From contig DATDWP010000028.1 of the NCBI GenBank assembly GCA_035289625.1, positions 9,840 through 73,839 of the forward strand: a stretch of 64,000 nt of DNA. Reading direction: 5' to 3'. The position numbers and the translations under genes were made by a program. Positions 1 through 64,000 of this stretch are shown here, one piece after another. Source of the stretch: an archaeon (GTDB lineage Archaea; Iainarchaeota; Iainarchaeia; Iainarchaeales; Iainarchaeaceae). The notes beneath the pieces are model-generated. The model saw only the letters and a program-made list of their open reading frames with translations, made no database searches and was not told where the DNA came from. Position 1 is the stretch's first letter; the number at the start of each line of letters is the position of its first letter.

Positions 1-36
1 TTTATTTACAATTCACTAACAATTGCCCTGCCACTG

Positions 37-465
37 ATGGTCGGATATGGGCTTTTTTTACTATATTCAAATAGCAAAGAGGGCGCATTCAAAGAAACTA
101 TTGAAACTCAAAAACTAGAGGAAGGGATGGTTGTTGATAGCTATATTGTGGAAGATGACGGAAAAATAGAGTATGTAAAGGGGCCTTCAATAAAAACAGT
201 TATAAAGCAGTTAATGGATAATAAGATGGAAAAAGGATTACTTGAAGATTTTAAAATAAAAGGAAAAGTTATAAGCGGCCCGAACCAAGCTGGCGGGATC
301 AGTGAGGAGGATGCAAAAAAAATAAAGGAGGCGGCAAAAAAAGGCCTTGCACCAAAGACAATTGTAATAAAGAAAACAATGGCTTTTGTGCCTGCAATAC
401 TATTCGCCTACATCGCGCTGCAGCTTAGCGGGGATATTTTATGGAACGTTCTTTTTTATCGCTAA
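37..465 (+). CDS. hypothetical protein with C-terminal hydrophobic segment
   Basis: ORF track; no recognisable motif; hydrophobic C-terminus (AFVPAILFAYIALQL). Confidence 0.3.
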   Translation: MVGYGLFLLYSNSKEGAFKETIETQKLEEGMVVDSYIVEDDGKIEYVKGPSIKTVIKQLMDNKMEKGLLEDFKIKGKVISGPNQAGGISEEDAKKIKEAAKKGLAPKTIVIKKTMAFVPAILFAYIALQLSGDILWNVLFYR

Positions 466-965
466 ATTCAAAAGGCCAGGCAACAATTGAATTTTTACTG
501 GTAATGATTGTTGCGCTCACCTACATTATTGTTGTAGTGCAGCCAAATGCCGACATTGCAGGATTTGCAGCAGAGGATGTTGCAAACATTTCAAAATTCA
601 AATTATCAACCGAAAAGCTTGCAAATGCAATACAATATGTTTCGATTTCCGGGCAGGGAACAAAAGAGAGCATGGTGTTCTTTTTACCAATCGGTTCAAC
701 CCTCTCCTGCACATCCCCTGCAAACCAACTCACAATAAATTATCCATTAAGATCAAAAGGCAGCACCGGGTGCTTTAATGATGATGACGCTGCAGGCAAT
801 GATCCTAACAATCTCAAGAACTGTAAAAAAATAATAAACCCCGGTGTTGATTTTAGCTGCACCCCTTCAAGCGGGGTTGGAAGCGCGCAATCAACAAGTT
901 CACGAACATATACAACATATGTGCAAAAAGATAGTGCCGGCACAATCAGCGTGCATTTCACGTGA
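441..965 (+). CDS. archaeal type IV pilin-like protein (class III signal peptide)
   Basis: N-terminus SKG|QATIEFLLVMIVAL resembles the prepilin/archaellin class III signal peptide (K/R-G followed by Q and a hydrophobic helix). Confidence 0.55.
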   Translation: MERSFLSLNSKGQATIEFLLVMIVALTYIIVVVQPNADIAGFAAEDVANISKFKLSTEKLANAIQYVSISGQGTKESMVFFLPIGSTLSCTSPANQLTINYPLRSKGSTGCFNDDDAAGNDPNNLKNCKKIINPGVDFSCTPSSGVGSAQSTSSRTYTTYVQKDSAGTISVHFT

Positions 966-971
966 TATTTT

Positions 972-1337
972 ATGAAAGGGCAGGCTAGCATTGAAATAAT
1001 ATTCATAGTTTCTGTTGCAATAGTTCTCGCATTTTTTGTACTCTCAAAATTTGTATCGGTGCAAGATGATGTATTTGTTTCAGCAGCAATTCGCCAAGAA
1101 CTAATCGGGCAGATTGAAAAACTTGATGCAAAATATGAACTTCAAGAAATCCACAGCAGTATGTGCAGAGCAAACCCACGCGATATAATCAAAGTAGTGA
1201 TTCTAATCCAGCCAACACCTAGCGGCCCTGACCAAAGTACACTAACTAGGACAACTACTGCTGCTGTGCAAAAAGTAACAGGACCTTCAAAGGATGTTAC
1301 AGTAGCATACAATAACCTCGCAGCACTCGCCTGCTAG
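972..1337 (+). CDS. archaeal type IV pilin-like protein (class III signal peptide)
   Basis: N-terminus MKG|QASIEIIFIVSVAIVLAF. Confidence 0.55.
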   Translation: MKGQASIEIIFIVSVAIVLAFFVLSKFVSVQDDVFVSAAIRQELIGQIEKLDAKYELQEIHSSMCRANPRDIIKVVILIQPTPSGPDQSTLTRTTTAAVQKVTGPSKDVTVAYNNLAALAC

Positions 1338-1384
1338 GCTCGTCAATCGTCGAATTTTTAATACTTTTATTTCCTAATCCCTAA

Positions 1385-1732
1385 ATGGAACTGGGGGCAG
1401 TAAAATACGCAAGCCTTGCAATCGGCATAGCTGGCCTTTTACTCTTGGGATTTTTTAGCGGGGAAGAGAACCAAGAAATCAGCAAAATCGGAAAAGAGAG
1501 CATTGGCAAAAAAGTTAATCTTTCAGGAGTTATCAGAAACCTTGAAATAAGAAAAGGAAATGCATTTTTCGAACTAGAAAACCAAGGAAGGCTGCAAGCT
1601 GTTTATTTTGGCCCAAAAAGAGAACAGCTCTTAATTTTACAAAACGGCACAAAAATATCAGTGCAGGGCACAATCTCACTCTACAAAAATAAGCTGCAAA
1701 TAATAGCAAGAAGCGTGGGAAAAATTGATTGA
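1385..1732 (+). CDS. membrane-anchored OB-fold domain protein
   Basis: N-terminal TM helix, then an OB-fold-like (tRNA_anti-like) segment VNLSGVIRNLEIRKGNAFFELEN...ISVQGTISLYKNKLQI. Confidence 0.4.
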   Translation: MELGAVKYASLAIGIAGLLLLGFFSGEENQEISKIGKESIGKKVNLSGVIRNLEIRKGNAFFELENQGRLQAVYFGPKREQLLILQNGTKISVQGTISLYKNKLQIIARSVGKID

Positions 1733-2900
1733 ACAAATAACCTTTGCAATACTTGGAATAATTGCAGGTACAATAACCGGGCTAATTCCGGGAATTCACT
1801 CAAACACTATTGCAATTGCTTCTTTGCACCTTCCATTGCAAAACCCACAAGGGCTTGCAATATTTATTGTCACAATGAGCATTACAAATTCAATTGTGGA
1901 TTCGATCCCCTCAATATTTTTAGGAGCCCCTTCAGAAGAGAGCTCAATAAATCTTCTCCCCGGGCATCGCATGCTGCTTGCAGGCAGAGGACTTGAAGCA
2001 CTCTCACTTTGCACATTTAGTTCACTTTGCACATCACTTTTTTCGCTCCTTCTTTTGCCGATCTTTTTTATAATGGCAACAAATTACACTGAAGAGCTAA
2101 ATTCAGTAATACCTAGCCTAATTGCCCTGACCACTATTCTAATGCTATTGCATGAGAAAAATAAAATAGCGGCTCTCATTGTAATTGCACTCTCAGCTTC
2201 ACTTGGAGTAGTTGCGCTCGGTGCCGGAATTTCCGATCCGCTCTTTGCGCTAATTAGCGGTTTTTTTGGATTTAGCAGCCTTGCAGAATCAATATTTTCA
2301 AAGACAAAAATCCCAATCCAAAAAAAGCAGAGGGCAAGAAAAGAAAAATTGCAAAGCGGTTTTTTGCCGGCTGCAATATCAGGTGCGCTTGCACTATTTC
2401 CCGGAATCGGCCCGGCACAGGCAGCAACAATTGCTGGGGCAGTTTTTTCAAAGCGGTTAAGCGGCAAGGGATATCTTATGCTAACATCAGGAGTAAATAG
2501 CGCAAATTTACTGGTTGGCATTCTAATGCTCTTTGCCCTTGAAAAAAGCAGAACCGGAATGGCTGCATCTATTGCACAAATCATTGAACTTGACAGCACA
2601 ACACTTTTCATTCTCCTTGCCGCTGCAATAAGTGCTGTTGGATTTGCCTGCGCAATAGTTGAAATTCTTGCAAAACCATCAATTGCACTTTTACAAAAAA
2701 TAAATTACCCGCTAGCTAGCGCGGGAATAGCAATATTTCTAATATGCCTTGTTACCCTCTTTTGCGGCCCTCTTGGGCTGCTTGCTAGCATTAGCGCGTG
2801 CGCTATAGGGATTTTTGGGATAAATTCAAAAGTGCAGCGCAGCCAGTGTATGGCATTTTTGCTCCTGCCCACATTTTTAATATATCTTGGAATTGCATAG
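1725..2900 (+). CDS. TctA/DUF112-family polytopic membrane protein
   Basis: Multi-pass hydrophobic protein with MIEQITFAILGIIAGTITGLIPGIHSNT start typical of DUF112/TctA. Confidence 0.45.
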   Translation: MIEQITFAILGIIAGTITGLIPGIHSNTIAIASLHLPLQNPQGLAIFIVTMSITNSIVDSIPSIFLGAPSEESSINLLPGHRMLLAGRGLEALSLCTFSSLCTSLFSLLLLPIFFIMATNYTEELNSVIPSLIALTTILMLLHEKNKIAALIVIALSASLGVVALGAGISDPLFALISGFFGFSSLAESIFSKTKIPIQKKQRARKEKLQSGFLPAAISGALALFPGIGPAQAATIAGAVFSKRLSGKGYLMLTSGVNSANLLVGILMLFALEKSRTGMAASIAQIIELDSTTLFILLAAAISAVGFACAIVEILAKPSIALLQKINYPLASAGIAIFLICLVTLFCGPLGLLASISACAIGIFGINSKVQRSQCMAFLLLPTFLIYLGIA

Positions 2901-3021
2901 ATGCAAACCAAAAAAACAAGCCCTACAACGCCCATAAATGATTTCAAGCCCATAAATTTAGAGGCCGGACAAGTCAGACTAGGCCTAGTAGGTTTGAATG
3001 CCCCATAACTTTTAAATCCGA

Positions 3022-3402
3022 TTGAGAAGTAAATCTTGTATGTACCAAATAAAGCGCCTTACAATTGAATCAATAATAATTGCCGCAAAAAATACCTACC
3101 CACTTGAATTTTTCTCAATGCTTGGTGGAAAAAACAAAACAATCGAAGAACTTGTGGTTGTACCTGCAACTTTTGGGGAAAATTACTCATCATATAGACC
3201 AGATCTAATTCCATTTGACCAGGCAATAATTGGCACAATACACTCCCACCCATCTATCTACAATCACCCATCGGAAGCAGACCTTGATTCATTTGAAAAA
3301 TTCGGGCAAGTGCATCTTATCATCAGCTACCCATACGAATTAAATACGGTCCGCGCTTTTGATAATAAGGGCAAAAAAATCACCCTGAAAGTGATAGAAT
3401 GA
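3022..3402 (+). CDS. JAMM/MPN+ metalloprotease (JAB1/Mov34 family)
   Basis: Perfect JAMM motif H-x-H-x7-S-x2-D (HSHPSIYNHPSEAD) and upstream E (PLEFFSMLGG). Confidence 0.65.
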   Translation: MRSKSCMYQIKRLTIESIIIAAKNTYPLEFFSMLGGKNKTIEELVVVPATFGENYSSYRPDLIPFDQAIIGTIHSHPSIYNHPSEADLDSFEKFGQVHLIISYPYELNTVRAFDNKGKKITLKVIE

Positions 3403-4082
3403 CTAAGCTTGTTCTGGTGCGCCATGGAGAGAGCTTGTGGAATCTTGAAAACAGGTTCACCGGGTGGATCGATATTGACCTATCCGAAAAAGGAATTGAA
3501 GAGTGCAAAAGGTGCGCGCAAATACTTCTCAAAAACAACTACAAATTTGACACAGTTTACACTTCCGTACTAAAAAGGGCAATACATAGCGCCTCGATAA
3601 TACTTGGCACAATGGATCTTAGGGTGCCAATAATTGAAAACTGGCGCTTAAATGAGAGGCACTACGGAGCGCTTGCCGGGCTAAATAAACAAGAGATGCG
3701 GAAAAAACACGGAGAGAACCAGGTCTTTATGTGGAGAAGAAGCTATGACATTGCCCCTCCTGCACTTGGAAAAAATGACCCAAACCCTGCAAAAGACCCA
3801 AGGTATAAATCATTAAAAAAAAGTGAAATACCTCTCACCGAGAGTCTCAAAGATACTGTAGATCGAGTTATACCTTACTGGAAATCTGAACTTGCCCCTG
3901 CCTTAAAGAGCGGAAAGAGCATACTAATTTGTGCCCACGGAAATAGCATTCGCGCGCTAATAAAACATATTGACAAAATTTCAAATGAAGAGATACCAAA
4001 ACTAGAAATCCCCACAGGAAAACCACTTGTATATGAATTTGGGAAAAACCTAAAACCTATAAAACATTACTATCTGGAATAG
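3399..4082 (+). CDS. gpmA: 2,3-bisphosphoglycerate-dependent phosphoglycerate mutase
   Basis: LVRHGESLWNLENRFTGW catalytic His motif and CAHGNSIRAL second His motif; ATGA overlap with upstream JAMM gene. Confidence 0.85.
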   Translation: MTKLVLVRHGESLWNLENRFTGWIDIDLSEKGIEECKRCAQILLKNNYKFDTVYTSVLKRAIHSASIILGTMDLRVPIIENWRLNERHYGALAGLNKQEMRKKHGENQVFMWRRSYDIAPPALGKNDPNPAKDPRYKSLKKSEIPLTESLKDTVDRVIPYWKSELAPALKSGKSILICAHGNSIRALIKHIDKISNEEIPKLEIPTGKPLVYEFGKNLKPIKHYYLE

Positions 4083-4123
4083 CGGCGCAAGCTTTATCAA
4101 TAAGAAAAACCTATAAAGTAAAA

Positions 4124-4534
4124 ATGCACTCAGACGGCCAGACAAGTATTGACCTGCTACTTACATTCATGGTCGCGCTTGTACTTTTCTCATTTCTGAG
4201 CGTACATTTTGATGATCTTAGCTCTCAAATAGAGGAGGAATCAAAAAGAAACTCCGCCAAATCAATACTGCTTGATGCATACGCTACTATAGGATCGGTA
4301 AAAGCGTACTCATTGCGAGATGTGGAGTACACATCCCCCACACTTAAAATTGCCCAAACCCAAGAGTTGCTCAATTGCCGAATAAGCATAAACCCCGGAG
4401 CATCTACACTACAAGTAACATCAACTACACTACCATCACCCGTGGAATACAGAAGCATTGACCTAACAGGCGTGACATTTTCTGCACAAAGTTTTGACTG
4501 CGGCAGCAGAATAACCATAAGCGCAAACACGTGA
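4124..4534 (+). CDS. pilin-like protein with atypical class III signal peptide
   Basis: MHSDG|QTSIDLLLTFMVALVLF; D instead of K/R at -2. Confidence 0.4.
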   Translation: MHSDGQTSIDLLLTFMVALVLFSFLSVHFDDLSSQIEEESKRNSAKSILLDAYATIGSVKAYSLRDVEYTSPTLKIAQTQELLNCRISINPGASTLQVTSTTLPSPVEYRSIDLTGVTFSAQSFDCGSRITISANT

Positions 4535-4538
4535 GACA

Positions 4539-5072
4539 ATGACAAAAATGCAAAAAGGCCAGATATTTTCAATCGATTTTTTGATAGCGGCAACACTCAC
4601 AGTTCTTGCAATTGGCCTTCTTCTCGGATATTATGAAACAGCAGCAACTTATGAAAAAGAAACCAGAATGAAAAATGAGTTCACTGCAATAGCCCTAAAT
4701 GCGAGTTCAATACTACTTGAAAAAAACCCCTGCATTCGAAGCGCTGGATTTAGTTCACAAGGATATAATGTTACTGGCTGCTCTGAGGAGACAAATTTTA
4801 ATAATTTCTCCAAAACGCAGCTCATGATACCTACTGGATTTAATTGCTACATCCACTGGGAAGGCCCTGACCCTTACAATGGGACACTGGGTGGCTGCAA
4901 TCAAACGGACCCCGGGACAACCCCATTAGACATTGTATCAATACAAAGGCCATTTGTCTCCCCACCACTCTCAACCGGCCTAACAAAGGCAGGTTATGAA
5001 AAATGCATTGAGGAAAATAATTGCCAGGATACTTACCTAGAATTCACACTCACGGTGAAAATATGGAAATGA
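4539..5072 (+). CDS. archaeal type IV pilin-like protein
   Basis: MTKMQKG|QIFSIDFLIAATLTVLAIGLLL. Confidence 0.55.
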   Translation: MTKMQKGQIFSIDFLIAATLTVLAIGLLLGYYETAATYEKETRMKNEFTAIALNASSILLEKNPCIRSAGFSSQGYNVTGCSEETNFNNFSKTQLMIPTGFNCYIHWEGPDPYNGTLGGCNQTDPGTTPLDIVSIQRPFVSPPLSTGLTKAGYEKCIEENNCQDTYLEFTLTVKIWK

Positions 5073-5353
5073 AAGGGATAATATTCACAATAGATGCAGG
5101 GCTTGCAATTGCAATAGTGATAATGACACTTGCAGCAATTGCCGCGCTCAGTTTCTCAGGATCTGGCGACGCTGCAACCAAAGGGCTTCTTTTCTACAAA
5201 TCAGCAGATGATGCTGTGCAAAAATATTTAGATAACAGTACTAGACCCGAGCCAGATGTTAGCGGAAACAATGTCCACTGCTATCAATTATACGGATATG
5301 CAGGAGATGGAACTGTCAACGAAAAGGTGGAGATATGCCAAAAAGCGGGATAA
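5063..5353 (+). CDS. archaeal type IV pilin-like protein
   Basis: MEMKG|IIFTIDAGLAIAIVIMTLAAIA; start moved to an internal Met of ORF 5021..5353. Confidence 0.5.
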   Translation: MEMKGIIFTIDAGLAIAIVIMTLAAIAALSFSGSGDAATKGLLFYKSADDAVQKYLDNSTRPEPDVSGNNVHCYQLYGYAGDGTVNEKVEICQKAG

Positions 5354-5856
5354 AGGGAACAATTGCAGCAGTAGTTGCGGCCGGCGCAATGATACTTATC
5401 ATATTCACATTCAATATATCGCTCTCCGGGGAAAATAACAATGAGACATTTACCAAAATACAGCTTGCAAGGGATAATTCCCTAAAAACCGAGAACATAA
5501 TAAGGCTACTTGACAAAGCCACAGCCGACGGATACTACGACAGGTTAGACATTTCATGCAATTCATCAGATTCAAGTCTTGTAAATAGCTATTTCACCCA
5601 AGTAATATCAAATACAACCCAGGGCTCTGTTGGAAAGGAGACATTCAAATGCACATTCACATCAGGCCCTAGTTTTAATGCGCCTAATCTTACGGCAAGC
5701 GGGACACTTGAATGCACATCCAAGATAGGAGACTTTACAACAAAGCATCGCAGGTTTTTTTCATTTGATAAGACTGCGGTCTCTAGTGGTGGAGCGTGCA
5801 CAATAATAGATGCTATCTCAGGATGCATGGAGCAGCCAACATTTAGCTGCCCTTAA
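5335..5856 (+). CDS. pilin-like secreted protein
   Basis: MPKSGIKG|TIAAVVAAGAMILIIF followed by a Cys/Thr-rich mature part. Confidence 0.45.
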   Translation: MPKSGIKGTIAAVVAAGAMILIIFTFNISLSGENNNETFTKIQLARDNSLKTENIIRLLDKATADGYYDRLDISCNSSDSSLVNSYFTQVISNTTQGSVGKETFKCTFTSGPSFNAPNLTASGTLECTSKIGDFTTKHRRFFSFDKTAVSSGGACTIIDAISGCMEQPTFSCP

Positions 5857-7261
5857 ATAATTTTGAAACAATCTTTTGCGACCCTGACCCATACTGCATT
5901 GCCTTCTTCGGTTTCATTGCAATAGAAGATGGGACCCCAAAAAGTACTGCAAGTTCTCTTATGGGGGCTTTTCGCAACCCATCATTTGCAGAAAGAATTT
6001 TTTGTGAAGGCTCAATTGCCATTGCCTTTTGCAAAAAATTTAGTGAGAGCAAAGGAACCCTCAATTCTAGCGAATTTGCAGCAAACACCAAATCATCCCT
6101 ATAAAGATTTCTAGACCACATGCGCATTAGTGAAACCCAAATCTGCTCTTCAACTCCGGTATAGCCCTTCTCTTTGAGAACTGAGAGATAATTTGAGTAA
6201 CCTGCAAATACCTCATCGCTTCCTTGCCCGCAAAAAACTACTTTATAGCCATCTTGCGCAATTCTTTTAGCGCAGGCTAGCTCCGGGACAGCAAGGGCTA
6301 TTTGCATCTCATCAAAAAATGAGAGTATTTTTACCGATTCAAGTGCAAGTTTCTGGATATCTTTTTGCGACATCACAATTTTTACCAATGGAAGGCCTAG
6401 CTCTTTTGCTGCTATTTGCGCGCTTTTTAAATCATAACTCCCTTTAGTTCCTGCAACATAGAGCTTTGTATTTTTTACTTTTTGGGAAACTGCACGCGCA
6501 ACAAGAGACGAATCCACCCCTCCACTAAAAATCACTGCAGCAGACTCTAACCCATCACACTGCATCGCAATTGTTTTTTCAAATTCGTTTTTTAGGGAAT
6601 TGATAGACTGTATTTGCGGAGCTGATTTTTTAAAATCTTCAAGAGTGAAAATTTTTTTAACCTGTAAACCTGACTCTGAAATTTCAAGTACATGTCCCGG
6701 TTCAAGAGGCCGTGGAAATAGGATATCAATTTTCATCAAAGCTGCAGGCTCTGAAGCAAAGGCTGCACAAGAACCATTCTCCCCATACCAGAGCGGCTTA
6801 AATCCCACTGGATCGCGGAATGCGTACAATTTTTTCCCGTGCAAAATTCCAACTGCATACTCTCCAATTGCTTTTTGCATAAATTCCAAAAGCGCAGAAT
6901 CAAAATCAATCTTTAACTTTTCATCAAAAAATCTTGCAATCACCTCTGAATCTGAAACTAGAGGTTTTGCGGAAGGATTCAAATCTTTGTAGTTGTAGAT
7001 CTGGCCATTGTGCGAAATTGAAATATCACCAGAACTAAGTGGTTGGATCCCATATCCGGTAGTTGAGAGAAGGCAATGAGCAAGAGCTAAATTAGAAGAT
7101 GGAAGGGGAAGAAGAGCTTTTGTGGATTTTGCTTTTCTTTGATCATTTGGTGTTTTTATGCCAAATGCTTCTGGGCCTCTGTGCAAAAGGCTGCATATGA
7201 GCTTGTGGGCGAGCATGGGCGCATCCGAGCGCTTTGAATAAACCCCTATAACAGAACACAT
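5843..7261 (-). CDS. asnB: asparagine synthase (glutamine-hydrolysing)
   Basis: N-terminal MCSVIG (class II glutamine amidotransferase Cys2) and PP-loop SGGVDSS. Confidence 0.8.
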   Translation of the reverse strand: MCSVIGVYSKRSDAPMLAHKLICSLLHRGPEAFGIKTPNDQRKAKSTKALLPLPSSNLALAHCLLSTTGYGIQPLSSGDISISHNGQIYNYKDLNPSAKPLVSDSEVIARFFDEKLKIDFDSALLEFMQKAIGEYAVGILHGKKLYAFRDPVGFKPLWYGENGSCAAFASEPAALMKIDILFPRPLEPGHVLEISESGLQVKKIFTLEDFKKSAPQIQSINSLKNEFEKTIAMQCDGLESAAVIFSGGVDSSLVARAVSQKVKNTKLYVAGTKGSYDLKSAQIAAKELGLPLVKIVMSQKDIQKLALESVKILSFFDEMQIALAVPELACAKRIAQDGYKVVFCGQGSDEVFAGYSNYLSVLKEKGYTGVEEQIWVSLMRMWSRNLYRDDLVFAANSLELRVPLLSLNFLQKAMAIEPSQKILSANDGLRKAPIRELAVLFGVPSSIAMKPKKAMQYGSGSQKIVSKLFKGS

Positions 7262-7396
7262 AGAAGTGATTTAGCCTAATAAAGATTTAAGAAATAGAGA
7301 GCAGGCGCAAAAATGATCCATAATCTTTGCGGGGAGTTTAGCAATCTGCCTTAGAAAAACCAAAACACTATATAAAGAAGCCCAAAGAAACAAATT

Positions 7397-7633
7397 ATGA
7401 AAAGAAATATTTACGCTGCCCTACTAATTGGCACAATCCTAATAATCGGAGTATTATACATCGAAGGGGTTTTGGGAAAATTCCCTTCACAAACAGAACA
7501 AAAAATACAAATGCAAATAACATCCGATGCGCTAACCGGGAGCGAAAATACCAGTGCTAATGACTCTGAATCTGCCCACAAACAAATTGAACTAAAAAGC
7601 ACAACTGACCATGAAATTTACTTAAAAACTTAA
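7397..7633 (+). CDS. small membrane protein, hypothetical
   Basis: N-terminal TM helix only. Confidence 0.3.
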   Translation: MKRNIYAALLIGTILIIGVLYIEGVLGKFPSQTEQKIQMQITSDALTGSENTSANDSESAHKQIELKSTTDHEIYLKT

Positions 7634-7702
7634 AAATCCCTAATAGGCCTCTTCAGGGCTTAAGGGACTTCTGTGCTTTGGGTGTTTAGAACAAGGATGC
7701 GG

Positions 7703-9493
7703 CTAAACATTATAGTAATATTCGCCACTTCTTTTTTGCTGCTGGTCTAGTTGCGAACCCGGCTTATTTGCCCGCGGCCTACCCGAGCCCGGATCTCGCC
7801 TATAGGTAATATCCATTCCTCGTAAAAATTTATTCATGCCATCTTGCATTGAAACTGCCCCGGCGGCAAACCCCTCAACAGATGCAATGCCATCAAAAAC
7901 AATCAAGCGATCGCTAACATAATCTTGGAACAAAATGTCATGGTCAACTACCATGCAGATTTTTTTATGGGAATCAACAACCGATCTTATTGTATCTGCC
8001 ATTGCAAGCCTATCTTCAATATCAACAAATGCTGAAGGCTCATCTAGAAGCACCATATCGCTCTGGCGGCACAAAGCTAGCCCTACTGCAACTTTTTGTA
8101 GTTCGCCACCTGATAGTTCAGAGAGATTATGATGGGAAAGATCAGTTAGGGCAAGTCTTCTATCCACTTCGCTTTTGAAAATCCCCCTATCAATATCTTG
8201 AGAATCTATAAAATCCCCAACACTAATTCCTTCTTGCGCGCTAATATATTGCGGTTTATATGAAACCTTAAGGCCCAAATCCACTGAACCGGAATCTGGC
8301 TTTTCAATTCCGGCAAGCATTTTTACAAAAGTGGTTTTGCCAATCCCGTTTGGCCCCAAAATGCCCAAAACCTCAGCTTCGCGTAAATCCCCTGGCTCAA
8401 CATGCAGGGAAAAAGAACCCAAAGTTTTTTTGAGGGCAGGATAGGACCCTATGACGCGCTTTTTTTTATAATCAGTTGAGGGCTTTACTTCAAACTTTAA
8501 TTCTTCACGCCTAAACCTCACGTTCTCATCAGAAACAAAGCCTTCCAAAAATTCATTTATCCCATTTTTTGCGCTCTTCTGATTTGACACTATCCCGTAA
8601 ACAGATTTTTTCCCATATAAAATGTTGATATAATCGCTCAAATAATCAAGAACAGCTAAATCATGCTCTATTACCATGACACCTTTTCCGGCATCGGCTA
8701 GAGATCGAATAAGCTTTGCTGCATTGAGGCGCTCTTTTACATCAAGAAAAGAAGTAGGTTCATCAAAAGCATAAAAATCGGCACTCTTGCACGCGGCTGC
8801 TGCAATTGCAACGCGCTGCAATTCCCCGCCGCTCAAATCTGAAATTTTCCTATGCATGATTTTTTCCAAATTGAGCAACTTAGAAACAGAATCAAGCACC
8901 CCCCTCTCATCCGCCTTTTCTAAAAGCTTCTTGCAAGTACCATCAAAAATCTTTGGAATATCAGTGATATTTTGCGGCTTGTATGAAACCTTCAACTTGG
9001 ATTCTTTCAGTCCAAAAAAATACGCCTGCATCTCTTTTCCGGCAAAATGCGAAATCACAGAATCATAATCTGCATCTTTTTCATAGTGCCCTAAATTAGG
9101 GACAAGCTGGCCTGAGAGGGTTTTTAGAATTGTACTCTTCCCAATCCCATTTCTTCCAATAAGCCCTACAACAGAACCATTTTTTACATAAGGGAGGCGG
9201 TAGATACGAAAATTATTTTCCCCAAACCTGTGCAACATATGTTGCGGCGATAGTTCCTGTACAAGATTTTCAATATAAATGCAATCAACCGGGCATTTTA
9301 TCACACAAATATTGCAGCCAATACAGAGATCTTCTGAAATAATAGGAATAATGCGCTTTTGCTCCTCTAGCCCTTCCGGAAGCGTAATGCACTCCTTTCC
9401 CGCCCTATTTACCGGACAGACGTTTCCGCATATATAATTGCACCCATCGCCGTTAATGCAGCGCTCCTGCTCTAGTACTGCTACCCTAACCAT
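7703..9493 (-). CDS. abcE1: ribosome recycling ATPase ABCE1 (RNase L inhibitor)
   Basis: N-terminal double 4Fe-4S Cys clusters (CINGDGCNYICGNVCP, CIGCNICVIKCP) plus two ABC cassettes (GLIGRNGIGKST, GILGPNGIGKTT, LSGGELQ x2). Confidence 0.9.
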   Translation of the reverse strand: MVRVAVLEQERCINGDGCNYICGNVCPVNRAGKECITLPEGLEEQKRIIPIISEDLCIGCNICVIKCPVDCIYIENLVQELSPQHMLHRFGENNFRIYRLPYVKNGSVVGLIGRNGIGKSTILKTLSGQLVPNLGHYEKDADYDSVISHFAGKEMQAYFFGLKESKLKVSYKPQNITDIPKIFDGTCKKLLEKADERGVLDSVSKLLNLEKIMHRKISDLSGGELQRVAIAAAACKSADFYAFDEPTSFLDVKERLNAAKLIRSLADAGKGVMVIEHDLAVLDYLSDYINILYGKKSVYGIVSNQKSAKNGINEFLEGFVSDENVRFRREELKFEVKPSTDYKKKRVIGSYPALKKTLGSFSLHVEPGDLREAEVLGILGPNGIGKTTFVKMLAGIEKPDSGSVDLGLKVSYKPQYISAQEGISVGDFIDSQDIDRGIFKSEVDRRLALTDLSHHNLSELSGGELQKVAVGLALCRQSDMVLLDEPSAFVDIEDRLAMADTIRSVVDSHKKICMVVDHDILFQDYVSDRLIVFDGIASVEGFAAGAVSMQDGMNKFLRGMDITYRRDPGSGRPRANKPGSQLDQQQKRSGEYYYNV

Positions 9494-9547
9494 GTAGCAA
9501 AAATGCCCCTGGAACCTTTAAAAAAGGCTTTTTGACATTGAATAGGT

Positions 9548-10591
9548 ATGCAAATAGTAAAAATTGACCGCAAAAACCACCAATTTGAGGTAGTCCCACA
9601 TAGCTTTGATGACCTGTGGCATCTTGAAAGACTTATTGAAAAAGGGGACAGGGTTAGCGGGACATCTGAGAGAAAAATCAAACCCAAAGAGGAAGGCGAC
9701 AAACCCTATAAAGAAAAAATATATGTCGAACTCGAGGTTGAAAAAGTAATATTTCACGAATCTACAAACCAACTACGCATACAAGGAACTGTAGTAGCGG
9801 CAAAGCCGGAAGAACTAGTGCCACTAAAATCCCACCACACAATAGAAGCAGAAGTGGGAAAGAGCATCAATGTTACAAAAAAATCACTCAAAAATTTCCA
9901 TGTTGAGCGGCTTCAACGGGCAAAAAATGCAAGTGGGCACGAAAAAGTGCTGCTCGTAATAATGGATGATGAACAGGCTGATTTGGTATTTTTAAAAGAC
10001 ACAGGAATTGATACAAAGGCCAGAATAATTGCACAAAAAGAAGGGAAAATGTTTAAAACCGGCGAAAAAGGGAAAACCAAACCATACTTTGAAGAGCTCT
10101 TAAAAAAAATACTCGATCTTGGCAGCTCAAAAATAGTGGTAGCCGGCCCTGGATTTGAAAGACAGAATTTTGAAAAATTTTTAAAAGAAAAATCCCCCAA
10201 ACTACAGGTAATATTTGAATCTACAAATTCAGTTGGCATTACCGGGATAAATGAACTGGTAAAGGGCGGAAAAATCGACAAAGTTATAGAAGGGTTCCAT
10301 TCAACAGAAGAAGCAAAAGCAGTTGAGCGCGTACTTGCTTCAATCTCACAAGAGATGTGCGCTATTGGACAAAAAGAAGTACTCGAATCTGTACAAGCAG
10401 GGGCGTGCCAGGAAATAGTGATTCTTGAGAGCAAAATGCACCAAAAAAACCAAAATATAGAGAAAATATTAGATAGCGCAGAACAATTTGGCGCAAAAAT
10501 ATTTTTTGTAGCAGATAAAAGCGAACCGGGAAAACAACTGGATGGAATGGGCGCAATTGCAGCGGTTTTGCGCTACCGCAAGAAATGGTGA
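9548..10591 (+). CDS. pelA: Pelota/Dom34 ribosome rescue factor
   Basis: N-terminal MQIVKIDRKNHQFEVVPHSFDDLWHLERLIEKGDRVSG typical of Pelota; eRF1-like central and C-terminal domains. Confidence 0.85.
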   Translation: MQIVKIDRKNHQFEVVPHSFDDLWHLERLIEKGDRVSGTSERKIKPKEEGDKPYKEKIYVELEVEKVIFHESTNQLRIQGTVVAAKPEELVPLKSHHTIEAEVGKSINVTKKSLKNFHVERLQRAKNASGHEKVLLVIMDDEQADLVFLKDTGIDTKARIIAQKEGKMFKTGEKGKTKPYFEELLKKILDLGSSKIVVAGPGFERQNFEKFLKEKSPKLQVIFESTNSVGITGINELVKGGKIDKVIEGFHSTEEAKAVERVLASISQEMCAIGQKEVLESVQAGACQEIVILESKMHQKNQNIEKILDSAEQFGAKIFFVADKSEPGKQLDGMGAIAAVLRYRKKW

Positions 10592-10603
10592 AACGCAAAA
10601 ATA

Positions 10604-10969
10604 TTAATTAATTCTCTGCTCAAACCACTCGACTTTTTTTTGCTCAACTAGCTCTTTAATTCTGCGCTGCTTTTGCGATAAGGTTGAAGAGGCGGCTTTG
10701 AACTCTGCAAAAACAATCCTATCATCCTCAAATGCTACTCCGTCAATTGGGCTCCCCAAAAACCTGAAATTTTCTGAAGTGAAAGGGAAACCCTTTGTAA
10801 ATGGTATGAACTGCTCTGTCATCTTTCCATATTTAACTGATTGGGAGGATTTTGAGAACTGCACATTTGCAACAAGGCGCTCAAGAGAAGAAATGCGCAA
10901 GAGCAAAAAAACCACCAAAATAAGTAGGCCTAAAGCAATTGCTGCAAAAAAAAGAACCAAAAAATCCAT
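10604..10969 (-). CDS. membrane-anchored PD-(D/E)xK nuclease-like protein
   Basis: TM helix then PIDGVAFEDDRIVFAEFKA (D...ExK core); start moved to internal Met to avoid divergent overlap with elp3. Confidence 0.35.
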   Translation of the reverse strand: MDFLVLFFAAIALGLLILVVFLLLRISSLERLVANVQFSKSSQSVKYGKMTEQFIPFTKGFPFTSENFRFLGSPIDGVAFEDDRIVFAEFKAASSTLSQKQRRIKELVEQKKVEWFEQRIN

Positions 10970-11053
10970 GGAAGAGAAATGGTCAAGGGAGTTAAAATAA
11001 TAACCGCACACCCCCAAAAGGGCATTAAAGCCTTTTGATAGCAGCTTTTTGGT

Positions 11054-12763
11054 ATGGAGAGCAAAATAGCCAAGTTTTATGAAAAAGTGATAGGCGCAAT
11101 AGAGAGCGGCACTGTCACAAATAAAGAACAACTTGGCAAATACAAGTTAAAGGCCGGAAAACAAATAGGCATTGCCACATTGCCTTCAAACCCCAATATA
11201 TTGATGCACGCAAAAACCCCATCCGAACAGATGGTGCAACTTCTCTCAATTAAGCCCCTTAGAACTCTCTCAGGAGTTGCCCCGGTTGCAATAATGACAA
11301 AACCGATAAGCTGCCCGCACGGAACATGCATATACTGCCCAGGAGGGCCTAAAAGTGTATTTGGCTCTGTGCCACAATCATATACCGGGCACGAACCTGC
11401 TACTATGCGCGCAATTTCAAATAACTACGATTCATACAAGCAGACAATGAATAGGATATGCCAATACTACGCAATAGGCCATAACCCCGAAAAATTAGAA
11501 CTCATAATAATGGGAGGGACATTCCCTAGCTTTCCACAAGAATATCAAAATGAATTTATTGGAGAAGCATTTAGGGCAGCAAATGATTTTTCCGAAATGT
11601 TTTTTGATATGCAAGGAAAATTTGAAGCAGAAAAATTCAGCGAATTCTTCACAAACAAAATGGGAAAAACCCCAGACCTTGCGCAAAACCAAAAACCCTA
11701 TACACTACTAGATGTGCAAAAAGAGCATTTGCGAAATGAAAAATCCCACGTGCGCATTGTAACACTTTGCATTGAAACAAAACCGGATTGGAGCTTTGAA
11801 AAAGAAATAAATTCAATGTTAGAACTCGGGGCAACACGCGTTGAAATAGGAGCGCAAAGCATCTATAATGAGGTGCTAAAATATACAAACCGCGGGCACA
11901 CAATTGAAGATACAATAAAAGTAACCCAACTTCTAAAAGATAGCGCCCTTAAAGTGACATACCACATAATGCCAGGCCAGCCTCAATCAAACCCACAAAA
12001 GGACATTGAAATGTTTTCTGAACTATTTGAAAATGAAAATTATTGCCCGGATGCTCTTAAAATTTACCCCTGCATGGTAATGCCTGGAACTGCACTTGCA
12101 AAATTATATGAAAACAAAAAATTCATACCCCTTACTACTGAACAAGCAGCAGAAATTATTGCACAAGGATTTAGATACATACCAGAATATGTAAGAGTGC
12201 ACAGGGTGCAACGGGACATACCCACAAAATACGCGCTTACCGGAATTGACAAGAACAATCTTCGCCAAATAATAGAAGAAAAAATGAAAGAGCACTCAAT
12301 AGTGCAGCGTGACATACGCTTTCGTGAGAGTGGAATAAAATCCCAAAAAGGAATTTTTACGGATTATTCTAGTGTTGAACTAATCGAGAGAAGATACAAA
12401 GCAAGCGGATCAGAAGAAGTATTCATATCATTTGAAGATACTACAAATGACATCATACTCGGATTTTGCAGGCTACGAAAACCGAACAAACCGTTTAGGC
12501 AAGAATTCACCCCCACTACTGCTTGCATTCGCGAACTGCATGTATTTGGCTCTGAAGTCGGGATTGGAAAGCACAATCAGAGCAGCTCCCAACACAAAGG
12601 ATTTGGGAAAAAAATGGTGGAGCATGCTGAGGAAATTGCCCGCACAGAATTTGGCTACGATAAAATGCTTGTAATAAGCGGAGTTGGAGCGCGAGACTAC
12701 TACTCACGCAAACTAGGATACCAAAAGAGCGGAATTTACATGGCTAAAAATCTAAAAAATTAA
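11054..12763 (+). CDS. elp3: tRNA uridine(34) acetyltransferase Elp3 (radical SAM + GNAT)
   Basis: Radical-SAM Cys cluster CPHGTCIYCPGG and a C-terminal GNAT domain. Confidence 0.9.
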   Translation: MESKIAKFYEKVIGAIESGTVTNKEQLGKYKLKAGKQIGIATLPSNPNILMHAKTPSEQMVQLLSIKPLRTLSGVAPVAIMTKPISCPHGTCIYCPGGPKSVFGSVPQSYTGHEPATMRAISNNYDSYKQTMNRICQYYAIGHNPEKLELIIMGGTFPSFPQEYQNEFIGEAFRAANDFSEMFFDMQGKFEAEKFSEFFTNKMGKTPDLAQNQKPYTLLDVQKEHLRNEKSHVRIVTLCIETKPDWSFEKEINSMLELGATRVEIGAQSIYNEVLKYTNRGHTIEDTIKVTQLLKDSALKVTYHIMPGQPQSNPQKDIEMFSELFENENYCPDALKIYPCMVMPGTALAKLYENKKFIPLTTEQAAEIIAQGFRYIPEYVRVHRVQRDIPTKYALTGIDKNNLRQIIEEKMKEHSIVQRDIRFRESGIKSQKGIFTDYSSVELIERRYKASGSEEVFISFEDTTNDIILGFCRLRKPNKPFRQEFTPTTACIRELHVFGSEVGIGKHNQSSSQHKGFGKKMVEHAEEIARTEFGYDKMLVISGVGARDYYSRKLGYQKSGIYMAKNLKN

Positions 12764-13563
12764 GGCAGCACTAAACTAAAAAAAGAATCGAAGAGCTGGA
12801 ATGGAAGAAGCGAAAAAGTAAAAAATGGAAAACCCGAAAGCGGAGCTGCGAACTTTCCCTTAAGGGTTGGGCGCACATTCAATTCAGACGAGAAACTCTG
12901 CACTATTACATTCTCCTCTTGTGAAAATGCCCTAAAAGTAAAAGGCTGAACTCCCGACGTTTGCGGAGAGACCACAAGCTCAATATCCTCAACACTATTT
13001 GGCTTTAGAACAGCGCCTCTTGAAGAAAACCAATTACTTGGAAGAGAAGAGGAAACAGATACAGTTGCAGGGGCAATTGAAGAATTTGAAATCGTGACAT
13101 TATAAATTACCTTTGCCCCGACATAATAAAACTCATCTCGCGACTTTCTTACAAATGAAACATCAAGAAGATTCTTTTTTACAGCTACTTTAATTGTTGC
13201 AGATTCAACTATCCCTGAATTTTGCGAATTAGAAAATAGCACTTTTAGAGAATAAATATTACTCTGCGCCCCACTTGGAACCTTTATGCGCAAAACAAGA
13301 GAAGTATCAGTTCGCTCTTTTGCAACAACTTCCCAACCAGCAGGAATTGAAGGAGCAGCGATATCAATTGTGTCCCACTCAAATTCATATCCTGAATTGT
13401 CCGAAAAAATCAAATCAAAAGTCTGGCCCCCTGAGAGCTGGCCGGCAGTTATCGAGGCCCCATTTTGCATTGTAATTTCCTGCGGATATGTCATTGTAAT
13501 ATCAGCTAGGCAAATAGATGAAAAAAAGAGCAAAAATGCCCCAAAAAGCAACTTAGAGTGCAT
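12760..13563 (-). CDS. secreted hypothetical protein
   Basis: Signal-peptide-like MHSKLLFGAFLLFFSSICLA, beta-rich body, hydrophobic C-terminus. Confidence 0.4.
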   Translation of the reverse strand: MHSKLLFGAFLLFFSSICLADITMTYPQEITMQNGASITAGQLSGGQTFDLIFSDNSGYEFEWDTIDIAAPSIPAGWEVVAKERTDTSLVLRIKVPSGAQSNIYSLKVLFSNSQNSGIVESATIKVAVKKNLLDVSFVRKSRDEFYYVGAKVIYNVTISNSSIAPATVSVSSSLPSNWFSSRGAVLKPNSVEDIELVVSPQTSGVQPFTFRAFSQEENVIVQSFSSELNVRPTLKGKFAAPLSGFPFFTFSLLPFQLFDSFFSLVLP

Positions 13564-13603
13564 AAAATCTAATATGAAGTAAGACAGAAAGGTAGAAAAA
13601 CAA

Positions 13604-14233
13604 TTGGTTAAAGGCCTCTTAATAGGCGAAAAAATGCAAAAAACAGAGCAAGAAGGCAGATTTGAGATGATAAAGGCAAGGCATAAGGCCACATACCAAA
13701 CCGCCCTACTACAGGGAAAAGTTGACGAGCAGATGAGAGAACTCTGCTCATTTATAGCAGGCACAAAAGGATTTTACACCTCAAGCTGCTGTAGCGGAAG
13801 AATAATGCTACTGGAAAAGCGAGGGGAGAAGAAAAAAGAGAATTTTTTCCACCGCAAATGGCACCGAGAAATTACAAAAGAAGAACTCTTGGAAGGATTT
13901 AAAGAAAAAATAAAAGGGGAACTATGGTTTAAAGTCGAGCCATTTATCCTGCACATTGGCTGCAAAACACTAGAAGATGCAAACAAAATCCTTAGCGCAA
14001 TGAAAAAAGCAGGGGTTAAACGCGGCGGAATAATGATTGCACAAAAAGAAAAATTCCTAATAGAACTGCAAGGCACCGCATCGATTGGGCTCCCAATTAA
14101 AAAAGCAGAAAAAGAACTTGTAACCGAACAATACCTAACCCACTCAGTACTTGGAAAAGCCAACACTTTTATTAGCAACAACTACAAAAGGCTAAAAAAA
14201 CTCGAAGAAGAACTTAGCAAGGATTTGGAGTAG
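13604..14233 (+). CDS. taw3: tRNA wybutosine-synthesizing protein 3 (Taw3/TYW3)
   Basis: SSCCSGRI motif characteristic of TYW3. Confidence 0.65.
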   Translation: MVKGLLIGEKMQKTEQEGRFEMIKARHKATYQTALLQGKVDEQMRELCSFIAGTKGFYTSSCCSGRIMLLEKRGEKKKENFFHRKWHREITKEELLEGFKEKIKGELWFKVEPFILHIGCKTLEDANKILSAMKKAGVKRGGIMIAQKEKFLIELQGTASIGLPIKKAEKELVTEQYLTHSVLGKANTFISNNYKRLKKLEEELSKDLE

Positions 14234-14238
14234 AGAAA

Positions 14239-14772
14239 TTGAGATTATTTTTAGCAGTGCAGATCCCTTCTACAATAAAAGAGCAAATAAATAAACTATA
14301 TCTCAAAAACTTAAATTCTGCACAACTAAAAATTGTCCCTGCAAATAATTTACACATTACTCTTTGCTTTATCGGGCAAAAAAACAATAAAACCGCAAGA
14401 GAAATACTTGGAAAAATAGGAAAAATAGAATTCACTCCTTTCAAAATAAAATTATCCCAACCAGGACAATTTGAAAGAAGGGTTTTGTGGATCGGAATTT
14501 CTCAAGGAACAGAGCAATTGCATTCTCTGCATCAACAAATTTTACAAGCAACAGGAATTGAGAGCAAATTCAGTGCGCATATTACAATTGCAAGAAATAA
14601 AAATATGGAAAAAAAACAATTTTTAGAACTTGAACAGAGGATGAAAAATAGCACAGAACTTGAATTTGTTGCACAAAAAATTTCACTAATGCAATCAAAA
14701 CTAACTTCAAATGACCCTATTTATGAAGAATTAGAAGAGAGCACTTTTTCAAGAACAGATTCCGGCCTGTAG
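14239..14772 (+). CDS. thpR: RNA 2',3'-cyclic phosphodiesterase / 2'-5' RNA ligase (2H family)
   Basis: Two H-x-T-x motifs (LHITLCFIG and AHITIAR). Confidence 0.75.
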   Translation: MRLFLAVQIPSTIKEQINKLYLKNLNSAQLKIVPANNLHITLCFIGQKNNKTAREILGKIGKIEFTPFKIKLSQPGQFERRVLWIGISQGTEQLHSLHQQILQATGIESKFSAHITIARNKNMEKKQFLELEQRMKNSTELEFVAQKISLMQSKLTSNDPIYEELEESTFSRTDSGL

Positions 14773-16283
14773 TAGTACTGCTGAATGAGATTTTCAACAT
14801 CCGGGGCTGCAGAAATATTATTTTTTAGCATCCACTCCAAAACCTTTTGGCGAACATAAATTTCCCTTTCAATTTCTTTTTTTGGCTTGAGGGTTTTTGC
14901 GGCAAGAATATCAAGAACATTCATCGGAACATCTGTTCTTCTAATAGAATCGCTCCTTCTGTCCCACTCATACACATTACTCAAAAGCGCCTGGGATTCC
15001 ATCGAACTAACTTCAGTAACAGCCAAAACCCTTCTCTCAATCCCCTTGCCCTTTACATAAATCCTAAACTGCACCACAATTATATTGAGAAGAGGAATCA
15101 TTGATTCTGGAACGCTCATTGGTTCAGCCTTGAGGCGCAGCAGCATCTCTTTTGCTGAATTACTATGAAGCGTTCCCAAAATGCCCTTATGGCCAGTGTC
15201 CATTGCCAAAAACATTGTCTGGGCCTCCTCGCTACGCACTTCCCCCACAATGAGTCTGTCCGGCCTCATCCTCATGGCATTTTTCAAAAGATCATCCATA
15301 CTAACCCCCTCCTGGCCCTTCATTTTTGGCCGCGATTCCATCTGGATCCAATTCTCCCTCTTACCAAGCTGGATTTCAAGTGTATCTTCAATTGAAATAA
15401 TCCTCTCTGGTTGGCGGATAAAACCTGAAAGGGCATTTAGGGTTGTGGTCTTTCCGGAGCCAGACCCGCCACTAACAATAATGTTCATAGGTTCAATCCC
15501 CACACCTTCAACCATAACCCACATGAACGCCGCAAGCTCGCTTGAAAATGTACTATTTTTTATTAACTGGATAATACTCATCGGAACTGAACTAAATTTT
15601 CTAATAGTAAGGCTTGGGCCAAAAGGGGTAACAAAAGAAAAAGTCGCATTTGCACGATTGCCATCCGGCAATCTGGCATCTAGAAGGGGGCGATCAGCAT
15701 CAAATGTCTTCCCCACGCTCTTTGCAATTTTTTGCAAAATCAAATCTAAAGATTTTTTAGAGCTAAAAGCTATATTTGTCCTGCAGTGGCCATATTTTTT
15801 ATGGAAAACAAAAATATTGCGCTCATAACCATTTACCATTATCTCCTCAAGGCCCTCATCTTCAATAAACGGAGCAAGCACTCCATAACCAACAGAATCC
15901 GCAAGAGAAAGTGAAGCTACCAGCGGGAAATTTCGCATCTTTGGAAAATACTCCTGCAAAATTGACATCAAGGCAAGCTTTGTGGAATTAAAATCATCAG
16001 TTGCCATCAGCGAATCGTGGAAATCGTTGTATGTAATCGGCTTTATTATGCGCTCGCGAAAATCAGCTAAGAATTTTTTTGGAAAAACCTTTGACATTGA
16101 CTGCTCTGCCTGTTCAAAACTAACCTTGCCCAAAATCAGCGAAACCAAAGCATCCTTTAGCTGCGCCTCCTCTTGCGAAAACTGAGGGTCCTTCACAGCA
16201 TATTGCGGATAAGGAAATCCTTCAGAAATGCTCACGCGGCCGTAAGATTCCAATACACTGCCCTTCTGGCCATCATTATCCAT
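14721..16283 (-). CDS. type II/IV secretion-family ATPase (FlaI/PilB-like pilus assembly ATPase)
   Basis: Walker A VSGGSGSGKTTTLNAL; RPDRLIVGEVRSEEA box; 520 aa. Confidence 0.8.
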   Translation of the reverse strand: MDNDGQKGSVLESYGRVSISEGFPYPQYAVKDPQFSQEEAQLKDALVSLILGKVSFEQAEQSMSKVFPKKFLADFRERIIKPITYNDFHDSLMATDDFNSTKLALMSILQEYFPKMRNFPLVASLSLADSVGYGVLAPFIEDEGLEEIMVNGYERNIFVFHKKYGHCRTNIAFSSKKSLDLILQKIAKSVGKTFDADRPLLDARLPDGNRANATFSFVTPFGPSLTIRKFSSVPMSIIQLIKNSTFSSELAAFMWVMVEGVGIEPMNIIVSGGSGSGKTTTLNALSGFIRQPERIISIEDTLEIQLGKRENWIQMESRPKMKGQEGVSMDDLLKNAMRMRPDRLIVGEVRSEEAQTMFLAMDTGHKGILGTLHSNSAKEMLLRLKAEPMSVPESMIPLLNIIVVQFRIYVKGKGIERRVLAVTEVSSMESQALLSNVYEWDRRSDSIRRTDVPMNVLDILAAKTLKPKKEIEREIYVRQKVLEWMLKNNISAAPDVENLIQQYYYRPESVLEKVLSSNSS

Positions 16284-16353
16284 TTTTCTCCCCTACAAAT
16301 AGCTATTTATTATACAATATTTTACTATATAAACACCAAGGATAGTGGACTAA
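16284..16353. promoter_or_regulatory. divergent AT-rich promoter region with TATA-like boxes
   Basis: tttattatacaatattttactatataaacacc between the divergent ATPase and cca genes. Confidence 0.4.
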
Positions 16354-17733
16354 ATGGAAAAGATACTAAAAACGGTTTTGAAAAAAATTACACCTACGCA
16401 AAAGGAAATTTCCGAGCAAAAAAAATTCGCGCAGCTCATAATATCGCGCATAATGAAAATTCCAGGAAAACACCAAAAAGCTGAACTTGTAGGAAGCATT
16501 GGAAGAAGCACACACCTTGCAGGGGATAATGATATTGACATATTTGTATTCTTCCCAGAAGAGCTAAGCCGCGAAGAATTTGAAAAAGAGGGAATTCGCA
16601 TCGGAAAAGCAATCTTTAAAGGCGAGAATTGGGAAACAGCCTACTCCGAACACCCCTACATACGCGGAACAATCGGAAAATACGATGTTGAAATAGTACC
16701 GGCGTACAATGTGCTTGACCCAAAAAACATGAAAAGCGCAGTTGATAGAAGCCCCTTCCACAACCAATACATTATATCGCAAATGATCAGTGGGCAAGAG
16801 CAGCAAGTTAGATTACTAAAGCAATTTATGAAAGGAATAAAATGCTACGGAGCAGACCTTAGTTCAAACGGCTTTCCCGGCTATGTTGCCGAAATACTAA
16901 TACTAAAATATGGGAATTTTGAAAAGTGCATCCAAGAGGCAGCGCAGTGGAAAGAGAAGCAAGTAGTCGATCTTGCAAATTACTACACAAAAGAAGGAGC
17001 AGAACATAAATTCAACACGCATTTTGTAGTAGTTGACCCTGTTGATAAAAATAGAAACGTGGCAGCAGCGCTCTCTCTAAACCAATACGCGCGCTTTATT
17101 GCCGCGGCAAGAGCCTTTTTGGAAAAACCTTCATTCAATTTCTTTTTCCCAAAAAATCACAAACCATGGAGCACAGCTGCCCTTAAAAAATTCCTCAAAA
17201 AAACCGAACTTACTGCAATACATCTTGGCTATCCCAAAGGCGCAGTTGAAGATGTGATGTGGGGAAGCTTGCGAAGGCTTGGCGCAAAAATTGCAACACA
17301 AACACAGGGAGCCGGTTTTATTGTAAAGCGCAGCTCACAATGGCTCGAACACCCAAAACACATGGCAATAATTTTAGAACTCGAATCAACAAAACTAAAT
17401 TCAGTCAAAGTAATAACCGGGCCATCTGTAATGGATTCAAATAACTCTATGAGCTTTATCAAATCCCATCCACACCCACTATCAGGGCCGCGCATTGAAA
17501 ACGGGCGCTGGGTATTGGAAATTGAAAGGGAGCACACACAAATTTCACAGTTCCTCACACACCTTTTCAAAAAACTCAAAAAAGAAGAAAAAGAACTCAT
17601 CAAAAAAGCTATCTCGCAGCGCTTCCAAATACTTAACGAAAAATCAATAATAGGCCTATACAAAAAGAACAAGAACTTCTCCTCTTTTCTCACTGCATAC
17701 CTAAAAGGAAAAGAAGAGTTTTTGGAGCGCTAA
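16354..17733 (+). CDS. cca: archaeal CCA-adding enzyme (class I tRNA nucleotidyltransferase)
   Basis: GSIGRSTHLAGDNDIDIFVFFP nucleotidyltransferase motif; archaeal architecture. Confidence 0.9.
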   Translation: MEKILKTVLKKITPTQKEISEQKKFAQLIISRIMKIPGKHQKAELVGSIGRSTHLAGDNDIDIFVFFPEELSREEFEKEGIRIGKAIFKGENWETAYSEHPYIRGTIGKYDVEIVPAYNVLDPKNMKSAVDRSPFHNQYIISQMISGQEQQVRLLKQFMKGIKCYGADLSSNGFPGYVAEILILKYGNFEKCIQEAAQWKEKQVVDLANYYTKEGAEHKFNTHFVVVDPVDKNRNVAAALSLNQYARFIAAARAFLEKPSFNFFFPKNHKPWSTAALKKFLKKTELTAIHLGYPKGAVEDVMWGSLRRLGAKIATQTQGAGFIVKRSSQWLEHPKHMAIILELESTKLNSVKVITGPSVMDSNNSMSFIKSHPHPLSGPRIENGRWVLEIEREHTQISQFLTHLFKKLKKEEKELIKKAISQRFQILNEKSIIGLYKKNKNFSSFLTAYLKGKEEFLER

Positions 17734-17739
17734 ACCAAA

Positions 17740-18963
17740 GTGGGAATCATGAAGCAGCTAAAAAAAGAACCTGAAAAAGAAGAAAGTCTTACGAAGGAGA
17801 TATTTGTAGAGAAATTAAGTTCATTATTGGGTGCCAAAAAAGAGACCATCTCATTTGGAGTTGTTCGAAACAGCCTTTCACAGAAACAATTTCAAACTGC
17901 TATCTCATATTTTAATATTCTTTTTCCACACCCACAAATAACAGAAGGGTTCACCGGGGCAACTGATGATTTGTTGGATAAAGTTTTTTCCGCGGTCAAA
18001 AATCACAAACCAATTGACATGTACATGGCTTTTGGCGGACGTATTTCTGGCGAAGTTCCCCTCGGTATTTTAAAATATGTTTATTATACTGCGCAGGTTT
18101 CCGAGGAAGCTTCAAAATTATTCGGTAGACACCCAAAAACAACCATTCTTTTGACAAATTCCCATTACCTAAGTGAAATAATGGGGTTTCCTTTAGAGGA
18201 GGCAAAAAAAGCCGAGAGTTTTCAGAGGCACGTATTGGAAAAGGGATTGAATCGTATTTGCACGCGCATAGGTGTCCCGAATACGGCATTTCAAATTGTT
18301 TCTTATGACGAATTACGAAACACCCCAGAAGGACGCCGATTTGTCAAAGAATTTTTAGAAAATAAAAAAATTACGATTGGCAAAAGTGGTTTTGAATCCC
18401 TGGTTAATATGGCTAAAAAAGCCAAACAGGTCGATAGATTTGAAGCTGAACGTCTGGCCGAAAACTACGCTAAAGAACAAGTTGTTGAATCCAGCTTAAT
18501 TATGCATTTGTTCAAACCTGCTTTCAAAATAGTTGAACCAAGCGAAGAAATTTTTGACGTTGTCGAACGGCAAAATGGCTTGCCAGAAGTCACCAAGAGG
18601 CCTTCTATTGTACTAAGAGGCCAGCGGAAAAATGCAACAGATATTCACATTGTTGGGCCAGCATATCACCCACACGACAACCACCCGATTGACAATGTAA
18701 TAAAATACCGTGGCGGTGATATTTCAAGCTTTTTGGCAAAACACAAATTAGTGAGTAGAGGAGACTTAATACGGATGGCAGTGATGCACAAACACGCACC
18801 AAAGCATTTATTGGATACTATGCAAAATAATCCTAATATGACTTATGCCGGTTTGCGAAATACAGATAGAAGCGGCTTTAACAAAGTCCGAAATTTTGTC
18901 AAGGCTTCGCTCACTACATTCCACGAATCAAGAAAAAAACCAAGAAGAAGGGTGCGTCTTTGA
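17740..18963 (+). CDS. hypothetical His-rich protein
   Basis: No known motif; HIVGPAYHPHDNHP and HKHAPKH; CGN arginine codons atypical for this genome; stop overlaps TTG start of the next gene. Confidence 0.4.
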   Translation: MGIMKQLKKEPEKEESLTKEIFVEKLSSLLGAKKETISFGVVRNSLSQKQFQTAISYFNILFPHPQITEGFTGATDDLLDKVFSAVKNHKPIDMYMAFGGRISGEVPLGILKYVYYTAQVSEEASKLFGRHPKTTILLTNSHYLSEIMGFPLEEAKKAESFQRHVLEKGLNRICTRIGVPNTAFQIVSYDELRNTPEGRRFVKEFLENKKITIGKSGFESLVNMAKKAKQVDRFEAERLAENYAKEQVVESSLIMHLFKPAFKIVEPSEEIFDVVERQNGLPEVTKRPSIVLRGQRKNATDIHIVGPAYHPHDNHPIDNVIKYRGGDISSFLAKHKLVSRGDLIRMAVMHKHAPKHLLDTMQNNPNMTYAGLRNTDRSGFNKVRNFVKASLTTFHESRKKPRRRVRL

Positions 18964-19958
18964 AACGTAATCTTATAATTGCAGATTATTCGTCTCTTCA
19001 ATCGCCAGTCACAAAAGATATTTTGAAAATTTTAACAAATGTAAATATTTCGCAATACCCTGACCCACTCTATTCAAACCTAAAAAAATGCATTGCAAAA
19101 TATTGTGGAATAAGCTCAAATAATATAGCGGTAGGAAATGGCGCTGATGACTTGATACAGCTAATTACATCCGTTTTTGGAAAGCGAATTGTAATTCCAA
19201 CTCCGTGTTTCATTACATATTCACTTTCAGCCAAAACCCTTAGAAAAAAAATAAAATTCATAAACTGTATAAAAAAAGGCCGATTTAAGCTTCCAAAAAT
19301 TCGATTAAAAAAATATGATATTCTCTGGATCGCAAATCCAAACAATCCACTCGGAGAATATCTACCTATAGAGGAAATTTTATCCAAAATTTCAGGAAAT
19401 GGAATAACAATAATTGATGAAGCGTACATTGAATTTACCGGAAAGCAAAAAGTGAGCCCACATCTTTTGAAAAAATCGGGTTTGATAATTTTAAGAAGCT
19501 TTTCAAAAGGCTGGCCATTAGCCGGTCTTCGAGTAGGTTATGTTATATCAAACCCAGCAGTAATTCGACAACTCGAAAATCAGAGACTTTTATTTCCAGT
19601 TAATGCAGTGGCAAATACCTTGGTTCCGATTTTATTGGAAAAAAATAAATTATATCAAATAGAAAGGGAAATAGCAAGAAAAACTTCTCTTGATTTTGTG
19701 AAAATTTTTCAAAATAGCGGTCTTCGAACCAGTAACAGTGTAACAAACTTTTTTTGTGTACAATTCCAAAATACAATTCAAGCGGCTAGATTTTATAGAG
19801 AAATTTCAAAACAAGGCGTTCGTATATTACCCCCTAATGACAAGGAATTTGTAGGATTGCCTTCTAACTACCTTAGAATTTGCATCCCTAAAATAAAAAA
19901 TGTAAGCCGCATGAAAGCAGCTATTAAAAAAACACTTCAAACCTTGAAACATAGGTAA
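18960..19958 (+). CDS. class I/II PLP-dependent aminotransferase (HisC/CobD-like)
   Basis: NPNNPLGEY and SFSKGWPLAGLRVGY (PLP-binding Lys). Confidence 0.7.
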   Translation: MKRNLIIADYSSLQSPVTKDILKILTNVNISQYPDPLYSNLKKCIAKYCGISSNNIAVGNGADDLIQLITSVFGKRIVIPTPCFITYSLSAKTLRKKIKFINCIKKGRFKLPKIRLKKYDILWIANPNNPLGEYLPIEEILSKISGNGITIIDEAYIEFTGKQKVSPHLLKKSGLIILRSFSKGWPLAGLRVGYVISNPAVIRQLENQRLLFPVNAVANTLVPILLEKNKLYQIEREIARKTSLDFVKIFQNSGLRTSNSVTNFFCVQFQNTIQAARFYREISKQGVRILPPNDKEFVGLPSNYLRICIPKIKNVSRMKAAIKKTLQTLKHR

Positions 19959-20014
19959 GGTTTCATCCCAGGCAATAGTTACTTGTGGAATCCTTTTTAT
20001 CATCCAATCACTTT

Positions 20015-20090
20015 TGGCGGGCCCGGAGGGAGTCGAACCCTCAACCTTTCGCTTCGAAGGCGACTGCGCTATCCATTGCGCCACGAGCCC
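20015..20090 (-). tRNA. tRNA-Arg(TCG), CCA encoded
   Basis: Cloverleaf folded by hand from reverse complement GGGCTCGTGGCGCAATGGATAGCGCAGTCGCCTTCGAAGCGAAAGGTTGAGGGTTCGACTCCCTCCGGGCCCGCCA: 7-bp acceptor, D-arm, anticodon loop CTTCGAA, T-arm GAGGG/TTCGACT/CCCTC. Confidence 0.8.
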
Positions 20091-20487
20091 TTGGGTAGAA
20101 AGTATTGGGGTCAAGTTCATTATTTAATATCTCTTTTCTTTTGGCATAGGAAATATTTGTAGGGCAAAATCCAAATTTTTGCCAGATCTGATATCTAGAA
20201 ATTTGAGAATTGTTCATAAAACCTATATTCCGAATCCAGCTATTAAGGCTCGAATAACCTCTCAAATAGATGAGATACTTTATATGAGAATATGAATATG
20301 TTGGCTTTGCAACTAATTGAGTGCAATTAAACCCGGTTTTTTGTAGAATAGAAAATACACCATCTGAAAGTTGCTTAGAACAAACACCTAGCTTAATTAC
20401 AGGATAGGAGTGTTTTTTCTTATCCCCATGAACCTTTTTAAAGCTTCCCCACAAGAAAATAGTAGTAAACTTGGAAAGGCAAATTTT

Positions 20488-20640
20488 ATGAAAACATGCA
20501 TTACAACAAACAAGGTCGTAATAAATGACTTTATAGAATTCCACTGCCCGAGCTGCAATGAGCGAATAGTACGAAGCCTTGAAGCGCGCGCAAAGAGCTT
20601 ATCATATAAGTGCCCAACATGCAGCTTTAGCGGCCCATGA
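20488..20640 (+). CDS. Zn-ribbon RNA-binding protein (COG2888-like)
   Basis: HCPSCNERIV...YKCPTCSFSGP; C-terminal CPxCGFxGP-like signature; conserved position upstream of aEF-1beta. Confidence 0.6.
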   Translation: MKTCITTNKVVINDFIEFHCPSCNERIVRSLEARAKSLSYKCPTCSFSGP

Positions 20641-20655
20641 AGATATTTCTATTTT

Positions 20656-20928
20656 GTGATTAATATGCCAGATAAAACATTACTAATTGTTAGAATAAAT
20701 GCAAAAGATATGGAAAAACTTGATGAAACAGTTGAGGCAATTAAGGGAATAAAGAGCGGGGCTGTAAAGGATGTTCGAAAAGAACCCATTGGTTTTGGAG
20801 TCCAGATCATAAAAGCAGGAATATTGATTGATTCAAAAGACCAATCACTCCCGGAAAAAGTGCTAACAGAAATAAACGCGCTAGCAGAAGTTGAAGATGC
20901 TGAAATTGAAGGCATGACACTACTCTAA
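20656..20928 (+). CDS. ef1b: translation elongation factor aEF-1 beta
   Basis: ~90 aa; EPIGFGVQIIKAGILIDSKD...EVEDAEIEGMTLL matches the aEF-1beta pattern. Confidence 0.8.
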   Translation: MINMPDKTLLIVRINAKDMEKLDETVEAIKGIKSGAVKDVRKEPIGFGVQIIKAGILIDSKDQSLPEKVLTEINALAEVEDAEIEGMTLL

Positions 20929-21002
20929 CTTCTAATTTTATTTACTAAAAAGGGCGGAATTCCTTTTTCTTTTAAATTTATTGCACTGTTTTGGGCTATT
21001 TA

Positions 21003-21401
21003 CTATTTGGAAGATGTACTGCCAGATTTTATTCGTTTATAGGTCGAAAAAAGAAAATTTGTAGTTGTTATTGTATAGAGAATGAGTGCTAGCAAAAAGA
21101 AAAGCGGATTTGAATAACCCACTATAAACATCATAACAAATATTGCAAGAAGCAAATTTTTTGAAACAAACATCTCAACTCCCGATATAACAAACCACAT
21201 TGCAATAAAAGTGGTTGCGAGGAAAAAATCATTTATTACATAGGAGATGAAAAAATAGCCAATTAGCACTGCCGCAAAATATAATTGGCCGTTGCCCTTG
21301 CGCGTGAAAATATTTACAACAATTGCAAGATAGATCAGCGCGGTTATCACTAACTTGAAGATTTCAAGCCCTGCTTCAAAAATCTGATCGGACATCAGCA
21401 C
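21003..21401 (-). CDS. polytopic membrane protein, hypothetical
   Basis: Four predicted TM helices; no motif. Confidence 0.35.
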   Translation of the reverse strand: MLMSDQIFEAGLEIFKLVITALIYLAIVVNIFTRKGNGQLYFAAVLIGYFFISYVINDFFLATTFIAMWFVISGVEMFVSKNLLLAIFVMMFIVGYSNPLFFLLALILYTITTTNFLFSTYKRIKSGSTSSK

Positions 21402-21558
21402 AATAAGAAGTGGGAATTATTATTAGTTGCCAAGACCTATTTCTACATAACCCTACCCTGGGCGTTACCCCTTTTGGAAAAAATTAAAAATCACTGCTCC
21501 GTTGGCTTGCATTTTCCCCACTTACAATATATATTCTTTCTTAGGAAAATTAGTTCAG

Positions 21559-23610
21559 ATGATCAAAAGCATTTATTTGGAAAACTGGAAAACCCATTTG
21601 AAGAGCCAATTTGAATTTGCCAAAGGCACGAATGTAATAGTTGGAATATCCGGGGCTGGAAAAACATCAATAACCGATGCAATATCCTACGCGCTATACG
21701 GAACATTCCCCTCACTTGCAGCCCGCAAAGTGAGCCTTGAAGAAACCATAATGTCAAAACCACTAAAACAACAAACAACAACAATAAGGCTAGAATTTGA
21801 TTATTCCAATAAGAGCTACCAAATTGAGAGAACTTCTAGAAGAAACGGCATGAGCGAAGCCACCTTGCGGGAAGGCACAAAAATAATTGCAGGCCCTAAA
21901 ACAACAGATGTCACAAAAAAAGTAACTGAAATACTTGAAGTGAATTATGATCTTTTCAGCAGGGCAATATATTCTGAGCAAAACCAAATAGATTTTTTCC
22001 TAAAACTCTCAGCTTCGCAAAGAAAAGAAAAAATCGATGAACTCTTAGGGCTTGATAGGTATGAGCGCGTGCGAACAAATGCAGTGACGCTTCTAAACCG
22101 CATGAAAAAAATCAACGATGACAAAAAGGCATTTTTGCAAGAGCAGCGCAAGAAAATAAACCCTGTGCAAATTAGTGAATATGAATGGAAATTGAAGCAG
22201 AAAAGAGAGGAAATAGCCCAAAAAGAAAAAGAAATGGAAAATGTACAAAAACTCTTTTTACAAAAAGAACTTGCCGCAAAAGAAATTGAAAAAAAAGAAA
22301 AAGAACACAAATCAATACGCGAACTTGAAATATCAAAAAAATCGAAACTTGAATCACTGCAAGCCCAAATAGAGAATGCGCAAAAAAAATCCCAAGGGCA
22401 TGATCTAACAAGCACGCAAGAGGTTTTACTTAAAATGGCAACGGAGCTTGAAAAACTACATCTTGCAAAAAAATCCCTCGAAGACCTTGCAAAGGCAGCA
22501 CAAAGAGAGGAAAATGGAATAGGTGAAAAACTCGCAGTGCAAAAAAACCTGCTTTTATCAAATGCAAAAAGAATGAAAGAAGCAAAAGACCTTGAAGGAA
22601 AATGCCCAATATGCTGCAGGCCGCTTAGCGAACATGACAAAAAAAAACTGGATGAGGAAATAAAAGGGGAAGAGGAGAGCATTTCCAGGCAAAGTATAAT
22701 ACTGCAAAAAGAACTAGAGCAACAGAGCAAAAAATCCAAAGAGATTATTTCCCAAATAGAAAAGAACACGCGGCAATGCGAAGAGCTACGGGAAAAAATA
22801 CAAACTCTAACACGGCTTTTAGAAATAGCACAGGAGATAAAAGATAAAAAATTCCAAAAAGAAAAACTCGAAGAGGAACTTGCAAAAATACACTCCTCAT
22901 TACTTGAAATGAAATTTGATGAAAAAGATGCAATAAAATCTAGGGAGCAATACTACGAGGCGCGAGAGAAGCACTCCAAAATAAAAATTGAAATAAACGC
23001 AACAAAAGAACTTATAGCAGAACTTGAAACTGCAGAGCGAAGAATAAAGGAAATGCAAAGCCAAATTGAAGAATTGGAAGCGCAAACAAAAATATCTGAA
23101 AAGAATATGGAAAAACTCTCAATGTTCACCTCCGCCCTAAAATCAACACAAGCAGAACTTCGCAATGTAATGATAGATACAATAAACCAGGCAATGGAGC
23201 AGCTGTGGCCCAAAATATACCCATACCAAGATATTCTATGCGTAAAACTTACAGTGGATGAGGGGAGCTATGAAATAATGGTAAGGCAGGTTAGCGGAGA
23301 GTGGATTAGAGTTGAAGGCATACTCTCGGGCGGGGAGAGGAGCAGCGCCGCGCTTACACTGCGAATTGCAATTTCACTAGTGCTCACGCAAAACCTTGGA
23401 TGGATAATACTAGATGAGCCCACACACAACCTTGATGTGAATTCGGTAAAGGAACTATCTGAAATGATGAGAAATCATTTGCCACAATTTATTGAACAAA
23501 TATTTATCATAACCCACGAAAAAGAACTAGAGTATGCAGCATCGGGAAAACTCTACACGCTGGAGCGCGAAAAAGAAAGAGACGGAGTTACGAAAATATC
23601 AATTGAGTAG
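21559..23610 (+). CDS. rad50: DNA double-strand break repair ATPase Rad50
   Basis: N-terminal MIKSIYLENWKTH...GISGAGKTSITDAISYALYG Walker A; central coiled coil with zinc hook GKCPICCRPL; C-terminal LSGGERS signature and ILDEPTHNLD Walker B. Confidence 0.85.
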   Translation: MIKSIYLENWKTHLKSQFEFAKGTNVIVGISGAGKTSITDAISYALYGTFPSLAARKVSLEETIMSKPLKQQTTTIRLEFDYSNKSYQIERTSRRNGMSEATLREGTKIIAGPKTTDVTKKVTEILEVNYDLFSRAIYSEQNQIDFFLKLSASQRKEKIDELLGLDRYERVRTNAVTLLNRMKKINDDKKAFLQEQRKKINPVQISEYEWKLKQKREEIAQKEKEMENVQKLFLQKELAAKEIEKKEKEHKSIRELEISKKSKLESLQAQIENAQKKSQGHDLTSTQEVLLKMATELEKLHLAKKSLEDLAKAAQREENGIGEKLAVQKNLLLSNAKRMKEAKDLEGKCPICCRPLSEHDKKKLDEEIKGEEESISRQSIILQKELEQQSKKSKEIISQIEKNTRQCEELREKIQTLTRLLEIAQEIKDKKFQKEKLEEELAKIHSSLLEMKFDEKDAIKSREQYYEAREKHSKIKIEINATKELIAELETAERRIKEMQSQIEELEAQTKISEKNMEKLSMFTSALKSTQAELRNVMIDTINQAMEQLWPKIYPYQDILCVKLTVDEGSYEIMVRQVSGEWIRVEGILSGGERSSAALTLRIAISLVLTQNLGWIILDEPTHNLDVNSVKELSEMMRNHLPQFIEQIFIITHEKELEYAASGKLYTLEREKERDGVTKISIE

Positions 23611-23615
23611 ATAAA

Positions 23616-23810
23616 TTACTGCGCTTTTGCTTTTGCCTTCTTTCTTGTCAAAAACCCTGCAACCAAATTGCGCTGGGTTGTACTAAGAGGCATTCCTATA
23701 GAATCGACAAATTTTTTATTCTGAGTAAAATCCACACTTACCTGATCGGGATAAGTTTGCATAATCACATTTGCCGTGCTCTTGACTTTTTGCGGAACTG
23801 CTTTTCCCAT
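23616..23810 (-). CDS. rps17e: 30S ribosomal protein S17e
   Basis: MGKAVPQKVKSTANVIMQTYPDQVSVDFTQNKKFVDSIGMPLSTTQRNLVAGFLTRK matches the S17e consensus. Confidence 0.8.
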   Translation of the reverse strand: MGKAVPQKVKSTANVIMQTYPDQVSVDFTQNKKFVDSIGMPLSTTQRNLVAGFLTRKKAKAKAQ

Positions 23811-24017
23811 CTAATTCCCCTCAAATCTTTCAACATGCCCATCCGGAAATTCCCTTAGAACAGTAATCGGAATCACTTTCTTTTCAAGTTCTATTTTTGC
23901 AACTTCAAGAGCATTAGCGCCTTTTGGAGCCTTTGCAAGAGCAGGAGCTCCAAGAGATAATTGAAGAGCACGCGCGCTAATTAGGCGGGTCTTCTCAAAA
24001 CGGGTCAATCTCACCAT
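23811..24017 (-). CDS. rpoK: DNA-directed RNA polymerase subunit Rpo6 (RpoK)
   Basis: LTRFEKTRLISARALQLSLGAP core motif of Rpb6/RpoK. Confidence 0.8.
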   Translation of the reverse strand: MVRLTRFEKTRLISARALQLSLGAPALAKAPKGANALEVAKIELEKKVIPITVLREFPDGHVERFEGN

Positions 24018-24085
24018 AAAAACACTTAAAACAAGGATAAGCCAGTAGTAACTCTTCCACGCAAAGAAATATAAAGCTTAAGTCT

Positions 24086-25591
24086 TTAGAACCGAAGGGC
24101 CCGAACCCCTATAAGACGCCTATCCACACTATACAAATCGGAAAAGCTCTTTAGCACCCCAATTAGCGATTGCGAATCAACCAAGATGCGCGAAAAATTA
24201 GGCGAAGAACTAGGAGTATTTGCGCCCACTAGTGCAACCTGCTCAAAATCCCTCAAAACCCCGCCATTTATTGACTGTATTGCAATTGCAACACTTTTCT
24301 GGAAAAATCCGCAATCCTTACTTGTGAGAATTTGGGGCAGGGAAGTTAGAATTTGCGAGATATTTTTATTTAGAATTTTACTATAAAAAAATGAAGGGCT
24401 TGATTCGATTTGCCGCTGGTAAAATAGGCCATGCGAAGCAACGCTACTGGCCTGCTCAAGCTCTAGCCCAGATTTTGCCAAAAGAAGAATGGATTTTAGC
24501 GATTGCACCTGCTCTGAAAGAGCGCTTTCATTTTGCAAACAAGCCCACATTGGTTTTGAATCTGAAAGTATTTGGACAGAATTTTGCTTTGCCAGCTGCA
24601 GAGCGTCACATAGCAAAATGAACTCCTCACTATTTCTACCAAATGGCCCTATAGGGTAAAAATCATACGAATACTCCGATCTTCTTGCAATCCGCTTTTC
24701 CTTTAGCGCCTTTGAATTGTGAAAATCTTCCGCCCAAATCGGGGAAAGAGAATTGAAGTAAAAACCATCGCAGAGAAATTTCACCTTCACAAGGCTTGAT
24801 GGCAAAACATTCTTATGCGAAATTGATAATGGAGCGCAGCATTTACAATTTAGGGTTTCAAACCCAATATTATTGAAAGGCATTGAGCACATCAGGCAAA
24901 CAATCATTGAAAGATCAATTTCAGATTTTCCCCGGTGCGCCCTTGGAATTTGTGTCTTGCCTTTTTTTTCCAAAACAAGAGGGATTTTTGAAGCAAAAAA
25001 AGAATTTTCAGCAAAAACTTCACCCAGCTCTTTTGGCGCATCCCTTCCGACAAGCGGTATTTTGAGAAGACGCGAGCGCACAATTTTTTCCACCATCTCT
25101 TTTGCAATATTTTTATCTACTACCAAAAGATCCTGCACTGTTTTTTTCAAAGATTCTGAGATAAAATCAAGTTCTACATCAGGAAATTCGCACGAATTCA
25201 CCAGTTCTGGTTCGCCTGAGGAGAAAGAAAAAGAATCAAAATACCCCCACCCTTTTTCGATCAAAAATTGCCGCTCTGGTTCTATCAGATTTACATGCAC
25301 CCCAAAATAAGTGTCAAGAAGATTTGCCACTACTTTTAGATCTGAAAAAGTTGCAGCAAAAATCACCGCAACATCCCCATCAATATCTGCTTTCACACGC
25401 TGCAAATCGTGCTTTGATAAAACTTCCCTAAAAAGCTGCGCTGAAATTCCCCTTAGAGGAAAGTACATTTTCGGGAAGAAAGAGTAGCGTTTTGTGATAC
25501 GCTCTTTTTTGGAAGAAAACTCTGCTAAAACCTGCCTTTTTTGCGCAGAATAGCTAACTCTACAAAGAAACATGTGTGTGCTTGGGAGCAT
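24086..25591 (-). CDS. hypothetical 501-aa protein with Cys cluster
   Basis: No recognisable family; CLMCSMPFNNIGFETLNCKCC cluster; same strand as rpoK-rps17e. Confidence 0.4.
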   Translation of the reverse strand: MLPSTHMFLCRVSYSAQKRQVLAEFSSKKERITKRYSFFPKMYFPLRGISAQLFREVLSKHDLQRVKADIDGDVAVIFAATFSDLKVVANLLDTYFGVHVNLIEPERQFLIEKGWGYFDSFSFSSGEPELVNSCEFPDVELDFISESLKKTVQDLLVVDKNIAKEMVEKIVRSRLLKIPLVGRDAPKELGEVFAENSFFASKIPLVLEKKGKTQIPRAHRGKSEIDLSMIVCLMCSMPFNNIGFETLNCKCCAPLSISHKNVLPSSLVKVKFLCDGFYFNSLSPIWAEDFHNSKALKEKRIARRSEYSYDFYPIGPFGRNSEEFILLCDALQLAKQNSVQILSDSKPMWACLQNESALSEQVQSLKSILLLAKSGLELEQASSVASHGLFYQRQIESSPSFFYSKILNKNISQILTSLPQILTSKDCGFFQKSVAIAIQSINGGVLRDFEQVALVGANTPSSSPNFSRILVDSQSLIGVLKSFSDLYSVDRRLIGVRALRF

Positions 25592-25704
25592 AGCACACTT
25601 GCGGAACCTGCTTTAAAAAGCGTTTGGAGAGGGACCTCATTGCCGGTGCCAAACAAAAATTTTCCCCATTAACAACAAAATGTTGCCCCAATGTTAAGGA
25701 TGGC

Positions 25705-26310
25705 TCATTTTCGTGCCGCTCTTCTTTTCAAAATTTCATACGCGAGCGGAACAATTGATAGCACAATTATTCCAATTATTACAAGGGTTAGCATTTCCCC
25801 GGCGTTTGGCAAAAGGCTCCCTAAAAAATATCCACCGAGAACAAAAATAAGGGTCCAGAGAATTCCTCCTGCTATATTGTATGTTACAAAAGTTTTGTAA
25901 TCCATTCCCCCAATCCCTGCAACAATTGGGGCAAATGTCCTAATTGCCGGAACAAACCTTGCAAGCACGATTGTTTTTTTCCCGTGCTTTTCATAAAACC
26001 CCTGCGCTTCTTCAATATGCTTTGGGTCAAAAAAGAAAGAGCCCGGTTTATTGAATAATTTTTTGCCAAAGTTAGCGCCTGTCCAATACCCAACTTGGTC
26101 TCCTGCAATTGCGCAAATTGCAACGCCCAATAGCACAATTTTTAGATCAAAAAAACCTGTTGCAGCCAAAATTCCGGCAGTAAAGAGCAGCGAATCCCCT
26201 GGCAAAAAAAATCCGAAAAAAAGCCCGGATTCAGCAAAAACAATTGCAAAAAGTGCCAGATATCCAGAGCCTAAGAGCAGCCCTTGGATAGATTCTGAGA
26301 GATCGAGCAT
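25705..26310 (-). CDS. DedA/SNARE-associated family membrane protein
   Basis: FGFFLPGDSLLFTAGILAA DedA signature; 201 aa. Confidence 0.75.
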   Translation of the reverse strand: MLDLSESIQGLLLGSGYLALFAIVFAESGLFFGFFLPGDSLLFTAGILAATGFFDLKIVLLGVAICAIAGDQVGYWTGANFGKKLFNKPGSFFFDPKHIEEAQGFYEKHGKKTIVLARFVPAIRTFAPIVAGIGGMDYKTFVTYNIAGGILWTLIFVLGGYFLGSLLPNAGEMLTLVIIGIIVLSIVPLAYEILKRRAARK

Positions 26311-26349
26311 AAACTAAAAATTTGCACTGAAACATTTAACAAACGAACT

Positions 26350-29300
26350 TTAGAGCAAATCCTCAATATCTTTTGAAGCAGCATCCTTTGTATCCTCAAA
26401 ATCAACTGCCGCCTTTTCAAGTGTTGTCTCATGGCGCGAATCTTGCGAGAGCTTTTTTCTCACCTTGAAAAAAACAGGAAAGTTCACAGCTTCCCCGACA
26501 ATTAAAGCTTCGCCTGTTCGCATTGTAGTTATCATATCAAGGCTACGCTTATCTAGCCCTTCACTAGTTTTTCCAATATGGTCAAGATCGTAAGGGTTTG
26601 TCACGCGCAATATTATATGAGTGTTGCACTGGGAAAGGGCTGTTGTTGAAAGATTTATCGGGCGCTGGGAAATTAGACAAATTGTTGCCCCGAACTTTCT
26701 TCCCTCGCGTGCAATTGTTTCCAAAATCCCCCTGCTAATTGCACCCTCTTTTGAAACCTTTTCCGGGATGAATTGGTGCGCCTCTTCAAGAACCATTGTA
26801 AAGGGCGCGATTTTTTTGTTCTTTCTTTCATAAAATAATTTTGACGAAAAATACGCAACAATTATCTGCTTTTTTTTCATATCAACAATATCGCTAAGAT
26901 CAACAATTGTAAGCTGCCCAGGCCTTATCAGATCATTAATGCTCGGGCTGTCTGTTTTTGAAAATAACCCAAGCTGCTCAAGTGACATAATCCAACCAAC
27001 AAGTGATTGCTTTGTTGCTTCCTTCATCTCTGTGTCTTTGAAAATTTCCGATTTTACCGCGCTAAAATCAAATGGCCCGAGCCCTTCTTTCATTTCCCTT
27101 TTCAATTTTTCCAAAACGCGCGCAAGATCCCTTTTTTGCGGGGATGTGAGCCCGGGAATAATCGAAGCCAGCATTCCAATTGAGAGCTTTGGGACCCCTA
27201 TCTGAATTTCCGGGGCCCTAATATATCTTGTTTTTGAAGAAAAATCAGCATAGCGAGAATCTGTCGGGGGCTCAGCAAATGAACGGTACTCTCCGTGCGC
27301 GTCCATTACAATTACTGCAATTCTACCATCCTCTTTTTTTCGCGCAAGGAGCTCTTCAAATAAAACAGAAGTTAGATAGCTGTTGTGTACAATAATTTCA
27401 TTTGCTACAAAGTTTGAATTTTCAACTGAAATATCATAAACATATTTATAGGCGGGTTTTATTTTCTGTATGTCTTCTACTGTGTCAAAAAATACATTCA
27501 TTTCACAAAATTTTTTAACTACACTTATCCGTGCTCTTGCATTGATCAAGTTTTGGCTGGATTCTTGTGCAATTTTTTTAAGTGAATCTGCAAAAGACAG
27601 CACCAATGAATTGTCAGCTTGGCCTCTTCCTTTTGAATGGCTATAGAGAAATTGTTTGTAACACCCATTAGTTTTGCACAATCCCTCGGTTGAATAACCC
27701 AAAGACTCGCAAAAAGCCTTAATTTCAGAAAGAGCCTTGTTTCTATCATCAGAACACACCCTTTCAAGGCCATTTAAGTTCCCACCCTTTATCTTTAACA
27801 CATTTTTTGCAAGAATGAAAGTCGTATTTTTAGGGGATGTTATTTCCCGAACAACCCTTCTTGCAGTGGTGCTTGACACCCCACTACCGGCAGCAATTTG
27901 ATTAAAATCAAGACCCTCAGAATATGCAGTTTTTAGTATTTCAAGAGCGTTCTGCTCAGATATAGGAATCAATGTTTCAAATACTGAATTTATTTTTACC
28001 AATGTATTTTCAATCTCTTCTGCCCGTTTTTCAAAAAGCCCAATAAGCACTCTCAAACTTTCCCTCGAAGGATTATCCTTACGGTAAAGGTAATTATTTA
28101 TGCCTGAAGACTCTTTTTGCGGCTGTGGCATTCTTAGCAATGAAAGTATTTCCGCAAGATGCGTATGTGTATGCGGTACAACATCAATATTCGTGTTGGG
28201 TTTTGTATGAACCCATTTATCCAATGCGGATTTTTTGTAATCTATCAGCAGGTTTAAATCGTGCAATTTGCGTATTTCCCCCGAGCCACTCACTAAAACT
28301 CTCTGGTATTCTTCCCCATCCACTATTTTGACACTGCGAAGCGTTATGACCCCTAACTTCGTAAATATTTCCTCTACCCCATCAGCTAGCCTTTTGCCGG
28401 CAACTGTTACATCTAACTCTGATTTATCCGGGTTTACATACCCATCACAATCGATAAAAGCCGAGATAAAATTTTTTAGGACATTTTTTTCACTTTGGAG
28501 AATTTCATCCGGAATGAATTTTGTCCAACTTGATTTGGTAAAACCATAGCCATTTAGGCATCGTGCGAGGACAATAGAATCTATTAATAATTCCCCTTTG
28601 GATTTGGCCTTTTTCACCCTGAGAGCAAATTTTTCTTCACAAATATCGGTAAAGTCTTTTTGTATTAGCTGATTTTCATTCGAGAAATTCATCCTCGATT
28701 TAAGCGTATTATGGCCTTCGGCAATAAGGTAGGCCATAAGTCTTGCAAAGCGTTCATCAACAGAATATAAAAGTTTGGTCGAAATCTTCGACTGTTTTTG
28801 GATAGCATATCCATCTTCCATCTTAACCCCCTTGAATTTTGCAGCTGAAGCAGTGAAATCTATTTGGGACTTTTTCCCAACCCAATCTACTCTTGGCAAA
28901 AATACATAATCATTTACCGAAATATTTTGTGCTTCTTTCCATTCAATTGCCCCGTTAAATACAGGCACCAAATGTTCTGGCGTCACCTCAATTTCTTTTC
29001 CAGTCCTTGTTTTTATCCGAATGGCATTTTCCGGAGCCTTTCTCCTATAATACCCAAGTATTTTCCCCGGAACTACCTTATTGACAGACTCTGAAAGCGC
29101 ATACGCCCTCAAATCAAAATCCTCTTCCCAAAACTCTACTCCATTTTCAACTTTCTTATTTTTTTCCAACACAGAATCTACAATCCCACCAATGGTTTTC
29201 TGTGCGCTATTCTCAAGCAATATTTTCGTGTCAGGTTTTACACATTTACCGGCACCAGACATCGCCAAAATCGCAAGGTGCTTTTGGAAAAGGCGTGAAA

Positions 29301-29799
29301 GATTTAATTTTACCGAAACATCATGATGCTCAATTTCGCCTAGCATTAGCCCTTTTTGCAAATCAAGGCCTAGGAATTTTTCCAAAGTTGCCCTTACTGC
29401 TACGCGCACTTTTGTTCCGGGGGAAGGCGGAAAAGTTGCGCGCCTCATTCTGCCTTCATTATATACACCCAAAGGACGGGTTTTTGCAACCAAATATTCC
29501 CACTCATGAGCAGGAAATTGCTCGAATAATTTTTTTCCGGAAGATTCAAATTCTTTAACACTTTCAAATCTTTCAAAATACCTATTTGTTTTGAGAACAT
29601 CGCCGACAAGGCAAACCATTGTCCCTTCACTATAATCAAGCTCAACAAATTGGCCGCGATGAATTGAACCAGAATATACAACAAAATCCAGTGAACTTGG
29701 GGATGGGCCTTCCATACTGCTAACAACAGTTCCGATTTCACCCTCTTTTAATTGCGGCAGATTTTTTAGCTGCTCATCTGAAATCTGCGTTTCATTCAC
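26350..29799 (-). CDS. herA: HerA-like helicase/ATPase with an intein in the P-loop
   Basis: Exteins (185 + 343 aa) rejoin as ...LAILAMSGAGK|SYLTSVLFEELL (Walker A GAGKS); C-extein has a Walker B/HerA-like core; intein begins with Cys after GAGK and ends VHN|S. Confidence 0.8.
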   Translation of the reverse strand: MNETQISDEQLKNLPQLKEGEIGTVVSSMEGPSPSSLDFVVYSGSIHRGQFVELDYSEGTMVCLVGDVLKTNRYFERFESVKEFESSGKKLFEQFPAHEWEYLVAKTRPLGVYNEGRMRRATFPPSPGTKVRVAVRATLEKFLGLDLQKGLMLGEIEHHDVSVKLNLSRLFQKHLAILAMSGAGKCVKPDTKILLENSAQKTIGGIVDSVLEKNKKVENGVEFWEEDFDLRAYALSESVNKVVPGKILGYYRRKAPENAIRIKTRTGKEIEVTPEHLVPVFNGAIEWKEAQNISVNDYVFLPRVDWVGKKSQIDFTASAAKFKGVKMEDGYAIQKQSKISTKLLYSVDERFARLMAYLIAEGHNTLKSRMNFSNENQLIQKDFTDICEEKFALRVKKAKSKGELLIDSIVLARCLNGYGFTKSSWTKFIPDEILQSEKNVLKNFISAFIDCDGYVNPDKSELDVTVAGKRLADGVEEIFTKLGVITLRSVKIVDGEEYQRVLVSGSGEIRKLHDLNLLIDYKKSALDKWVHTKPNTNIDVVPHTHTHLAEILSLLRMPQPQKESSGINNYLYRKDNPSRESLRVLIGLFEKRAEEIENTLVKINSVFETLIPISEQNALEILKTAYSEGLDFNQIAAGSGVSSTTARRVVREITSPKNTTFILAKNVLKIKGGNLNGLERVCSDDRNKALSEIKAFCESLGYSTEGLCKTNGCYKQFLYSHSKGRGQADNSLVLSFADSLKKIAQESSQNLINARARISVVKKFCEMNVFFDTVEDIQKIKPAYKYVYDISVENSNFVANEIIVHNSYLTSVLFEELLARKKEDGRIAVIVMDAHGEYRSFAEPPTDSRYADFSSKTRYIRAPEIQIGVPKLSIGMLASIIPGLTSPQKRDLARVLEKLKREMKEGLGPFDFSAVKSEIFKDTEMKEATKQSLVGWIMSLEQLGLFSKTDSPSINDLIRPGQLTIVDLSDIVDMKKKQIIVAYFSSKLFYERKNKKIAPFTMVLEEAHQFIPEKVSKEGAISRGILETIAREGRKFGATICLISQRPINLSTTALSQCNTHIILRVTNPYDLDHIGKTSEGLDKRSLDMITTMRTGEALIVGEAVNFPVFFKVRKKLSQDSRHETTLEKAAVDFEDTKDAASKDIEDLL
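27382..29244 (-). mobile_element. intein (621 aa) with LAGLIDADG homing-endonuclease domain inside herA
   Basis: Block A Cys1 (GAGK|CVKPDTKILL); LAGLIDADG-like motifs LMAYLIAEGHN and ISAFIDCDGYV; C-terminal block EIIVHN followed by Ser+1. Confidence 0.75.
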
Positions 29800-29912
29800 T
29801 GCAAATCACCAACCGCAGGCCCTTCATAACCACAATCAGGGCACCTATACTGCCTACCCCCCAAATCCAGAGCTTCCTTCATCTTCTTTGACCTACATCG
29901 CGGGCATATCAT
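29796..29912 (-). CDS. 38-aa zinc-ribbon protein (not in the ORF track)
   Basis: Hand translation MICPRCRSKKMKEALDLGGRQYRCPDCGYEGPAVGDLQ*; two CxxC pairs; its TGA stop overlaps the herA GTG start as GTGA. Confidence 0.45.
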   Translation of the reverse strand: MICPRCRSKKMKEALDLGGRQYRCPDCGYEGPAVGDLQ

Positions 29913-29914
29913 AA

Positions 29915-30385
29915 TTATCTCCTCCTTATAGCAATCCTGGATAAAATTTTCCTTTTTTTCTTTTTAGGTTTTTTAACTCTGTGGTTTATTTCTCTCAAAG
30001 CACGCTTTTTTTTCAAATATTCTCCAATAAAACCATCAGTTGTCACAGAACCCGCATAGCAATGAACATAAATTTTTTTACCTGCAGGAAGAGAGCGAAT
30101 TATCTCAAAAAATTTTAAAAGATCATTTTCTTTAACTGGCGACCCGAGACGCCCAAAACCTACGGCGCCACCAAAATCATAAACTCGCATCCCGTATTTT
30201 GGTGCTACAGCATGATCGACTATCCCTGTAGTACGTCTTCCAGCCATATATCCTATCAAAGAAACTATTGCTACGACACCTTTCTCTTTTAGAAATGCAT
30301 ATTTTGCATTTGTATTTGCAACTCCGCCGGCAAGGACAAAACGATCTATTTCTTTAAACAGGTTTGGCTCCTCCAATTGCACCAT
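29915..30385 (-). CDS. dual-specificity-phosphatase-like protein with atypical P-loop
   Basis: VHCYAGSVTT resembles HCxAGxxR(S/T) but the catalytic Arg is replaced by Thr; Lys-rich tail. Confidence 0.4.
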   Translation of the reverse strand: MVQLEEPNLFKEIDRFVLAGGVANTNAKYAFLKEKGVVAIVSLIGYMAGRRTTGIVDHAVAPKYGMRVYDFGGAVGFGRLGSPVKENDLLKFFEIIRSLPAGKKIYVHCYAGSVTTDGFIGEYLKKKRALREINHRVKKPKKKKRKILSRIAIRRR

Positions 30386-30387
30386 CT

Positions 30388-30801
30388 TCACACAACCCTT
30401 ACTTTTGCCTCTTTCACTCTTTTCCACTCCTTATCGCTCGTGACTGCCGTCGCATCGTTTTCGATAGCTGTTTGTAGTATTATGGCATCAGCCATTGAGA
30501 GATTGAGGTCTGTATGCCTGCTTTTCAAAAATGCCGCTTTCTTTGCTATTTTGAGGGTCGGCTCAATAAAACTCCCAATTTTCTCGAAAAATACCACTGA
30601 TTTTACGGCTGACCTTATATTCTTCCTCTTCAAGGTTGTTATAAGCTCAAAAGCCGAGAGCGTGCTTGCAAGGCAATTAATTTCCTTTTTGCTGCCCTTT
30701 TCAAGTAGGTAACCAACCTTTTTGCTGCCCTTTTCTGCGATAGCGAATTTTACCAGTGCGGAGCTGTCAAAAACCAAATCTTTTTTATCTTTTTTTCTCA
30801 T
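30388..30801 (-). CDS. vapC: PIN-domain toxin (VapC-like)
   Basis: LVFDSSALV N-terminal PIN motif; acidic residues spaced as in PIN; 137 aa; overlaps the upstream small gene. Confidence 0.7.
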   Translation of the reverse strand: MRKKDKKDLVFDSSALVKFAIAEKGSKKVGYLLEKGSKKEINCLASTLSAFELITTLKRKNIRSAVKSVVFFEKIGSFIEPTLKIAKKAAFLKSRHTDLNLSMADAIILQTAIENDATAVTSDKEWKRVKEAKVRVV

Positions 30802-31018
30802 CTTCTTGCCTCATTTTCTTGATATCTGAAGATTTTATGCCGGCCCCTTTTGCGATGCCGTAAAGCGCCGCTACAGGATCTTTTGGAACCGGTATCAAAA
30901 GTATCCCTTCAGGAACTTTTTCCACGACAAATTCCGTGCCAGAAAACCAATCCTCTTCTTCCCTAATTTGCGCCGGGAGTACCAACTGCCCCTTTGAAGA
31001 AAGTATTGTTCTATACAT
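30785..31018 (-). CDS. vapB: AbrB/SpoVT-type antitoxin (VapB-like)
   Basis: 77 aa; LSSKGQLVLPAQIRE swapped-hairpin motif; overlaps vapC start. Confidence 0.7.
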   Translation of the reverse strand: MYRTILSSKGQLVLPAQIREEEDWFSGTEFVVEKVPEGILLIPVPKDPVAALYGIAKGAGIKSSDIKKMRQEDEKKR

Positions 31019-31066
31019 TTTACATCACCATACACAGTTCTTACTTTTACCTATAAAAATCTTACC

Positions 31067-32158
31067 TCAAAACGGCCTATTATCCCTTCGCATCCTCATT
31101 TTCACAGACGCCCCCAATTTATCCATAATTTTATTGTACACAATATCGATTTCGTTGTTATTTAGCTTTGCATGAAAATCGGCTTCAATTAGAACCGAAG
31201 GGTATGCGTACTCGCGATGCAAAGAGCTAAGGGCCGTTGCAACACTTGCAATCTCATCTGCTTTTTCAAAAAGCTCTGATTTATTATGGCAAATAAATTC
31301 GACACGAAGCGGCCTATCAAGAGCCGAGGGCTTTACATACAGCCCATAAATGCCCTCTGCCCATTGTGGATTAAAATCAACTAGCACGGGATGCTGTCGG
31401 ATATTTTTTGTATAAGTAAAAGCGCAACTGCGCTCGCCAACTTGCAGGAAATATTCCAAAAGAGAAGAATCAAAAATCCCATCAAGCTCTTCTTTTCTAA
31501 CACTGCCCATCTTTTCTACTACATTGTCTTGCAAAATCGACCGGAAGCGCGAACCTCTACTATCCTCAACAGTTGCAATAAGGGTAGTGTTGTGCTTTTG
31601 CGCCAAAGCATAGAGAGATTCAAACTCACTTATAATCCCGTGATAATTATCGGTTAGTTCGGATTCTTTTCTTGGCTTGTCCTGGTATTGTGGAACAATG
31701 CTCCCGTCAATAAAAAGATATTTCGGAGAGTACTCTTCAATTATTTTTTTTGAAACGCCAACTTCCTCTTTTAACCTCATAAGGCTCTTGCTCTGCTCGG
31801 CTTCATCATCCTCAAGTGATGCTCCTGCAAGATGGGGCTGCGGGAAATTAAAATAACCCGGATGGTATTTTGCGAGGACCACTTTCCCATCAGAATATTC
31901 AAACAAAACCCCCATTGCTCTAATCAGCACAAGATCAATTGTAGCAAGCCGCTTTGCAACAAAACCCGAATCAACCCCTGCAACAAGCCCATTTGGGATC
32001 CACTTTGAAATTGGAAATACAAGCTTTTTTTCAGCAAGTTCTGAAGAGGAAAAATCTAAATATTTTAGCGGCAAGAGGCGCTGCACCACAAATTTTCTGC
32101 GATTCTCCCCATTTGCTATGACATCAACAGTGTGGTCAATTATTGAAGAGATATTCAT
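31067..32158 (-). CDS. nurA: NurA-like nuclease
   Basis: N-terminal LVAGVDSGF motif resembling the NurA catalytic Asp motif; 363 aa; herA on the same strand. Confidence 0.6.
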   Translation of the reverse strand: MNISSIIDHTVDVIANGENRRKFVVQRLLPLKYLDFSSSELAEKKLVFPISKWIPNGLVAGVDSGFVAKRLATIDLVLIRAMGVLFEYSDGKVVLAKYHPGYFNFPQPHLAGASLEDDEAEQSKSLMRLKEEVGVSKKIIEEYSPKYLFIDGSIVPQYQDKPRKESELTDNYHGIISEFESLYALAQKHNTTLIATVEDSRGSRFRSILQDNVVEKMGSVRKEELDGIFDSSLLEYFLQVGERSCAFTYTKNIRQHPVLVDFNPQWAEGIYGLYVKPSALDRPLRVEFICHNKSELFEKADEIASVATALSSLHREYAYPSVLIEADFHAKLNNNEIDIVYNKIMDKLGASVKMRMRRDNRPF

Positions 32159-32254
32159 AATAACATCAATTCTTCGGAGTTTTTAAAACACCTATAGACC
32201 TCATTGCCGGTGCGGGCTCCAAAAACCATTAAATCAACCCAGTACCCAAAATAT

Positions 32255-32752
32255 AATATGGACAAAATGAAGAGCTACAAAGTTCATCCAAGTGTTCGCA
32301 TTGGCCACATACACCTAACTGTTTCAGATTTGGAAAATTCACTCAAATTCTACAGGGACATTTTAGGATTTGAAATAATGCAAAGATTCGATAGCGCTGC
32401 ATTTCTTTCAGCTGGAGGCTATCACCACCACATCGGCCTTAACACGTGGAATTCACCCGGCGCAAAAAAACCACAGGAAGGGCAAATTGGCCTCTACCAT
32501 TTTGCAATACTCTACCCAAATAGAAAAGAACTGGCAATTGCGCTCAAAAGATTGATAGAGGCAAATTACCCGCTAGAAGGAGCATCAGATCACGGAGTTT
32601 CAGAAGCAATTTACCTAAAAGATCCGGACGGCAATGGCATTGAACTCTATGCAGATAGGCCAAAATCCAAGTGGCCAAAGGAGAAGAAGGGGGAAATCAA
32701 AATGGCGACAATGCCACTTGATATTGAGGATCTACTAAAAGAGGCAAAATGA
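32255..32752 (+). CDS. VOC/glyoxalase-family protein (catechol 2,3-dioxygenase-like)
   Basis: IGHIHLTVSDLENSLKFYRDILGFEI and paired beta-alpha-beta-beta-beta modules with His/Glu ligands. Confidence 0.75.
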   Translation, partial: NMDKMKSYKVHPSVRIGHIHLTVSDLENSLKFYRDILGFEIMQRFDSAAFLSAGGYHHHIGLNTWNSPGAKKPQEGQIGLYHFAILYPNRKELAIALKRLIEANYPLEGASDHGVSEAIYLKDPDGNGIELYADRPKSKWPKEKKGEIKMATMPLDIEDLLKEAK

Positions 32753-32818
32753 GGAAAAATGGCTTAGTATATAGAAATAGTTAAGGTTTTTTAAACGGTT
32801 TTTAGTGGAAATAAGATC

Positions 32819-33538
32819 ATGTCAATATATCGATTCCTCGTGTATTCAGACGAGTCTATTCATGGAGTCAGACTTAGAAAATTAGTAAAGAAAGTAGCCG
32901 ATGAACTTACGCCGCCTATATTAGGAGAAACTCAGAATTTGGACGACGAACACGAAGTTGAAGTTCTATGCAGCGTTCAGGATAAAGCTCATCTTGCGAC
33001 CTTTGTTGCCATTATTATAAAATCAGCAAAAGAAATTGCAGATGTTGATGTGAAAATTGCACAGCCTTTAGAGGTAAATGATTTACATAAATATAAAAAT
33101 TTCAAAGATTTTAAGGTAATTCGTGGAGATGCTTTGAAAGAAATTGAATTGGAAATAGAAGGTGCTGAAAGGTTATTTAGAAAATTACAGGAAAATTTCG
33201 AAAAGTTTATTTTGAAAAGAGAAAATAATAAGTTGAAGGGGCTAGATTATCTATTGAAAACGATAGCCGGAAATTTAAAACCAGACGAACCGAAAGCCAA
33301 ATGGCATACCGCCAGAACTGCAATATCGGATTTTGTCGCTGAACCATTCGATGATGATTTGTTTCAATCGGTACAAGAAATAGACCAATTGTTGTATGAA
33401 TTAGCTGATTTTGAAGGCCAAGATATCAGTAAATTGCCAAAAGAACAAGTTGAAAAATTATTGCGACTAATAGACATTTCCCGTAAGAAAATCGCTGATT
33501 TGCACCGGCAGGAAGGTTCAAATATTATTATTAAGTAG
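32819..33538 (+). CDS. hypothetical protein, candidate toxin/effector partner of the Panacea-domain protein
   Basis: No motif; sits 39 nt upstream of the DUF4065 gene in an AT-rich island. Confidence 0.35.
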   Translation: MSIYRFLVYSDESIHGVRLRKLVKKVADELTPPILGETQNLDDEHEVEVLCSVQDKAHLATFVAIIIKSAKEIADVDVKIAQPLEVNDLHKYKNFKDFKVIRGDALKEIELEIEGAERLFRKLQENFEKFILKRENNKLKGLDYLLKTIAGNLKPDEPKAKWHTARTAISDFVAEPFDDDLFQSVQEIDQLLYELADFEGQDISKLPKEQVEKLLRLIDISRKKIADLHRQEGSNIIIK

Positions 33539-33576
33539 TTAATATAGAGTTCTAGAAGGTTGGTCGGTATTTTGGT

Positions 33577-34035
33577 ATGTCGGAAAATGTTACAGTTAAG
33601 GCAATTGATGCGTACGAATATATTTTTGGAAAATTAAGTTTAGGTAGTTTTAGCAGCCGCTTGATGTTCCAAAAAACAATTTATTTACTAAAATTATTTG
33701 GCGTTCCTAGTTTCCAAGATTTGTCTTATACTTGGTATAAAAGAGGCCCTTATTGTTTCGAGTTAGGCGGGATTTACAGTAAAAAATACCAAGAGAAATA
33801 CTATTTAGATGAAAAGGATGTTGAGTCTATCAAGAATTGTAAAAAAATAATTTTAGAGTTAATATCTGATGAAAAATACGGGGAACTAAATTCTTCAATA
33901 GCATATTTACTTCATGATGAAAAACTTTCTGATGAAGATATCATCAAACGAATGTTCTTAACAAAACCGTGGTTTGAAAAAGCAAACGTAGAATCTGCAT
34001 TGGTAAAATTAAAGCAACTTTTACGCCCTAATTAA
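33577..34035 (+). CDS. Panacea-domain (DUF4065, GepA/SocA-like) protein
   Basis: FQKTIYLLKLFGVPSFQDLSYTWYKRGPYCFEL matches the LQKLLY...G...F.AW..GP core of Panacea domains. Confidence 0.55.
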   Translation: MSENVTVKAIDAYEYIFGKLSLGSFSSRLMFQKTIYLLKLFGVPSFQDLSYTWYKRGPYCFELGGIYSKKYQEKYYLDEKDVESIKNCKKIILELISDEKYGELNSSIAYLLHDEKLSDEDIIKRMFLTKPWFEKANVESALVKLKQLLRPN

Positions 34036-34511
34036 ATTTACAATCTACCCTAATTCATTCAGTTCATGCATAATAACCACAATACGATAATAGAGAATTT
34101 TGAACAAGCATTCATTGATTTGTGCTGCTTTAGTTTTGCCTTTTAGCATACTGAAACTGAGTAGTAGCAGCCTAGACAAAAAAAGAAGCCTTACAACTAG
34201 GACAATGGCACTTGTTTTCCCTTTCTTGAGGGAACTTTACTCTCACGAACGTCTTGGTGATTACAATACGGACAAATCATTTCAATTCTTCCCAATCAAA
34301 TTCACATTCCATTCTATCACTAGTTATTATGTAACTGCAGAGTTTGCAACGCCACTCCACTAGATGAACGGACCCATCCCCCATATACTGAATTAGCTTT
34401 CTAACAGTTTTGAACTTCCCACCACAAGCACAGTAAAACTTTCAACCACTTATTTTAGGCACCTAATAAATATAAGCAAAGATTTAAATAATATAGGTAC
34501 CTAACAACATC

Positions 34512-34673
34512 ATGCGCCTACAAAAACAAATGTCAAGACGAGTAGGGGATGTGGAATATGCAAAATGGGTCGTAGTAATACCCCCAGAAATAGTTGAAAA
34601 AAGCAAATTAAAAGAAGGCCAAGAATTAGAAGCACACGTAGCCGAAGGAAAAATAACTCTAAAACCAAAATAA
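34512..34673 (+). CDS. 53-aa AbrB/SpoVT-like small regulator (not in the ORF track)
   Basis: Hand translation MRLQKQMSRRVGDVEYAKWVVVIPPEIVEKSKLKEGQELEAHVAEGKITLKPK; swapped-hairpin-like V.IP.EI...L.EG.E; palindromes sit directly upstream. Confidence 0.45.
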   Translation: MRLQKQMSRRVGDVEYAKWVVVIPPEIVEKSKLKEGQELEAHVAEGKITLKPK

Positions 34674-35624
34674 CTATTTTAGAGATTTTTTCAAACTATC
34701 AAAACTTTTCTTAAAATTAGCCACAATCTTTTTTGTTTTTGGAAACGATAAGTTCCCGTCATTTTCTAATTTTACTAGATATTTTTTAAATTCATTTTCC
34801 TCTTCAACACTTCTATTTGTTTTACTAACCAATTTTAAAAAAGCGTCATTGGTTTTTGGCACATATAAGATTTGCACCCCTTCACCTACATAATTGTCAA
34901 TTTTTGATTCCTCAATATAATTTATTATAAAACAACCTAATTTTGCCATTTCTTCCATGGTAATTTCATCACTCCACATCGCCTTTAGAAAAGTCTGTGC
35001 ATATGGCGAACCACTACCTATTGCCAAAAAAGTTTTTCTTTTACTATCTAAACAATCAGCAATCTCTAATTTATGTAACTCAGCCTCGCGCCCTGAACGA
35101 AAAGCAATTAAAAGTTGCAATCCATTTGGATATTTTTCCATTATATCTTTGTATTGATTTTTCATTTGAAATAAAATCCCTTCACAATCTTCAACAAACT
35201 GATTTGCATAAGCATATGGACTAATTATCGCATCCAACTCTTCTTGAGTTATTTTTGGATTCTGCTCCTGCATTTGTTTTTTTATTTGTTTTTTCCTTTC
35301 TTCTAAGTTAATGAAAACACGAGCTAAAAATTTATCAAATAATTCAGAAATTCCAGCCCCGCTGAACCCTACGCCCAAAGCATCTACCAAGTAAATTTTA
35401 GGATGTGAAGCAATATCTACACCCTCAACTACTTTTTTGTCGGAAATTATTACTACTCCGTCTTTACAATTTGCCCCTATTACTAATGTCATTTTTTCGC
35501 CATTTTGAGGTTTGTTTTTTAACATTTTCGGCACTTTCTGATAAGTAAGCAAAAACGAAACTATAAATTGTCTTTGATTGCTTATCGGTGTTGACACACC
35601 AAAAAAGTACCTAATTTTAGGCAC
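34674..35624 (-). CDS. HslV/proteasome-beta-like Ntn-hydrolase with an internal insertion and C-terminal extension
   Basis: MTLVIGANCKDGVVIISDKKV...LGVGFSGAGIS and AIGSGSPYAQ match HslV/20S beta motifs (Thr1, Lys33-like, GSG); true start probably internal (MTLVIG near 35492). Confidence 0.55.
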   Translation of the reverse strand: MPKIRYFFGVSTPISNQRQFIVSFLLTYQKVPKMLKNKPQNGEKMTLVIGANCKDGVVIISDKKVVEGVDIASHPKIYLVDALGVGFSGAGISELFDKFLARVFINLEERKKQIKKQMQEQNPKITQEELDAIISPYAYANQFVEDCEGILFQMKNQYKDIMEKYPNGLQLLIAFRSGREAELHKLEIADCLDSKRKTFLAIGSGSPYAQTFLKAMWSDEITMEEMAKLGCFIINYIEESKIDNYVGEGVQILYVPKTNDAFLKLVSKTNRSVEEENEFKKYLVKLENDGNLSFPKTKKIVANFKKSFDSLKKSLK

Positions 35625-35643
35625 CTAAAAGAATAAAAGGGAG

Positions 35644-35922
35644 ATGGTAATGGATTTAGAAGAAGTTAGAAATTTTTTACTCGAAGTAAATAGTTTCTTG
35701 GCTATATTTATATTAACAAAAGACACCGTACCCATTCTTTCTAATAATTGGGAACAAAACATATTTCCTCTAATAACATATGCACTTATTTTAGGAGGAC
35801 TGTCATTTTTAATTGCAAAGTTTATTAAAAACACATTAGCCGGAGATAGAGTTTATGCTCAAGTTATAGCACATATTTTTTTGTTAATTCTATTTACTCA
35901 ATTGCTGACACCTAAATTATAA
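35644..35922 (+). CDS. small membrane protein, hypothetical
   Basis: Three hydrophobic helices. Confidence 0.3.
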   Translation: MVMDLEEVRNFLLEVNSFLAIFILTKDTVPILSNNWEQNIFPLITYALILGGLSFLIAKFIKNTLAGDRVYAQVIAHIFLLILFTQLLTPKL

Positions 35923-35959
35923 TTTGATTAACCACTAGTACAAGAAAATTTTTTTCCGA

Positions 35960-36391
35960 TTATTTTTCAACATATATTTCATCTTGGTTTGGTTTTTTGT
36001 GAATTTTTGCAAAAATAAAACCAATAGCATACGTTATCATTATTATTGATGCGATTAATCCTACCAAAATATTCTGCCATGACTCACCATGCGCCCAATA
36101 AGCATTTCTACCAGCTTTCAATGCAAAATAATACATTGGCCACGTCGCAATCACAATTAGGACATAAGTAATTACTGAGACCGTATTAAAATCGAGAAAA
36201 GCTAAGTAGGGGCTATTAATAAAATTACCCGATACAAAAGCTATTAGAACCCACAAACCCGCCCATAAATATTGTCCAAAAAAATAGATAAGGGCACGTT
36301 TAGTATAATTAAACTGTTTAAACAATTCCATGAGAGCCACATTATTCCAATAAATCCAGATTTTAGCCAATTTGGCTAAATTCTTTACCAT
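35960..36391 (-). CDS. polytopic membrane protein, hypothetical
   Basis: Hydrophobic helices; no motif. Confidence 0.35.
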   Translation of the reverse strand: MVKNLAKLAKIWIYWNNVALMELFKQFNYTKRALIYFFGQYLWAGLWVLIAFVSGNFINSPYLAFLDFNTVSVITYVLIVIATWPMYYFALKAGRNAYWAHGESWQNILVGLIASIIMITYAIGFIFAKIHKKPNQDEIYVEK

Positions 36392-36682
36392 TAAAGAGGC
36401 TTAAAATTATTAAGCTTAGTTATATGCAAATAGGCAAACATAAACCGCTTTTCAGGCTTAAAATAACCGGAGTTAAAACAAATAAATCCAAAAACCTCGA
36501 TCAATTCTACAGCGAACTCGTAGACCTATTAAGAGCTAAAGAATAACCAATTCCGACTTTTTACACAAAACCGACTTATTACACAGCGCTACATAAAAAA
36601 GCGTTGTGTAAATAAGGTTCAAAATTGACGACTTTCTACACAAAAAGCAGACTTTTTACACAGATTACTCCATGATTATTCT

Positions 36683-37435
36683 ATGGGTTTTTACCGAGAC
36701 TTCACGGGAGGATCTTTAGACCCTCCTTCTTCTGGTAGAAGATCTCCAAGAAGAGATGATTGGCACAGACATGACAATTATAGGCCAAGAAGGAAAAATT
36801 ACTTTGAAATGTTGAAGGTTCCTGTAATTTTACTTATTGTTCTGGGTGTATTCTTTTACTTAGCTAATAATGGAGATGCAACATACAACGAAACAATCCC
36901 AAAAATTAATAATGATTTTAATAAAATGGTGCAGGATTTTTTCAAAAATACATTTCCGCCTTCGGAACCTATTGCCGATAAAACCAAAGAGGTTGAGAGA
37001 TTAATATTTTATTACACAAACCAAGAAAGACAAAAGTATGGTGTTTCGTTACTGAGTTGGAATGACAGTTTAGCAGATATTGCACGCGAACATAGTCTTG
37101 ACATGGCCACCAATAATTTCTTTGAACATGATAATCCGAGAGGTGAAGATCCAACTGCAAGAGCGCGTAGACACGGATTTCCAGTTGAAGTGCAATTAAG
37201 TAAAAATGTAACTCAAGTTGGAATAGCTGAAAATATTGGCATGATGCCAACAGGAAACGTACAAGGAATTGGTAGAGTGGGTTCAGATGCCGACAGTGTA
37301 GCTTATGCACATGTCAAATCATGGATGGAAAGTCCTGGCCACAGAACTAATATACTTGACCCAAGCTCTCATATAATAGGAGTTGGAGTTGCCTATTCGG
37401 ATGGGTATTATTATGCAACTCAAGATTTCCAATAG
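36683..37435 (+). CDS. CAP/SCP/PR-1 domain secreted protein
   Basis: TM/signal then GHRTNILDPSSHIIGVGVA and HYTNQ motifs of CAP domains. Confidence 0.6.
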   Translation: MGFYRDFTGGSLDPPSSGRRSPRRDDWHRHDNYRPRRKNYFEMLKVPVILLIVLGVFFYLANNGDATYNETIPKINNDFNKMVQDFFKNTFPPSEPIADKTKEVERLIFYYTNQERQKYGVSLLSWNDSLADIAREHSLDMATNNFFEHDNPRGEDPTARARRHGFPVEVQLSKNVTQVGIAENIGMMPTGNVQGIGRVGSDADSVAYAHVKSWMESPGHRTNILDPSSHIIGVGVAYSDGYYYATQDFQ

Positions 37436-37526
37436 CACAGAAAAAGATTACTTTTTACACAAAACCTACTTATTACACAACGCTACATAAAAAGGAAAAT
37501 ATTTATACTCGCGTGCACTTACTCAT

Positions 37527-37889
37527 TTGATGAAATCACTTTTCGAAGTAAAAACCATAGAAAGCGACTGGAAACCGCCTTTTAAGAAAAACACTTACAC
37601 AAACGAATTTGCAGCTGACCAGGGAGAGGCATTTGATAGAATCACCGGAAACGGCAATGACGAACCCATATTTGAAATACTTGAAAGTGCGGGCGATAGG
37701 GTAAAGGTTCGCTACAGCAGGCTTTTTACAATAAAAGAACCAGACGAGAGATGCGGCAAAGACAAAACAGTCTGGCTCATCCGCGGAATGGAACAGCCCC
37801 TTAGCTATTTATGGGGAGAAAAAGGAGTTACAAAAAAAATAACATTCAAAGGAATAGTAACCCCGGAACCTAGCACGCAGGGCGAATAA
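37527..37889 (+). CDS. hypothetical protein
   Basis: ORF only. Confidence 0.3.
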   Translation: MMKSLFEVKTIESDWKPPFKKNTYTNEFAADQGEAFDRITGNGNDEPIFEILESAGDRVKVRYSRLFTIKEPDERCGKDKTVWLIRGMEQPLSYLWGEKGVTKKITFKGIVTPEPSTQGE

Positions 37890-37921
37890 CAATTTAATTC
37901 ATTGCAAGCCCTCTCATTTTT

Positions 37922-38629
37922 ATGACACAAAAGCTCTACTTGCAAGACGCATACCTAAAAGAGTGCGAAGCCATCGTTACAAAAGCTGACGGAAAATTTG
38001 TAGTACTTGATAGGACTATTTTTTATGCCCAAAGCGGCGGGCAGCCAACCGATACTGGCAAGATCACTTCCCAAAACGGCAAAGAGTACAAGGTAGTATT
38101 TGCAAAAAATATTGGAGAAGATGTTTCACACGAAGTTGATTCTGAAGGCTTAAAGGCAGGGGAGAGTGTGAAGTGCTCTCTTGACTGGCAGAGAAGATAC
38201 ACACACATGAAAATGCACACTTCAGCTCATCTCTTAGCAGCATGCATTATGAAAGAAACAGGAGCATTAATTACCGGAAACCAGCTTGATGAAAAACAAT
38301 CACGAATGGATTTTGATGTAGCTGATTTTGACAAGGAACTTTTGAAGAGCTTTGAACAAAAAGTAAACGAGGCAGTAGAACAAAATATGAAAATCGGCAT
38401 CTCTTTTATGAAAAGGGAAGATGCACTAGCAAACCCAACCCTATTTCGCCTCAAAAGCGTTCTGCCAAAAGACATTCCCATCTTGCGAATTGTTGCAATA
38501 GGCGAATTTGATATCCAAGCAGATGGAGGCACACATGTCGCTAGCACAAAAGAAATCGGAAAATTCAAAATAGTGGACTTCAAAAACAAGGGAGCGCAAA
38601 ACCGCAGGGTTTACTGGGAGCTGGAATAG
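37922..38629 (+). CDS. alaX: AlaX-type aminoacyl-tRNA editing deacylase
   Basis: HTSAHLL zinc-binding motif and C-terminal GGTHV motif. Confidence 0.8.
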   Translation: MTQKLYLQDAYLKECEAIVTKADGKFVVLDRTIFYAQSGGQPTDTGKITSQNGKEYKVVFAKNIGEDVSHEVDSEGLKAGESVKCSLDWQRRYTHMKMHTSAHLLAACIMKETGALITGNQLDEKQSRMDFDVADFDKELLKSFEQKVNEAVEQNMKIGISFMKREDALANPTLFRLKSVLPKDIPILRIVAIGEFDIQADGGTHVASTKEIGKFKIVDFKNKGAQNRRVYWELE

Positions 38630-39247
38630 GTGAAAATAATCGACCTCACAATGCCGCTTGATAATGCAACCCCCGTATATCCGGGCGACCCGCTGCCTCA
38701 AATAAATCAAATAGCAACCATCGAAGAACAAGGATGGAATGAATTGAGCCTCAAATTTAATTCACACTGCGGAACCCATATTGATGCCCCATATCACATG
38801 CTAGCGGATGGGAAAAAACTTGACGAATTTCCGATTGATAGTTTTATTGGCAGCGCAATTGTAGTTGATGGACGCAAAAGAAATGAGAAGAATGAAATAG
38901 TTGCTGGCCTAAAACAAATTAAAGCGATAGATTTTGTATTCTTCTGCACAGGGCATGTAAAAAACCGCTACTCACAAAAATATTTTGAAAATAACCCGGT
39001 GATTTCAACAAAAACCGCCCAAGAACTAATTGAGAAAAAAATCAAAATAGCGGGAATTGATTCCTACACGCCCGATAATGAACCTTTTGAAACGCACAAA
39101 TTACTCTTTAAACACCAAATAAGGATTGTTGAAAACCTGGTTAATTTAGAGCAACTAATTGGCAAAAAATTTGAATGCACAATCCTTCCCCTAAATATCA
39201 AAAATGCCGACGGAGCCCCTTGCAGGGTAATTGCAATCCTCAAGTAA
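38630..39247 (+). CDS. putative cyclase / kynurenine formamidase-like hydrolase
   Basis: HCGTHIDAPYH metal-binding motif of the PF04199 cyclase family; GTG start abutting alaX stop. Confidence 0.75.
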   Translation: MKIIDLTMPLDNATPVYPGDPLPQINQIATIEEQGWNELSLKFNSHCGTHIDAPYHMLADGKKLDEFPIDSFIGSAIVVDGRKRNEKNEIVAGLKQIKAIDFVFFCTGHVKNRYSQKYFENNPVISTKTAQELIEKKIKIAGIDSYTPDNEPFETHKLLFKHQIRIVENLVNLEQLIGKKFECTILPLNIKNADGAPCRVIAILK

Positions 39248-39282
39248 TCAGATTTAAATTCCACCGCAGCCTAATTGTTTGC

Positions 39283-39633
39283 ATGCAATTAAAGCAAGCA
39301 CTTGTGATAAGAACTGACCTTGAGATGGGAAAGGGCAAAATCGCAGCCCAATGCGCGCATGCCGCAATTGAAGCTTATGAAAAAACCCTCACGCAAAATA
39401 GGACGTGGGCAGAAAAGTGGAGAGAAGAAGGAATGGCAAAAATAGTGCTAAAAGTGAATTCAAAAAAAGAGCTACTAGAATTATTTGAAAGGGCAAAAAG
39501 GCAAATCCCAACAGCCCTAATAAAAGATGCAGGAAAAACACAAATAGAAGCAGGGGAGCCAACATGTGTAGGGATTGGGCCGGCAGCTGAAAATGAAATT
39601 GACAAATTTACAAAAGACCTAAAACTTTTATAA
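39283..39633 (+). CDS. pth2: peptidyl-tRNA hydrolase Pth2
   Basis: MQLKQALVIRTDLEMGKGKIAAQCAHAA typical archaeal Pth2 start (internal Met of ORF 39175..39633). Confidence 0.85.
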   Translation: MQLKQALVIRTDLEMGKGKIAAQCAHAAIEAYEKTLTQNRTWAEKWREEGMAKIVLKVNSKKELLELFERAKRQIPTALIKDAGKTQIEAGEPTCVGIGPAAENEIDKFTKDLKLL

Positions 39634-39637
39634 AATT

Positions 39638-39874
39638 TTGATTATGAAAATTTCCCCAAAGCACGCAATAGGCATTTGCACAGCGCTGCTTGCAATATTT
39701 ACAAGCATCACACTGCTCTCATACCTCAATAATTTCCACGGGTTTTTCCTAAAAGAAGACCTTCTGAACTCGGCCAGCCCAGCCGGGATTTTTGTAGTGT
39801 TTGGGCTTTTATTATTTGCCGGCGTGTACTTTTTCAACGCAGCCGGAAAAATAATTAAAGAAACAATAAAATGA
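39638..39874 (+). CDS. small membrane protein, hypothetical
   Basis: Two TM helices. Confidence 0.3.
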   Translation: MIMKISPKHAIGICTALLAIFTSITLLSYLNNFHGFFLKEDLLNSASPAGIFVVFGLLLFAGVYFFNAAGKIIKETIK

Positions 39875-39875
39875 A

Positions 39876-40697
39876 GTGGTAAAAATGGGATATTGGGACC
39901 TTGTAAAAAAAATAATAAGCGAAGCTGATATTGTTGCAGAAATAATTGATGCACGCTTTGCAGCACAGAGCAGAAACATTGACATGGAACAAATGGTAGA
40001 ACGAGCGGGTAAAAAACTTTTAATAGTAATAAACAAATCAGACATGATCTCAAAGCGAGAAGCGCAGCGGCAAAAAGAGCAGATCCCAAAAAGTTGCGTA
40101 TTTGTGTCCGCAAAATATAGGAAAGGAGTTGCAAGACTACGCGTTGAACTAGCAAAACTCTCGGCTGGAAATCAAGTTAAAATTGCAATCGTTGGATACC
40201 CAAACACCGGCAAGAGCAGCGTAATAAACATGCTAAAGGGACGAAAAGCAGCGCGCACCTCAAGCATTGCCGGCTTTACAAGAGGAAAACAATTTGTAAA
40301 AATTGCCTCTAACATGATGCTAATTGATTCTCCCGGAATAATACCTGTTGATGAAAAAGATGAAACACTAATGGTTCTACTTAGCGCAAAAAATGTTCAC
40401 CACTTAAAAGATTTGGAAGGAGCAGGAATTGATGTTGCGCAGTTTTTGATTAAAAATAGCCCCGATAAACTTAGAGCAACATACCAAATAGAAGCTAGGG
40501 ACGGGGAAGAGTTTTTAGAAAAACTTGCACTTAAAAGAAATAAGCTACTTAGCGGGGCGCGTGCTGATCTAAACGCTGCTGCGCGCATCCTAATAGATGA
40601 TTTTCAGCAGGGAAAAATAACCCTAAAAAAGCCCCAAAAGCAAAAAATAGAACAAAAAATGCAAAAAGAGCATAAAAAAGAAAATATTAGCCACTAA
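39876..40697 (+). CDS. circularly permuted ribosome-biogenesis GTPase (YlqF/RbgA/Nog2-like)
   Basis: G4 (VINKSDM) precedes G1 (GYPNTGKSSVINML) and G3 (DSPG). Confidence 0.75.
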   Translation: MVKMGYWDLVKKIISEADIVAEIIDARFAAQSRNIDMEQMVERAGKKLLIVINKSDMISKREAQRQKEQIPKSCVFVSAKYRKGVARLRVELAKLSAGNQVKIAIVGYPNTGKSSVINMLKGRKAARTSSIAGFTRGKQFVKIASNMMLIDSPGIIPVDEKDETLMVLLSAKNVHHLKDLEGAGIDVAQFLIKNSPDKLRATYQIEARDGEEFLEKLALKRNKLLSGARADLNAAARILIDDFQQGKITLKKPQKQKIEQKMQKEHKKENISH

Positions 40698-40820
40698 GGC
40701 ATAAAAAGCGCTAAAATAAGCTCCTAAAGGCCCCTAGAAGCAGAAAACTAAAAACATAATCTATTTTAATCCAAACAACTAAATTATAACGAGCTATAAA
40801 TAGCCAAAAAGCTGGTCTTA

Positions 40821-41549
40821 ATGCCAATAACCAAGAACCAAAGCAATCCGAGTATTATCGAAACCATCGATAAAATGGTAAAGGACGGGGAGAGCGAAGA
40901 AAAAATATTAAATACCCTAAAAGATATTGGCATTAGCCCAGATAATGCGCGAAGACTTCTAATTTTAGGCCAAGCTGATGTGTTCTCACTAATAAAGGGG
41001 GAAATCCGCAAAAACATACACCAAGAACTAGAAAAAGAGGAAACCGAACTTCGAAAAGTCACCCACGATGAAGCGCTTTCTGCAATGGAAGAAGTAAAAC
41101 AACAAATGTCGCGCAACGTACTAAACGAAATAAAAGAATATGAAAAAACACTTGCAACCCAAAACAAATCATTCCAAGACCAACTTGCACAAAAAATGCA
41201 AAAAATAGGCGACTCCCCAGGCGGGAGCATTAAAGGTTCAGACCAACTAAGCGCTCGCATACAGAGCATGAGCGAAACTGAAGAAAAATTACAACAGCGC
41301 CTCAACCAAATGGGGGACTCCGTAAAAAGAATGCAAAGTGACATGGGCGATATTGGAGTAAAGGGCGGCGGCGGAAGAAACCGCATGATAGGGTATGCCG
41401 TGATTTTACTCGGACTGATTTTTGGCGCGGGAACTTTGTACATATTCTACACAGGGTTAGGGCAACCATTCACCACCTACTCACTTGTTGTGATGGTAGT
41501 GATGGCAATAATTACAGTAACACTACTTGTTGTTGGAACTCTAATCTAG
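40821..41549 (+). CDS. coiled-coil protein with C-terminal TM anchor, hypothetical
   Basis: Heptad-rich body, two C-terminal hydrophobic helices. Confidence 0.35.
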   Translation: MPITKNQSNPSIIETIDKMVKDGESEEKILNTLKDIGISPDNARRLLILGQADVFSLIKGEIRKNIHQELEKEETELRKVTHDEALSAMEEVKQQMSRNVLNEIKEYEKTLATQNKSFQDQLAQKMQKIGDSPGGSIKGSDQLSARIQSMSETEEKLQQRLNQMGDSVKRMQSDMGDIGVKGGGGRNRMIGYAVILLGLIFGAGTLYIFYTGLGQPFTTYSLVVMVVMAIITVTLLVVGTLI

Positions 41550-41558
41550 AGGGACAAA

Positions 41559-41894
41559 ATGCCGCCAAATAAACTCTACCATGTAAATAAAGTTCTTGGG
41601 GAACAAAGAGAATTTGAAAACCGCAATTCTTCAGGCAGGTTTCTTGGAATTGACGATACAATGACAAAATATAGATATACCGGTCGACAACGAAGAGCCA
41701 GGATACCATTTCGCTCGCCTATATTTGACTTCCTTCATCATCGACTTAGTAAAGCAAAAATTGGCACACAAGCAATTTATACGAGGAGGCGACCAAAAGG
41801 TATCGAAGAATTTACATACGAAAAAATGGAACTAAGAAATGGATCTGTTATTTACAAACAAATTAGCAGGGTAATGAAACCCGAAACAAAATAA
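41559..41894 (+). CDS. hypothetical basic protein
   Basis: ORF only. Confidence 0.3.
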   Translation: MPPNKLYHVNKVLGEQREFENRNSSGRFLGIDDTMTKYRYTGRQRRARIPFRSPIFDFLHHRLSKAKIGTQAIYTRRRPKGIEEFTYEKMELRNGSVIYKQISRVMKPETK

Positions 41895-42073
41895 TTACCT
41901 ATTCTCAATCGACCCATCTATCTTTGAATATTCACGCAAAGATTTGAGAGCGGTTTCAAGATAGATTTTGCGCCTAATGCTCTTTTCCTTATCATAGAGC
42001 TTTTCAACTTCCTTTACAACAAGCTCAAATTCAATCATCAAATAATTAAGCAATGGACGCTTTTTAAACCAAA

Positions 42074-42517
42074 TTACTCAAGCCCAAATCCGCTTTTTGC
42101 AACCTGCTCGCCCTGCACCGGCAAGGTACTTTGGCTGCCAACAAGAACATCAAGAACAACACCGCAGCGCTTTGCATCTTCAAAAGAAATAGAGTAGTGC
42201 TTTGCCTTTCTAAAATCCTGTGGCTTTAAAAAAAACCAACCCTTATTTGGGTACTTCCAGGCAACAAAAACCTCAGCGCCTGCAATTTCATTCCACTTCA
42301 AAAGTTCGTGCATCTGATCCTGCGCAATTGTTAGGTAATTACTTCTCCAAGCCTTTGCCTCAATTACCATAGACCTACCCTTGCCCATTGCAATAAGATC
42401 CGGCATTGGAAGGGAATTTTTCCCAGAACCAGCTGTTCTTGCAACCGCAAACCCTCGCTCCCAAAAAAGCTTGATCAATTCCCTCTCAGCATTCGCCCCT
42501 TTGTTATACCTAGTCAT
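42074..42517 (-). CDS. hjc: Holliday junction resolvase Hjc
   Basis: KGANAERELIKLFWERGFAVARTAGSG...PDLIA...VIEAK matches the archaeal Hjc core. Confidence 0.85.
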   Translation of the reverse strand: MTRYNKGANAERELIKLFWERGFAVARTAGSGKNSLPMPDLIAMGKGRSMVIEAKAWRSNYLTIAQDQMHELLKWNEIAGAEVFVAWKYPNKGWFFLKPQDFRKAKHYSISFEDAKRCGVVLDVLVGSQSTLPVQGEQVAKSGFGLE

Positions 42518-42793
42518 GCACTAATAATGCTGCTGCACTTTAAATAACACGCCATGTAAAATTTCAAAACCCAAGCACTTGACTCAAAAGAGCAAAATCA
42601 AAAAAGTCCATTTTAGGCCCATTTAAGGGGTTTTAGGACAACTTGAGGCCTGCAGGGACGTTAAATGTCGATTTGGGGACCCATACTCACCCCTTAATAA
42701 TCATTTCCAGCAGCAAATATACTAATGCTCAATTGATGAGCAAAATTGGCATTTAACAAGAATTTAGGTTAATGCATTGAGAATTAGTGATTT

Positions 42794-43081
42794 ATGGTTA
42801 AAAACACGAGCGACGCAATGCTTGATTTGGAAGTGATTCCAAATTCTACGCAGTTTTGCATCCTTGGATACAATCCATGGACATGCGCGCTAAGAGTTAG
42901 AGTGAATGCAAGCCCCAAAAAAGGGCTTGCGAACACAGAACTTGCAAAAGAACTTGAAAAGTTTTTTGGCAGAAGTGTAAAAATAATTCACGGGATAAAA
43001 TCCCGAAAAAAGAAAATCCTAATAGAAGGAATTTCAAAACCACAAATCAACCAAATTCTCATCAGGCATCTCAAAACCTAA
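42794..43081 (+). CDS. DUF167/YggU-family protein
   Basis: L.V.V.P.S and LRVRVNASPKKGLANTELAKELEKFFG...V.IIHG pattern of DUF167. Confidence 0.65.
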   Translation: MVKNTSDAMLDLEVIPNSTQFCILGYNPWTCALRVRVNASPKKGLANTELAKELEKFFGRSVKIIHGIKSRKKKILIEGISKPQINQILIRHLKT

Positions 43082-43097
43082 TTCTGTAAAAAAGGAG

Positions 43098-44459
43098 ATG
43101 GTAAAAGTGGCAAAGACATACATGAACACAGTAAAATATGTCGTGAAAATTAGATTTGAAATAGACGGGATTGTTGATAAGCCTGACATTGTGGGCGCAA
43201 TATTTGGCCAGAGCGAAGGACTTTTAGGGGATGAAATGGACCTAAAAGAACTCCAAAAAAACGGAAAGCTCGGAAGAATAGAAATCACCCACGCAACATC
43301 AATGGGAAGAACAAAAGGAGACATACTAGTCCCATCCTCAATGGATATGGCAGAAACAAGCCTACTTGCAGCAGGAATTGAGAGTGTTGATAAAGTCGGC
43401 CCGTGCGCTGCAAAACTTGAAATTTTAGATATTGAAGACACGCGCACAGATAAGAGAAAGGAAATAAAAGACAGGGCAAAAGACCTACTAAAAAAACTCA
43501 TGGAAAAAAGTTCGCCCGAAACGCAAACACTTAGCGAAGAAATCCGCGAGAACGCGCGCGCAGCAGATATTGAAGAATACGGGCCAGACAAACTGCCGGC
43601 AGGCCCTGACATTGAAATTAGCAATGAAATAATAGTTGTGGAAGGAAGAGCGGATGTACTCAATCTTTTGCGCAACCAAATAAAAAACGTAATCGGAATG
43701 AACGGCTCAAACATTTCCTCAACAATAATTGAACTTAGCAAAAGAAAAGAAATCACTGCTTTTGTTGATGGAGATAGGGGCGGAGAATTAAACGCGCGAA
43801 AACTCTCACAACTAGCACGCGTCCAATACATCGCAAAAGCGCCTGACGGAAAAGAAGTTGAAGAACTCACACGAAAAGAAATTATACAATCCCTCAAAAA
43901 AAGAGCGAAGGCAACTGAAGAAATCCCAATTCCCCCACGAAGGGAATTTAGCCCACAGCCACGCTTTGAAGGCGGCGGATTTAGGCCACGAGAAGATGGC
44001 CCTAGAAACAGATTCCACGATAGACCGCAAAGGGGCCCACCAAGAAGATTTGATGAACGAAGGCCAATGCAGCCCCGAAGGCCTTGGAGAGATGAATCAA
44101 ACCCAATGTTTGAAAGAACCGCATTCTCAGCGCAAGGGGAAGCAAGCGCCCCAGTAGCGCAAAAGGGCGCAATGCTAAGCGCAGAAGAGCAGGCAATCTA
44201 CAAACCAATACTCGAGCAATTAAAAGGCTCAATGAAAGCAAAAATTCTTGATGAAAATAACCAGCAGGTAAAAGAAGTCAAGGTAAAAGACATCGTGCTC
44301 GAAATAGCAAAAGCAAAAAAAGCACACGCAATTGTCTTTGACGGAGTAATAACAAAAAGGCTCCTCGAAGCTGCTGAAAAAGCGGGCGCAAAATACGTAA
44401 TAGGCGCGCGCAAAGGAAAAATAGAAGGAAAGGAAAATATCAAAGCAGCAGCGCTCTAA
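43098..44459 (+). CDS. dnaG: archaeal DnaG primase (Toprim)
   Basis: N-terminal KYVVKIRFEIDGIVDKPDIVGAIFGQSEGLLG archaeal DnaG signature; Toprim IVVEGRADVLNLL; Arg/Pro-rich linker. Confidence 0.85.
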   Translation: MVKVAKTYMNTVKYVVKIRFEIDGIVDKPDIVGAIFGQSEGLLGDEMDLKELQKNGKLGRIEITHATSMGRTKGDILVPSSMDMAETSLLAAGIESVDKVGPCAAKLEILDIEDTRTDKRKEIKDRAKDLLKKLMEKSSPETQTLSEEIRENARAADIEEYGPDKLPAGPDIEISNEIIVVEGRADVLNLLRNQIKNVIGMNGSNISSTIIELSKRKEITAFVDGDRGGELNARKLSQLARVQYIAKAPDGKEVEELTRKEIIQSLKKRAKATEEIPIPPRREFSPQPRFEGGGFRPREDGPRNRFHDRPQRGPPRRFDERRPMQPRRPWRDESNPMFERTAFSAQGEASAPVAQKGAMLSAEEQAIYKPILEQLKGSMKAKILDENNQQVKEVKVKDIVLEIAKAKKAHAIVFDGVITKRLLEAAEKAGAKYVIGARKGKIEGKENIKAAAL

Positions 44460-44550
44460 AAAAGCGTGCTGCTAAATTACTTTTTTTAAAATAATTCAAA
44501 AACTAAGTTCAAAAAATTGGATTTAATTATTTTTAAATTAGAATTAAAAT

Positions 44551-45024
44551 TTACTTCTTTCTCTTGTAAGAAAACTTTCTCTCAGAAGATGGTGGCATTT
44601 CCCTTACAATGCTTCTCTCAAATGGAATTGCAAAATAACCTGTCCTATAGAGGAAATACCCAATGAATAGAACTGCTAGCCAGAGCAATATACTTGCAAT
44701 CGGCGTTAGAAGACCGCTCCAGAATTGGCGCGCGGTTAATTTTGGCGTTTCCGGTCGCACTACAATTCCTGTTGCCTTGTAGAGCGTATCTGCACAATCA
44801 TTAAAACTTGCCTTCTGATCGGCAATTGCTTGATCGGCATCAATCCCCTGGATGCAGGTACCGTAATATTTCATATTGTCCCAAGAATCAAACATCTTAG
44901 CCGACCCTTGCACAAACATCAAAAATGCTGCAAAAAGAATAAATGAACCAATAAGGCGAGGCAGGTGAACTTCCCTTCCAGCAACCCTAAAATATAGAAC
45001 CTTTTTCATAAAAATGCCTTGCAA
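44551..45024 (-). CDS. membrane protein, hypothetical
   Basis: Two TM segments. Confidence 0.35.
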   Translation of the reverse strand: MQGIFMKKVLYFRVAGREVHLPRLIGSFILFAAFLMFVQGSAKMFDSWDNMKYYGTCIQGIDADQAIADQKASFNDCADTLYKATGIVVRPETPKLTARQFWSGLLTPIASILLWLAVLFIGYFLYRTGYFAIPFERSIVREMPPSSERKFSYKRKK

Positions 45025-45260
45025 CTAATATATTCATTTAGTATATAAATATTGCGCGGGCAAAAACGGCATTTCCAGAGGCATTGCGGGCAATTAGGGG
45101 CGTTATTAGCCACATTTTTAACCTTATACAAAGCTAAATTTTAACAAAACGTTATTTTTCTTTTTCGCCAACGTTTTTCTTTTTCTTTAGAAAAAGAAAA
45201 CCTTGCAAACCTAGGGTTTGCGAGGCATCGCAAAACCCAGAAGGGTTTTGCAATGAGATT

Positions 45261-45333
45261 GGGCCGGTGGTCTAGCGGTTATGACGCATCGTTTACATCG
45301 ATGAAGTCGCAGGTTCGATTCCTGCCCGGCCCA
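45261..45333 (+). tRNA. tRNA-Val(TAC)
   Basis: GGGCCGGTGGTCTAGCGGTTATGACGCATCGTTTACATCGATGAAGTCGCAGGTTCGATTCCTGCCCGGCCCA; anticodon stem CATCG/CGATG, loop TTTACAT; T-arm GCAGG/TTCGATT/CCTGC. Confidence 0.85.
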
Positions 45334-45468
45334 TTTTCATTATAGATTGAAAATATATCCACTAAATACTTGATGCACAGCCAACCTAACCAAAGCTAAT
45401 ATATTAAAAGCAAATTCTATTGGAAGTTAAGTATATACGCAGCAAAGTTGCTGCAGGAGAGGTTTGGA

Positions 45469-46020
45469 ATGGCAATTGAACTAATTATAGGCGCAGTTGT
45501 AGTAATCGGTGGGCTGTGGTTTTTACTCTCATACAACGGATTTGTGCAGCTAAAAAATAGAATTGATAATGCGTGGTCACAAATTGATGTGCAACTCAAA
45601 AGAAGATTTGACCTTGTCCCAAACCTAATTGAAACAGTAAAAGGTTATGCAAAGCACGAAAAAGAAACCCTCAAAATGGTTACCGAAGCAAGATCTGCCA
45701 TAACAAAAGCGGGGAACCTAAAACAAAAAGCGGATGCCGAAAACATGCTAACCGGCGCTCTAAAGAGCCTCTTTGCAGTCTCTGAGAGTTATCCGACATT
45801 AATGGCAAACCAGAACTTTCTAATGCTCCAAGAAGAGCTTGCAGGGATCGAATCAAAAATAGCATTCGCAAGGCAATTTTACAACGACAGTGTACTCACA
45901 TACAACACAAAAACCGAGAGCTTCCCTGACAGTGCCGTTGCTGGAATTTTCAACTTCAAAAAACGCGAATATTTTGAAATAGAAGAAGGCGCAAGAGAAC
46001 CTGTAAAAGTGCAGTTCTAA
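45469..46020 (+). CDS. lemA: LemA-family protein
   Basis: N-terminal TM helix then NRIDNAWSQIDVQLKRRFDLVPNLIETVKGYAKHE LemA pattern. Confidence 0.8.
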   Translation: MAIELIIGAVVVIGGLWFLLSYNGFVQLKNRIDNAWSQIDVQLKRRFDLVPNLIETVKGYAKHEKETLKMVTEARSAITKAGNLKQKADAENMLTGALKSLFAVSESYPTLMANQNFLMLQEELAGIESKIAFARQFYNDSVLTYNTKTESFPDSAVAGIFNFKKREYFEIEEGAREPVKVQF

Positions 46021-46046
46021 ATTCCCTACACTGAGGCGGTTTTGGA

Positions 46047-46925
46047 ATGTATGAACAGATAGAGCAAAACAACAGAAACACTATCTTTCTCTTTGCCGCC
46101 TTTTCACTTTTAATAATCTCGCTCTCCTGGGTTTTGGGAGAGTACATATTCGGAATAGGTTCAGCCGGGCTTGTAATCGGCGCAATATTTCTTATAGTAT
46201 ACTCTCTAATTAATTATTTTTTTGCAGACAAAATCGTTCTTGCCGTTAGCGGGGCGCGCGAAGTAAAAAAAGAAGAATACCCATACCTATTCAATATAAT
46301 CGAAGGCCTCTCGATTGCAGCTGGAATTCCAAAACCGCGCGCATATGTAATTGATGATACTGCCCTTAATGCATTTGCAACAGGAAGAGACCCGCAACAT
46401 GCAATGATTGTTGTCACAACTGGAATGCTGCAAAAATTAAATAGGCAAGAACTAGAAGGAGTAATTGCACATGAAATGTCTCACATACAAAATTATGATA
46501 TCCGCGTGATGACAATTACTACTGTATTTGTAGGCCTTAGCGTTCTACTTAGCGATCTTATTTTGCGCAGCGTTCTTTGGGGGAATAACAGAAGAGATGA
46601 CAAAGCCGGCCTTATACTAATTGTAATAGGGCTCGCACTAGCTATCCTCACGCCAATAATTGCAACAGTAATAAAACTTGCAATCTCGCGCCAACGCGAA
46701 TACCTAGCAGATGCTTCAAGCGCTCTTCTTACAAGAAACCCGGATGGGCTTGCAAGCGCACTTGAAAAAATCTCAGGCGATAGAGAAATACTTGAAGCCG
46801 CAAACAAGGCAACAGCACACCTCTATATTGATAACCCACTAAAAAACCGCAAAGAATTTTTTGATTCACTCTTTTCAACTCACCCGCCAATACAAGATAG
46901 GATTGCAAGGCTTCGCAAAATGTGA
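46047..46925 (+). CDS. htpX: HtpX-like M48 zinc metalloprotease
   Basis: HEMSHIQNYD (HExxH) and TM helices; classical LemA-HtpX pairing. Confidence 0.85.
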   Translation: MYEQIEQNNRNTIFLFAAFSLLIISLSWVLGEYIFGIGSAGLVIGAIFLIVYSLINYFFADKIVLAVSGAREVKKEEYPYLFNIIEGLSIAAGIPKPRAYVIDDTALNAFATGRDPQHAMIVVTTGMLQKLNRQELEGVIAHEMSHIQNYDIRVMTITTVFVGLSVLLSDLILRSVLWGNNRRDDKAGLILIVIGLALAILTPIIATVIKLAISRQREYLADASSALLTRNPDGLASALEKISGDREILEAANKATAHLYIDNPLKNRKEFFDSLFSTHPPIQDRIARLRKM

Positions 46926-47084
46926 AAGTTTACAAATTGAGCCATTTGCCCAAAAAACCCCAAAACAATGCCCTGCCCTGTGACGACTCATCTCAAAAGG
47001 GCCCCAGGCCATTTGGTTTATTGGAAAATACTTTTTAAATAGGCCTGCAAATTGCAAATAAATAATAACCCAGTAAACAATTAA

Positions 47085-48824
47085 TTGCTCATGAAAAAAA
47101 TCCTATTACTACTTCTACTAATCCCGCTCTGCAGCGCCCTTGAATTCAACCCAAGCACTGTTGATTCAATGGATGTTACAATAACTACAACTGCTAGCGG
47201 GAGTTTTAGCGGAAATATCACATCAAGAGATGAAATGAAGGTGATGTTTCTTACTATACAAAAATCCGATACGCAAGAAATACTCTCTCTAGAAGAGTAT
47301 ATGCAAATCGGAAACACTAGGCTGCGCGCCTTCAAAGAGGAAAAAAATGGCCTTACTTATGCAACATATACAATAAATGACCTATTAGAGTTTGCTAATG
47401 AAAATGAATTTATAATTGTCAGAAAAGCAAGAATAAAGACCCAGTCGCAAATAGGGCTTGGGCAAGATTACAATTTAGCCGAAGAGATAAAGGGATTTGA
47501 TAAATATATTAACCCTTCAGATTATATTGAATCAAATGACGCGGAGTTAAAGAGCAAAACCGCACTTGAATTTTCAACAGATTCACAAATAGAGGCAATA
47601 CGCAAAATTTCAGAGTGGGTCAATAACAATATTACATACGATTTTGAAAACTACTACAGCGCAATATACAGCGCAAAGCACACCTACAATACCCGCGCCG
47701 GAGTATGTGATGAATTTGCAAACCTTACCGCAGCATTTATGAGAATAAAAGGAATACCGGCACGCTACGTTTCCGGGATTAGCTATGACGGAGAGAGGTT
47801 TGGGTCCCATGGGTGGCTTGAAGTGTTCTTGCCAACAACAGGCTGGATAGGGGTTGATTCAACTTATGGAGAAGCGGGGTTTGTTGACGGAGCACACTTT
47901 TCCATTGCAAAATCAAATGATGCAAATAGTTCAGCCGATCTTATAATTTCAACAAAAACAAGAGAGGAAATAAATGTAATCTCCAAAATACTCCCACCAG
48001 AAGTTGAAATACACTCCGTACACTTTTTTGAAAACCTACTTGATGCTAAAATAAAAAGCCCGGAGGAAACAGAACCTTTGCAAATATTTGAAGTTAGCGC
48101 TAGTATCAAAAATACCACCCAAAAGAGCGCAATATTTCCAATCGAACTTGTACTACATGATGATTTTTTGCAGCTTGATAAAAAAGAGCGGCTTGTGTAC
48201 TTGCAAGCAGGAGAAGAAAAAGAAATAATTTGGGAAATACGCGCTCCGCAAAAAGAGCTGCATAACTCCTACTACACATATGGAATGCTGCTCTTAATGC
48301 CGGATTCAAATCTGCAGAGCACGATAAATCTTGTTCCGAAAAATTCCTCACAAACACCAGGGGCATTTATTAGCGTTGAAGATGTAAGCCCTTTTATTGA
48401 AGGTGAGAAAATCGAAATACAAACAACCCTGCAAAATAGAGGATTGCGAGAAGGAGAAGCTACAATTGAACTCTCAACTGATGGCAACATCCTTGCATTT
48501 GAAAGAGTTAGCCTCAAAGCATTAGAGCAAAAAACCATTTCACTAAAAATTTCCGCAGTTCCTTTGCGAAAAATAATAGTGACAATTAATACACAAAATT
48601 CAGAAAACAAATTCGAACTCACTATCCCGCAAAAAGAAAGCTCGCAAATAGAGGTGCGGGAAATACGCCCTTTACAAGAGCAGTCGATCGAACAAGAACC
48701 ATCGACAAAAAATGAATCAAATTCAAGCAGCGATATAGTGCTGTTGGGAGGAATTGGAATTGGCCTGCTTGCACTAATTATTGCCGCAATTGCAATAGGA
48801 ATTATTATAACCGGCCGAAAATGA
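47085..48824 (+). CDS. secreted transglutaminase-like domain protein with C-terminal TM anchor
   Basis: Signal peptide; TRAGVCDEFANLTAAFMRIKGIPARYVSG...HGWLEVF (Cys-His-Asp transglutaminase core); C-terminal GGIGIGLLALIIAAIAIGIII helix. Confidence 0.7.
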   Translation: MLMKKILLLLLLIPLCSALEFNPSTVDSMDVTITTTASGSFSGNITSRDEMKVMFLTIQKSDTQEILSLEEYMQIGNTRLRAFKEEKNGLTYATYTINDLLEFANENEFIIVRKARIKTQSQIGLGQDYNLAEEIKGFDKYINPSDYIESNDAELKSKTALEFSTDSQIEAIRKISEWVNNNITYDFENYYSAIYSAKHTYNTRAGVCDEFANLTAAFMRIKGIPARYVSGISYDGERFGSHGWLEVFLPTTGWIGVDSTYGEAGFVDGAHFSIAKSNDANSSADLIISTKTREEINVISKILPPEVEIHSVHFFENLLDAKIKSPEETEPLQIFEVSASIKNTTQKSAIFPIELVLHDDFLQLDKKERLVYLQAGEEKEIIWEIRAPQKELHNSYYTYGMLLLMPDSNLQSTINLVPKNSSQTPGAFISVEDVSPFIEGEKIEIQTTLQNRGLREGEATIELSTDGNILAFERVSLKALEQKTISLKISAVPLRKIIVTINTQNSENKFELTIPQKESSQIEVREIRPLQEQSIEQEPSTKNESNSSSDIVLLGGIGIGLLALIIAAIAIGIIITGRK

Positions 48825-48864
48825 GGAATTTAAAAGCATTTGTAAGCGCAAATTCAATGTAAAC

Positions 48865-48963
48865 GCGGGCGTAGTATAGCCTGGTTAGTACTCGGCCTTG
48901 CCAAGAATTTTCCAAAAAATTTGCAACTAGGCCGTGGGTCGGGTTCAAATCCCGACGCCCGCA
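48865..48963 (+). tRNA. tRNA-Gly(GCC) with ~25-nt canonical intron
   Basis: GCGGGCG acceptor, D-arm GTAT/AGCCTGGTTA/GTAC, anticodon stem CGGCC with loop TTGCCA|intron|A and 3' strand GGCCG, T-arm TCGGG/TTCAAAT/CCCGA, acceptor CGCCCGC. Confidence 0.7.
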
Positions 48964-48965
48964 AT

Positions 48966-49472
48966 TTAATTTCCTGCAACAATTTGCTGCAGCTGCTCAA
49001 AAGTTAGCCTTGCAACCCCTTGCTCTGAATTTATTTCACAATACCCCAATTCTTTAATGCAATCAATCCCCACAGGGTGCGAGCCATCAAGAGCGCTAAC
49101 TGAGCATGCGTATACTTTTCTGCTCTCATTCTGCTGCGCAGAACACGAACAACCCCTAACAGCCCAAGCATTGCTCCCCGCACTCTTTTTTGCCTCTGCA
49201 AGGCAATTTTTTTCAACAACAACACTATCGATCATATTCCATAACTCATCGCTGCGACTTGGACCTGGATCAGTTACAGGCGAACTCTCACTTGCCTGCG
49301 GGCTTTGCAAATCGTCAGAAACCGTTGAATTTTGCCCAGATATTGATGGGTGTGGCATTTGAAAAGTGAGGGCGAACACAACTACACCTGCAATTAAAAT
49401 TAGGGCAACAAGCGAACCGGATTGAATTATTTGTTTATTCTCTTCCAAACAATCTCCCCCGCCTTTTTGCAC
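48966..49472 (-). CDS. secreted Cys-containing hypothetical protein
   Basis: TM/signal then Ser/Pro-rich region. Confidence 0.35.
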   Translation of the reverse strand: MQKGGGDCLEENKQIIQSGSLVALILIAGVVVFALTFQMPHPSISGQNSTVSDDLQSPQASESSPVTDPGPSRSDELWNMIDSVVVEKNCLAEAKKSAGSNAWAVRGCSCSAQQNESRKVYACSVSALDGSHPVGIDCIKELGYCEINSEQGVARLTFEQLQQIVAGN

Positions 49473-50053
49473 AGCTCTTCTTCACTTTTCGAAGAATCAA
49501 GAATAATTATATTTTCAGCCGGGAAAGTTTTTTTAATTTGCAAAAAGGAAGCGCGCACTTTTTCCAAAAAATCCTTTTTTTCAAATGCCTCAAGTTGCCT
49601 TCTCTTCTTGTCCCCATTAATTCTTTGCAGCGCAACATCAACTGGAATATCCAAAATAAAAACAATATCAGGAACTGGCATCCCCACATGCAAGGCGCTG
49701 ATTTTTCCAGCAGGTATTTCTTGCAACCCTTGATAGACAAAAGTGCTGTACTTGTATCGGTCACAGAGAATTATTTTTCCCGCGCGCATTGCTGGTTCTA
49801 GCACCTTTTGCACATGCTCTTTTCTATCAGCAACATATAGGTCTAAAAATTGGCGCGCATTCACCTGCGGATCAACACTTAGAGCGAGGAGCTCTCGCAC
49901 CTTCTTGCCATAAAACCCGGAAGTAGGTTCAGCTGTGTGAACTATCGTTTCCTTCTCAAGCCCTTTTTTTAAAAGGAATTTCTCAAGACATGCAATGAGC
50001 GTCCCTTTTCCAGAACCGTCAATTCCCTCAAAGACGATAAATTGACCTTTCAT
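49427..50053 (-). CDS. tmk: thymidylate kinase
   Basis: MKGQFIVFEGIDGSGKGT P-loop; DRY-like motif; 208 aa. Confidence 0.85.
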   Translation of the reverse strand: MKGQFIVFEGIDGSGKGTLIACLEKFLLKKGLEKETIVHTAEPTSGFYGKKVRELLALSVDPQVNARQFLDLYVADRKEHVQKVLEPAMRAGKIILCDRYKYSTFVYQGLQEIPAGKISALHVGMPVPDIVFILDIPVDVALQRINGDKKRRQLEAFEKKDFLEKVRASFLQIKKTFPAENIIILDSSKSEEELCKKAGEIVWKRINK

Positions 50054-50241
50054 ACTAGTAGTAATTAGGAGTGATATTTTAACTATTTACTTCGCCGTCA
50101 GGAAAAAGCGTTTATATTTATGACCAACAGCATGTAGTAACCTTTTTTAAGGTAATCAAACCAAACAATCCTAAGCATACCCTGAAATATAAAATATTTC
50201 GGGAAAGCGGAAAAGTGCCACTCCACAAGGAATTTATTAAA

Positions 50242-50394
50242 GCGGCCGTGGTGTAGTGGTTAGCTTTAAAGGGGAACAAAGAGTTAATCCAACTAAGGCC
50301 CATAAAGCACTAGAGCCTTCCATAAACTTTTCCATTTAAAATTTGTGGGGTTCGGGGTCAGCTCTTAGCCGGGGTTCGAATCCCCGCGGCCGCA
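50242..50394 (+). tRNA. tRNA-Gly(TCC) with two introns (D-arm non-canonical ~44 nt and canonical 37/38 ~37 nt)
   Basis: Hand fold: exon1 GCGGCCGTGGTGTAGTGGTTAGC; exon2 ACTAGAGCCTTCCA (anticodon stem AGAGC, loop CTTCCA); exon3 AGCTCTTAGCCGGGGTTCGAATCCCCGCGGCCGCA; D-stem GTGT/GCAC only pairs after removing the first insert. Confidence 0.55.
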
Positions 50395-50962
50395 TTCTAA
50401 TTTTTCAATTAATTAGAAAATAATTCAAAAAAGAATCAGAATTTTAACTTGAAAATTTGGTTAAAAATTTGGGGGATCTCTCCCCCGATTGTTGCATCGT
50501 ATCACCTCCTTTTTGGTAGTTGCAAAATTCAAAAACAGAATTTTATTGCTGCAAAAAAATCACCTCCATTTTTACTGCAAAAAAAATCAATCATTTTCTA
50601 TAAATCCCCCCTACGAGGGGGAACTTTCACATACATCAATTTTCCTCCGACCCAGATCCGAACCTCGCTATCTGCTGGCAAAAGATGGCCAATCACCCTG
50701 TCAACTTTTTGCTTTTCTTTGCTTTTCATGACACATATTCGTGGGCTTTATTAAAAAGGCTCACGACCAGCAATAGCCCCATAACGGCTAATTTTAGCGA
50801 AAAAATGCCCCTATAGCTAAAAAGATGGGAAAATGAGTAAATTTTAAAAGAACTGAAGAGTTTATATAAAAGGTTTACAAATACCTGCCCAACATGACCA
50901 ATTCTGGTCAAAAATTAACAAATATGATAGGTTTTTATATTAGTTGTAAAATTTATAGTATT

Positions 50963-51691
50963 ATGGGGCGAAATCCGGAACAGGTAAATTCTCTTTCAGA
51001 AGCCGTGAGACAGGAGATAAATATCCTCCCCCACGTAAAAACAGCCCTTTCTGAAGGCATTGTAAACTACTCAGCCCTTGCAAGAAAACTCATGGACAAT
51101 CTTGGTGAAAAACTAGGAAGAAAACTCAATGAAGAGTCCTTAATAGTTGCAATCAAAAGATATGCAGATGAACTTGGCATTGTATCTAACCAGCACTCCC
51201 ACATAGAACTTTTCTCAGAAGGGGAAATTACATTACAAGACAACATGTGCTATGCGCACTTTAAGAAAAAGCCGAATGTACTCTCAAAAATCGAAAAACT
51301 CTTTGGCGAAGAGAACTGGAAGCTAGGAGAAATGCGCGTACTAATACAGGGCGCTGAACAAGTAATGGTTATAATGAAAGAGAATAGGCTAGAAGAAATC
51401 ATGGCAGAACTCTCAGATGATATAATATTTTCGCTGCGAAACAGCGCGCTTCTAACATTTAGAATGCCATTTGAATCCTTTACAACCTACGGAGTACTAG
51501 CTGAACTAACATCGCACCTTGCAAAAAAAGGGATTAGTATAGAACTACTCAGCTCTCCACCAGATATCCACTTCCTTGTTGATGAAAAGGATGCGCAACG
51601 CACCTACTCGGTTCTAAGGCAGCTAATAAACGATTCAAAAAATGCTATGGCACAAAAAGCCTCAAAACCAGCCCAAACAGTTTACAAATAA
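50963..51691 (+). CDS. ACT-like domain protein, hypothetical
   Basis: Weak ACT-like C-terminal pattern; internal Met start. Confidence 0.3.
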   Translation: MGRNPEQVNSLSEAVRQEINILPHVKTALSEGIVNYSALARKLMDNLGEKLGRKLNEESLIVAIKRYADELGIVSNQHSHIELFSEGEITLQDNMCYAHFKKKPNVLSKIEKLFGEENWKLGEMRVLIQGAEQVMVIMKENRLEEIMAELSDDIIFSLRNSALLTFRMPFESFTTYGVLAELTSHLAKKGISIELLSSPPDIHFLVDEKDAQRTYSVLRQLINDSKNAMAQKASKPAQTVYK

Positions 51692-51722
51692 TTATCAACC
51701 CCTTCAGCACTAATTTGATCAA

Positions 51723-52025
51723 ATGAAACACCAAAAAGCCCAGCAAATAGGCCTTGAGAGAATCTACCGCCTCTTTGAACTCGCGCAAGAAGAATTCACA
51801 ACCCACCCCTTGCGCAGCAAACGCTATATCGAACTTGCAATCAAAATCAGCAAAAGGGCAAGGGCAAGAATACCCCCTGAACTCAAAACAAAATACTGTA
51901 AAAAATGCGGCGCGTACCTGCAAAACGGGACGAATGCAAACATCACAAAAATTGGGGCGCTCACAGTGGTGGAGTGCAAAGAGTGCGGGCACATACGGAA
52001 AACTGGAATGAAGGCCGGAAAATGA
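51723..52025 (+). CDS. rnp4: RNase P protein component 4 (Rpp21)
   Basis: Basic helical N-terminus then zinc ribbon CKKCGAY...ECKECGH. Confidence 0.75.
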   Translation: MKHQKAQQIGLERIYRLFELAQEEFTTHPLRSKRYIELAIKISKRARARIPPELKTKYCKKCGAYLQNGTNANITKIGALTVVECKECGHIRKTGMKAGK

Positions 52026-52285
52026 AAAAACTACCTGCAAGAAAAATTGAACAAATAAGAAGAGTACTTGCAGACCAATCAATACATGGAAGAAAAGACA
52101 GATTATATACTAAGGCAGAAAGAAAAGGCCAGTCTATCAAATCCGATGTTTTCCACACACAAATTGCCGGAAAGGCGGTAACAATCAAGGCAAGGGAACA
52201 CGAACTTACTGCAAAAATTAATTCAGAAAAATTGTTTTCTCGCCATCAGAAAGCGGTTAAACAAGGAAAAATAAAGCCAATATGA
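52022..52285 (+). CDS. small basic protein, hypothetical
   Basis: ATGA overlap with rnp4 stop; no motif recognised. Confidence 0.35.
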   Translation: MKKLPARKIEQIRRVLADQSIHGRKDRLYTKAERKGQSIKSDVFHTQIAGKAVTIKAREHELTAKINSEKLFSRHQKAVKQGKIKPI

Positions 52286-52873
52286 TATAGACTCCATAGG
52301 ACAAAATTTTTATTCGCAGATGAAAAACTTGGGAGCGTAACAAAAACAATTGAAGGCGCTGGGATAAATTCTTTATTAACATTTTTATATCATCGGCGCA
52401 CATTTTTAATATCAAAAACCAACCAAAAAGAATATGAAAAAGCCGAACAATTTATTGCAAAACACCCGAATATAACTGAAGGAGAATTAGTTGAAATGCA
52501 TTCAGAATTACAGCACAATTTATTCATAACTTCTGCAGAAAAAGAAAAATTCTCTTATGATTTGATCGGAATGGATAATATCCGTATAATAGACTACAAA
52601 AACGGGGTTTTTGACATAGCACTTGTAGACCAAATCTGGTCAGGAAGAGAAAAACACTATGCAAGAAAGCTAGGCACTGCTGAGCGACCTTAAAGCCAAC
52701 CTGATAAAACCCCCAAAATGACAGTTTTATAAAGCTTTTTAGGGGAAATTACATTTACTTCTAATTCTTAAAAGTTAGGAGTTTTTCGCAATTTGCGAAT
52801 AAAACATTTCCAACTTTCTCCGAAAGGAGAGCAAAGAGCTGGAACCAAAAATCAAACCAAAAAAAGTGAAAAA

Positions 52874-53500
52874 ATGGGAATTTATGATGTGCCCGCAGGG
52901 CTCTTAATCGAAGAGGTCGCAAAAGACCTAAAAACCAAAATAAAAAAACCGGCATTTACAGACTATGTAAAAACCGGAGCGCAAGCAGAGCGCGCTCCAA
53001 ACAATCCGGATTGGTTTTACGTAAGGGCAGCTAGCGTATTATACAGAATTTATAAAGAAGGCAATAGCGGGACCGGCGCCCTTAGAACCTACTACGGCGG
53101 AAGAAGAAACCGCGGAGTACAACCCGAGAAAAAAAGAAAAGCCTCCGGAAAAATAATAAGAACATGCCTGCAAATCCTAGAAAAAGAAGGCCTACTCAAA
53201 AAGGACAAAGCCGGAAGAAAAATATCCCCAAAAGGAGAAAAATACTTATTTGAAAAATCAAGAGTAGTGCAAATAGTATTTGATGAAACACTTCTAAAAG
53301 CAAAACAAAAAGAACAAGAAGAATTTACAAAAAGAGCTGCAGCCGCGCAAAAAATAAGCGCGCCAAAAGTCGAACCTAAAAAGGACCAAAAACCCGAGGT
53401 AAAAAAAGAACAAAAACCGACAGAGCAAAATAAGGCACCGGCACAAAAAGAAGCGGCAGTGCAAAAAACACAAGAGAACAAAGGAGCCACGGAAAAATGA
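52874..53500 (+). CDS. rps19e: 30S ribosomal protein S19e with K/E/A-rich C-terminal tail
   Basis: DWFYVRAASVLYRIY...RTYYGGRRNRGVQP...IIRTCLQILEKEGLL matches S19e. Confidence 0.85.
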   Translation: MGIYDVPAGLLIEEVAKDLKTKIKKPAFTDYVKTGAQAERAPNNPDWFYVRAASVLYRIYKEGNSGTGALRTYYGGRRNRGVQPEKKRKASGKIIRTCLQILEKEGLLKKDKAGRKISPKGEKYLFEKSRVVQIVFDETLLKAKQKEQEEFTKRAAAAQKISAPKVEPKKDQKPEVKKEQKPTEQNKAPAQKEAAVQKTQENKGATEK

Positions 53501-53820
53501 ATGATGATGAACTGAGGCAGAAAAAATTAGAAGAGCTTCAGAACCAATATTCAAAAATGCAGGAGGAAGAGAAAAAACACCAAGAAGCCGAACAAAAAAT
53601 GCAGCAAATGTTAAATAGGCTCCTAGAAGAGGATGCAAAAGCTCGGCTTGCAAACGTTGCACTTGTAAATAAGGAACTTTACATGAAAGCATTCCAAGCA
53701 ATTGTTGAACTTGCACAAAAAGGATACGTAAGAGGAAAACTAAATGACGAACAGGTAAAACAAATCCTCATACAGCTAAAAAATACCAGGGAACCAAAAA
53801 TTAATATTAAAAGAAAGTGA
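53497..53820 (+). CDS. PDCD5/TFAR19-like DNA-binding protein
   Basis: Conserved position after rps19e; helical, K/E/Q-rich; ATGA overlap. Confidence 0.65.
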   Translation: MNDDELRQKKLEELQNQYSKMQEEEKKHQEAEQKMQQMLNRLLEEDAKARLANVALVNKELYMKAFQAIVELAQKGYVRGKLNDEQVKQILIQLKNTREPKINIKRK

Positions 53821-53824
53821 AAAA

Positions 53825-54130
53825 ATGGGAAGAAAAACTCAAGAAGAAAAAGACTTTCTCATATCAACGAGAAAAAAAATAGGGCCAGGAGTAACAAACG
53901 CGCCAGCATGGATACTCCAAAAAGCTGCAAAGAGGATCTGGAACAAGAAGGCAAAGCGCCACTGGAGAGAGACAAACCTTGGACAATTATTTAAGAAAAA
54001 ACAAAAAGAGCAGGGAAAAATAGAGAATATGAAAATGGCAAAGAGCGGAAGAAAAGACAAGAGCAGGCTCTACAAAAACAAAAGACTCAATAAAAGAAGA
54101 AAACTTAGCAAACAAAGAGTGATTGGATGA
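53825..54130 (+). CDS. rpl39e: 50S ribosomal protein L39e (with unusual ~50-aa basic C-terminal extension)
   Basis: MGRKTQEEKDFLISTRKKIGPGVTNAPAWILQKAAKRIWNKKAKRHWRETNLG matches L39e. Confidence 0.7.
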   Translation: MGRKTQEEKDFLISTRKKIGPGVTNAPAWILQKAAKRIWNKKAKRHWRETNLGQLFKKKQKEQGKIENMKMAKSGRKDKSRLYKNKRLNKRRKLSKQRVIG

Positions 54131-54564
54131 AAGGCGAACAGGCAAATTATGTGATCGGGCTTGAAAAAGCATTCCTCTTTCCGCCCAAAACAAGGGTGAA
54201 AAAAGCCATTACCCAAATAAGAAAGTTTGTAAAAAAGCACACACGCATGCAAAACTTTGCTCTTAGCAATGAAGTGAACGAGTACTTACACAAGCACTCA
54301 AAAAACATACCAAAAAAAATCCCCGCAACACTTCTACGAGAACCAAATAGAATAGTCATATTCTTACAAAACGGCAAAGCTCTCCCCGAATACATCAAGA
54401 AAAATGCGGAGAAGAAAAAAGAGCAAAAAGAGAGCAAAAAAGAAGAAAAAAAGGCCACAACCGAAAAAACACCTGAAAATGATACTGAAAAAAAGCTTGA
54501 AGAAAAGAAAGCTAAAGAAGATGCAGCAAAAGCGGCTGACATTAAAAGAAAAACTGGCAAGTAG
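54127..54564 (+). CDS. rpl31e: 50S ribosomal protein L31e
   Basis: RVKKAITQIRKFVKKHTRMQNFALSNEVNEYLHK and RIVIFLQNG match L31e; K/E-rich tail. Confidence 0.75.
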   Translation: MKGEQANYVIGLEKAFLFPPKTRVKKAITQIRKFVKKHTRMQNFALSNEVNEYLHKHSKNIPKKIPATLLREPNRIVIFLQNGKALPEYIKKNAEKKKEQKESKKEEKKATTEKTPENDTEKKLEEKKAKEDAAKAADIKRKTGK

Positions 54565-54574
54565 TGGGTTTTTG

Positions 54575-55237
54575 ATGAACTTTTCACGGGGGACAATCAG
54601 AAGCTCCCCATACGTAGGCGTATTCTGCACAGTAACAGAGCAACTAGCACTAGTGCCGCACTCAGTTGTACCAAAAGAAGCCAAAATGGTTGAAAACATC
54701 CTCAATGTAAAAGTGGTAAGGGCAAACATCGGAAACAGCACCCTAATAGGAGTACTATCCAAAGGGATCAAAAATAAGTTTGCAGTATCAAATTTAATTG
54801 AAGACACGGAAGTTCGCGCCCTTGAAAAAGAAGGCCTTGAAGTTCTAAAAGTACAAGGGTTCACATCCACCGGAAACCTAATAGCGCTAAATGAAAAGGG
54901 GGGAATTGCAAGCCCGCTAATTGCAGACTCTGAAATAGAAAAAATGCACAAGTTTTTTGGAATAAAATTTGAAAAAATGATGGTTGCAGGAAACGATCTG
55001 CCGGGAGCTAGCATAACAGTAACAAATAAAGGGCTTATCTGCCACCCAAATATAGCAGAGAATGAACTTTTAAAGGTTCAAAAAATACTCAGAGTAAATG
55101 GGACCCCGACAACTGCAAACTACGGGGACCTATTTGTCGGAAACAGCGTAATAGGGAATACAAAAGGAGCAATAGCAGGAAGTAACACATCCGGAATAGA
55201 GCTTTCAAAAATAGATGAAGGATTGAGAGGAGAGTAA
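54575..55237 (+). CDS. eif6: translation initiation factor 6 (aIF6)
   Basis: Internal Met of ORF 54404..55237; SPYVGVFCTVTEQLALVPHSV and repeated G-x-x-G-N pentein repeats. Confidence 0.85.
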   Translation: MNFSRGTIRSSPYVGVFCTVTEQLALVPHSVVPKEAKMVENILNVKVVRANIGNSTLIGVLSKGIKNKFAVSNLIEDTEVRALEKEGLEVLKVQGFTSTGNLIALNEKGGIASPLIADSEIEKMHKFFGIKFEKMMVAGNDLPGASITVTNKGLICHPNIAENELLKVQKILRVNGTPTTANYGDLFVGNSVIGNTKGAIAGSNTSGIELSKIDEGLRGE

Positions 55238-55239
55238 AA

Positions 55240-55425
55240 ATGGAACAAAAAACATTCACAATAAAAGGCGCATATAGTTTTAGAGGAAAACCACAAAAAT
55301 TCTCCAAAGAAATAACAGCGCACAACCAAACTTATGCAAAAGAGAAAACACTCTCAGCAATAGGTTCAAAGCACAAAATAAAAAGAAATGCAATACAAAT
55401 CCAAACAATTGAGGAAAAGAAGTGA
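55240..55425 (+). CDS. rplX: 50S ribosomal protein LX (L18Ae)
   Basis: FTIKGAYSFRGKPQKFSKEITAHNQTYAKEKTLSAIGSKHKIKRNAI matches LX; conserved position. Confidence 0.7.
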   Translation: MEQKTFTIKGAYSFRGKPQKFSKEITAHNQTYAKEKTLSAIGSKHKIKRNAIQIQTIEEKK

Positions 55426-55431
55426 AACCAA

Positions 55432-55878
55432 ATGGCCGAGAAAAGAATGAACCTGACAGGAAACCAACTTGCCCAACTAGCAAACCAGGAGAGCGGAAAA
55501 CTCAATGAAATAAACAGAAGAATCAGCTCATTCCAGAACTTCCGAAATGAACTAACAGGCGCAAAAGATGCACTAGAAGAGATCTCGAAAAATGAAAAAG
55601 GGGAAAAAATACTTGTAAACCTTGGCGCAGGAATATTTGTCCAAGCATCCCTTGAAGAGAATGCAAAAGCCATCACTTCAATTGCCGGAAATGTATTCAA
55701 GGAAAAACCAAGCAATGAACTTGCAGCATTACTTGAGAAGAAAATACAAAGCCTTGACAAATCAATTGCAAATGTAGTAGAGCAGCAGCAAAAAACAGCC
55801 TCGCGCCTTAGCCAATTAGAACAAATACTTGCAGCAGGTAGACAGGTTTTGCGCAAGGAAAAAGAAAAAAACAAATAA
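55432..55878 (+). CDS. pfdA: prefoldin alpha subunit
   Basis: Coiled coil - beta hairpin (VNLGAGIFVQASLEE) - coiled coil. Confidence 0.7.
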   Translation: MAEKRMNLTGNQLAQLANQESGKLNEINRRISSFQNFRNELTGAKDALEEISKNEKGEKILVNLGAGIFVQASLEENAKAITSIAGNVFKEKPSNELAALLEKKIQSLDKSIANVVEQQQKTASRLSQLEQILAAGRQVLRKEKEKNK

Positions 55879-55923
55879 TTCTTGCAAAAACTAAAATTTA
55901 GAAAAAAATGCAAAGTTTTACTT

Positions 55924-57252
55924 ATGTTTGATTTTCTCAAGAAAAAAATAGCTAATTTTACCGATAAATTAAAACAAACCCTGCAAAAACAACCCGCAAC
56001 GCAAGAACAAGCAGGAACTGCTCCACCGAGCGAACAAGCACTACCAACAACACAGCAACCCGCAGCAGAGCAAATCCTTTCCGAACAAACCCAAAAAGAA
56101 CAATCGACGACTCAAAGCACCGAGCAACCTACTATTGAAGCGCCACAACTGCCAGCTACCATAATTGAAAAAAGTGAAGAGAAAAAACAGCGTAAAAAAA
56201 AACAAAAAAATACTCCTCAAATTTCTAAAACGCCTGCAACGGAGCAGCAAAAACCAACTACCCAAAAACCTGAGTCAAAACCCTCACAAGAAGAGAAAGT
56301 AGATATTGCAGGGGAGCAAAAAAGCGCAATTGAAAAAGCAACACACATAAGAGAGGATGAAAAAAGGGAGCTAAAAGCAAAGCAAGGAATATTTGGAAAA
56401 ATCGCAGGAATTGTACTTGGCAAAATCAAAATAACAGAGCAAATGTCAGAAGGGTTTTTTGACGAACTAGAACTTAGCCTACTTGAATCTGATGTTGAAC
56501 AAAAAACCGCACTAGCAATTGTTGAAGAACTCAAAAAAAGGCTGGTGGGAGCAGAAATATCCTCACGCGAGGACATTAGCAAATTCCTAAAAGAGCAAGT
56601 GAGAGAGTCATTGCAAACAATAATGCAAACCAAAAAAATCGAAATACTTGCCACACAAAAAAAACCATTCACAATTCTATTCTTAGGGCCCAACGGAGCC
56701 GGTAAAACCACTTCGATTGCAAAAATTGCAAATTATTTAAAGCAAAATGGAAAATCCTCAATACTTGCAGCTGCTGATACTTTTCGCGCGGCAAGTATTG
56801 AACAACTAGAAGCGCATGCAAATGCAATCGGAATAAAAGTGATAAAACACCAATACGGTTCAGACCCAGCAGCAGTAGCATTCGATGCAATAGCTGCTGC
56901 AAAAGCAAAACACATCGATTATGTACTAATTGATAGCGCAGGAAGGCAAGAAACAAACCACAATTTAATTGAAGAATTAAAAAAACTTGAGCGCGTAGCA
57001 AAACCTGACCTCAAACTCTATGTAGGAGAAGCATATACCGGCCAAGCGCTACTTGACCAGGCAAGTGAATTTAACGCGGCAATAGGAATTGATGGGTTCA
57101 TACTAACAAAAATAGATACTGACACAAAGGGCGGAAGCGCAATTTCGCTTCTATATTCTCTGAAAAAACCAATCGTATTTGTAGGAACAGGGCAGAGGTA
57201 TTCTGACATTTTGGAATTTAAGCCCGAATTTATAATTGATAGGATATTGTGA
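55924..57252 (+). CDS. ftsY: signal recognition particle receptor FtsY
   Basis: Q/P/T-rich N-terminal low-complexity region; NG domain FLGPNGAGKTTSIAKIA, DTFRAASIEQL, LIDSAGRQ. Confidence 0.9.
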   Translation: MFDFLKKKIANFTDKLKQTLQKQPATQEQAGTAPPSEQALPTTQQPAAEQILSEQTQKEQSTTQSTEQPTIEAPQLPATIIEKSEEKKQRKKKQKNTPQISKTPATEQQKPTTQKPESKPSQEEKVDIAGEQKSAIEKATHIREDEKRELKAKQGIFGKIAGIVLGKIKITEQMSEGFFDELELSLLESDVEQKTALAIVEELKKRLVGAEISSREDISKFLKEQVRESLQTIMQTKKIEILATQKKPFTILFLGPNGAGKTTSIAKIANYLKQNGKSSILAAADTFRAASIEQLEAHANAIGIKVIKHQYGSDPAAVAFDAIAAAKAKHIDYVLIDSAGRQETNHNLIEELKKLERVAKPDLKLYVGEAYTGQALLDQASEFNAAIGIDGFILTKIDTDTKGGSAISLLYSLKKPIVFVGTGQRYSDILEFKPEFIIDRIL

Positions 57253-57326
57253 GTAAAACCCATAGTCAAAAGAAGAATAAAAATAAATTTTAATATAAAT
57301 TATAAGTTATATATTAGTGGTCTACT

Positions 57327-57698
57327 ATGCAAAAAAAAGTTTTGACAATTGTAATTGGCGGCGATATGGACAAAGATGATGCTGCGCTCTCAAGCGGCAA
57401 ACCTTTGCATAAAACCACGCAGACATCCGATATGCTATACCTTGATTCTTATGATCAGCTTTACCGGATGCTCACCCCGGAAAAATTAGATCTGTTGCAC
57501 TATCTAATGAAAACTACTATTAACAAAAAGCAAAAAAGTGTTTCACAAATAGCAGATGATCTGAAAAGAAAACAAGAAGCAGTGAGCAGGGATTTACATT
57601 ACCTGCAGAGCATCAAGCTTATTGATCTGCGAAAAGAAGGACAAAAAGTTCTTGCGAGCACCCAACTCGAAGCAATAAGCATCAAGGCAGAGGAATAA
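57327..57698 (+). CDS. hypothetical protein, possible winged-helix regulator
   Basis: Weak HTH-like segment KSVSQIADDLKRKQEAVSRDLHYL. Confidence 0.3.
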   Translation: MQKKVLTIVIGGDMDKDDAALSSGKPLHKTTQTSDMLYLDSYDQLYRMLTPEKLDLLHYLMKTTINKKQKSVSQIADDLKRKQEAVSRDLHYLQSIKLIDLRKEGQKVLASTQLEAISIKAEE

Positions 57699-57772
57699 CA
57701 ACCCCTAAAACTCAACTCTTAGGAAGACGCGAACTAGATCAAGAACCCTACAGGCAACCACAAGATTTTTGA

Positions 57773-58390
57773 ATGAGGTTACCTAATATAGATATGCCGA
57801 GTAGAAGAAGACCCAAAATTTCCCGAACTACTCGCACGGAAAAAGTTTTGGGTTTTAACCAGGACATGGTAATTAAATCTTTTAGAAGATTTTGGGAATT
57901 AGAAGGAACTGATACTACATGGAACAGGTATCAAATATGGAAAGTCCCAACAAAACCTCCAAGATATATTGTATATCTAAAAGAGCCTTGGAGAGATGAG
58001 GTGTTTGAAATTGTAAGAATGGAGGACAAAATTCAAGTTAGGTTTGTAGGGGACTTTACAAAAGATTTTGTACACCGTGAGATCAGAGACAGATCATTGC
58101 AAGGATTTGGAATCGGAAGCCTTGCAATTAGAAATTTTTTTGAAAGAGAACGGGTAATACCCCGGAAAACAAATATACAAGTTTCACAAAAAAAATCCGC
58201 TGTGAAGCTTCTTCTCAGACACGGCTATAGGTTAAACCCAGCTAAAACTCTTGTTGTCTCTCTTTTAAAGAAGCGCGGGGTTAGCACTACAGAAGAATTA
58301 GCAAAATGGGTTGAAAGGCAAGAAGAAGAGCTGCCAATTAGCATCCCCCTTATAAAAAGGTTTAGAAGGCAAAACCCCAAACCAACCTAA
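57773..58390 (+). CDS. hypothetical protein with GNAT-like motif
   Basis: RSLQGFGIGSLAI resembles GNAT motif A. Confidence 0.3.
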   Translation: MRLPNIDMPSRRRPKISRTTRTEKVLGFNQDMVIKSFRRFWELEGTDTTWNRYQIWKVPTKPPRYIVYLKEPWRDEVFEIVRMEDKIQVRFVGDFTKDFVHREIRDRSLQGFGIGSLAIRNFFERERVIPRKTNIQVSQKKSAVKLLLRHGYRLNPAKTLVVSLLKKRGVSTTEELAKWVERQEEELPISIPLIKRFRRQNPKPT

Positions 58391-58406
58391 AATTCAAATG
58401 AGAACT

Positions 58407-59195
58407 TCACGCAACCCTAACCAATTTCCCGGACTTTTTTGCGCCGTTAAATGAGAACTGCAGCAGCATCCAACTCCCTACAAGCCATATTACGCTCAGA
58501 AGAATTAGTGAAAACCAATCCGCACTTGCAAGCCCAAATGGCTGTTTTATTAAATTAAATGCGTGCGAACTTGGCAAAAGAAGCGCAATGGAATGGAGCG
58601 GATCCGGGAGCAATTCTAACGGATAATAAACACCGGAAAATATCACTAAAATATCCGGAATTGTCCAGACAAGAAAAATCGCATTTTCACTGTGCGGGAA
58701 AATTATTGCAAGATTTATCAGCCCAATTGAAATCCCAAAAATAAAAAGGAAGAAAAGCGCCGCAAAAAATGAAAATGGGTCGGGGATACTAACTCCATAA
58801 GCAAAATGCATTGTAATGAAAAATAAAACCGTAACAATTGCGCACTTCAAAATCCCTGTCATAATCCCTCCCAATACAAATTCCCAAAGGCGGATTGGTG
58901 TTACTAGAAGATGAGTTAGAGAATGAGACCAAAATTCATCCATATAGCTAACAGCAATTCCCATCTGGGTTTGCTGCACAACCTGCCAACCAATCATGCC
59001 CAAAACAACCATTGCAACAACCATTGGATCATTATTTATCGCGCGCGTGAGAAATACAAAACCGAATAGAAGAGTAAGAGGCCAAATAGTTGTATCCATC
59101 AGACGAAAGAGGTTTTGCGACATCAACTTTGTGTTTTTATAAAATTGGCTATATGCCCTGCCTAAAGAATTATTCATCATCCTCACCTTCCTCAC
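58407..59195 (-). CDS. ABC-2 type transporter permease
   Basis: Six TM helices, ABC-2 topology; overlaps the upstream ATPase. Confidence 0.65.
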   Translation of the reverse strand: MRKVRMMNNSLGRAYSQFYKNTKLMSQNLFRLMDTTIWPLTLLFGFVFLTRAINNDPMVVAMVVLGMIGWQVVQQTQMGIAVSYMDEFWSHSLTHLLVTPIRLWEFVLGGIMTGILKCAIVTVLFFITMHFAYGVSIPDPFSFFAALFFLFIFGISIGLINLAIIFPHSENAIFLVWTIPDILVIFSGVYYPLELLPDPLHSIALLLPSSHAFNLIKQPFGLASADWFSLILLSVIWLVGSWMLLQFSFNGAKKSGKLVRVA

Positions 59196-59922
59196 TTGTT
59201 AGTTTTAGGAAAACCTCTTCAAGGCCGGCTTTTGGCTTTTTTGCCAAACTTTTCAATTGTGAAATCGTCCCTAGCGCAACTATTTTTCCGCTATTAATTA
59301 GCGCGATACGATCACAGAGCTGCTCAGCTTCGCCCATGTAATGGGTGGTTAGAAGAATTGTTTTCCCTTCAACTGAGAGCTTTTTTATTAGCGCTCTTAT
59401 TTTCATCGCGCTCTTTATATCAAGCCCAACAGTCGGTTCATCAAGAAGCAAAACCTGCGGGTTTGACAAAAGCGCCTTTGCAATATAGAACCTTTGCTTA
59501 AAACCGGAAGAGAGGTTTTGCGCGACCTGATCTTTTTTTTGCGCAAGCCCTGTTTGCTCTAGCACCTCTTCAATTCTTTTTTCAAAATTCTGGACAGAGT
59601 AGAGAAGAGAGTAGTATTTCAAAAGATCTTTTACGCTAAGGCCCTGCAATAGCCCCGCAAAACCTGTAACTAAGCCAATTTCTTGCGACACTTCCTCTTT
59701 TTGTGTAAGGCAATCTTTTCCCAAAACAGTAATTTTCCCCCCATCTAATTCTATTAGCCCACAAATTGCAGAGATCAGGGTTGTTTTGCCGGCGCCATTT
59801 GGCCCCAAAAGCCCAAAAATCTCACCCTTTTCAATTTTGAAATCAACTCCGCCAAGGGCAAGAGTATCCCCGTTTTTGCCGGAGAACTTTTTTAGAGCCC
59901 CCTGCACAACAAGCGCGTCCAT
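59170..59922 (-). CDS. ABC transporter ATP-binding protein
   Basis: GLLGPNGAGKTTLI Walker A, LSSGFKQR signature, LLLDEPTVGLD Walker B. Confidence 0.85.
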   Translation of the reverse strand: MDALVVQGALKKFSGKNGDTLALGGVDFKIEKGEIFGLLGPNGAGKTTLISAICGLIELDGGKITVLGKDCLTQKEEVSQEIGLVTGFAGLLQGLSVKDLLKYYSLLYSVQNFEKRIEEVLEQTGLAQKKDQVAQNLSSGFKQRFYIAKALLSNPQVLLLDEPTVGLDIKSAMKIRALIKKLSVEGKTILLTTHYMGEAEQLCDRIALINSGKIVALGTISQLKSLAKKPKAGLEEVFLKLTSEEGEDDE

Positions 59923-60095
59923 TTCAAAAATAGGCAGGTAAATGCTTTTAATTTGCGGGGTGAGAATTGGATTTAAACTAGGATAATTGAAAATAGGACT
60001 CTGAGCATCTGTTCTGGATGAAGAAAATTATCATGTGCTAAACAATTGGTCGGCTAAGTTATAAATATAAATTACTCTATTTTGTTTTAGGTCAT

Positions 60096-60610
60096 ATGAT
60101 TGAAAATATCAGAGTGAAAAAATCAGCTATTGAAGGAGAAGGGGTTTTTGCATCACAAAATTTTAAAAAAGGCGAGACAATCTGCAAAATGCGTGGGGAG
60201 AAGGTGACCTGCGAGGAACTTAAAAGCCGTTATGAAAAAGGGAAGGAGAAAATATGCAACCCTTTGCAAATAAATGAAAAGACCTATCTTGACTTGGGAG
60301 AACCTTATGTGTATGTTAATCATTCTTGCACGCCAAATTGCGGAATAAGAAAAACTGCCGAGTTGTTTGCATTAACAAACATAAATATCGGCGAAGAACT
60401 CACTTATGATTACTCCACCACAGAATGGACCTACGAAAATTTGGCAAGTACAAAGAATGGGCGATGGAATGCAACTGTAATTCAAAAAAATGCAGAGGAA
60501 CCCTTGGACAATTCCCAACACTCGACCCGAAATTAAAAAAGAGATATTATGAGGCCGGGGCACTTCAGGAATTTATCCTCAAAAAACTCGAAAAGAAAAT
60601 GTTTTCATAA
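60096..60610 (+). pseudogene. SET-domain methyltransferase disrupted by a -1 frameshift between the SET and post-SET regions
   Basis: Frame A (60096..60536) has NHSCTPNC and ELTYDYS; the post-SET CxCxxxxC motif (ECNCNSKKCRGTL) lies in the -1 frame (ORF 60425..60610); shift near gaaaattt at ~60438. Confidence 0.5.
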
Positions 60611-60701
60611 TTTGACTCAGTTAAAAGTATCACCATATTGAATTACCACCCACAACAGCATCCATTTAAAAGCATTATTCGACCAAATTCTTGGTGATAC
60701 G

Positions 60702-60992
60702 ATGAAAGTCTCAGAACTAAAAGCAAGAGCTGCAATTGATGAAATTACCCTTGAAATTGTTTCAAAAGCAGAGCCAAGGCAGTGGGCAAATGAAAACGGA
60801 TCCGGAAAGGTCTGTAACTGCGCCGGCAAAGATTCAACCGGTGAAATTAGCGTAAGCCTCTGGAACGACCAGTGCGACCAGGTTGAGGAAGGAAATAAAA
60901 TCAAAATTACCGGTGGCTGGTGCTCAGAATTTCGGGGCCAATTACAGGTTTCAACAGGAAAGCAAGGAAACCTTGAAGTACTCAAGAAATGA
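60702..60992 (+). CDS. OB-fold nucleic-acid-binding protein, hypothetical
   Basis: Beta-rich 96 aa (ISVSLWND...KIKITGGW) resembling SSB/RPA-like OB folds. Confidence 0.4.
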   Translation: MKVSELKARAAIDEITLEIVSKAEPRQWANENGSGKVCNCAGKDSTGEISVSLWNDQCDQVEEGNKIKITGGWCSEFRGQLQVSTGKQGNLEVLKK

Positions 60993-61026
60993 GCTTAAAG
61001 CCCAAAATAACCACTTCTACGCATCC

Positions 61027-61062
61027 CTCACTTTCGAAGGGATGTTTGTGATACAAAATCGG
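61027..61062 (+). terminator. hairpin plus T-tract downstream of the OB-fold gene
   Basis: gcATCCCTCActttcgaAGGGATGtttgtg. Confidence 0.4.
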
Positions 61063-61197
61063 TTGGTTTAAATACTACGTGAGCGGCATATATAGTATAC
61101 AGGATTGGATTCAACAAATACCTATTTTTGAGGTCTTTTTACAAGCCCATATAGGGGTTTGTTGCGTCTGCATCGCAAATTTAGGAGGAGAATTAAA

Positions 61198-61557
61198 ATG
61201 ATGGACAGAGGAAATAGAAGGCCAAATTCAAGATTTGGGGACATACCAGTAAAGGAAGGAGACACATACGATGTTGAAATAGAAGGAATTGGCGAAAAAG
61301 GGGACGGAATAGCAAAAATAAAAGGCTATGTAATAATTGTTCCAAACGTCAAGAAAGGTGACAAAGTCAAGGTCAAAGTCAATGCTGTAAGAGGCAAAGT
61401 GAGCTTTGGCGAAGTCATCGGAGAAGCAAGCGGAGCAGACGAAGAACAAGAAGAAAACCAAGAAGGCGAAGAGGAATCTGAAGACACCGAAGAATCTGAC
61501 GAGGAAGTGGAAGAAGAATCCGACGAGCCTACAATGGATGATGAAGAAGAAAAATAA
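61198..61557 (+). CDS. TRAM-domain protein with acidic C-terminal tail
   Basis: VKEGDTYDVEIEGIGEKGDGIAKIKGYVIIVPNVKKGDKVKVKVNAV TRAM pattern; GGAGGAG SD upstream. Confidence 0.7.
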   Translation: MMDRGNRRPNSRFGDIPVKEGDTYDVEIEGIGEKGDGIAKIKGYVIIVPNVKKGDKVKVKVNAVRGKVSFGEVIGEASGADEEQEENQEGEEESEDTEESDEEVEEESDEPTMDDEEEK

Positions 61558-61583
61558 ATTTAGAGTAAGGGGGGTTTCACAAC

Positions 61584-61787
61584 ATGGCATCTTTAAGTGA
61601 TATAATTGGGCTTGAAGCATCTGAAAAATTCAGGCTAAAGCTCTTAAAGCAGGAATTTAAGCTAAGAAAAAAACAGCCTGAAGCCTGGACAAAAACAAAA
61701 TACAGGCCCTATGCTAACTTTCGCACCAAAAAGAAAGAAGACGAACTTATGGTCGGGGAAGCAACTATCATAAAGGCAAAAGCATAA
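61584..61787 (+). CDS. small basic protein, hypothetical
   Basis: ORF only. Confidence 0.3.
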   Translation: MASLSDIIGLEASEKFRLKLLKQEFKLRKKQPEAWTKTKYRPYANFRTKKKEDELMVGEATIIKAKA

Positions 61788-61900
61788 CAACAGTTTCGTC
61801 TGTTGGGTGCGACGGTTACCCCGCAAATGCGTGGTAAGCCAAAAACCGGTTTTCCACAAAAGGAAAATCGGGACACTAATTTTTTCGAATTCTAATTACA

Positions 61901-62305
61901 CTAGATCTTGACTATAGTCTTTTCAAAAACTGGCCCTTTTATACCTGAAAGATTATGATAAGCAGGAGCATATTTATTTTTTATCAAAAATTTCTCCCAC
62001 TTTTTTAGTGGAAAAATCCTAACGCGAACAAAACCCATATCCAAAGCTTTTTGTTCCAATAAACTAAGAACTTCTGATATTGCCGCAGGATTTTTGAATG
62101 ATAAAAAACTTCGCGATAACCTTAAAACCTCCAGCGTAGGAATATTTTCAAAAGTAAAATTATAATACAAATTGTATTTGGCCCCGCTTTTTGATTTTAA
62201 CGATATTCTACTGGAGCGAAAGATGGCGCGATGGAGCATGTCCCCTAACTTATTGGCAATGCGTACTAAGCCCGGATGAAAGCGCCTTGGTGTTTGCATT
62301 AGCAC
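61901..62305 (-). CDS. hypothetical protein
   Basis: ORF only. Confidence 0.3.
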   Translation of the reverse strand: MLMQTPRRFHPGLVRIANKLGDMLHRAIFRSSRISLKSKSGAKYNLYYNFTFENIPTLEVLRLSRSFLSFKNPAAISEVLSLLEQKALDMGFVRVRIFPLKKWEKFLIKNKYAPAYHNLSGIKGPVFEKTIVKI

Positions 62306-62383
62306 AAATACGCCAAAACCGCTTAATAAATCAGACCAGTATTTTAAGGCTTTTTATGCACAAATAGCATTCTAAGTGATAAT

Positions 62384-63727
62384 ATGGGATTTGGAGAAAC
62401 CTTGCGAAATGCCATGGAAAAGCTGCGCAACAGCTCTTCACTTGACCGCGAAACTGTAAAGGAAGTAATAAAGGAGCTGCAGCGCGCGCTAATATCTTCT
62501 GATGTTGAGATAGCACTAGTTCTCAAACTTAGCAAGGAAATTGAAGAGGAAGCATTCAAGGATTTGCCTTCAGGAATAAACCGAAAAGAGCACATAATAA
62601 AAATTACCCACGACAAACTTGCACAAATACTTGGCGGAAAAGTAGACCCCCCGCAAAAACCTGCTAGAATTCTTCTATGCGGCTTATTTGGCGCAGGGAA
62701 AACAACAACTGCGGGAAAACTTGCAAAATGGTATTCGAAGCGAGGCCTAAAAGTTGGTTTAATTGCAGCAGACGTATTCAGGCCAGCTGCAACCGAACAA
62801 CTAAGAACACTTGCACAGAGGGCAAATGTAGAATTTTATGGAAACGAATCAGAAAAAAATGCCGCAAAAATAGTTGCCCAGGGAGTAGAAAAACTAAAAG
62901 GGTGCGACCTTATAATATGTGACAGTGCAGGGCGCAGCGCTCTTGATTTAGAGCTATCAAAAGAAATGAAAGCAATTGATTCTGTATTTGCAGCAAAAGA
63001 AAAATGGCTAGTAATTGGGGCAGACCTTGGCCAGGTTGCAAAAAAGCAAGCAGAAGCATTCCATGAAATTGTCGGGGTCAACGGAGTTATAATTACAAGA
63101 ATGGATGGTTCAGCAAAAGGCGGCGGCGCTCTTGCCGCTGCAAATAGCACTGGCGCAAAAGTGTATTTTATTGGAATCGGAGAGAAAATGGATGATTTAC
63201 AAGAATTTGATGCAACAAGATATCTTAGCAGAATCATGGGATATGGAGACTTACAATCACTACTAGAAAAGGCCCGCGAAATTGAAGATGAAGAAGGAAT
63301 ATCTGAGCAGATCCTCGAAGGCGAATTTACACTTGAAACCTTCCACCAACAAATGAAGGCTGCCCGCAAAATGGGCCCTTTGGGAAAAGTCATGGACATG
63401 ATGGGCCTTGGGCAGCAGGTACCAAAAGAGATGTCAGAAATCGGGGAGCAAAAACTAAACAAATACGGCTATATTATAGATTCGATGACAAAAAAAGAAA
63501 GGGAGAATGCTGAGACATTAAATAAGAGCAGAATAGCGCGCATTGCAAAAGGATCAGGAACAACACAAGAGAATGTGCGCGAGCTTTTAAAAAATTTCAA
63601 AAAAATGAAAAAAGTATTCAAGCAATTCAGTTCAATTGACCAGCAGAAGATAGAAGAAGGAAAGGGAGTGAATATGCAAAAGCTGCAGAAAATGTTTTCC
63701 AAAAAGAAAAAATTCAAAATCAGGTGA
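62384..63727 (+). CDS. srp54: signal recognition particle protein SRP54
   Basis: GLFGAGKTTTAGKLA, DVFRPAATEQL, ICDSAGR; Met-rich M domain. Confidence 0.9.
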   Translation: MGFGETLRNAMEKLRNSSSLDRETVKEVIKELQRALISSDVEIALVLKLSKEIEEEAFKDLPSGINRKEHIIKITHDKLAQILGGKVDPPQKPARILLCGLFGAGKTTTAGKLAKWYSKRGLKVGLIAADVFRPAATEQLRTLAQRANVEFYGNESEKNAAKIVAQGVEKLKGCDLIICDSAGRSALDLELSKEMKAIDSVFAAKEKWLVIGADLGQVAKKQAEAFHEIVGVNGVIITRMDGSAKGGGALAAANSTGAKVYFIGIGEKMDDLQEFDATRYLSRIMGYGDLQSLLEKAREIEDEEGISEQILEGEFTLETFHQQMKAARKMGPLGKVMDMMGLGQQVPKEMSEIGEQKLNKYGYIIDSMTKKERENAETLNKSRIARIAKGSGTTQENVRELLKNFKKMKKVFKQFSSIDQQKIEEGKGVNMQKLQKMFSKKKKFKIR

Positions 63728-64000
63728 TATGGATAGAAATTTTACTTATACGCGAATTTATTGTAATCCTTGCCAGTGCAATTGCAGCATACACTGATTT
63801 CAAAACAGGGTATATACATGATTGGATAACACTCCCACTAATTGCAGCAGGACTACTACTCAACCTCTATGAAGCACAATACGCAGGAATTGCCCTTGGA
63901 GCAAGTGTATTTGCAATCGGGTATATACTATACTACACCGGCAAAATTGGCGGAGGGGACGTAAAATTATTTACAGGAATAGCACTAGCACTCCCATTCT
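63724..64000 (+). CDS. type IV prepilin / preflagellin peptidase (A24 family), 3'-truncated by window edge
   Basis: Hand translation VIWIEILLIREFIVILASAIAAYTDFKTGYIHDWITLP...GKIGGGDVKLFTGIALALPF with catalytic D...GGGD.KL; GTG start overlaps srp54 TGA (GTGA). Confidence 0.65.
   Translation, partial: MIWIEILLIREFIVILASAIAAYTDFKTGYIHDWITLPLIAAGLLLNLYEAQYAGIALGASVFAIGYILYYTGKIGGGDVKLFTGIALALPF

Follow-up and report, generated by a model that had tools for sequence, protein, structure and literature searches.

A rare two-gene operon in a variable slot beside a native archaeal tRNA-Arg(UCG), pairing a truncated PLP enzyme with a predicted class-Ic-synthetase-fold protein

TyrRS/TrpRS, IsnA/PvcA isonitrile synthases and cyclodipeptide synthases (CDPSs) have the class-Ic synthetase fold in common. 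Isonitrile synthases modify Tyr or Trp at the amino group, and no tRNA takes part. Known tailoring enzymes of CDPS clusters include oxidases, P450s and methyltransferases. CDPSs are themselves class-Ic synthetase-fold enzymes, but they have lost the HIGH and KMSKS motifs, and activation of amino acids by ATP is not part of their chemistry; the catalytic residues, in the AlbC numbering used to describe the mechanism, are Ser37, Tyr178, Glu182 and Tyr202 (PMC11610984).

Here we describe a locus that appears to bring this fold together with a PLP enzyme. It lies in a 64-kb stretch of DNA (the whole stretch analysed, hereafter called the window), which is core chromosome of a DPANN archaeon, Iainarchaeia-like and related to Candidatus Iainarchaeum. 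We consider it rather probable that a variable slot next to a native tRNA-Arg(UCG) holds a rare two-gene operon, encoding a degenerate class-Ic-synthetase-fold protein and a truncated PLP enzyme, that would serve a small amino-acid-derivatising pathway. The gene structure, rarity, conserved pairing and synteny of the genes, and the native status of the tRNA, are direct observations; the fold comes from structure models of medium confidence, and the substrate and any dependence on tRNA we infer from context only.

The cca-tRNA slot and its occupants

The locus comprises the following features, in window coordinates:

16354..17733, plus strand: cca, a class I (archaeal) CCA-adding enzyme and the left anchor of the slot (Pfam tRNA_NucTransf2, 2.3e-41, plus CAA_C and NTP_transf_2)
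17749..18963, plus strand: the 404-aa gene (404 aa from ATG; 407 aa from a GTG at 17740)
18960..19958, plus strand: gene for a HisC/CobD-type PLP enzyme (332 aa; PF00155)
19959..20014, no strand: convergent spacer of 56 nt, separating the aminotransferase stop from the 3' end of the tRNA
20015..20090, minus strand: tRNA-Arg(TCG) with a genomically encoded CCA (ARAGORN; Rfam RF00005, 65.3 bits)
20095..20421, minus strand: LAGLIDADG-like remnant, the C-terminal ~109 aa of a free-standing gene
20488-20640, plus strand: HVO_2753-type small zinc-finger protein (Pfam), right anchor together with EF-1beta
20656-20928, plus strand: EF-1beta (Pfam), right anchor together with the zinc-finger gene

The original prediction of a 407-aa ORF of unknown family is borne out, and public gene calls use the 404-aa form. 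Its ATG lies 15 nt downstream of the cca stop codon. The second gene was rightly described as HisC/CobD-like (PF00155, 2.4e-34; the best NCBIfam models are HisC and CobD) and as joined to the first by a TTGA overlap, through which the two are translationally coupled. The pair is probably co-transcribed with cca. The tRNA gene had been placed about 60 nt beyond the aminotransferase gene, and the spacer indeed measures 56 nt.

The surroundings of the pair are conserved. We compared the window with four syntenic relatives: L003, L004 (Ca. Iainarchaeum andersonii), L005 and L006, the last being the most divergent. All four have the order ABCE1-pelota-Elp3-LigT-ATPase-cca-slot-tRNA-Arg(TCG)-ZnF-EF1beta-Rad50. 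The syntenic cca orthologues are 56-59% identical in L003, L004 and L005 and 44% identical in L006, and the zinc-finger and EF-1beta orthologues follow in unchanged order in L003-L006. The slot itself varies. It contains a 160-aa ORF on the minus strand in L003 and L004, LemA plus an M48 peptidase in L005, and merely ~100 nt from cca to tRNA in L006; the gene pair is absent from the cca-tRNA slot in all four. Because these relatives leave the slot empty or fill it differently, and none has the pair there, the pair is particular to the lineage of the window, in a slot whose content varies. The window arrangement is also found in three independent assemblies of the same organism.

On the opposite side of the tRNA from the pair lies the LAGLIDADG-like remnant, which public records do not call as a gene. 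It lacks both LAGLIDADG motifs and is 63% identical to residues 163-271 of an intact 279-aa ORF (L003:12148-12987, minus strand). This intact ORF aligns to a LAGLIDADG_3 protein of L001 (8e-6) and weakly to PF14528. A mechanical ORF at 20041-20544 overruns both the tRNA and the zinc-finger gene.

The pair occurs on two further contigs, L001 and L002, with ~60% identity and in unrelated contexts; its proteins are 56-61% identical between hosts. The 404-aa and aminotransferase genes are adjacent on all three contigs that have either, and overlap by 4 nt on two of the three. On L001 the pair comes straight after tRNA-His and HisRS, separated from the HisRS stop codon by 4 nt, and is followed by HutH; its genes are the only ones common to the 20 kb of L001 and the 64 kb of the window. 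On L002 an ACT-domain protein and a TrpE-like gene are found downstream, and the upstream side is cut off. In the window the pair stands directly behind cca. These three contigs are the total yield from ~15 billion proteins. The adjacency to tRNA genes, noticed post hoc in two contexts (the window and L001), suggests that the function of the pair is possibly tRNA-linked. Since the pair lies outside the conserved gene order of the window and in unrelated contexts on the two other contigs, it is best read as a candidate tRNA-flanking, lineage-specific insertion or replacement.

Composition, the native tRNA and the origin of the pair

The original prediction went further and proposed horizontal acquisition at a tRNA locus. 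What stands of this proposal is lineage-specific DNA beside a tRNA, absent in four relatives. What does not stand is the support from codon usage and the co-acquired tRNA, and neither an att repeat nor an integrase was found.

The codon-usage argument is mostly wrong. The patch had been called CGN-rich against AGR-using neighbours, but the CGN:AGR ratio is 24:20 in the patch versus 324:470 elsewhere in the window (Fisher p=0.08). Moreover, the flanking cca and pelota genes, said to use mainly AGA/AGG, have CGN:AGR ratios of 11:7 (61% CGN) and 7:5. Two biases, both in tests picked post hoc after viewing the data, do agree with the prediction: CGA, CGT and CGG are favoured within CGN, though CGN is not favoured over AGR (CGC:other 3:21 versus 173:151 in the rest of the window, p=8e-5), and TTA/TTG leucine codons are enriched (39:31 versus 520:1195 in the rest of the window, p=2e-5). 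Overall, the genes do not stand out. By deviation per codon they rank 21st and 23rd among the 36 genes of at least 200 codons, and the tetranucleotide distance of the patch (z=0.72) is equalled or exceeded by 18% of equal-sized windows.

Base composition sets apart only the aminotransferase gene, which is AT-rich (GC 0.324, GC3 0.233, about -2.2 SD). Low GC is seen in the orthologues too: on both other contigs they lie ~7 GC points under the partner gene. With orthologues equally AT-rich relative to their partner, low GC looks like an intrinsic property of the aminotransferase gene. Composition argues against a recent event. The acquisition would be old, or from a donor of similar composition, leaving a mild bias towards CGA/CGT over CGC and TTA/TTG for Leu.

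The tRNA did not come in with the pair. In archaea CGA is read by tRNA-Arg(UCG), a standard tRNA, and the window gene has the cloverleaf, the TCG anticodon and the conserved chromosomal position of one. Orthologues occupy the matching position in L003, L004 and L005, and an intron-containing tRNA is found there in L006. A matching decoder had been proposed to arrive with the two genes. However, because the tRNA is orthologous in relatives without the pair, it is native, and the rest of the window holds 72 CGA and 40 CGG codons for it to read. It predates the pair in the slot and serves the whole genome. As predicted, it is the only window tRNA with an encoded CCA; the sole other tRNA, tRNA-Val (45260-45334), has none. 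An alignment of the tRNA flanks from four genomes shows an encoded GCCA in the window where the relatives read GCTT or GCTG. The T-rich 3' flank of the relatives is replaced in the window spacer, which carries a T5 run on the plus strand.

Could the pair nevertheless be a recent islet, integrated at the tRNA 3' end and bringing its own tRNA-Arg(UCG) for CGA/CGG-rich genes? It does flank the tRNA at the 3' side, relatives lack it, CGA and CGT are enriched within its CGN codons, and among the tRNA copies compared only that of the window has an encoded CCA. The 404-aa gene is also the most L001-host-like of the window genes of at least 150 codons (z=2.4), the L001 host using 86% CGN. The aminotransferase gene, however, is not L001-like, and four relatives without the pair have the tRNA in the corresponding place. 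CGN against AGR is not significant, cca is itself 61% CGN, native genes use 112 CGA/CGG codons, and the tetranucleotide and global codon measures are ordinary. The att repeat sought with blastn-short (tRNA region against the 64 kb) did not appear, with no tRNA-body repeat >10 nt; local repeats at 12-24 kb comprise only low-complexity A-rich families, and the Pfam scan of ~45 window proteins gave no integrase, recombinase or transposase domain. Neither a mobility gene nor an att site was found to account for the arrival of the pair. Synteny largely refutes the islet, and we regard it as very improbable.

Alternatively, the pair may have been inherited vertically and differentially lost, being ancestral to this part of DPANN, located near tRNA/translation genes, and lost or displaced in most lineages. 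Its 56-61% identity is close to housekeeping divergence (cca, 56-59% among Iainarchaeia; HisRS of L001, 55-59% identical to Diapherotrites HisRS), and its composition is largely host-like. Yet ~15 billion proteins yielded just three carrier contigs, in three contexts; all four syntenic relatives are without the pair, and in L006 cca and the tRNA are almost adjacent. Furthermore, a non-housekeeping orphan as conserved as HisRS between Micrarchaeota- and Diapherotrites-labelled lineages fits transfer better. Differential loss is therefore the less likely account, although one that retains some weight, and we prefer insertion or replacement. The aminotransferase does not reveal a donor, bacterial or archaeal: beyond the pair, even its best relatives reach only ~31% identity, and both domains are represented among them.

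The orphan protein, the PLP enzyme and their possible function

The 404-aa protein is His-rich, as originally noted (3.7% His versus 1.56% for the window), and has a net charge of ~+19, which would be in keeping with a link to tRNA. It has no match in Pfam, NCBIfam, PDB sequences, PADLOC or PHROG. Its only homologue in 5.8 billion clusters/1.84 billion representatives is P0002 (61% identity); a further copy of the family, on L002, is partial.

The search for remote homology had two outcomes. Sequence searches gave no family, but Foldseek on predicted models points to a class-Ic aminoacyl-tRNA-synthetase Rossmann domain, as in TyrRS/TrpRS, CDPS and IsnA/PvcA, and this is the best-supported prediction of the fold. 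The AlphaFold (AF2) model of P0002 has a beta-loop-alpha Rossmann topology with pLDDT 66-83 over residues 13-255 and pTM 0.54; the models were built on a two-sequence alignment, have mean pLDDT 50-57 and leave residues 256-351 essentially unmodelled. The best 50 PDB matches of this model are all of class-Ic fold (CDPS, IsnA/PvcA, TyrRS and TrpRS), led by AlbC (1.1e-4), PIsnA (1.7e-4) and N. equitans TyrRS (3.6e-4), with TrpRS and PvcA also matched, at TM-scores of only 0.25-0.48 and RMSDs of 7-10 Å. The independent, though poorer, model of the window protein itself gives weaker matches to the same families.

Three collinear motifs, noted by eye ahead of the Foldseek results and with reference sequences verified against PDB, are in keeping with this fold: 'YMAFGGRISGEVPLGI' versus 'YIGFEPSGKIHLGH' of MjTyrRS, 'TILLTNSHYL' versus 'IILLADLHAYL' of MjTyrRS, and 'FQIVSYDELRNTPEGRR' versus 'FRVRSLSELQETPEYRA' of AlbC. 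The last is the same stretch that hhalign chose (residues 176-203 versus AlbC 106-133). Statistically, sequence-based methods give the fold no support. The hhalign probability against MjTyrRS is 0.09%, and E=0.19 against a four-sequence CDPS profile. The CDPS HMM score is matched or beaten by 93 of 500 shuffles, the Smith-Waterman score against MjTyrRS is attained by 13 of 300 (not significant), and Pfam tRNA-synt_1b (PF00579), CDPS and DIT1_PvcA (PF05141) give no match even at E<=10.

The predicted layout runs from an N-terminal helical bundle through the class-Ic Rossmann domain and a poorly modelled segment to a helical part near the C terminus, with a strongly basic tail at the end. A Gly-rich loop, 'FGGRISGE', follows strand 1. 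The HIGH position after this strand reads 'SGEVPLGI', with no histidine, in both full-length copies; the partial L002 copy does not include the region. The sole KMSKS candidate, 'KRPSI' (286-290), is invariant, lacks the second lysine and falls where pLDDT is <50. The protein cannot be a housekeeping synthetase, because the family is known from three contigs only.

The partner is a PLP enzyme (PF00155, 119.6 bits against a cut-off of 19.7), with the PLP-lysine motif and active-site residues retained. It is neither a HisC equivalog (TIGR01141, 191.1 bits, cut-off 276.55) nor a CobD equivalog (TIGR01140, 175.9 bits, cut-off 290.55). Among solved structures T. maritima HisC (1h1c) is nearest, and NPNNP, DEAY and SFSK(PLP-Lys)...RVGY align with it. 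The enzyme lacks the 25-50-residue N-terminal arm and the N-terminal HGG segment, carries 'YSSLQS' where the '(S/A)N(E/I/V)NP' (NENP) motif would be, and contains a small 'PPNDKEF' insertion. The missing arm, YSSLQS and PPNDKEF are common to all three pair-associated copies and occur in none of the 27 other relatives aligned. By their sequences, the three enzymes form a truncated subfamily of their own and share no more than 31-38% identity with any protein beyond it.

It might be argued that all this is ordinary metabolism: the aminotransferase would be the organism's HisC or aromatic aminotransferase, the upstream ORF an unrelated lineage-specific protein, and the codon pattern low-expression noise. 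HisC is indeed the best NCBIfam and PDB match, HisRS and HutH lie near the pair in L001 and a TrpE-like gene in L002, and low GC3 goes with the gene in every host. But the scores fall far under the HisC and CobD equivalog cut-offs, and the enzyme lacks two features, the N-terminal arm and NENP, that essentially every listed relative has. Moreover, the enzyme is found only with the orphan gene, three times, and is absent from the syntenic relatives. We think this explanation quite improbable.

A more specific alternative takes as its model PduX, the L-threonine kinase that supplies CobD. The 404-aa protein would be a novel kinase/phosphotransferase, or another enzyme, rather than synthetase-like in function, and the HisC/CobD-like enzyme would use its phosphorylated product. 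Both of the nearest PLP families use phospho-substrates and share with the enzyme the aligned arginine positions 'NF' and 'LRI' near the C terminus. The Gly-rich loop after strand 1 would suit a kinase, and the tight operon coupling suggests consecutive steps. Against this, the Foldseek matches are exclusively class-Ic-fold, with no kinase family or fold among them, and none of the contexts of the pair has corrinoid genes in the vicinity. The arm that the PLP enzyme lacks is the one that helps HisC and CobD bind phosphate. A phosphorylating partner is doubtful on this evidence.

We therefore return to the amino-acid-derivatising pathway. The synthetase-like protein would bind an amino acid or aminoacyl-tRNA without classical adenylate formation, like CDPSs and IsnA, and the PLP enzyme would make or consume the amino or keto partner. 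Such a small pathway may be tRNA-dependent, and may be histidine- or aromatic-related. In its boldest version, which we hold to be unlikely, it is a tRNA-linked DPANN pathway not recognised before: a non-ATP-activating TyrRS/CDPS-fold protein would take aminoacyl-tRNA (for example His-tRNA or Arg-tRNA), and the PLP enzyme would then process the product, whether released or still on the tRNA. If so, the pathway would parallel established tRNA-dependent routes of two enzymes (SepRS/SepCysS, PSTK/SepSecS, or a CDPS with its tailoring enzyme), with a new pairing of folds, and the 404-aa family would be a new branch of the class-Ic synthetase superfamily that is undetectable by sequence.

Comparison with known systems

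The locus resembles tRNA-targeted integrative elements in having lineage-specific DNA directly 3' of a tRNA, in a slot that varies between relatives, and a mobile-type gene (the LAGLIDADG-like remnant) abutting the tRNA on its other side. It differs in that neither an integrase nor a direct repeat of the tRNA 3' end was found and that its composition marks no island, and its cargo is two genes only, fused into the cca transcription unit.

With HisC and CobD, the PLP enzyme shares PF00155, the ring-binding N, D and Y residues and the S-x-S-K motif of the PLP-lysine.

TyrRS and TrpRS are matched by Foldseek (N. equitans TyrRS at 3.6e-4, human and yeast TyrRS, several TrpRS) and have a similar layout, with the Rossmann domain ahead of C-terminal helices. 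Read at the sequence level, local motif likeness to TyrRS appears near the HIGH strand and the 'ILLxDxH' strand, and the pair genes adjoin tRNA and synthetase genes. Both ATP-handling signatures are degenerate in the 404-aa protein, however, with 'VPLG' for HIGH and at best 'KRPSI' for KMSKS.

IsnA/PvcA/Dit1 is the second-best Foldseek family (PIsnA 9dh4/9dhm, 1.7-3.3e-4; PvcA 3e59). It gives the longest alignments (~250-330 columns) and, within the best 20 matches, the highest query-normalised TM-scores (0.30-0.34). PF05141 is not matched, and no Fe/2-oxoglutarate oxygenase (IsnB/PvcB) neighbours the pair in the window, L001, L002 or L009. Whereas isonitrile synthases partner with the oxygenase IsnB/PvcB, the 404-aa protein partners with a PLP enzyme.

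The best match of all is to the CDPSs (AlbC, YvmC, Rv2275), with AlbC 3oqv at 1.1e-4, many further matches and target-normalised TM-scores of 0.35-0.48. There is no significant sequence similarity, and a CDPS is a single domain of ~210-290 aa whereas the orphan, at 404 aa, has additional regions at both termini. Placed by eye, candidate catalytic residues S103 ('RIS'), Y243/E246 ('NYAKE', 242-246) and Y309-H310 ('AYH', 308-310) follow the AlbC order S37, Y178/E182 and Y202/H203. They are invariant across the available copies, and the 'AYH' match requires a ~40-residue insertion. A CDPS makes a diketopiperazine from two aminoacyl-tRNAs; for the pair, the sole hints of such substrates come from its neighbours, cca and tRNA-Arg in the window and tRNA-His and HisRS on L001. 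Finally, where CDPSs are partnered by tailoring enzymes, the 404-aa protein is partnered by an enzyme of PLP aminotransferase fold, and its host is a DPANN archaeon.

A rare operon in a variable slot beside a native tRNA

The 404-aa protein gene and the aminotransferase gene form a conserved, translationally coupled and very rare two-gene operon, which occupies a variable slot beside a native tRNA gene. The surrounding sequence is archaeal core chromosome (GC ~40%) with the following layout.

Before cca: ABCE1, pelota, Elp3, a TYW3-like gene, LigT and a type-IV-pilus/archaellum ATPase
16354-17733: cca
17749-18963: gene for the 404-aa protein, with an ATG start, the form used by public gene calls (a GTG at 17740 gives 407 aa)
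18960-19958: gene for the aminotransferase (332 aa), with a TTG start and a TTGA overlap with the 404-aa gene
20015-20090, minus strand: tRNA-Arg(TCG), 56 nt past the aminotransferase gene, with an encoded CCA at its end
Beyond tRNA-Arg(TCG): an HVO_2753-type small zinc-finger protein (ZnF), EF-1beta, Rad50, intein-containing HerA and NurA

The 404-aa gene starts 15 nt after the cca stop, and the His content of its product is 3.7% against a window mean of 1.56%. The sole other tRNA of the window, a tRNA-Val, has no encoded CCA. The original prediction had described all of this correctly: the genes, their overlap, the distance to the tRNA, the encoded CCA and the 'His-rich' product. Many genes of the conserved stretch 11054-17733 serve tRNA or translation functions (Elp3, TYW3-like, the 2'-5' RNA ligase/phosphoesterase LigT, cca), with ABCE1 and pelota upstream. 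The TYW3-like gene maps to ~13634-14233 in public records, and the mechanical ORF 13774-14181 (minus strand) and the long form of 12760-13764 (minus strand) are probably not real genes there.

Four related genomes, fetched via cca, were compared with the window by tblastn of all window proteins and by tRNA scans (L003, a MAG; L004, Candidatus Iainarchaeum andersonii; L005; and L006; cca identity 59, 58, 56 and 44%, respectively). Window and relatives share the order ABCE1-pelota-...-Elp3-...-LigT-ATPase-cca-slot-tRNA-Arg(TCG, minus strand)-slot 2-ZnF-EF1beta-Rad50. The slot holds a 160-aa minus-strand ORF in L003 and L004, LemA plus an M48 peptidase in L005, and the two-gene pair in the window only, where it sits at the identical place in three independent assemblies of the organism. 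In L006, cca and an intron-containing tRNA lie ~100 nt apart. This tRNA (11441-11526, minus strand), at the tRNA-Arg position, was missed by ARAGORN and scores 54.8 bits with Rfam; we read an 18-nt anticodon-loop insertion as the intron, and the anticodon by eye as UCG. The window orthologues of LemA and the M48 peptidase are found after tRNA-Val, at 45.4-46.9 kb. The two versions of this gene pair (window 45260-46925, including tRNA-Val; L005 11706-13123, in the cca/tRNA-Arg slot) are 66-68% identical, an arrangement which suggests that, in this clade, pairs of genes move from one tRNA-flanking position to another.

Because the tRNA keeps its position in relatives that lack the pair, tRNA-Arg(TCG) is ancestral to the locus and native. 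It had been proposed that the genes were acquired horizontally, possibly with a matching decoder tRNA, and the encoded CCA is unique to the window copy. Synteny essentially excludes an island that brought its own decoder: pair-less relatives have positional orthologues of the tRNA. The rest of the window contains 72 CGA and 40 CGG codons, and in archaea CGA is decoded by tRNA-Arg(UCG), a standard tRNA; the idea of a matching decoder is refuted.

The slot 3' of the tRNA has been remodelled repeatedly, with the pair as the content specific to this lineage. This lends weak support to the original prediction that the genes were acquired at a tRNA locus. The tRNA 3' end is repeated nowhere in the 64-kb window as an attachment site, and no integrase was found among the window proteins scanned. 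Where the window reads GCCA the relatives read GCTT or GCTG, and their T-rich tRNA 3' flank is replaced in the window. A rewritten tRNA 3' junction would fit this difference of only two substitutions. The probable insertion is small, old and composition-matched, and its transfer aspect is ordinary.

On its 5' side, the tRNA adjoins the C-terminal fragment of a decayed, free-standing homing-endonuclease-like gene. Public records do not annotate the mechanical 167-aa ORF found there (20041-20544, minus strand); its residues 42-150 (20095-20421) share 63% identity with the C-terminal portion of a 279-aa ORF that is intact in L003 (12148-12987, minus strand) and abuts and overlaps the 5' end of the tRNA, as in the window. 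The L003 ORF has two LAGLIDADG-type motifs and aligns with a LAGLIDADG_3 protein (E=8e-6) on L001, one of two other contigs with the pair, and weakly with the HerA intein endonuclease. Because this LAGLIDADG-like gene is a fragment in the window, intact in L003 and absent beside the tRNA in L004, the tRNA-Arg/ZnF spacer is a second variable slot visited by mobile elements. A locus prone to double-strand-break-driven exchange would fit these sequences; we found no mechanistic link between the remnant and the pair. A large intein interrupts the HerA helicase gene (26350-29799, minus strand) and includes a LAGLIDADG_3 endonuclease domain; PolB of L001 also contains an intein.

Codon usage and composition

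The pair had been singled out as a CGN-rich patch among AGR-using neighbours. Codon counts over the 73 long non-overlapping ORFs of the window do not bear this out. CGN:AGR is 24:20 in the pair against 324:470 in the rest of the window (Fisher p=0.08), and cca, named as an AGR user, favours CGN (11:7; pelota, 7:5). Arginine-codon contrasts read by eye can mislead. Two narrower contrasts remain, both in tests picked post hoc with the data already seen: the TTA/TTG share of Leu is higher in the pair (39/70 vs 520/1715, p=2e-5), and among CGN codons the pair avoids CGC (3/24 vs 173/324, p=8e-5). Unbiased measures are ordinary. By per-codon usage deviation the two genes rank 21st and 23rd of the 36 genes with at least 200 codons, and the tetranucleotide distance of the 2.2-kb patch gives z=0.72.

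Only the aminotransferase gene of the pair is AT-rich (GC 0.324, GC3 0.233). We rejected this as a mark of transfer because its orthologues on the two other contigs likewise lie ~7 GC points under the partner gene, and are equally GC-poor against partner and host; we take the low GC to be intrinsic to the gene, not a transfer scar. The LigT gene (14239-14772, plus strand) is also markedly AT-rich (GC 0.315, GC3 0.222) yet syntenic in relatives, so low GC alone is no marker of foreign genes in this genome.

In codon usage the host of L001 (86% CGN, 50% TTR-Leu) differs from the Iainarchaeum relatives. Of the window genes that reach 150 codons, the 404-aa gene is the most similar to this host (z=2.4), but the usage of its own genome still fits it better, and the window's aminotransferase gene has no such lean. 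We therefore treat codon usage as suggestive of a donor at most, and transfer from a CGN/TTR-rich lineage as a faint hint.

Elsewhere in the window, 32819-36391 is a low-GC patch (GC 0.28-0.35, GC3 0.18-0.30) with TTA/TTG-rich Leu, mostly family-less ORFs and one unusual 316-aa protein that partly matches a proteasome subunit. Together with 52-53.5 kb it has the most atypical tetranucleotides of the window, and it outranks the flagged patch as candidate foreign DNA. The block 52000-55000, which contains ribosomal protein S19e and eIF-6, has atypical tetranucleotides and a strong A-over-T skew (0.3-0.53) that is probably linked to expression or composition.

Other copies of the pair

The 404-aa protein is exceedingly rare. 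One homologous cluster (P0002, a full-length homologue of 61% identity) was found among 5.8 billion clusters, and an exhaustive phmmer search of 1.84 billion representatives matched P0002 alone. A third, partial copy of 56% identity lies on L002, a 2.9-kb contig. Two metagenome-contig scans and plasmid/phage collections (tblastn) gave no further members, which leaves the family at three known copies across ~15 billion predicted proteins. A defence-system or phage origin was rejected, as PADLOC and PHROGs gave no match.

On all three contigs the same special aminotransferase (59-60% identity) directly follows the 404-aa gene, with a GTGA overlap in L001. The flanks are unrelated, and the pair comprises the only genes common to the window and the 20 kb of L001, which reads as follows.

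8588-8662: tRNA-His(GTG)
Next: HisRS
4 nt later: the 404-aa gene, then the aminotransferase gene and a small AbrB-like ORF
Further downstream: a histidine ammonia-lyase (TIGR01225, 627 bits), a CysK/SbnA-like PLP enzyme and an isochorismatase-family hydrolase

The public gene call for this HisRS (8551-9996) encloses the tRNA-His and gives a protein that exceeds its homologues by ~60 aa; translation probably starts at the ATG near 8738. In both contexts with an upstream side, the pair lies 4-15 nt from a tRNA-handling gene, cca in the window and HisRS, preceded by tRNA-His, in L001.

A less probable rival, vertical inheritance with loss, would make the three copies remnants of an older distribution. 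The L001 HisRS has its closest relatives (69-72% identity) among sequences labelled Micrarchaeota and shares 55-59% identity with Diapherotrites HisRS. The orphan is as conserved between hosts as HisRS, and this comparison leans towards transfer over pure vertical descent.

Predicted fold, PLP partner and proposed role

Sequence searches did not place the 404-aa protein. It has no match in Pfam, NCBIfam, PADLOC or PHROGs, and a relaxed Pfam search (E<=10), PDB phmmer and PDB profile searches with full-length and Rossmann-only alignments were empty or chance-level (RhoGEF, a Rid-family protein). Before any structural result we had noticed by eye that 'YMAFGGRISGEVPLGI' resembles 'YIGFEPSGKIHLGH' of M. 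jannaschii TyrRS, with both HIGH histidines lost, and that 'TILLTNSHYL' resembles 'IILLADLHAYL', like the first strands of class-Ic synthetases.

The AlphaFold2 model built for the window protein was of insufficient quality (pLDDT 50), and its Foldseek matches, nearly all cyclodipeptide synthases (CDPSs) and TyrRS, lay at E 0.06-1; modelling was repeated with P0002 as target. The P0002 model (pTM 0.54; pLDDT 66-83 over residues 13-255) has a beta-loop-alpha Rossmann topology, and all of its top 50 PDB matches fall in one fold group, among them AlbC (1.1e-4), the isonitrile synthase PIsnA (1.7e-4), N. equitans TyrRS (3.6e-4), human and yeast TyrRS, TrpRS, PvcA and many CDPSs.

Against verified TyrRS and CDPS reference sequences, hhalign found nothing significant with TyrRS or a four-member CDPS profile; the sole stretch reported, 176-203 against AlbC 106-133 (E=0.19), had already been noticed by eye. 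A CDPS HMM scored the protein inside the shuffle range, Smith-Waterman alignment with MjTyrRS was not significant against shuffles, and the fetched loci held no canonical TyrRS for a better profile. Since these sequence tests were all non-significant, the fold claim rests on a medium-confidence predicted structure from a shallow alignment plus collinear motifs. On this basis we favour, as fairly probable, a class-Ic synthetase fold of the TyrRS/TrpRS, CDPS and isonitrile synthase group.

The partner is a true PLP enzyme of fold type I, with a PF00155 match at 2.4e-34 and NPNNP, DEAY and SFSK...RVGY motifs that line up with those of T. maritima HisC. It scores well below both the HisC and the CobD equivalog cut-offs. 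In an alignment of the three pair-associated copies with 27 of the best relatives, these three alone lack a 25-50-residue N-terminal arm, have 'YSSLQS' in place of the '(S/A)N(E/I/V)NP' motif and carry a 'PPNDKEF' insertion. Outside the pair, their closest relatives (~31% identity) include both bacterial and archaeal sequences and point to no single donor domain.

From this we propose a mechanism. Gene 1 would encode a class-Ic-synthetase-fold protein without ATP-activation motifs that handles an amino acid or aminoacyl-tRNA, and its private HisC-like enzyme would supply or consume the amino or keto partner. The hints come from context: the attachment of the pair to cca or to HisRS after tRNA-His, and the histidine theme around the L001 pair. 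A helical C-terminal region in the model, a basic tail and a net charge of ~+19 would fit nucleic-acid binding by the 404-aa protein. Dependence of the pair on tRNA, as read from genomic context, is a tentative idea that we hold to be rather doubtful. Two less probable rivals are a kinase-plus-CobD-like arrangement and ordinary HisC metabolism. A literature search found nothing relevant on an archaeal synthetase-like or CDPS plus aminotransferase pairing.

Taken together, the original observation is partly confirmed and its interpretation partly supported; the codon rationale was mostly mistaken and the tRNA is native. The horizontal-transfer side of the finding is modest. More interesting is the cargo, a protein that is an orphan in sequence and is predicted to have a synthetase fold, together with its dedicated, truncated PLP partner, in DPANN archaea. 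At 2.2 kb the pair is small enough for heterologous expression as a direct test.

In both full-length copies the HIGH and KMSKS motifs are degenerate, reading 'VPLG' and at best 'KRPSI', and the partial L002 copy, which spans the 'KRPSI' region only, agrees there. With these motifs degenerate, classical amino-acid adenylation by the 404-aa protein seems unlikely, a likeness to the CDPSs, whose mechanism also lacks it (PMC11610984). If fold and tRNA link hold, the pair would represent, in genome-reduced DPANN archaea where one would not expect dispensable biosynthetic modules, a new branch among the few synthetase-derived enzymes that divert amino acids or aminoacyl-tRNAs to other chemistry.

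Follow-up and report, generated by a model that had tools for sequence, protein, structure and literature searches.

The locus described here raises the question of whether a herA gene separated from nurA by a toxin–antitoxin pair, a phosphatase-like gene and a zinc-ribbon micro-ORF belongs to a non-canonical anti-phage system, as an earlier note on this DNA had suggested, or to the DNA-repair machinery of its host, an uncultured member of Iainarchaeota (Diapherotrites, DPANN). HerA–NurA is the archaeal long-range DNA-end-resection motor and, to our knowledge, has so far been investigated solely as a complex of two proteins. Within the 64-kb window (the whole stretch of DNA analyzed), six ORFs were found on the minus strand in the order nurA, vapB, vapC, DSP-like gene, 38-aa zinc-ribbon ORF (ZnR) and herA, and both this order and the coordinates given earlier proved to be right. 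The GC content is even across the locus, and no matches inside it were obtained by Rfam and tRNA scans.

The first gene, nurA (31067–32158, minus strand), encodes a 363-aa protein that matches PF09376 well above the gathering score (41.9 bits vs. a cutoff of 21; E-value, 1.1e-10) over profile positions 2–253 of 254, and shares 61–69% identity with the NurA proteins of relatives. Among 12 sequences, residues D63, E119, D151 and H314, candidates for the catalytic acidic and His residues, do not vary; no solved NurA structure was reached with either the NurA sequence or the NurA profile. The scan of viral contigs with NurA revealed no close relatives.

The herA ORF (26350–29799, minus strand) encodes a precursor of 1149 aa, a length that is due to a 621-aa intein (27382–29244) splitting the Walker A motif at GAGK|C…HN|S. 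The N-extein (29245–29799; aa 1–185) ends in AMSGAGK, whereas the C-extein (26350–27381; aa 807–1149 and the stop codon) contains the Walker B motif VLEEAH and matches PF01935 (DUF87/HerA; E-value, 2e-25). In silico removal of the intein results in a HerA of 528 aa with an intact Walker A motif (AMSGAGKS, conforming to GxxGxGK[ST]), so that the ATPase domain and both Walker motifs place it in the PF01935 HerA family. The spliced protein is 58–78% identical to the intein-free HerA (~512 aa) of Diapherotrites. It scores far below the cutoffs of the NCBIfam double-strand break repair equivalogs NF040819 and NF040937 (147.9 and 146.2 bits vs. 970 and 800, respectively) and, the lineage being diverged, is thus to be regarded as a family-level member only. 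As for the start of herA, GTG is the sole in-frame start codon that precedes EIGTV, a motif conserved universally.

The presence of the intein in herA was overlooked by the earlier note. It matches the Pfam Intein_splicing (E-value, 2e-20) and LAGLIDADG_3 (E-value, 1.1e-6) families, and its landmarks are C186, TPEH, LIAEGHN, FIDCDG and HN806|S807, i.e., an N-terminal Cys, a TxxH block, two LAGLIDADG motifs with acidic residues, a C-terminal HN and a +1 Ser. The blocks C1, TPEH, AEGHN, DCDG and HN|S are kept in eight intact orthologous HerA inteins and, together with the intact ORFs, suggest that the element may be active in both splicing and homing. P-loop inteins are known in ATPases such as VMA1, RecA/RadA, DnaB and RFC. 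Like these, the HerA intein combines a Hint splicing domain and a LAGLIDADG endonuclease within Walker A, has the same C1, TxxH, terminal HN and +1 Ser, and is distributed patchily among close relatives. Unlike them, it resides in HerA, and in this lineage HerA inteins occupy three separate sites, one in Walker A, one following Walker B and one in the sensor motif. The literature searched contained no mention of a HerA intein or a DUF87 intein.

According to the literature, herA and nurA usually share an operon with mre11 and rad50 (PMC8708640). The comparison of ~22 related Iainarchaeota loci demonstrated that the premise of normally adjacent herA and nurA fails for this lineage, since the two genes are adjacent in none of them: in every Iainarchaeota relative nurA comes first and is separated from herA by 1–5 extra genes. 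The split noticed earlier is therefore real and no random interruption, as the same gene types lie between the two genes in many relatives. The note had named unrelated insertions with separate promoters as part of what would refute its reading; the opposite was observed, the ORFs between nurA and herA following each other closely (≤2 nt apart) or overlapping. The core-gene neighborhood (rpoK, rps17e, EF-1beta, rad50) is conserved in about 20 genomes, including the downstream synteny of a PolB-like gene, rpoK, rps17e and convergent rad50. The latter gene (21559–23610, plus strand) is flanked by EF-1beta and rps17e, and its end lies 2.7 kb from herA, in agreement with the distance of ~3 kb reported before. 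The content of the nurA–herA slot is variable. Both vapBC and the DSP gene are confined to about one-third to one-half of the relatives and therefore are dispensable for HerA–NurA function, and ZnR2 is patchy as well. In other loci the slot is filled by a GNAT gene (L014), by genes for a HAD hydrolase, a DUF3850 protein and an unknown ORF (L045), or by an opposite-strand gene (L046).

The reported lack of mre11 was borne out. No Mre11-like ORF was detected in the 64-kb window by a GNH[DE] motif scan and Pfam scans of the large ORFs, and the motif scan of all fetched loci was negative as well; in particular, rad50 has no mre11 beside it in any of the relatives' loci, about 20 in number, in which it is included. 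The outgroup loci offered no Mre11 to use as a query, and rad50 is an orphan in a Micrarchaeota locus too. The sole metallophosphoesterase-like ORF among the loci encodes a 268-aa protein in L027. U501, considered as a substitute for Mre11, was rejected because its fold is that of PolB and phosphoesterase motifs are lacking. Neither four contiguous mre11-rad50-herA-nurA genes nor mre11 beside rad50 were observed, and the literature searched contained nothing relevant on NurA/HerA in DPANN or on Mre11 in Diapherotrites/DPANN. The locus resembles the herA-mre11-rad50-nurA operons of Sulfolobus and Pyrococcus in that one co-directional operon codes for an ATPase of the FtsK-HerA superfamily and for the nuclease NurA, with rad50 nearby. 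It differs from them in that nurA precedes herA with other genes in between, rad50 is convergent, mre11 was found neither in the window nor in the rad50 loci of relatives, and HerA contains an intein.

Among the genes of the slot, the last one before herA is ZnR (29796–29912, minus strand), which encodes a C4 zinc ribbon (CxxC...CxxC) of 38 aa. As was noticed previously, its TGA stop overlaps the herA GTG start (GTGA). The ORF is very short and was passed over by gene callers in several relatives (e.g., L005 and L007), as would be expected of a chance ORF. This reading is hardly tenable, and is effectively refuted by conservation: nine residues (C3, P4, C6, G19, Q21, C24, C27, G28 and G31), including all four Cys, are invariant across 14 orthologues sharing 29–74% identity, the dN/dS ratio is 0.12–0.35, a strong AGGAGG Shine–Dalgarno sequence is located 7 nt upstream, and the protein has profile similarity to known zinc fingers. 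A zinc-ribbon mini-protein is encoded between nurA and herA in 20 out of 22 related loci (in 17 of them of the 38-aa type), the distant relatives L045 and L046 having none whatsoever. In a metagenome scan centered on ZnR, which used a subgroup of four sequences and is biased toward close relatives, full-length homologues were found exclusively between nurA and herA, while 5 of the 11 matches represented an unrelated aS21-like double zinc finger. In 18 out of 19 loci the stop codon of the upstream gene lies −28 to +27 nt from the herA start, and this coupling is kept whatever the preceding gene.

Profile–profile comparison revealed similarity of ZnR to the HVO_2753-like/aS21 zinc fingers (PF07754; hhalign probability, 97.5%), in which ZnR aligns to the C-terminal zinc pocket, including the Y[KR]CPxCG[FY]xGP knuckle. 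ZnR, however, has one ribbon in 38 aa instead of two pockets in 50–60 aa, and its genomic context is different; a true member of the HVO_2753-like/aS21 family is encoded elsewhere in the same window (20488–20640). Since PF07754 is absent from the best 25 Pfam matches listed for ZnR, even at E ≤ 1, the protein is related to this family yet not a member of it. No relevant report on NurA/HerA with a zinc ribbon was found in the literature searched. The translational coupling of ZnR to herA across a whole DPANN phylum suggests an unrecognized small subunit or regulator; ZnR is likely to be the true partner of HerA–NurA, acting most likely as a small subunit or a cofactor.

The presence of a toxin–antitoxin pair between nurA and herA was confirmed by domain matches. 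The vapB gene (30785–31018, minus strand; 77 aa) codes for an antitoxin of the AbrB/SpoVT- (AbrB/MazE-) type (PF04014; E-value, 3.8e-6; TIGR01439 AbrB; E-value, 1.3e-8), and is overlapped by 17 nt by vapC (30388–30801, minus strand; 137 aa), which encodes a PIN-domain toxin (PF01850; E-value, 2e-12). Residues D12, E52, D105 and D123 of VapC are invariant in six orthologues, so the pair has the features of a type II VapBC module: a small AbrB-type antitoxin gene overlapping a PIN gene with all four acidic residues. It also resembles such modules in having a promoter-overlapping repeat element upstream. The pair directly follows nurA in seven genomes (the window and six others) scattered over the NurA/HerA tree. 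A VapB-only remnant is present in L040, and in L016 vapBC has been lost, leaving a promoter relic. The distances of NurA and VapC are correlated (Mantel r = 0.73, p = 0.011), while the correlation between NurA and VapB is not significant; the vapBC genomes underlying the tree as well as the Mantel test number only six. VapBC is an ancient resident toxin–antitoxin pair. Unlike usual VapBC modules, it occupies one fixed place within an operon for DNA repair, with which it has diverged in parallel in the seven genomes, and ZnR and herA further downstream would likewise be served by its promoter element. The literature searched yielded no relevant report on NurA/HerA with VapC.

Two putative regulatory regions were recognized on the minus strand. 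Upstream of nurA, the element CGCACCGGCA (32205–32214) is located 47 nt before the ATG and is found at equal spacing in 15 out of 16 related loci. The PolB-like gene has this motif in front of it as well, and GCACCGGCA-N15-22-TATA may mark a putative regulon. The presumed TATA-like box TTTTAAAAA (32180–32188), read from the sequence, lies 21 nt before the nurA ATG, implying a leaderless or near-leaderless transcript, and a TTTAAAA box occurs at the same spacing before nurA in all relatives. The second region, GGTAAGA-TTTTTATA-GG-TAAAAGTAAGA (31039–31066), is situated inside the 48-nt spacer between nurA and vapB; it is unique in the window, with no chance matches expected. This TATA-plus-direct-repeat (GTAAGA-TATA-GTAAGA) element is present in all six vapBC-bearing genomes and persists in L016, which lacks vapBC. 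Its structure is compatible with an operator.

The gene downstream of vapC (29915–30385, minus strand; 156 aa) starts, according to the gene callers, at ATG 30385, and not at GTG 30427. Its earlier description as phosphatase-like holds at the level of the fold, the family profile matching DSP structures in PDB (1xri; E-value, 5.4e-10; DUSP23; E-value, 1e-9), and fails at the level of catalysis, since the P-loop of the window copy (HCYAGSVTT) has Thr in place of the Arg of CX5R and so departs from the active-site signature HCX5R[ST]. DSP-fold proteins with a basic C-terminal tail are encoded in 10 genomes. DSP-type Pfam families are matched by 7 out of 12 family members, and the window protein itself gives a weak match to Tc-R-P. 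A word-based search with this protein returned only itself, a HMMER search against 1.84 billion representatives just three weak relatives, and its AlphaFold model from the single sequence is of low confidence (pLDDT 48). Like the atypical DSPs PFA-DSP/At1g05000, DUSP23 and PTPMT1 and the Pfam DSP-PTPase families Tc-R-P and PTP-SAK of conflict systems, with which the family profile aligns over ~110 residues, the family has an N-terminal P.nF..vD..v.rS..P motif and an HCxxG P-loop. Unlike these, it keeps the CX5R Arg in only ~4 of 15 members (the copies of L006 and L044 are canonical in this respect), all of its members have a C-terminal basic tail ending roughly in RRR[LP][KR], and it is seen almost exclusively between nurA and herA. 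The family evolves very fast and is operon-specific. For the window protein, a role as an accessory factor that binds phosphate or DNA (as a pseudophosphatase) is more likely than the activity of a conventional phosphatase.

The suggestion of an anti-phage HerA/NurA system, in which NurA, the PIN nuclease and the DSP protein would serve as effectors or regulators on a HerA hexamer, as in Sir2-HerA and DUF4297-HerA, remained unsupported, and we consider it very unlikely. HerA does match antiphage HerA models (NCBIfam E-value, 2.3e-38; PADLOC HerA E-value, 3.8e-52), the variable slot contains conflict-type genes (the toxin–antitoxin pair, and a DSP-PTPase with kinship to the polymorphic-toxin and "Swiss army knife" families), no Mre11 completes the classical resection pathway, and, as in those systems, nuclease genes accompany the gene for a HerA-family ATPase. 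However, the repair-type NCBIfam models score slightly higher (E-values, 3.6e-43 and 1.1e-42), PADLOC recognized HerA by generic models alone, with no hits for NurA, VapB, VapC or DSP and only weak Cas12 zinc-ribbon noise for ZnR, and no cognate effector (Sir2, DUF4297 or similar) lies beside HerA, its partner being canonical NurA. Moreover, the locus is chromosomal and syntenic rather than a variable island, with uniform GC, a conserved promoter and the same core-gene neighborhood in about 20 genomes; the variable genes are absent from many relatives, in which nurA, ZnR and herA persist, and no relatives reside on viral contigs. The locus is probably a vertically inherited housekeeping HerA–NurA end-resection operon in a lineage-specific expanded form.

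How far the additional genes participate in this operon may be judged from the same data. That all of them, ZnR included, are unrelated hitch-hikers (a selfish toxin–antitoxin pair and fast-evolving small ORFs) tolerated in a permissive slot seems unlikely. Such a view would account for the patchiness of vapBC, DSP and ZnR2, the unrelated genes in the slots of L014, L045 and L046, the promoter-like element of vapBC's own, and the rapid evolution of the DSP family with its mostly lost Arg. It is at odds with the retention of ZnR under purifying selection in 17 of 22 loci and nowhere else, with coupling to herA regardless of the preceding gene, and with the constant position of vapBC co-diverging with NurA; in addition, the slot repeatedly harbors phosphatases from DSP and HAD, superfamilies that are unrelated to each other, and this recurrence is suggestive of a functional link. 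We tentatively offer, as a possibility that is itself not very probable, that the HerA–NurA of Iainarchaeota is an expanded machine, of which ZnR (often with ZnR2) and the DSP-derived pseudophosphatases, with their docking-type basic tail, would be real components. In such a machine, a domesticated VapBC on the internal promoter would serve as a stress switch that controls how much ZnR and HerA is supplied, and thereby resection, and through the shared upstream motif the operon would be regulated jointly with a PolB-like protein that is compact and probably inactive.

For the housekeeping operon, in which gene identities, intein anatomy, conservation, linkage and purifying selection are demonstrated, the following course of events, with its physical interactions, regulation and biochemical roles, may be proposed. 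Transcription would start at the conserved promoter upstream of nurA and, probably, for a second time at the TATA-plus-direct-repeat element just upstream of vapB, and the six ORFs would be translated as a tightly coupled string up to the overlapping ZnR stop and herA GTG. The 1149-aa HerA precursor would have to excise its P-loop intein to become the active 528-aa ATPase, which would then, presumably, assemble with a NurA dimer as the hexamer typical of HerA. As the only additional gene that is nearly universal, ZnR most likely provides a small subunit or cofactor of this complex, and the DSP-fold protein may be an accessory factor binding phosphate or DNA. The internal promoter is probably under autoregulation by the AbrB-type antitoxin, which may in this way modulate ZnR and herA expression as well.

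The operon provides a clear case of a toxin–antitoxin pair that has kept its place in a core repair operon despite deep divergence. It also illustrates the decay of a Cys-phosphatase family, from which probable pseudophosphatases have arisen. HerA in this lineage is an intein hotspot, with the insertion sites lying in catalytic motifs. The identity of HerA–NurA is unchanged by these findings; what is widened is its known architecture, in reduced-genome archaea that seemingly do without an adjacent Mre11.

On the minus strand of the window, positions 26350–32158 contain six ORFs in the order proposed by the earlier note, with identities assigned by Pfam and NCBIfam: nurA (31067–32158; PF09376, 41.9 bits; cutoff, 21), the AbrB/MazE-type antitoxin gene vapB (30785–31018), the PIN toxin gene vapC (30388–30801; E-value, 2 × 10−12), a gene weakly matching DSP-PTPases (29915–30385), ZnR, a 38-aa CxxC...CxxC zinc-ribbon ORF (29796–29912), and herA, an ORF of 1149 aa (26350–29799; PF01935). 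Independent gene callers place the start of the DSP-like gene at the ATG at 30385, giving a protein of 156 aa. The nurA–vapB spacer is 48 nt, vapB and vapC overlap by 17 nt, and gaps of 2 nt separate vapC from the DSP-like gene and the latter from ZnR. The proposed overlap of the ZnR stop with the herA GTG start (GTGA) is real, because this GTG is the sole in-frame start upstream of EIGTV, a motif common to all homologues. As also noted earlier, rad50 lies about 3 kb away on the opposite strand (21559–23610, +; convergent, 2.7 kb from herA), and no Mre11-like ORF was found within the 64 kb. Exact copies of the locus are present on groundwater metagenome contigs.

For comparison, HerA-centred loci were fetched from a genome collection and from individual homologues, a ZnR-centred metagenome scan was added, and all of the loci were annotated by tblastn and ORF scans. 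Both nurA and herA were found in about 22 distinct Iainarchaeota-type loci and were adjacent in none of them; they are adjacent in the outgroup loci L022 (Micrarchaeota) and L028 (Thorarchaeota). Within the nurA–herA interval, ZnR of 37–38 aa occurs in 17 of the 22 loci, a second, longer zinc ribbon (ZnR2, 60–80 aa) in 12, and at least one of the two in 20. A VapB–VapC pair is located in seven intervals, always directly 3' of nurA (L040 retains a remnant with VapB only), and one or two DSP-like proteins are encoded in ten. In more distant relatives, the same slot harbors an 81-aa zinc ribbon and a GNAT acetyltransferase (L014, 905–1616), a HAD-family hydrolase, DUF3850 and an unknown 209-aa ORF (L045, 3427–4996), or a 289-aa gene on the opposite strand (L046, 4014–4883). 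The conserved downstream order is herA, a variable transporter, a ~500-aa protein, rpoK, rps17e, convergent rad50 and EF-1beta, with no mre11 in this neighborhood of the compared loci.

ZnR is a genuine gene specifically tied to the nurA–herA operon. All 14 orthologues (29–74% identity) keep C3, P4, C6, G19, Q21, C24, C27, G28 and G31, and dN/dS is 0.12–0.35 for non-saturated pairs. The full-length homologues from the metagenome scan were all located between nurA and herA, whereas its partial matches belong to another protein, a double zinc finger of the HVO_2753-like/aS21 type. ZnR shows profile-level kinship to the latter (hhalign, 97.5%) but is not assigned to its family (PF07754) by Pfam. 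The window also contains a 50-aa gene of this type adjoining EF-1beta (20488–20640, +; PF07754, 35.2 bits; cutoff, 33.2), the C-terminal knuckle of which (YKCPTCSFSGP) resembles that of ZnR (YRCPDCGYEGP). In the window, ZnR is preceded by an AGGAGG Shine-Dalgarno sequence supplied by the three terminal RRR codons of the DSP-like gene (AGG AGG AGA; 29913–29935, −); thus, part of the basic C-terminal tail found in all DSP-like members, roughly RRR[LP][KR], is doubly used. In 18 of 19 loci, the gene before herA, regardless of its identity, has its stop within −28 to +27 nt of the herA start codon.

In homologue searches, the DSP-like protein of the window alone had almost no sequence relatives. 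When 12 operon-linked homologues were combined into a profile, it matched solved atypical DSPs (At1g05000, E-value, 5.4 × 10−10, followed by DUSP23, DUSP10 and PTPMT1), and seven of the 12 members matched Pfam DSP families, which establishes membership at the fold level. Only the Cys and Gly of HCxxG are invariant in the alignment. Since the CX5R arginine is kept in about 4 of 15 members and the P-loop of the window copy reads HCYAGSVTT, this copy is unlikely to be a conventional phosphatase, and a binding or adaptor role is favored. A phosphate-related function at the slot, e.g., DNA-end processing, is speculative and stays in play because of the HAD-family hydrolase in L045; the DSP and HAD superfamilies of phosphatases, found at the same position, are unrelated to each other.

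The four acidic residues of the VapC PIN domain are kept in all six orthologues. Genomes with vapBC are dispersed over the NurA and HerA neighbor-joining tree, basal branch included, and pairwise NurA and VapC distances are correlated (Mantel r = 0.73, p = 0.011, n = 6 genomes); the correlation for VapB was not significant in the same six genomes. The tree scatter and the NurA–VapC correlation agree with vapBC having been acquired ancestrally and then lost repeatedly; they do not agree with recent independent insertions. The nurA–vapB spacer is conserved in all six vapBC genomes, reading GGTAAGA-TTTTTATA-GG-TAAAAGTAAGA and then a GGTGAT Shine-Dalgarno sequence. This element occurs once in the window, is retained in L016, where vapBC was lost, and may represent an internal promoter and operator for the AbrB-type antitoxin.

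The earlier note named herA correctly and overlooked an intein inside the ORF (residues 186–806; 27382–29244, −; Intein_splicing, E-value, 2 × 10−20; LAGLIDADG_3, E-value, 1.1 × 10−6), with junctions GAGK|CVKPD... and ...IIVHN|SYLTS. Its in silico removal restores an intact Walker A (AMSGAGKS) and leaves a HerA of 528 aa that is 58–78% identical over the full length to ~512-aa intein-free Candidatus Diapherotrites/Iainarchaeum proteins. Orthologous Walker A inteins occur in eight loci, all with open frames keeping C1, T/SxxH, AEGHN, DCDG and HN|S; this P-loop intein is a selfish element. Further HerA intein sites were observed after Walker B (EEAHQF|C...GN|CPE; L016, 8091–10127, and L030, 8001–10046) and in the sensor motif (LSQ|C...HN|CNTH; L015, 8496–11015), HerA of L030 carrying two inteins at once. 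No paper describing HerA inteins was found in the literature searched.

The conserved ~500-aa protein (24086–25591, −) encoded 3' of herA in nearly all relatives has no match in Pfam, NCBIfam or PDB sequences, and nearly all of its 41 homologues are unnamed or labelled Diapherotrites or unclassified archaea. Its confident AlphaFold model (pLDDT 88.6; 33-sequence alignment) has family-B DNA polymerases as all of the best 50 Foldseek matches in the PDB (E-value, ~3 × 10−6; query-normalised TM-score, 0.41–0.47; 8–9% identity). Since Asn replaces the catalytic Asp in the motif-A-like NVLPSS, the modelled protein may be a compact, inactive PolB derivative. The shared promoter element [C/G]GCACCGGCA[A/C] precedes nurA and this PolB-like gene in almost every relative (window 32205–32214 and 25641–25650, −; same positions in L005–L044), 15–22 nt 5' of a TTTAAA box and 45–49 nt 5' of the ATG. 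Both window copies share the identical 17-mer GCACCGGCAATGAGGTC, and the element may serve as a transcription-factor site or mark a regulon. It was also observed 5' of a few TA-like genes in relatives (PIN gene in L021, AbrB gene in L040). Rad50 is short (683 aa) and has a zinc hook; its gene is preceded by EF-1beta, converges on rps17e/rpoK, and has no mre11 next to it in the window or in the ~20 relatives' loci that include rad50. An orphan rad50 is also found in Micrarchaeota locus L026. Unrelated to the operon are an orphan 53-aa AbrB/MazE-type ORF (34512–34673, +) and the abutting gene for a 316-aa proteasome-subunit-like protein with a long N-terminal extension (34674–35624, −).

The suggestion that the locus is a non-canonical HerA-based anti-phage system appears improbable. 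PADLOC returned generic HerA models only, with no match to the partner genes of the operon. Antiphage HerA models of NCBIfam do match (E-values, 2.3 × 10−38 and 2.3 × 10−35), but less well than the repair-type ones (3.6 × 10−43 and 1.1 × 10−42), all of these scores being far below the equivalog cutoffs. Moreover, GC is even across the whole locus, the neighborhood consists of core genes, and the viral-contig scan found no close relatives of NurA. The locus is most likely a housekeeping HerA–NurA operon with a lineage-specific expanded architecture, in which ZnR is the conserved extra component, with a putative functional role, and the VapBC and DSP-like genes are old yet dispensable residents, the roles of which are likewise predicted.

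Follow-up and report, generated by a model that had tools for sequence, protein, structure and literature searches.

Introduction

HerA is a double-strand-break repair helicase of the FtsK/HerA superfamily and the motor of DNA-end resection in archaea. Inteins within the P-loop that binds ATP are well known from replication and repair ATPases, among them MCM, DnaB, RFC, RadA and the V-ATPase. The element described here is a fairly ordinary kind of selfish element, since P-loop inteins in ATPases are already familiar. Its best solved relative is the intein of the V-type ATPase subunit A of Thermococcus litoralis (TliVMA, VMA-b site), which comprises a HINT splicing domain, a homing endonuclease domain (HEN) and an accessory domain and has demonstrated endonuclease activity (PMC8966425). 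A description of a HerA intein was not found in the limited body of literature searched.

Here, a herA gene was analyzed in a 64-kb stretch of DNA, referred to as the window, from a DPANN archaeon that is Diapherotrites/Iainarchaeota-like. Very probably, a class-1 intein lies between Lys185 and Ser807 of the HerA Walker A motif, has a LAGLIDADG homing endonuclease nested in it as well as a large accessory domain, and splices, homes and contacts DNA as outlined below. That the intein splices and cuts DNA, and what its accessory domain does, are predictions from the sequence.

Insertion in the Walker A Motif of HerA

The herA gene begins with GTG and encodes a precursor of 1149 residues (1149 codons plus stop; Table 1). 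The residue numbering rests on the GTG at 29799, which is the sole start codon upstream of the conserved HerA N terminus. The Walker A motif is split by an insert as GAGK/C...HN/S (slashes mark the junctions), in the context AILAMSGAGK(185)/C(186)VKPDTKILL at one end and NEIIVHN(806)/S(807)YLTSVLFEELL at the other. An earlier note on this DNA had read the insert as a 621-aa intein at 27382-29244 that begins with Cys, ends in His-Asn, is followed by Ser and leaves a canonical P-loop when removed. The reading is borne out in each respect. Residues 186-806 map exactly onto these nucleotides, Cys1, the His-Asn pair and Ser+1 are all present, and removal of the insert in silico gives a 528-aa protein with MSGAGKSYLTSV, in which Walker A reads GAGKSYL. 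The Pfam HerA/DUF87 match, which falls into two split stretches in the precursor (2e-25), becomes a single continuous match in the spliced sequence (PF01935, 7e-33, positions 153-366).

The N-terminal HAS-barrel (PF09378) is matched weakly (E 0.025, 15 bits versus a cut-off of 25.2). The NCBIfam models helicase_HerA and HerA_Thermprot are still the top matches of the extein, but their scores of 148 and 146 bits lie far under the equivalog cut-offs of 970 and 800, which indicates that the window HerA is a divergent DPANN member of the HerA family. Walker B (...VLEEAHQF) is located in the C-extein, and the intein site known there in other HerA proteins is empty (alignment A1). For annotation, a herA gene of double the usual length is accounted for by the intein, and the mature protein can be given correctly.

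Table 1. Features of the herA locus, with positions in the window and intein residues counted from Cys1
Feature	Position	Strand	Basis
herA precursor gene (N-extein, intein, C-extein)	26350..29799	-	ORF list; Pfam DUF87/HerA central domain and intein domains; NCBIfam HerA models are best extein matches
N-extein, residues 1-185; HAS-barrel-like N-domain, ends in Walker A ...MSGAGK	29245..29799	-	Alignment with intein-free orthologues runs as far as GAGK
Intein, 621 aa, protein residues 186-806	27382..29244	-	Intein profiles, fold matches; absent from syntenic allele L011
HINT N-terminal part, intein 1-120; blocks A (Cys1) and B	28885..29244	-	TIGR01445 match 1-94; beta-strand model
Linker, intein 121-160; poorly conserved, low-confidence model	28765..28884	-	pLDDT <50 at residues 131-159; mean pairwise identity 28%
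LAGLIDADG homing endonuclease domain, intein 161-344	28213..28764	-	Pfam LAGLIDADG_3; Foldseek
Accessory domain, intein 345-582; ~240 aa, all alpha-helical	27499..28212	-	AF2 model, pLDDT 85, 12 helices
Three putative Cro/XRE-like HTH-like units framed by two long helices	about 28027-28164, 27796-27912, 27580-27735	-	HTH hits of relatives; local Foldseek matches
HINT C-terminal part, intein 583-621; block F KYVYDISVENSNFVAN, block G EIIVHN	27382..27498	-	TIGR01443; VYD, NF, HN invariant in relatives
C-extein, residues 807-1149; opens with Walker A Ser807 (splice nucleophile)	26350..27381	-	Alignment A1; Pfam DUF87 807-987
NurA nuclease gene, functional partner of HerA, upstream on same strand	31067..32158	-	Pfam NurA 1.1e-10
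Rad50-like ATPase gene; double-strand-break repair neighborhood	21502..23610	+	Pfam AAA_23, SMC_N, Rad50 zinc hook, SbcC Walker B

Splicing Domain and Endonuclease

The insert passes the curated models for splicing domains with scores of 76 bits for Pfam Intein_splicing (cut-off 35.8), 53.5 bits for the N-terminal splicing region (TIGR01445, cut-off 24.5) and 21.8 bits for the C-terminal region (TIGR01443, cut-off 15.6), well above what chance would give. Cys186 is Cys1 of the intein and opens block A (CVKPDTKILL). The Thr-x-x-His signature of block B is found in EVTPEHLVPV (TPEH; intein 86-95, nt 28960-28989); its histidine is invariant among the aligned relatives and the full TxxH is kept in most of them (L007 has SFNH). 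Blocks F and G end in His-Asn, followed by the Ser nucleophile at +1 (KYVYDISVENSNFVANEIIVHN/S807). The block F histidine is a serine in the window allele (ENSNF) versus ENHNF in some relatives, whereas Cys1, the block B histidine and the terminal HN/S are conserved across the 11-12 relatives aligned. Several other cysteines are present in the intein besides Cys1. An AF2 model of the intein, built from a 4-sequence alignment (pLDDT 75.6), has a predicted HINT fold that matches 7QSS, 2CW7, 1DQ3, 1VDE and 6RPQ in Foldseek. At the position of the linker, some relatives (L005-L007, L009 and P0122) carry an HTH-like insert of ~60 aa.

The endonuclease domain contains the two LAGLIDADG-like blocks that the earlier note had picked out, and the acidic residues of both are intact. 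The first, LMAYLIAEGHN (intein 169-179, nt 28708-28740), has a Glu and the second, ISAFIDCDGYV (intein 260-270, nt 28435-28467), an Asp. Pfam LAGLIDADG_3 is matched at 31.2 bits (cut-off 22.5). In the predicted model, the domain is placed between blocks B and F, has the alpha-beta-beta-alpha-beta-beta-alpha fold of a pseudo-dimer and matches I-DmoI, I-Tsp061I and WhiA over ~180-200 columns with an rmsd of about 4 Å (Foldseek), and PI-PfuI is likewise among the matches of this region. The uninterrupted herA site of the window allele, reconstructed by fusing the two flanks, is GCGATTTTGGCGATGTCTGGTGCCGGTAAA/AGCTATCTAACTTCTGTTTTATTTGAAGAG.

It is possible, if rather unlikely, that the intein splices but that its endonuclease is no longer active in homing, which would make it a resident passenger inherited vertically. 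Such an intein would persist because only a precise deletion could clear it from an essential motif, and a part in folding or splicing, or another role, would account for the retention of the endonuclease and accessory domains. Indeed, the endonuclease of PhoVMA, a related intein, is inactive (PMC8966425). However, PhoVMA has lost its residues, whereas the Glu of AEGHN and the Asp of DCDG are present here, and all of the 11-12 relatives in the alignment, some with as little as 28-31% identity, keep EGHN and DCDG unchanged. Judged by mean pairwise identity among the relatives, the endonuclease domain (48%) also appears at least as conserved as the N-terminal part of HINT (42%), with the C-terminal part at 55%.

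Distribution among HerA Relatives

The closest orthologues lack the insert and have an intact P-loop. No insert is present in 113 of the 120 best orthologues (460-537 aa), the other 7 carry a different intein elsewhere, and none of the top 120 (58-78% identical) has an insert in the P-loop. GAGKSYL is contiguous in P0001, P0003, P0009, P0069 and others. At the syntenic locus L011, the empty allele reads GGCAAG/AGCTAT without a gap, and the gene order NurA-PIN-phosphatase-HerA is the same as in the window; linkage of NurA to HerA is kept in L011 and in L012.

These observations bear on two other readings of the insert, as a domain native to HerA and as an artefact of assembly, such as a chimera. 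The continuous reading frame is the sole point that favors either, and the probability of both together is practically nil. Orthologues at 78% identity, with identical gene order and a contiguous P-loop, do without the insert, the same architecture recurs in >10 independent assemblies, and the curated intein models are passed. Both readings were rejected, as they are contradicted by the alignments of orthologues and by the empty site at the syntenic locus L011.

A homologous intein at the same site is present in ~25 DPANN HerA or HerA-like genes, with 28-71% identity where measured. The arrangement SG[AS]GK/C...HN/S was identified in nine species genomes of GTDB, in L012 and in about 15 other database proteins. 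These carriers were supplied by an exhaustive HMMER search and a GTDB scan. An intein-only search of 5.8 billion proteins under-reports the family owing to its word index and gave only 5 matches; the accessory-domain profile gave 1 there and missed P0121 and P0122. One carrier, P0121, was considered as a split or degenerate intein and rejected as such, the break being a run of N in scaffold L012. HerA orthologues have inteins at two further sites, Walker B and the LSQ/CNTH motif, so that with Walker A at least three insertion sites make DPANN HerA an intein hot spot.

On an extein neighbor-joining tree, alleles with the P-loop intein are scattered among intein-free ones. Even in the closest clade presence is patchy, as P0001, which has no intein, is nested among four that do, namely the window allele, L001, L003 and P0129. 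Such a pattern argues against a passenger whose endonuclease has fallen silent. In its favor, the identity of the intein is correlated with that of the extein (r = 0.83), and in most cases the intein has diverged more; long vertical residence with losses fits this as well as recent homing does. The composition of the intein also contrasts little with that of the host gene (GC 0.375 versus 0.419, a slight difference), and because it barely departs from the host there is no sign of a recent arrival.

The intein is the only one in the window; a search of all six frames with the family HMM found no other. The suggestion of the earlier note that the genome is rich in selfish elements finds weak support. 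Two candidate intron-containing tRNAs are in keeping with it, identified by ARAGORN with intron search only and not with Rfam, whereas the single intein per 64 kb is not.

Accessory Domain

Approximately 40% of the insert belongs neither to the splicing domain nor to the endonuclease. The accessory domain sits between the endonuclease and HINT's C-terminal part, at the position of the 'ACD' of PMC8966425, and is four to five times the size of that in solved relatives. A Pfam search with the accessory-domain sequence of the window gave no significant match, and Foldseek searches with the whole fold gave nothing significant. At unit 2, the relatives L004 and L007 pass the HTH_3 cut-off of 23 with scores of 26.3 and 28.0 bits; unit 3 of relatives matches HTH_31 with 26 bits, against a cut-off of 27, as well as HTH_26; at unit 1, P0126 matches HTH_3 with 18.9 bits, under the cut-off of 23; and HTH_11 is also matched in relatives outside unit 2. 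Local Foldseek matches include SinR, DdrO, HigA, HipB and phage CI/XRE proteins (probability 0.7-0.9, E above 0.04). The domain therefore appears, from modeled structure and the profile hits of relatives, to be built from Cro/XRE-like helix-turn-helix units. An hhalign repeat test between the three putative units was not significant (E 0.017 to 0.74), and for this reason a count of three is what we infer. In the sequences searched, the domain as a whole seems to be confined to the HerA P-loop intein family.

By analogy with the solved relatives, the accessory domain would most likely add DNA contacts that flank the core target. A bolder reading, which we consider distinctly improbable, is that it forms an undescribed triple-HTH DNA-recognition module, specific as a whole to the P-loop inteins of DPANN HerA. 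It would either greatly lengthen or re-target the site of the endonuclease or tether the unspliced precursor to DNA, coupling activation of HerA by splicing to DNA binding. If true, the intein would serve as a re-targetable, modular scaffold for homing endonucleases, or else as a splicing switch that senses DNA, and it would sit within the HerA-NurA end resection machinery on which homing depends.

Proposed Mechanism

The 1149-aa precursor would be translated with its ATP-binding loop physically split and, because of this split, could not be an ATPase; the position of the insertion thus suggests that HerA ATPase activity depends on splicing. Cys1 would form a thioester with Lys185, which would be attacked by Ser807, itself the Ser/Thr of Walker A. 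Cyclization of Asn806, assisted by His805, would then release the intein, and an O-to-N shift would yield the 528-aa HerA with GAGKSYL restored. The endonuclease of the free intein may recognize and cut the uninterrupted P-loop coding sequence of an intein-less herA allele, and recombinational repair would copy the intein into the cut allele. Homing of this kind would account for a presence that is patchy among close relatives. The DNA contacts of the accessory domain would be added at the place that a small DNA-contacting accessory domain takes up in solved relatives.

An intact intein reading frame is also required for expression of the C-extein. Since expression of the C-extein enforces the frame, ORF integrity alone is no proof of an active endonuclease.

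The suggested dependence of HerA on splicing raises the question of whether the intein now serves as a co-opted, conditional switch, in which splicing, and hence ATPase activity and end resection, would be held until a signal arrives. The signal might be the redox state, the temperature, damage to DNA or the binding of DNA by the accessory domain, and the switch would be comparable to the inteins in the P-loop or ATPase domain of RadA and DnaB. The P-loop of a repair ATPase belongs to the class of sites at which inteins are reported to splice conditionally (PMC4513877, PMC6195587). The additional cysteines of the intein and a large DNA-binding-like accessory domain conserved only in the HerA P-loop intein family also agree with such a role. 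Nevertheless, we judge it very improbable. The sequence demonstrates no regulation, and neither position +1 nor the nearby N-extein offers a Cys for the known disulfide traps. Most orthologues, the closest included, work without the intein, which indicates that the host does not need a splicing switch. A selfish intein with a homing endonuclease remains the preferred reading.

Comparison with Known Inteins

HerA joins the list of ATPases with P-loop inteins, and current concepts are unchanged by it. For engineering, it offers a P-loop intein from a mesophile with Ser at +1 and probably a long recognition site. Among solved structures, 7QSS (TliVMA) is matched best (phmmer 6e-23, Foldseek 3e-19), followed by PI-TkoII, PhoVMA, PI-PfuI, PI-SceI and I-DmoI. 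The NCBIfam model of the intein-containing V-ATPase aligns across the HerA junction (protein 176-602). Like the HerA intein, TliVMA is inserted in Walker A after GK, and the two share the order HINT-N, linker, LAGLIDADG endonuclease, accessory domain and HINT-C. TliVMA also aligns with the first ~55 residues of the accessory region (NTNIDVVP...NYL...). In contrast, its host is the V-ATPase A subunit and not HerA, it has 429 residues versus 621, and identity is 18-25%. The accessory domain agrees in position with those of TliVMA and PhoVMA but is unlike either in size and architecture (about 240 aa versus about 50 aa in TliVMA).

PI-TkoII (2CW7), PI-PfuI (1DQ3) and PI-SceI (1LWS) combine HINT and LAGLIDADG domains and give significant fold matches. 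They carry extra DNA-contacting domains (domain IV, stirrup, DRR), but these have other folds and/or positions, and none is a multi-HTH helical array. The intein at the Walker B site (EEAHQF/C...GN/CPE; P0015, P0016, P0085, P0088, P0097, P0106 and P0115) belongs to the same host family and also has a LAGLIDADG endonuclease, but it is shorter (336-339 aa where measured), lacks the large accessory domain and is not alignable with the window intein (alignment A1).

The MCM-a inteins of archaea, such as that of haloarchaeal MCM (PMC4760082, PMC10643990), are likewise found in the P-loop of a hexameric DNA-dependent ATPase, of the AAA+ rather than the FtsK/HerA type. They share the first accessory unit (NTNVDVVP...STYQHYERGDRNPS; accessory-domain profile E about 1e-7 to 1e-6), but they match accessory positions 2-74 only and the remaining ~165 aa are missing. 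The accessory domains form a series, from the short domain of TliVMA through one HTH-like unit in MCM-a to three here, with a fourth HTH insert as an option in some relatives. It would lend itself to a test of the published proposal that target recognition is tuned by accessory domains, which would also aid the movement of inteins between P-loop sites.

Identification of the HerA insert as an intein

The insert in the herA precursor is an intein. The translated ORF reads ...KHLAILAMSGAGK/CVKPDTKILL...NEIIVHN/SYLTSVLFEELL (slashes mark junctions), with Cys 186 opening the insert, His-Asn 805-806 closing it and Ser 807 following. The earlier note had described the insert correctly, since its residues, its exact nucleotide span and both LAGLIDADG-like strings (intein residues 169-179 and 260-270) were all found. 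The insert passed the cut-offs of Pfam Intein_splicing (76 bits; cut-off 35.8) and LAGLIDADG_3 (31 bits; 22.5), and of the models for the intein N-terminal (TIGR01445, 53.5 bits; 24.5) and C-terminal regions (TIGR01443, 21.8 bits; 15.6). The full set of canonical class-1 splicing residues is present, and the +1 nucleophile, Ser807, is the Walker A serine of HerA. Solved inteins matched by the insert, for which the AlphaFold2 model has a pLDDT of 75.6, include TliVMA (7QSS; Foldseek 3e-19, phmmer 6e-23), PI-TkoII, PhoVMA, PI-PfuI and PI-SceI; the middle of the model also resembles I-DmoI-type LAGLIDADG enzymes (Foldseek).

Without the insert, the 528-aa product gives a single unbroken match to the HerA central domain (PF01935, 7e-33), which is in two pieces when the insert is retained. 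Its top NCBIfam matches are HerA models, with scores far under the equivalog cut-offs. Used as a query, the spliced sequence retrieved >3000 HerA relatives; the best 120 share 58%-78% identity with it and derive mainly from metagenome-assembled genomes of 'Candidatus Diapherotrites' and other DPANN archaea. None of these 120 has a P-loop insert, and 113 are insert-free proteins of 460-537 aa. The closest intein-free herA is on a contig (L011) whose gene order matches that of the window (NurA, PIN, phosphatase, HerA, VTT/DedA, 501-aa ORF), and its P-loop DNA is contiguous (...GGCAAG/AGCTAT...). The alternative named in the earlier note, a native HerA domain common to all orthologues, is ruled out by these insert-free orthologues and the uninterrupted P-loop of L011.

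PIN-domain and DSP/PTP-like phosphatase genes lie between nurA and herA on both contigs, and in L011 a MazE-like antitoxin gene additionally precedes the PIN gene; this arrangement looks like a toxin-antitoxin-like pair within a repair operon.

Coordinates of the herA region, the intein and the tRNA candidates
Feature	Nucleotides (strand)	Residues	Remarks
herA precursor ORF	26350..29799 (-)		GTG start; 1149 codons
Intein	27382..29244	precursor 186-806	621 aa
HINT N-part		intein 1-120	Cys1 and block B TPEH
Linker	28765-28884	intein 121-160	weak conservation, low model confidence
LAGLIDADG endonuclease		intein 161-344	Glu in AEGHN, Asp in DCDG
Accessory domain		intein 345-582	all-helical
HINT C-part		intein 583-621	blocks F and G
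C-terminal splicing blocks	27382-27498		markedly low GC, 0.265 (GC3 0.205); whole intein 0.375, window 0.392
Codon for +1 Ser	27379-27381	precursor 807
Vacant Walker B site	~26750-26800	precursor ~1004-1015	...VLEEAHQF/IPEK
PIN and phosphatase genes	29915-30801 (-)		in L011, 1438-2591
tRNA-Gly(GCC) candidate	48865-48963 (+)		25-nt intron
tRNA-Leu(TAA) candidate	50242-50394 (+)		62-nt intron, unusual position

Distribution, gain and loss

The window's intein is not unique. A GTDB scan of one genome per species for full-length relatives returned nine DPANN genomes (603-683 aa, 31%-71% identity), annotated as Diapherotrites, Micrarchaeota, Nanoarchaeota or 'archaeon', and in 9/9 the site is SG[AS]GK/C...HN/S of HerA or a HerA-like ATPase. 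The family also includes a further scaffold (L012), the database protein P0122 and ~13 further representatives. Cys1, the block B histidine, EGHN, DCDG and HN/S are conserved in 11-12 aligned relatives, block B being TxxH in most members; the second LAGLIDADG motif is degenerate in P0134 and P0139, both of them very distant. Mean pairwise identity is 48% in the endonuclease, 42% in the N-terminal splicing domain, 37% in the accessory domain and 28% in the linker. By this measure the endonuclease is no less conserved than the N-terminal splicing domain. Selection on the host reading frame alone would be insufficient to produce this, which speaks for the endonuclease itself being under selection.

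In a neighbor-joining tree of the exteins, intein-bearing alleles are dispersed among intein-free ones, and the intein-free P0001 is nested within the small clade to which the window belongs. Even so, intein identity correlates with extein identity (r = 0.83), the intein being in most cases the more diverged of the two. Scattered alleles with correlated identities fit a long-resident element with the usual gain-loss cycle among related lineages, not a recent long-distance arrival, and composition agrees with long residence (GC 0.375 in the intein, 0.419 in the exteins). The codon for the +1 Ser is AGC or AGT, never TCN, in the ten intein-bearing alleles compared (the window and loci L001-L009) and in the empty allele of L011; the AAR/AGY junction DNA is the best-conserved stretch of the putative homing site.

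The same P-loop intein type also occurs in another HerA-like ATPase family, of longer proteins (L009, from a Nanoarchaeota genome, P0128, P0130, P0132, P0134 and P0137). Members of that family are about 1200-1340 aa including the intein, with a C-terminal extension of ~200 aa, and relative to the window both intein and extein identity are 35%. NCBI lists P0122 (J7L85_02540) under 'candidate division WOR-3 bacterium'. This protein is a HerA fragment that carries the same P-loop intein, and as its extein is of the type usual in the HerA clade of DPANN archaea, it is probably a binning contaminant. P0121 and a separate 374-aa upstream gene were rejected as a split or decayed intein: a run of N (scaffold gap) inside the intein, at L012 ~5040-5140, explains both the truncated protein and the 374-aa gene call.

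In DPANN HerA, inteins occupy at least three sites. Besides the P-loop, the position directly after Walker B, EEAHQF/C...GN/CPE, holds another, different intein with a LAGLIDADG domain (336-339 aa in two measured) in seven of the best 120 orthologues (P0015, P0016, P0085, P0088, P0097, P0106 and P0115). This site is vacant in the window, where the residue after the junction is Ile; it is Ala or Cys in intein-free relatives. P0131 (1628 aa) carries two inteins, one in the P-loop and one at a third site, LSTTVLSQ/C...THN/CNTHIILR.

The P-loop intein is the only one found in the window. Default ARAGORN and Rfam at the gathering threshold gave two intron-less tRNAs there and did not report the two intron-containing candidates, which were predicted by ARAGORN with intron search only. 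As tRNA introns are ordinary among archaea, the suggestion of a genome rich in selfish elements, made from such tRNAs and the intein, is at best weakly supported.

Proposed mechanism

Because the role of GxxxxGK[ST] in ATP binding and hydrolysis is universal, the precursor with its split P-loop would not bind or hydrolyze ATP normally and would be inactive as an ATPase. Autocatalytic splicing would restore GAGKSYL and a 528-aa HerA, which would act together with the NurA encoded alongside, and the freed intein would be a candidate homing endonuclease against intein-less herA alleles. Splicing, restoration of HerA ATPase activity and homing are candidate activities, predicted from the sequence. 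Conditional splicing is a possible regulatory role, for which the RadA and DnaB inteins, reportedly spliced conditionally, are a precedent; it is unsupported in the present data and unnecessary for the many relatives without the intein.

The accessory domain and comparison with known inteins

About 40% of the insert lies outside both the splicing domain and the endonuclease. Predicted alone (pLDDT 85, pTM 0.76), the accessory domain has 12 helices, two of them of 30-36 residues. The window's own accessory region has no Pfam match, and Foldseek gave no significant whole-domain fold match; its lists hold mostly local matches to XRE-type HTH proteins, e.g., SinR, DdrO, HigA, HipB and phage CI. 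Among relatives, Pfam matches are weak for unit 1 (HTH_3), over the cut-off in two proteins for unit 2 (HTH_3), and to HTH_31 and HTH_26 for unit 3. Direct repeat detection among the units gave no significant signal. With moderate confidence, we regard the domain as an expanded one in which long helices frame three degenerate Cro/XRE-like HTH units, and a similar degree of confidence attaches to the view that the expansion probably adds DNA contacts.

An extra HTH-like insert of ~60 aa (e.g., FSKIINMTPQKLQYLLSHSGVPLDYLKLICNKLGVDF) is present in L005, L006, L007, L009, P0122 and P0127 at the boundary of N-terminal splicing domain and endonuclease, the place of the window's linker; the MCM intein P0124 has a similar insert.

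An exhaustive profile search with the accessory domain over 1.84 billion representative proteins gave just 33 matches at E < 1e-3 and 16 at < 1e-10. Whole-domain matches all fall within HerA or HerA-like proteins of 1100-1630 aa with an intein at GK/C, whereas MCM P-loop inteins match positions 2-74 only, with a typical Cro/XRE HTH sequence there (...STYQHYERGDRNPS...).

Textbook examples of P-loop inteins are those in MCM, DnaB, RFC and V-ATPase A (PMC4760082), and the architecture of HINT, HEN and accessory domain has already been described (PMC8966425). No published HerA intein was found in the literature searched, whose coverage was limited, and HerA is absent from the main text of a large intein census (PMC4760082). 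As far as this literature shows, the host protein, HerA, is new; this kind of intein is already known. The window's accessory domain occupies exactly the position of the ACD in the P-loop inteins TliVMA and PhoVMA, whose ACDs are of a small, diverse type that modulates DNA cleavage (PMC8966425). Only the first ~55 residues can be aligned with TliVMA, and the unusually large accessory domain is the sole distinctive feature of the HerA intein.
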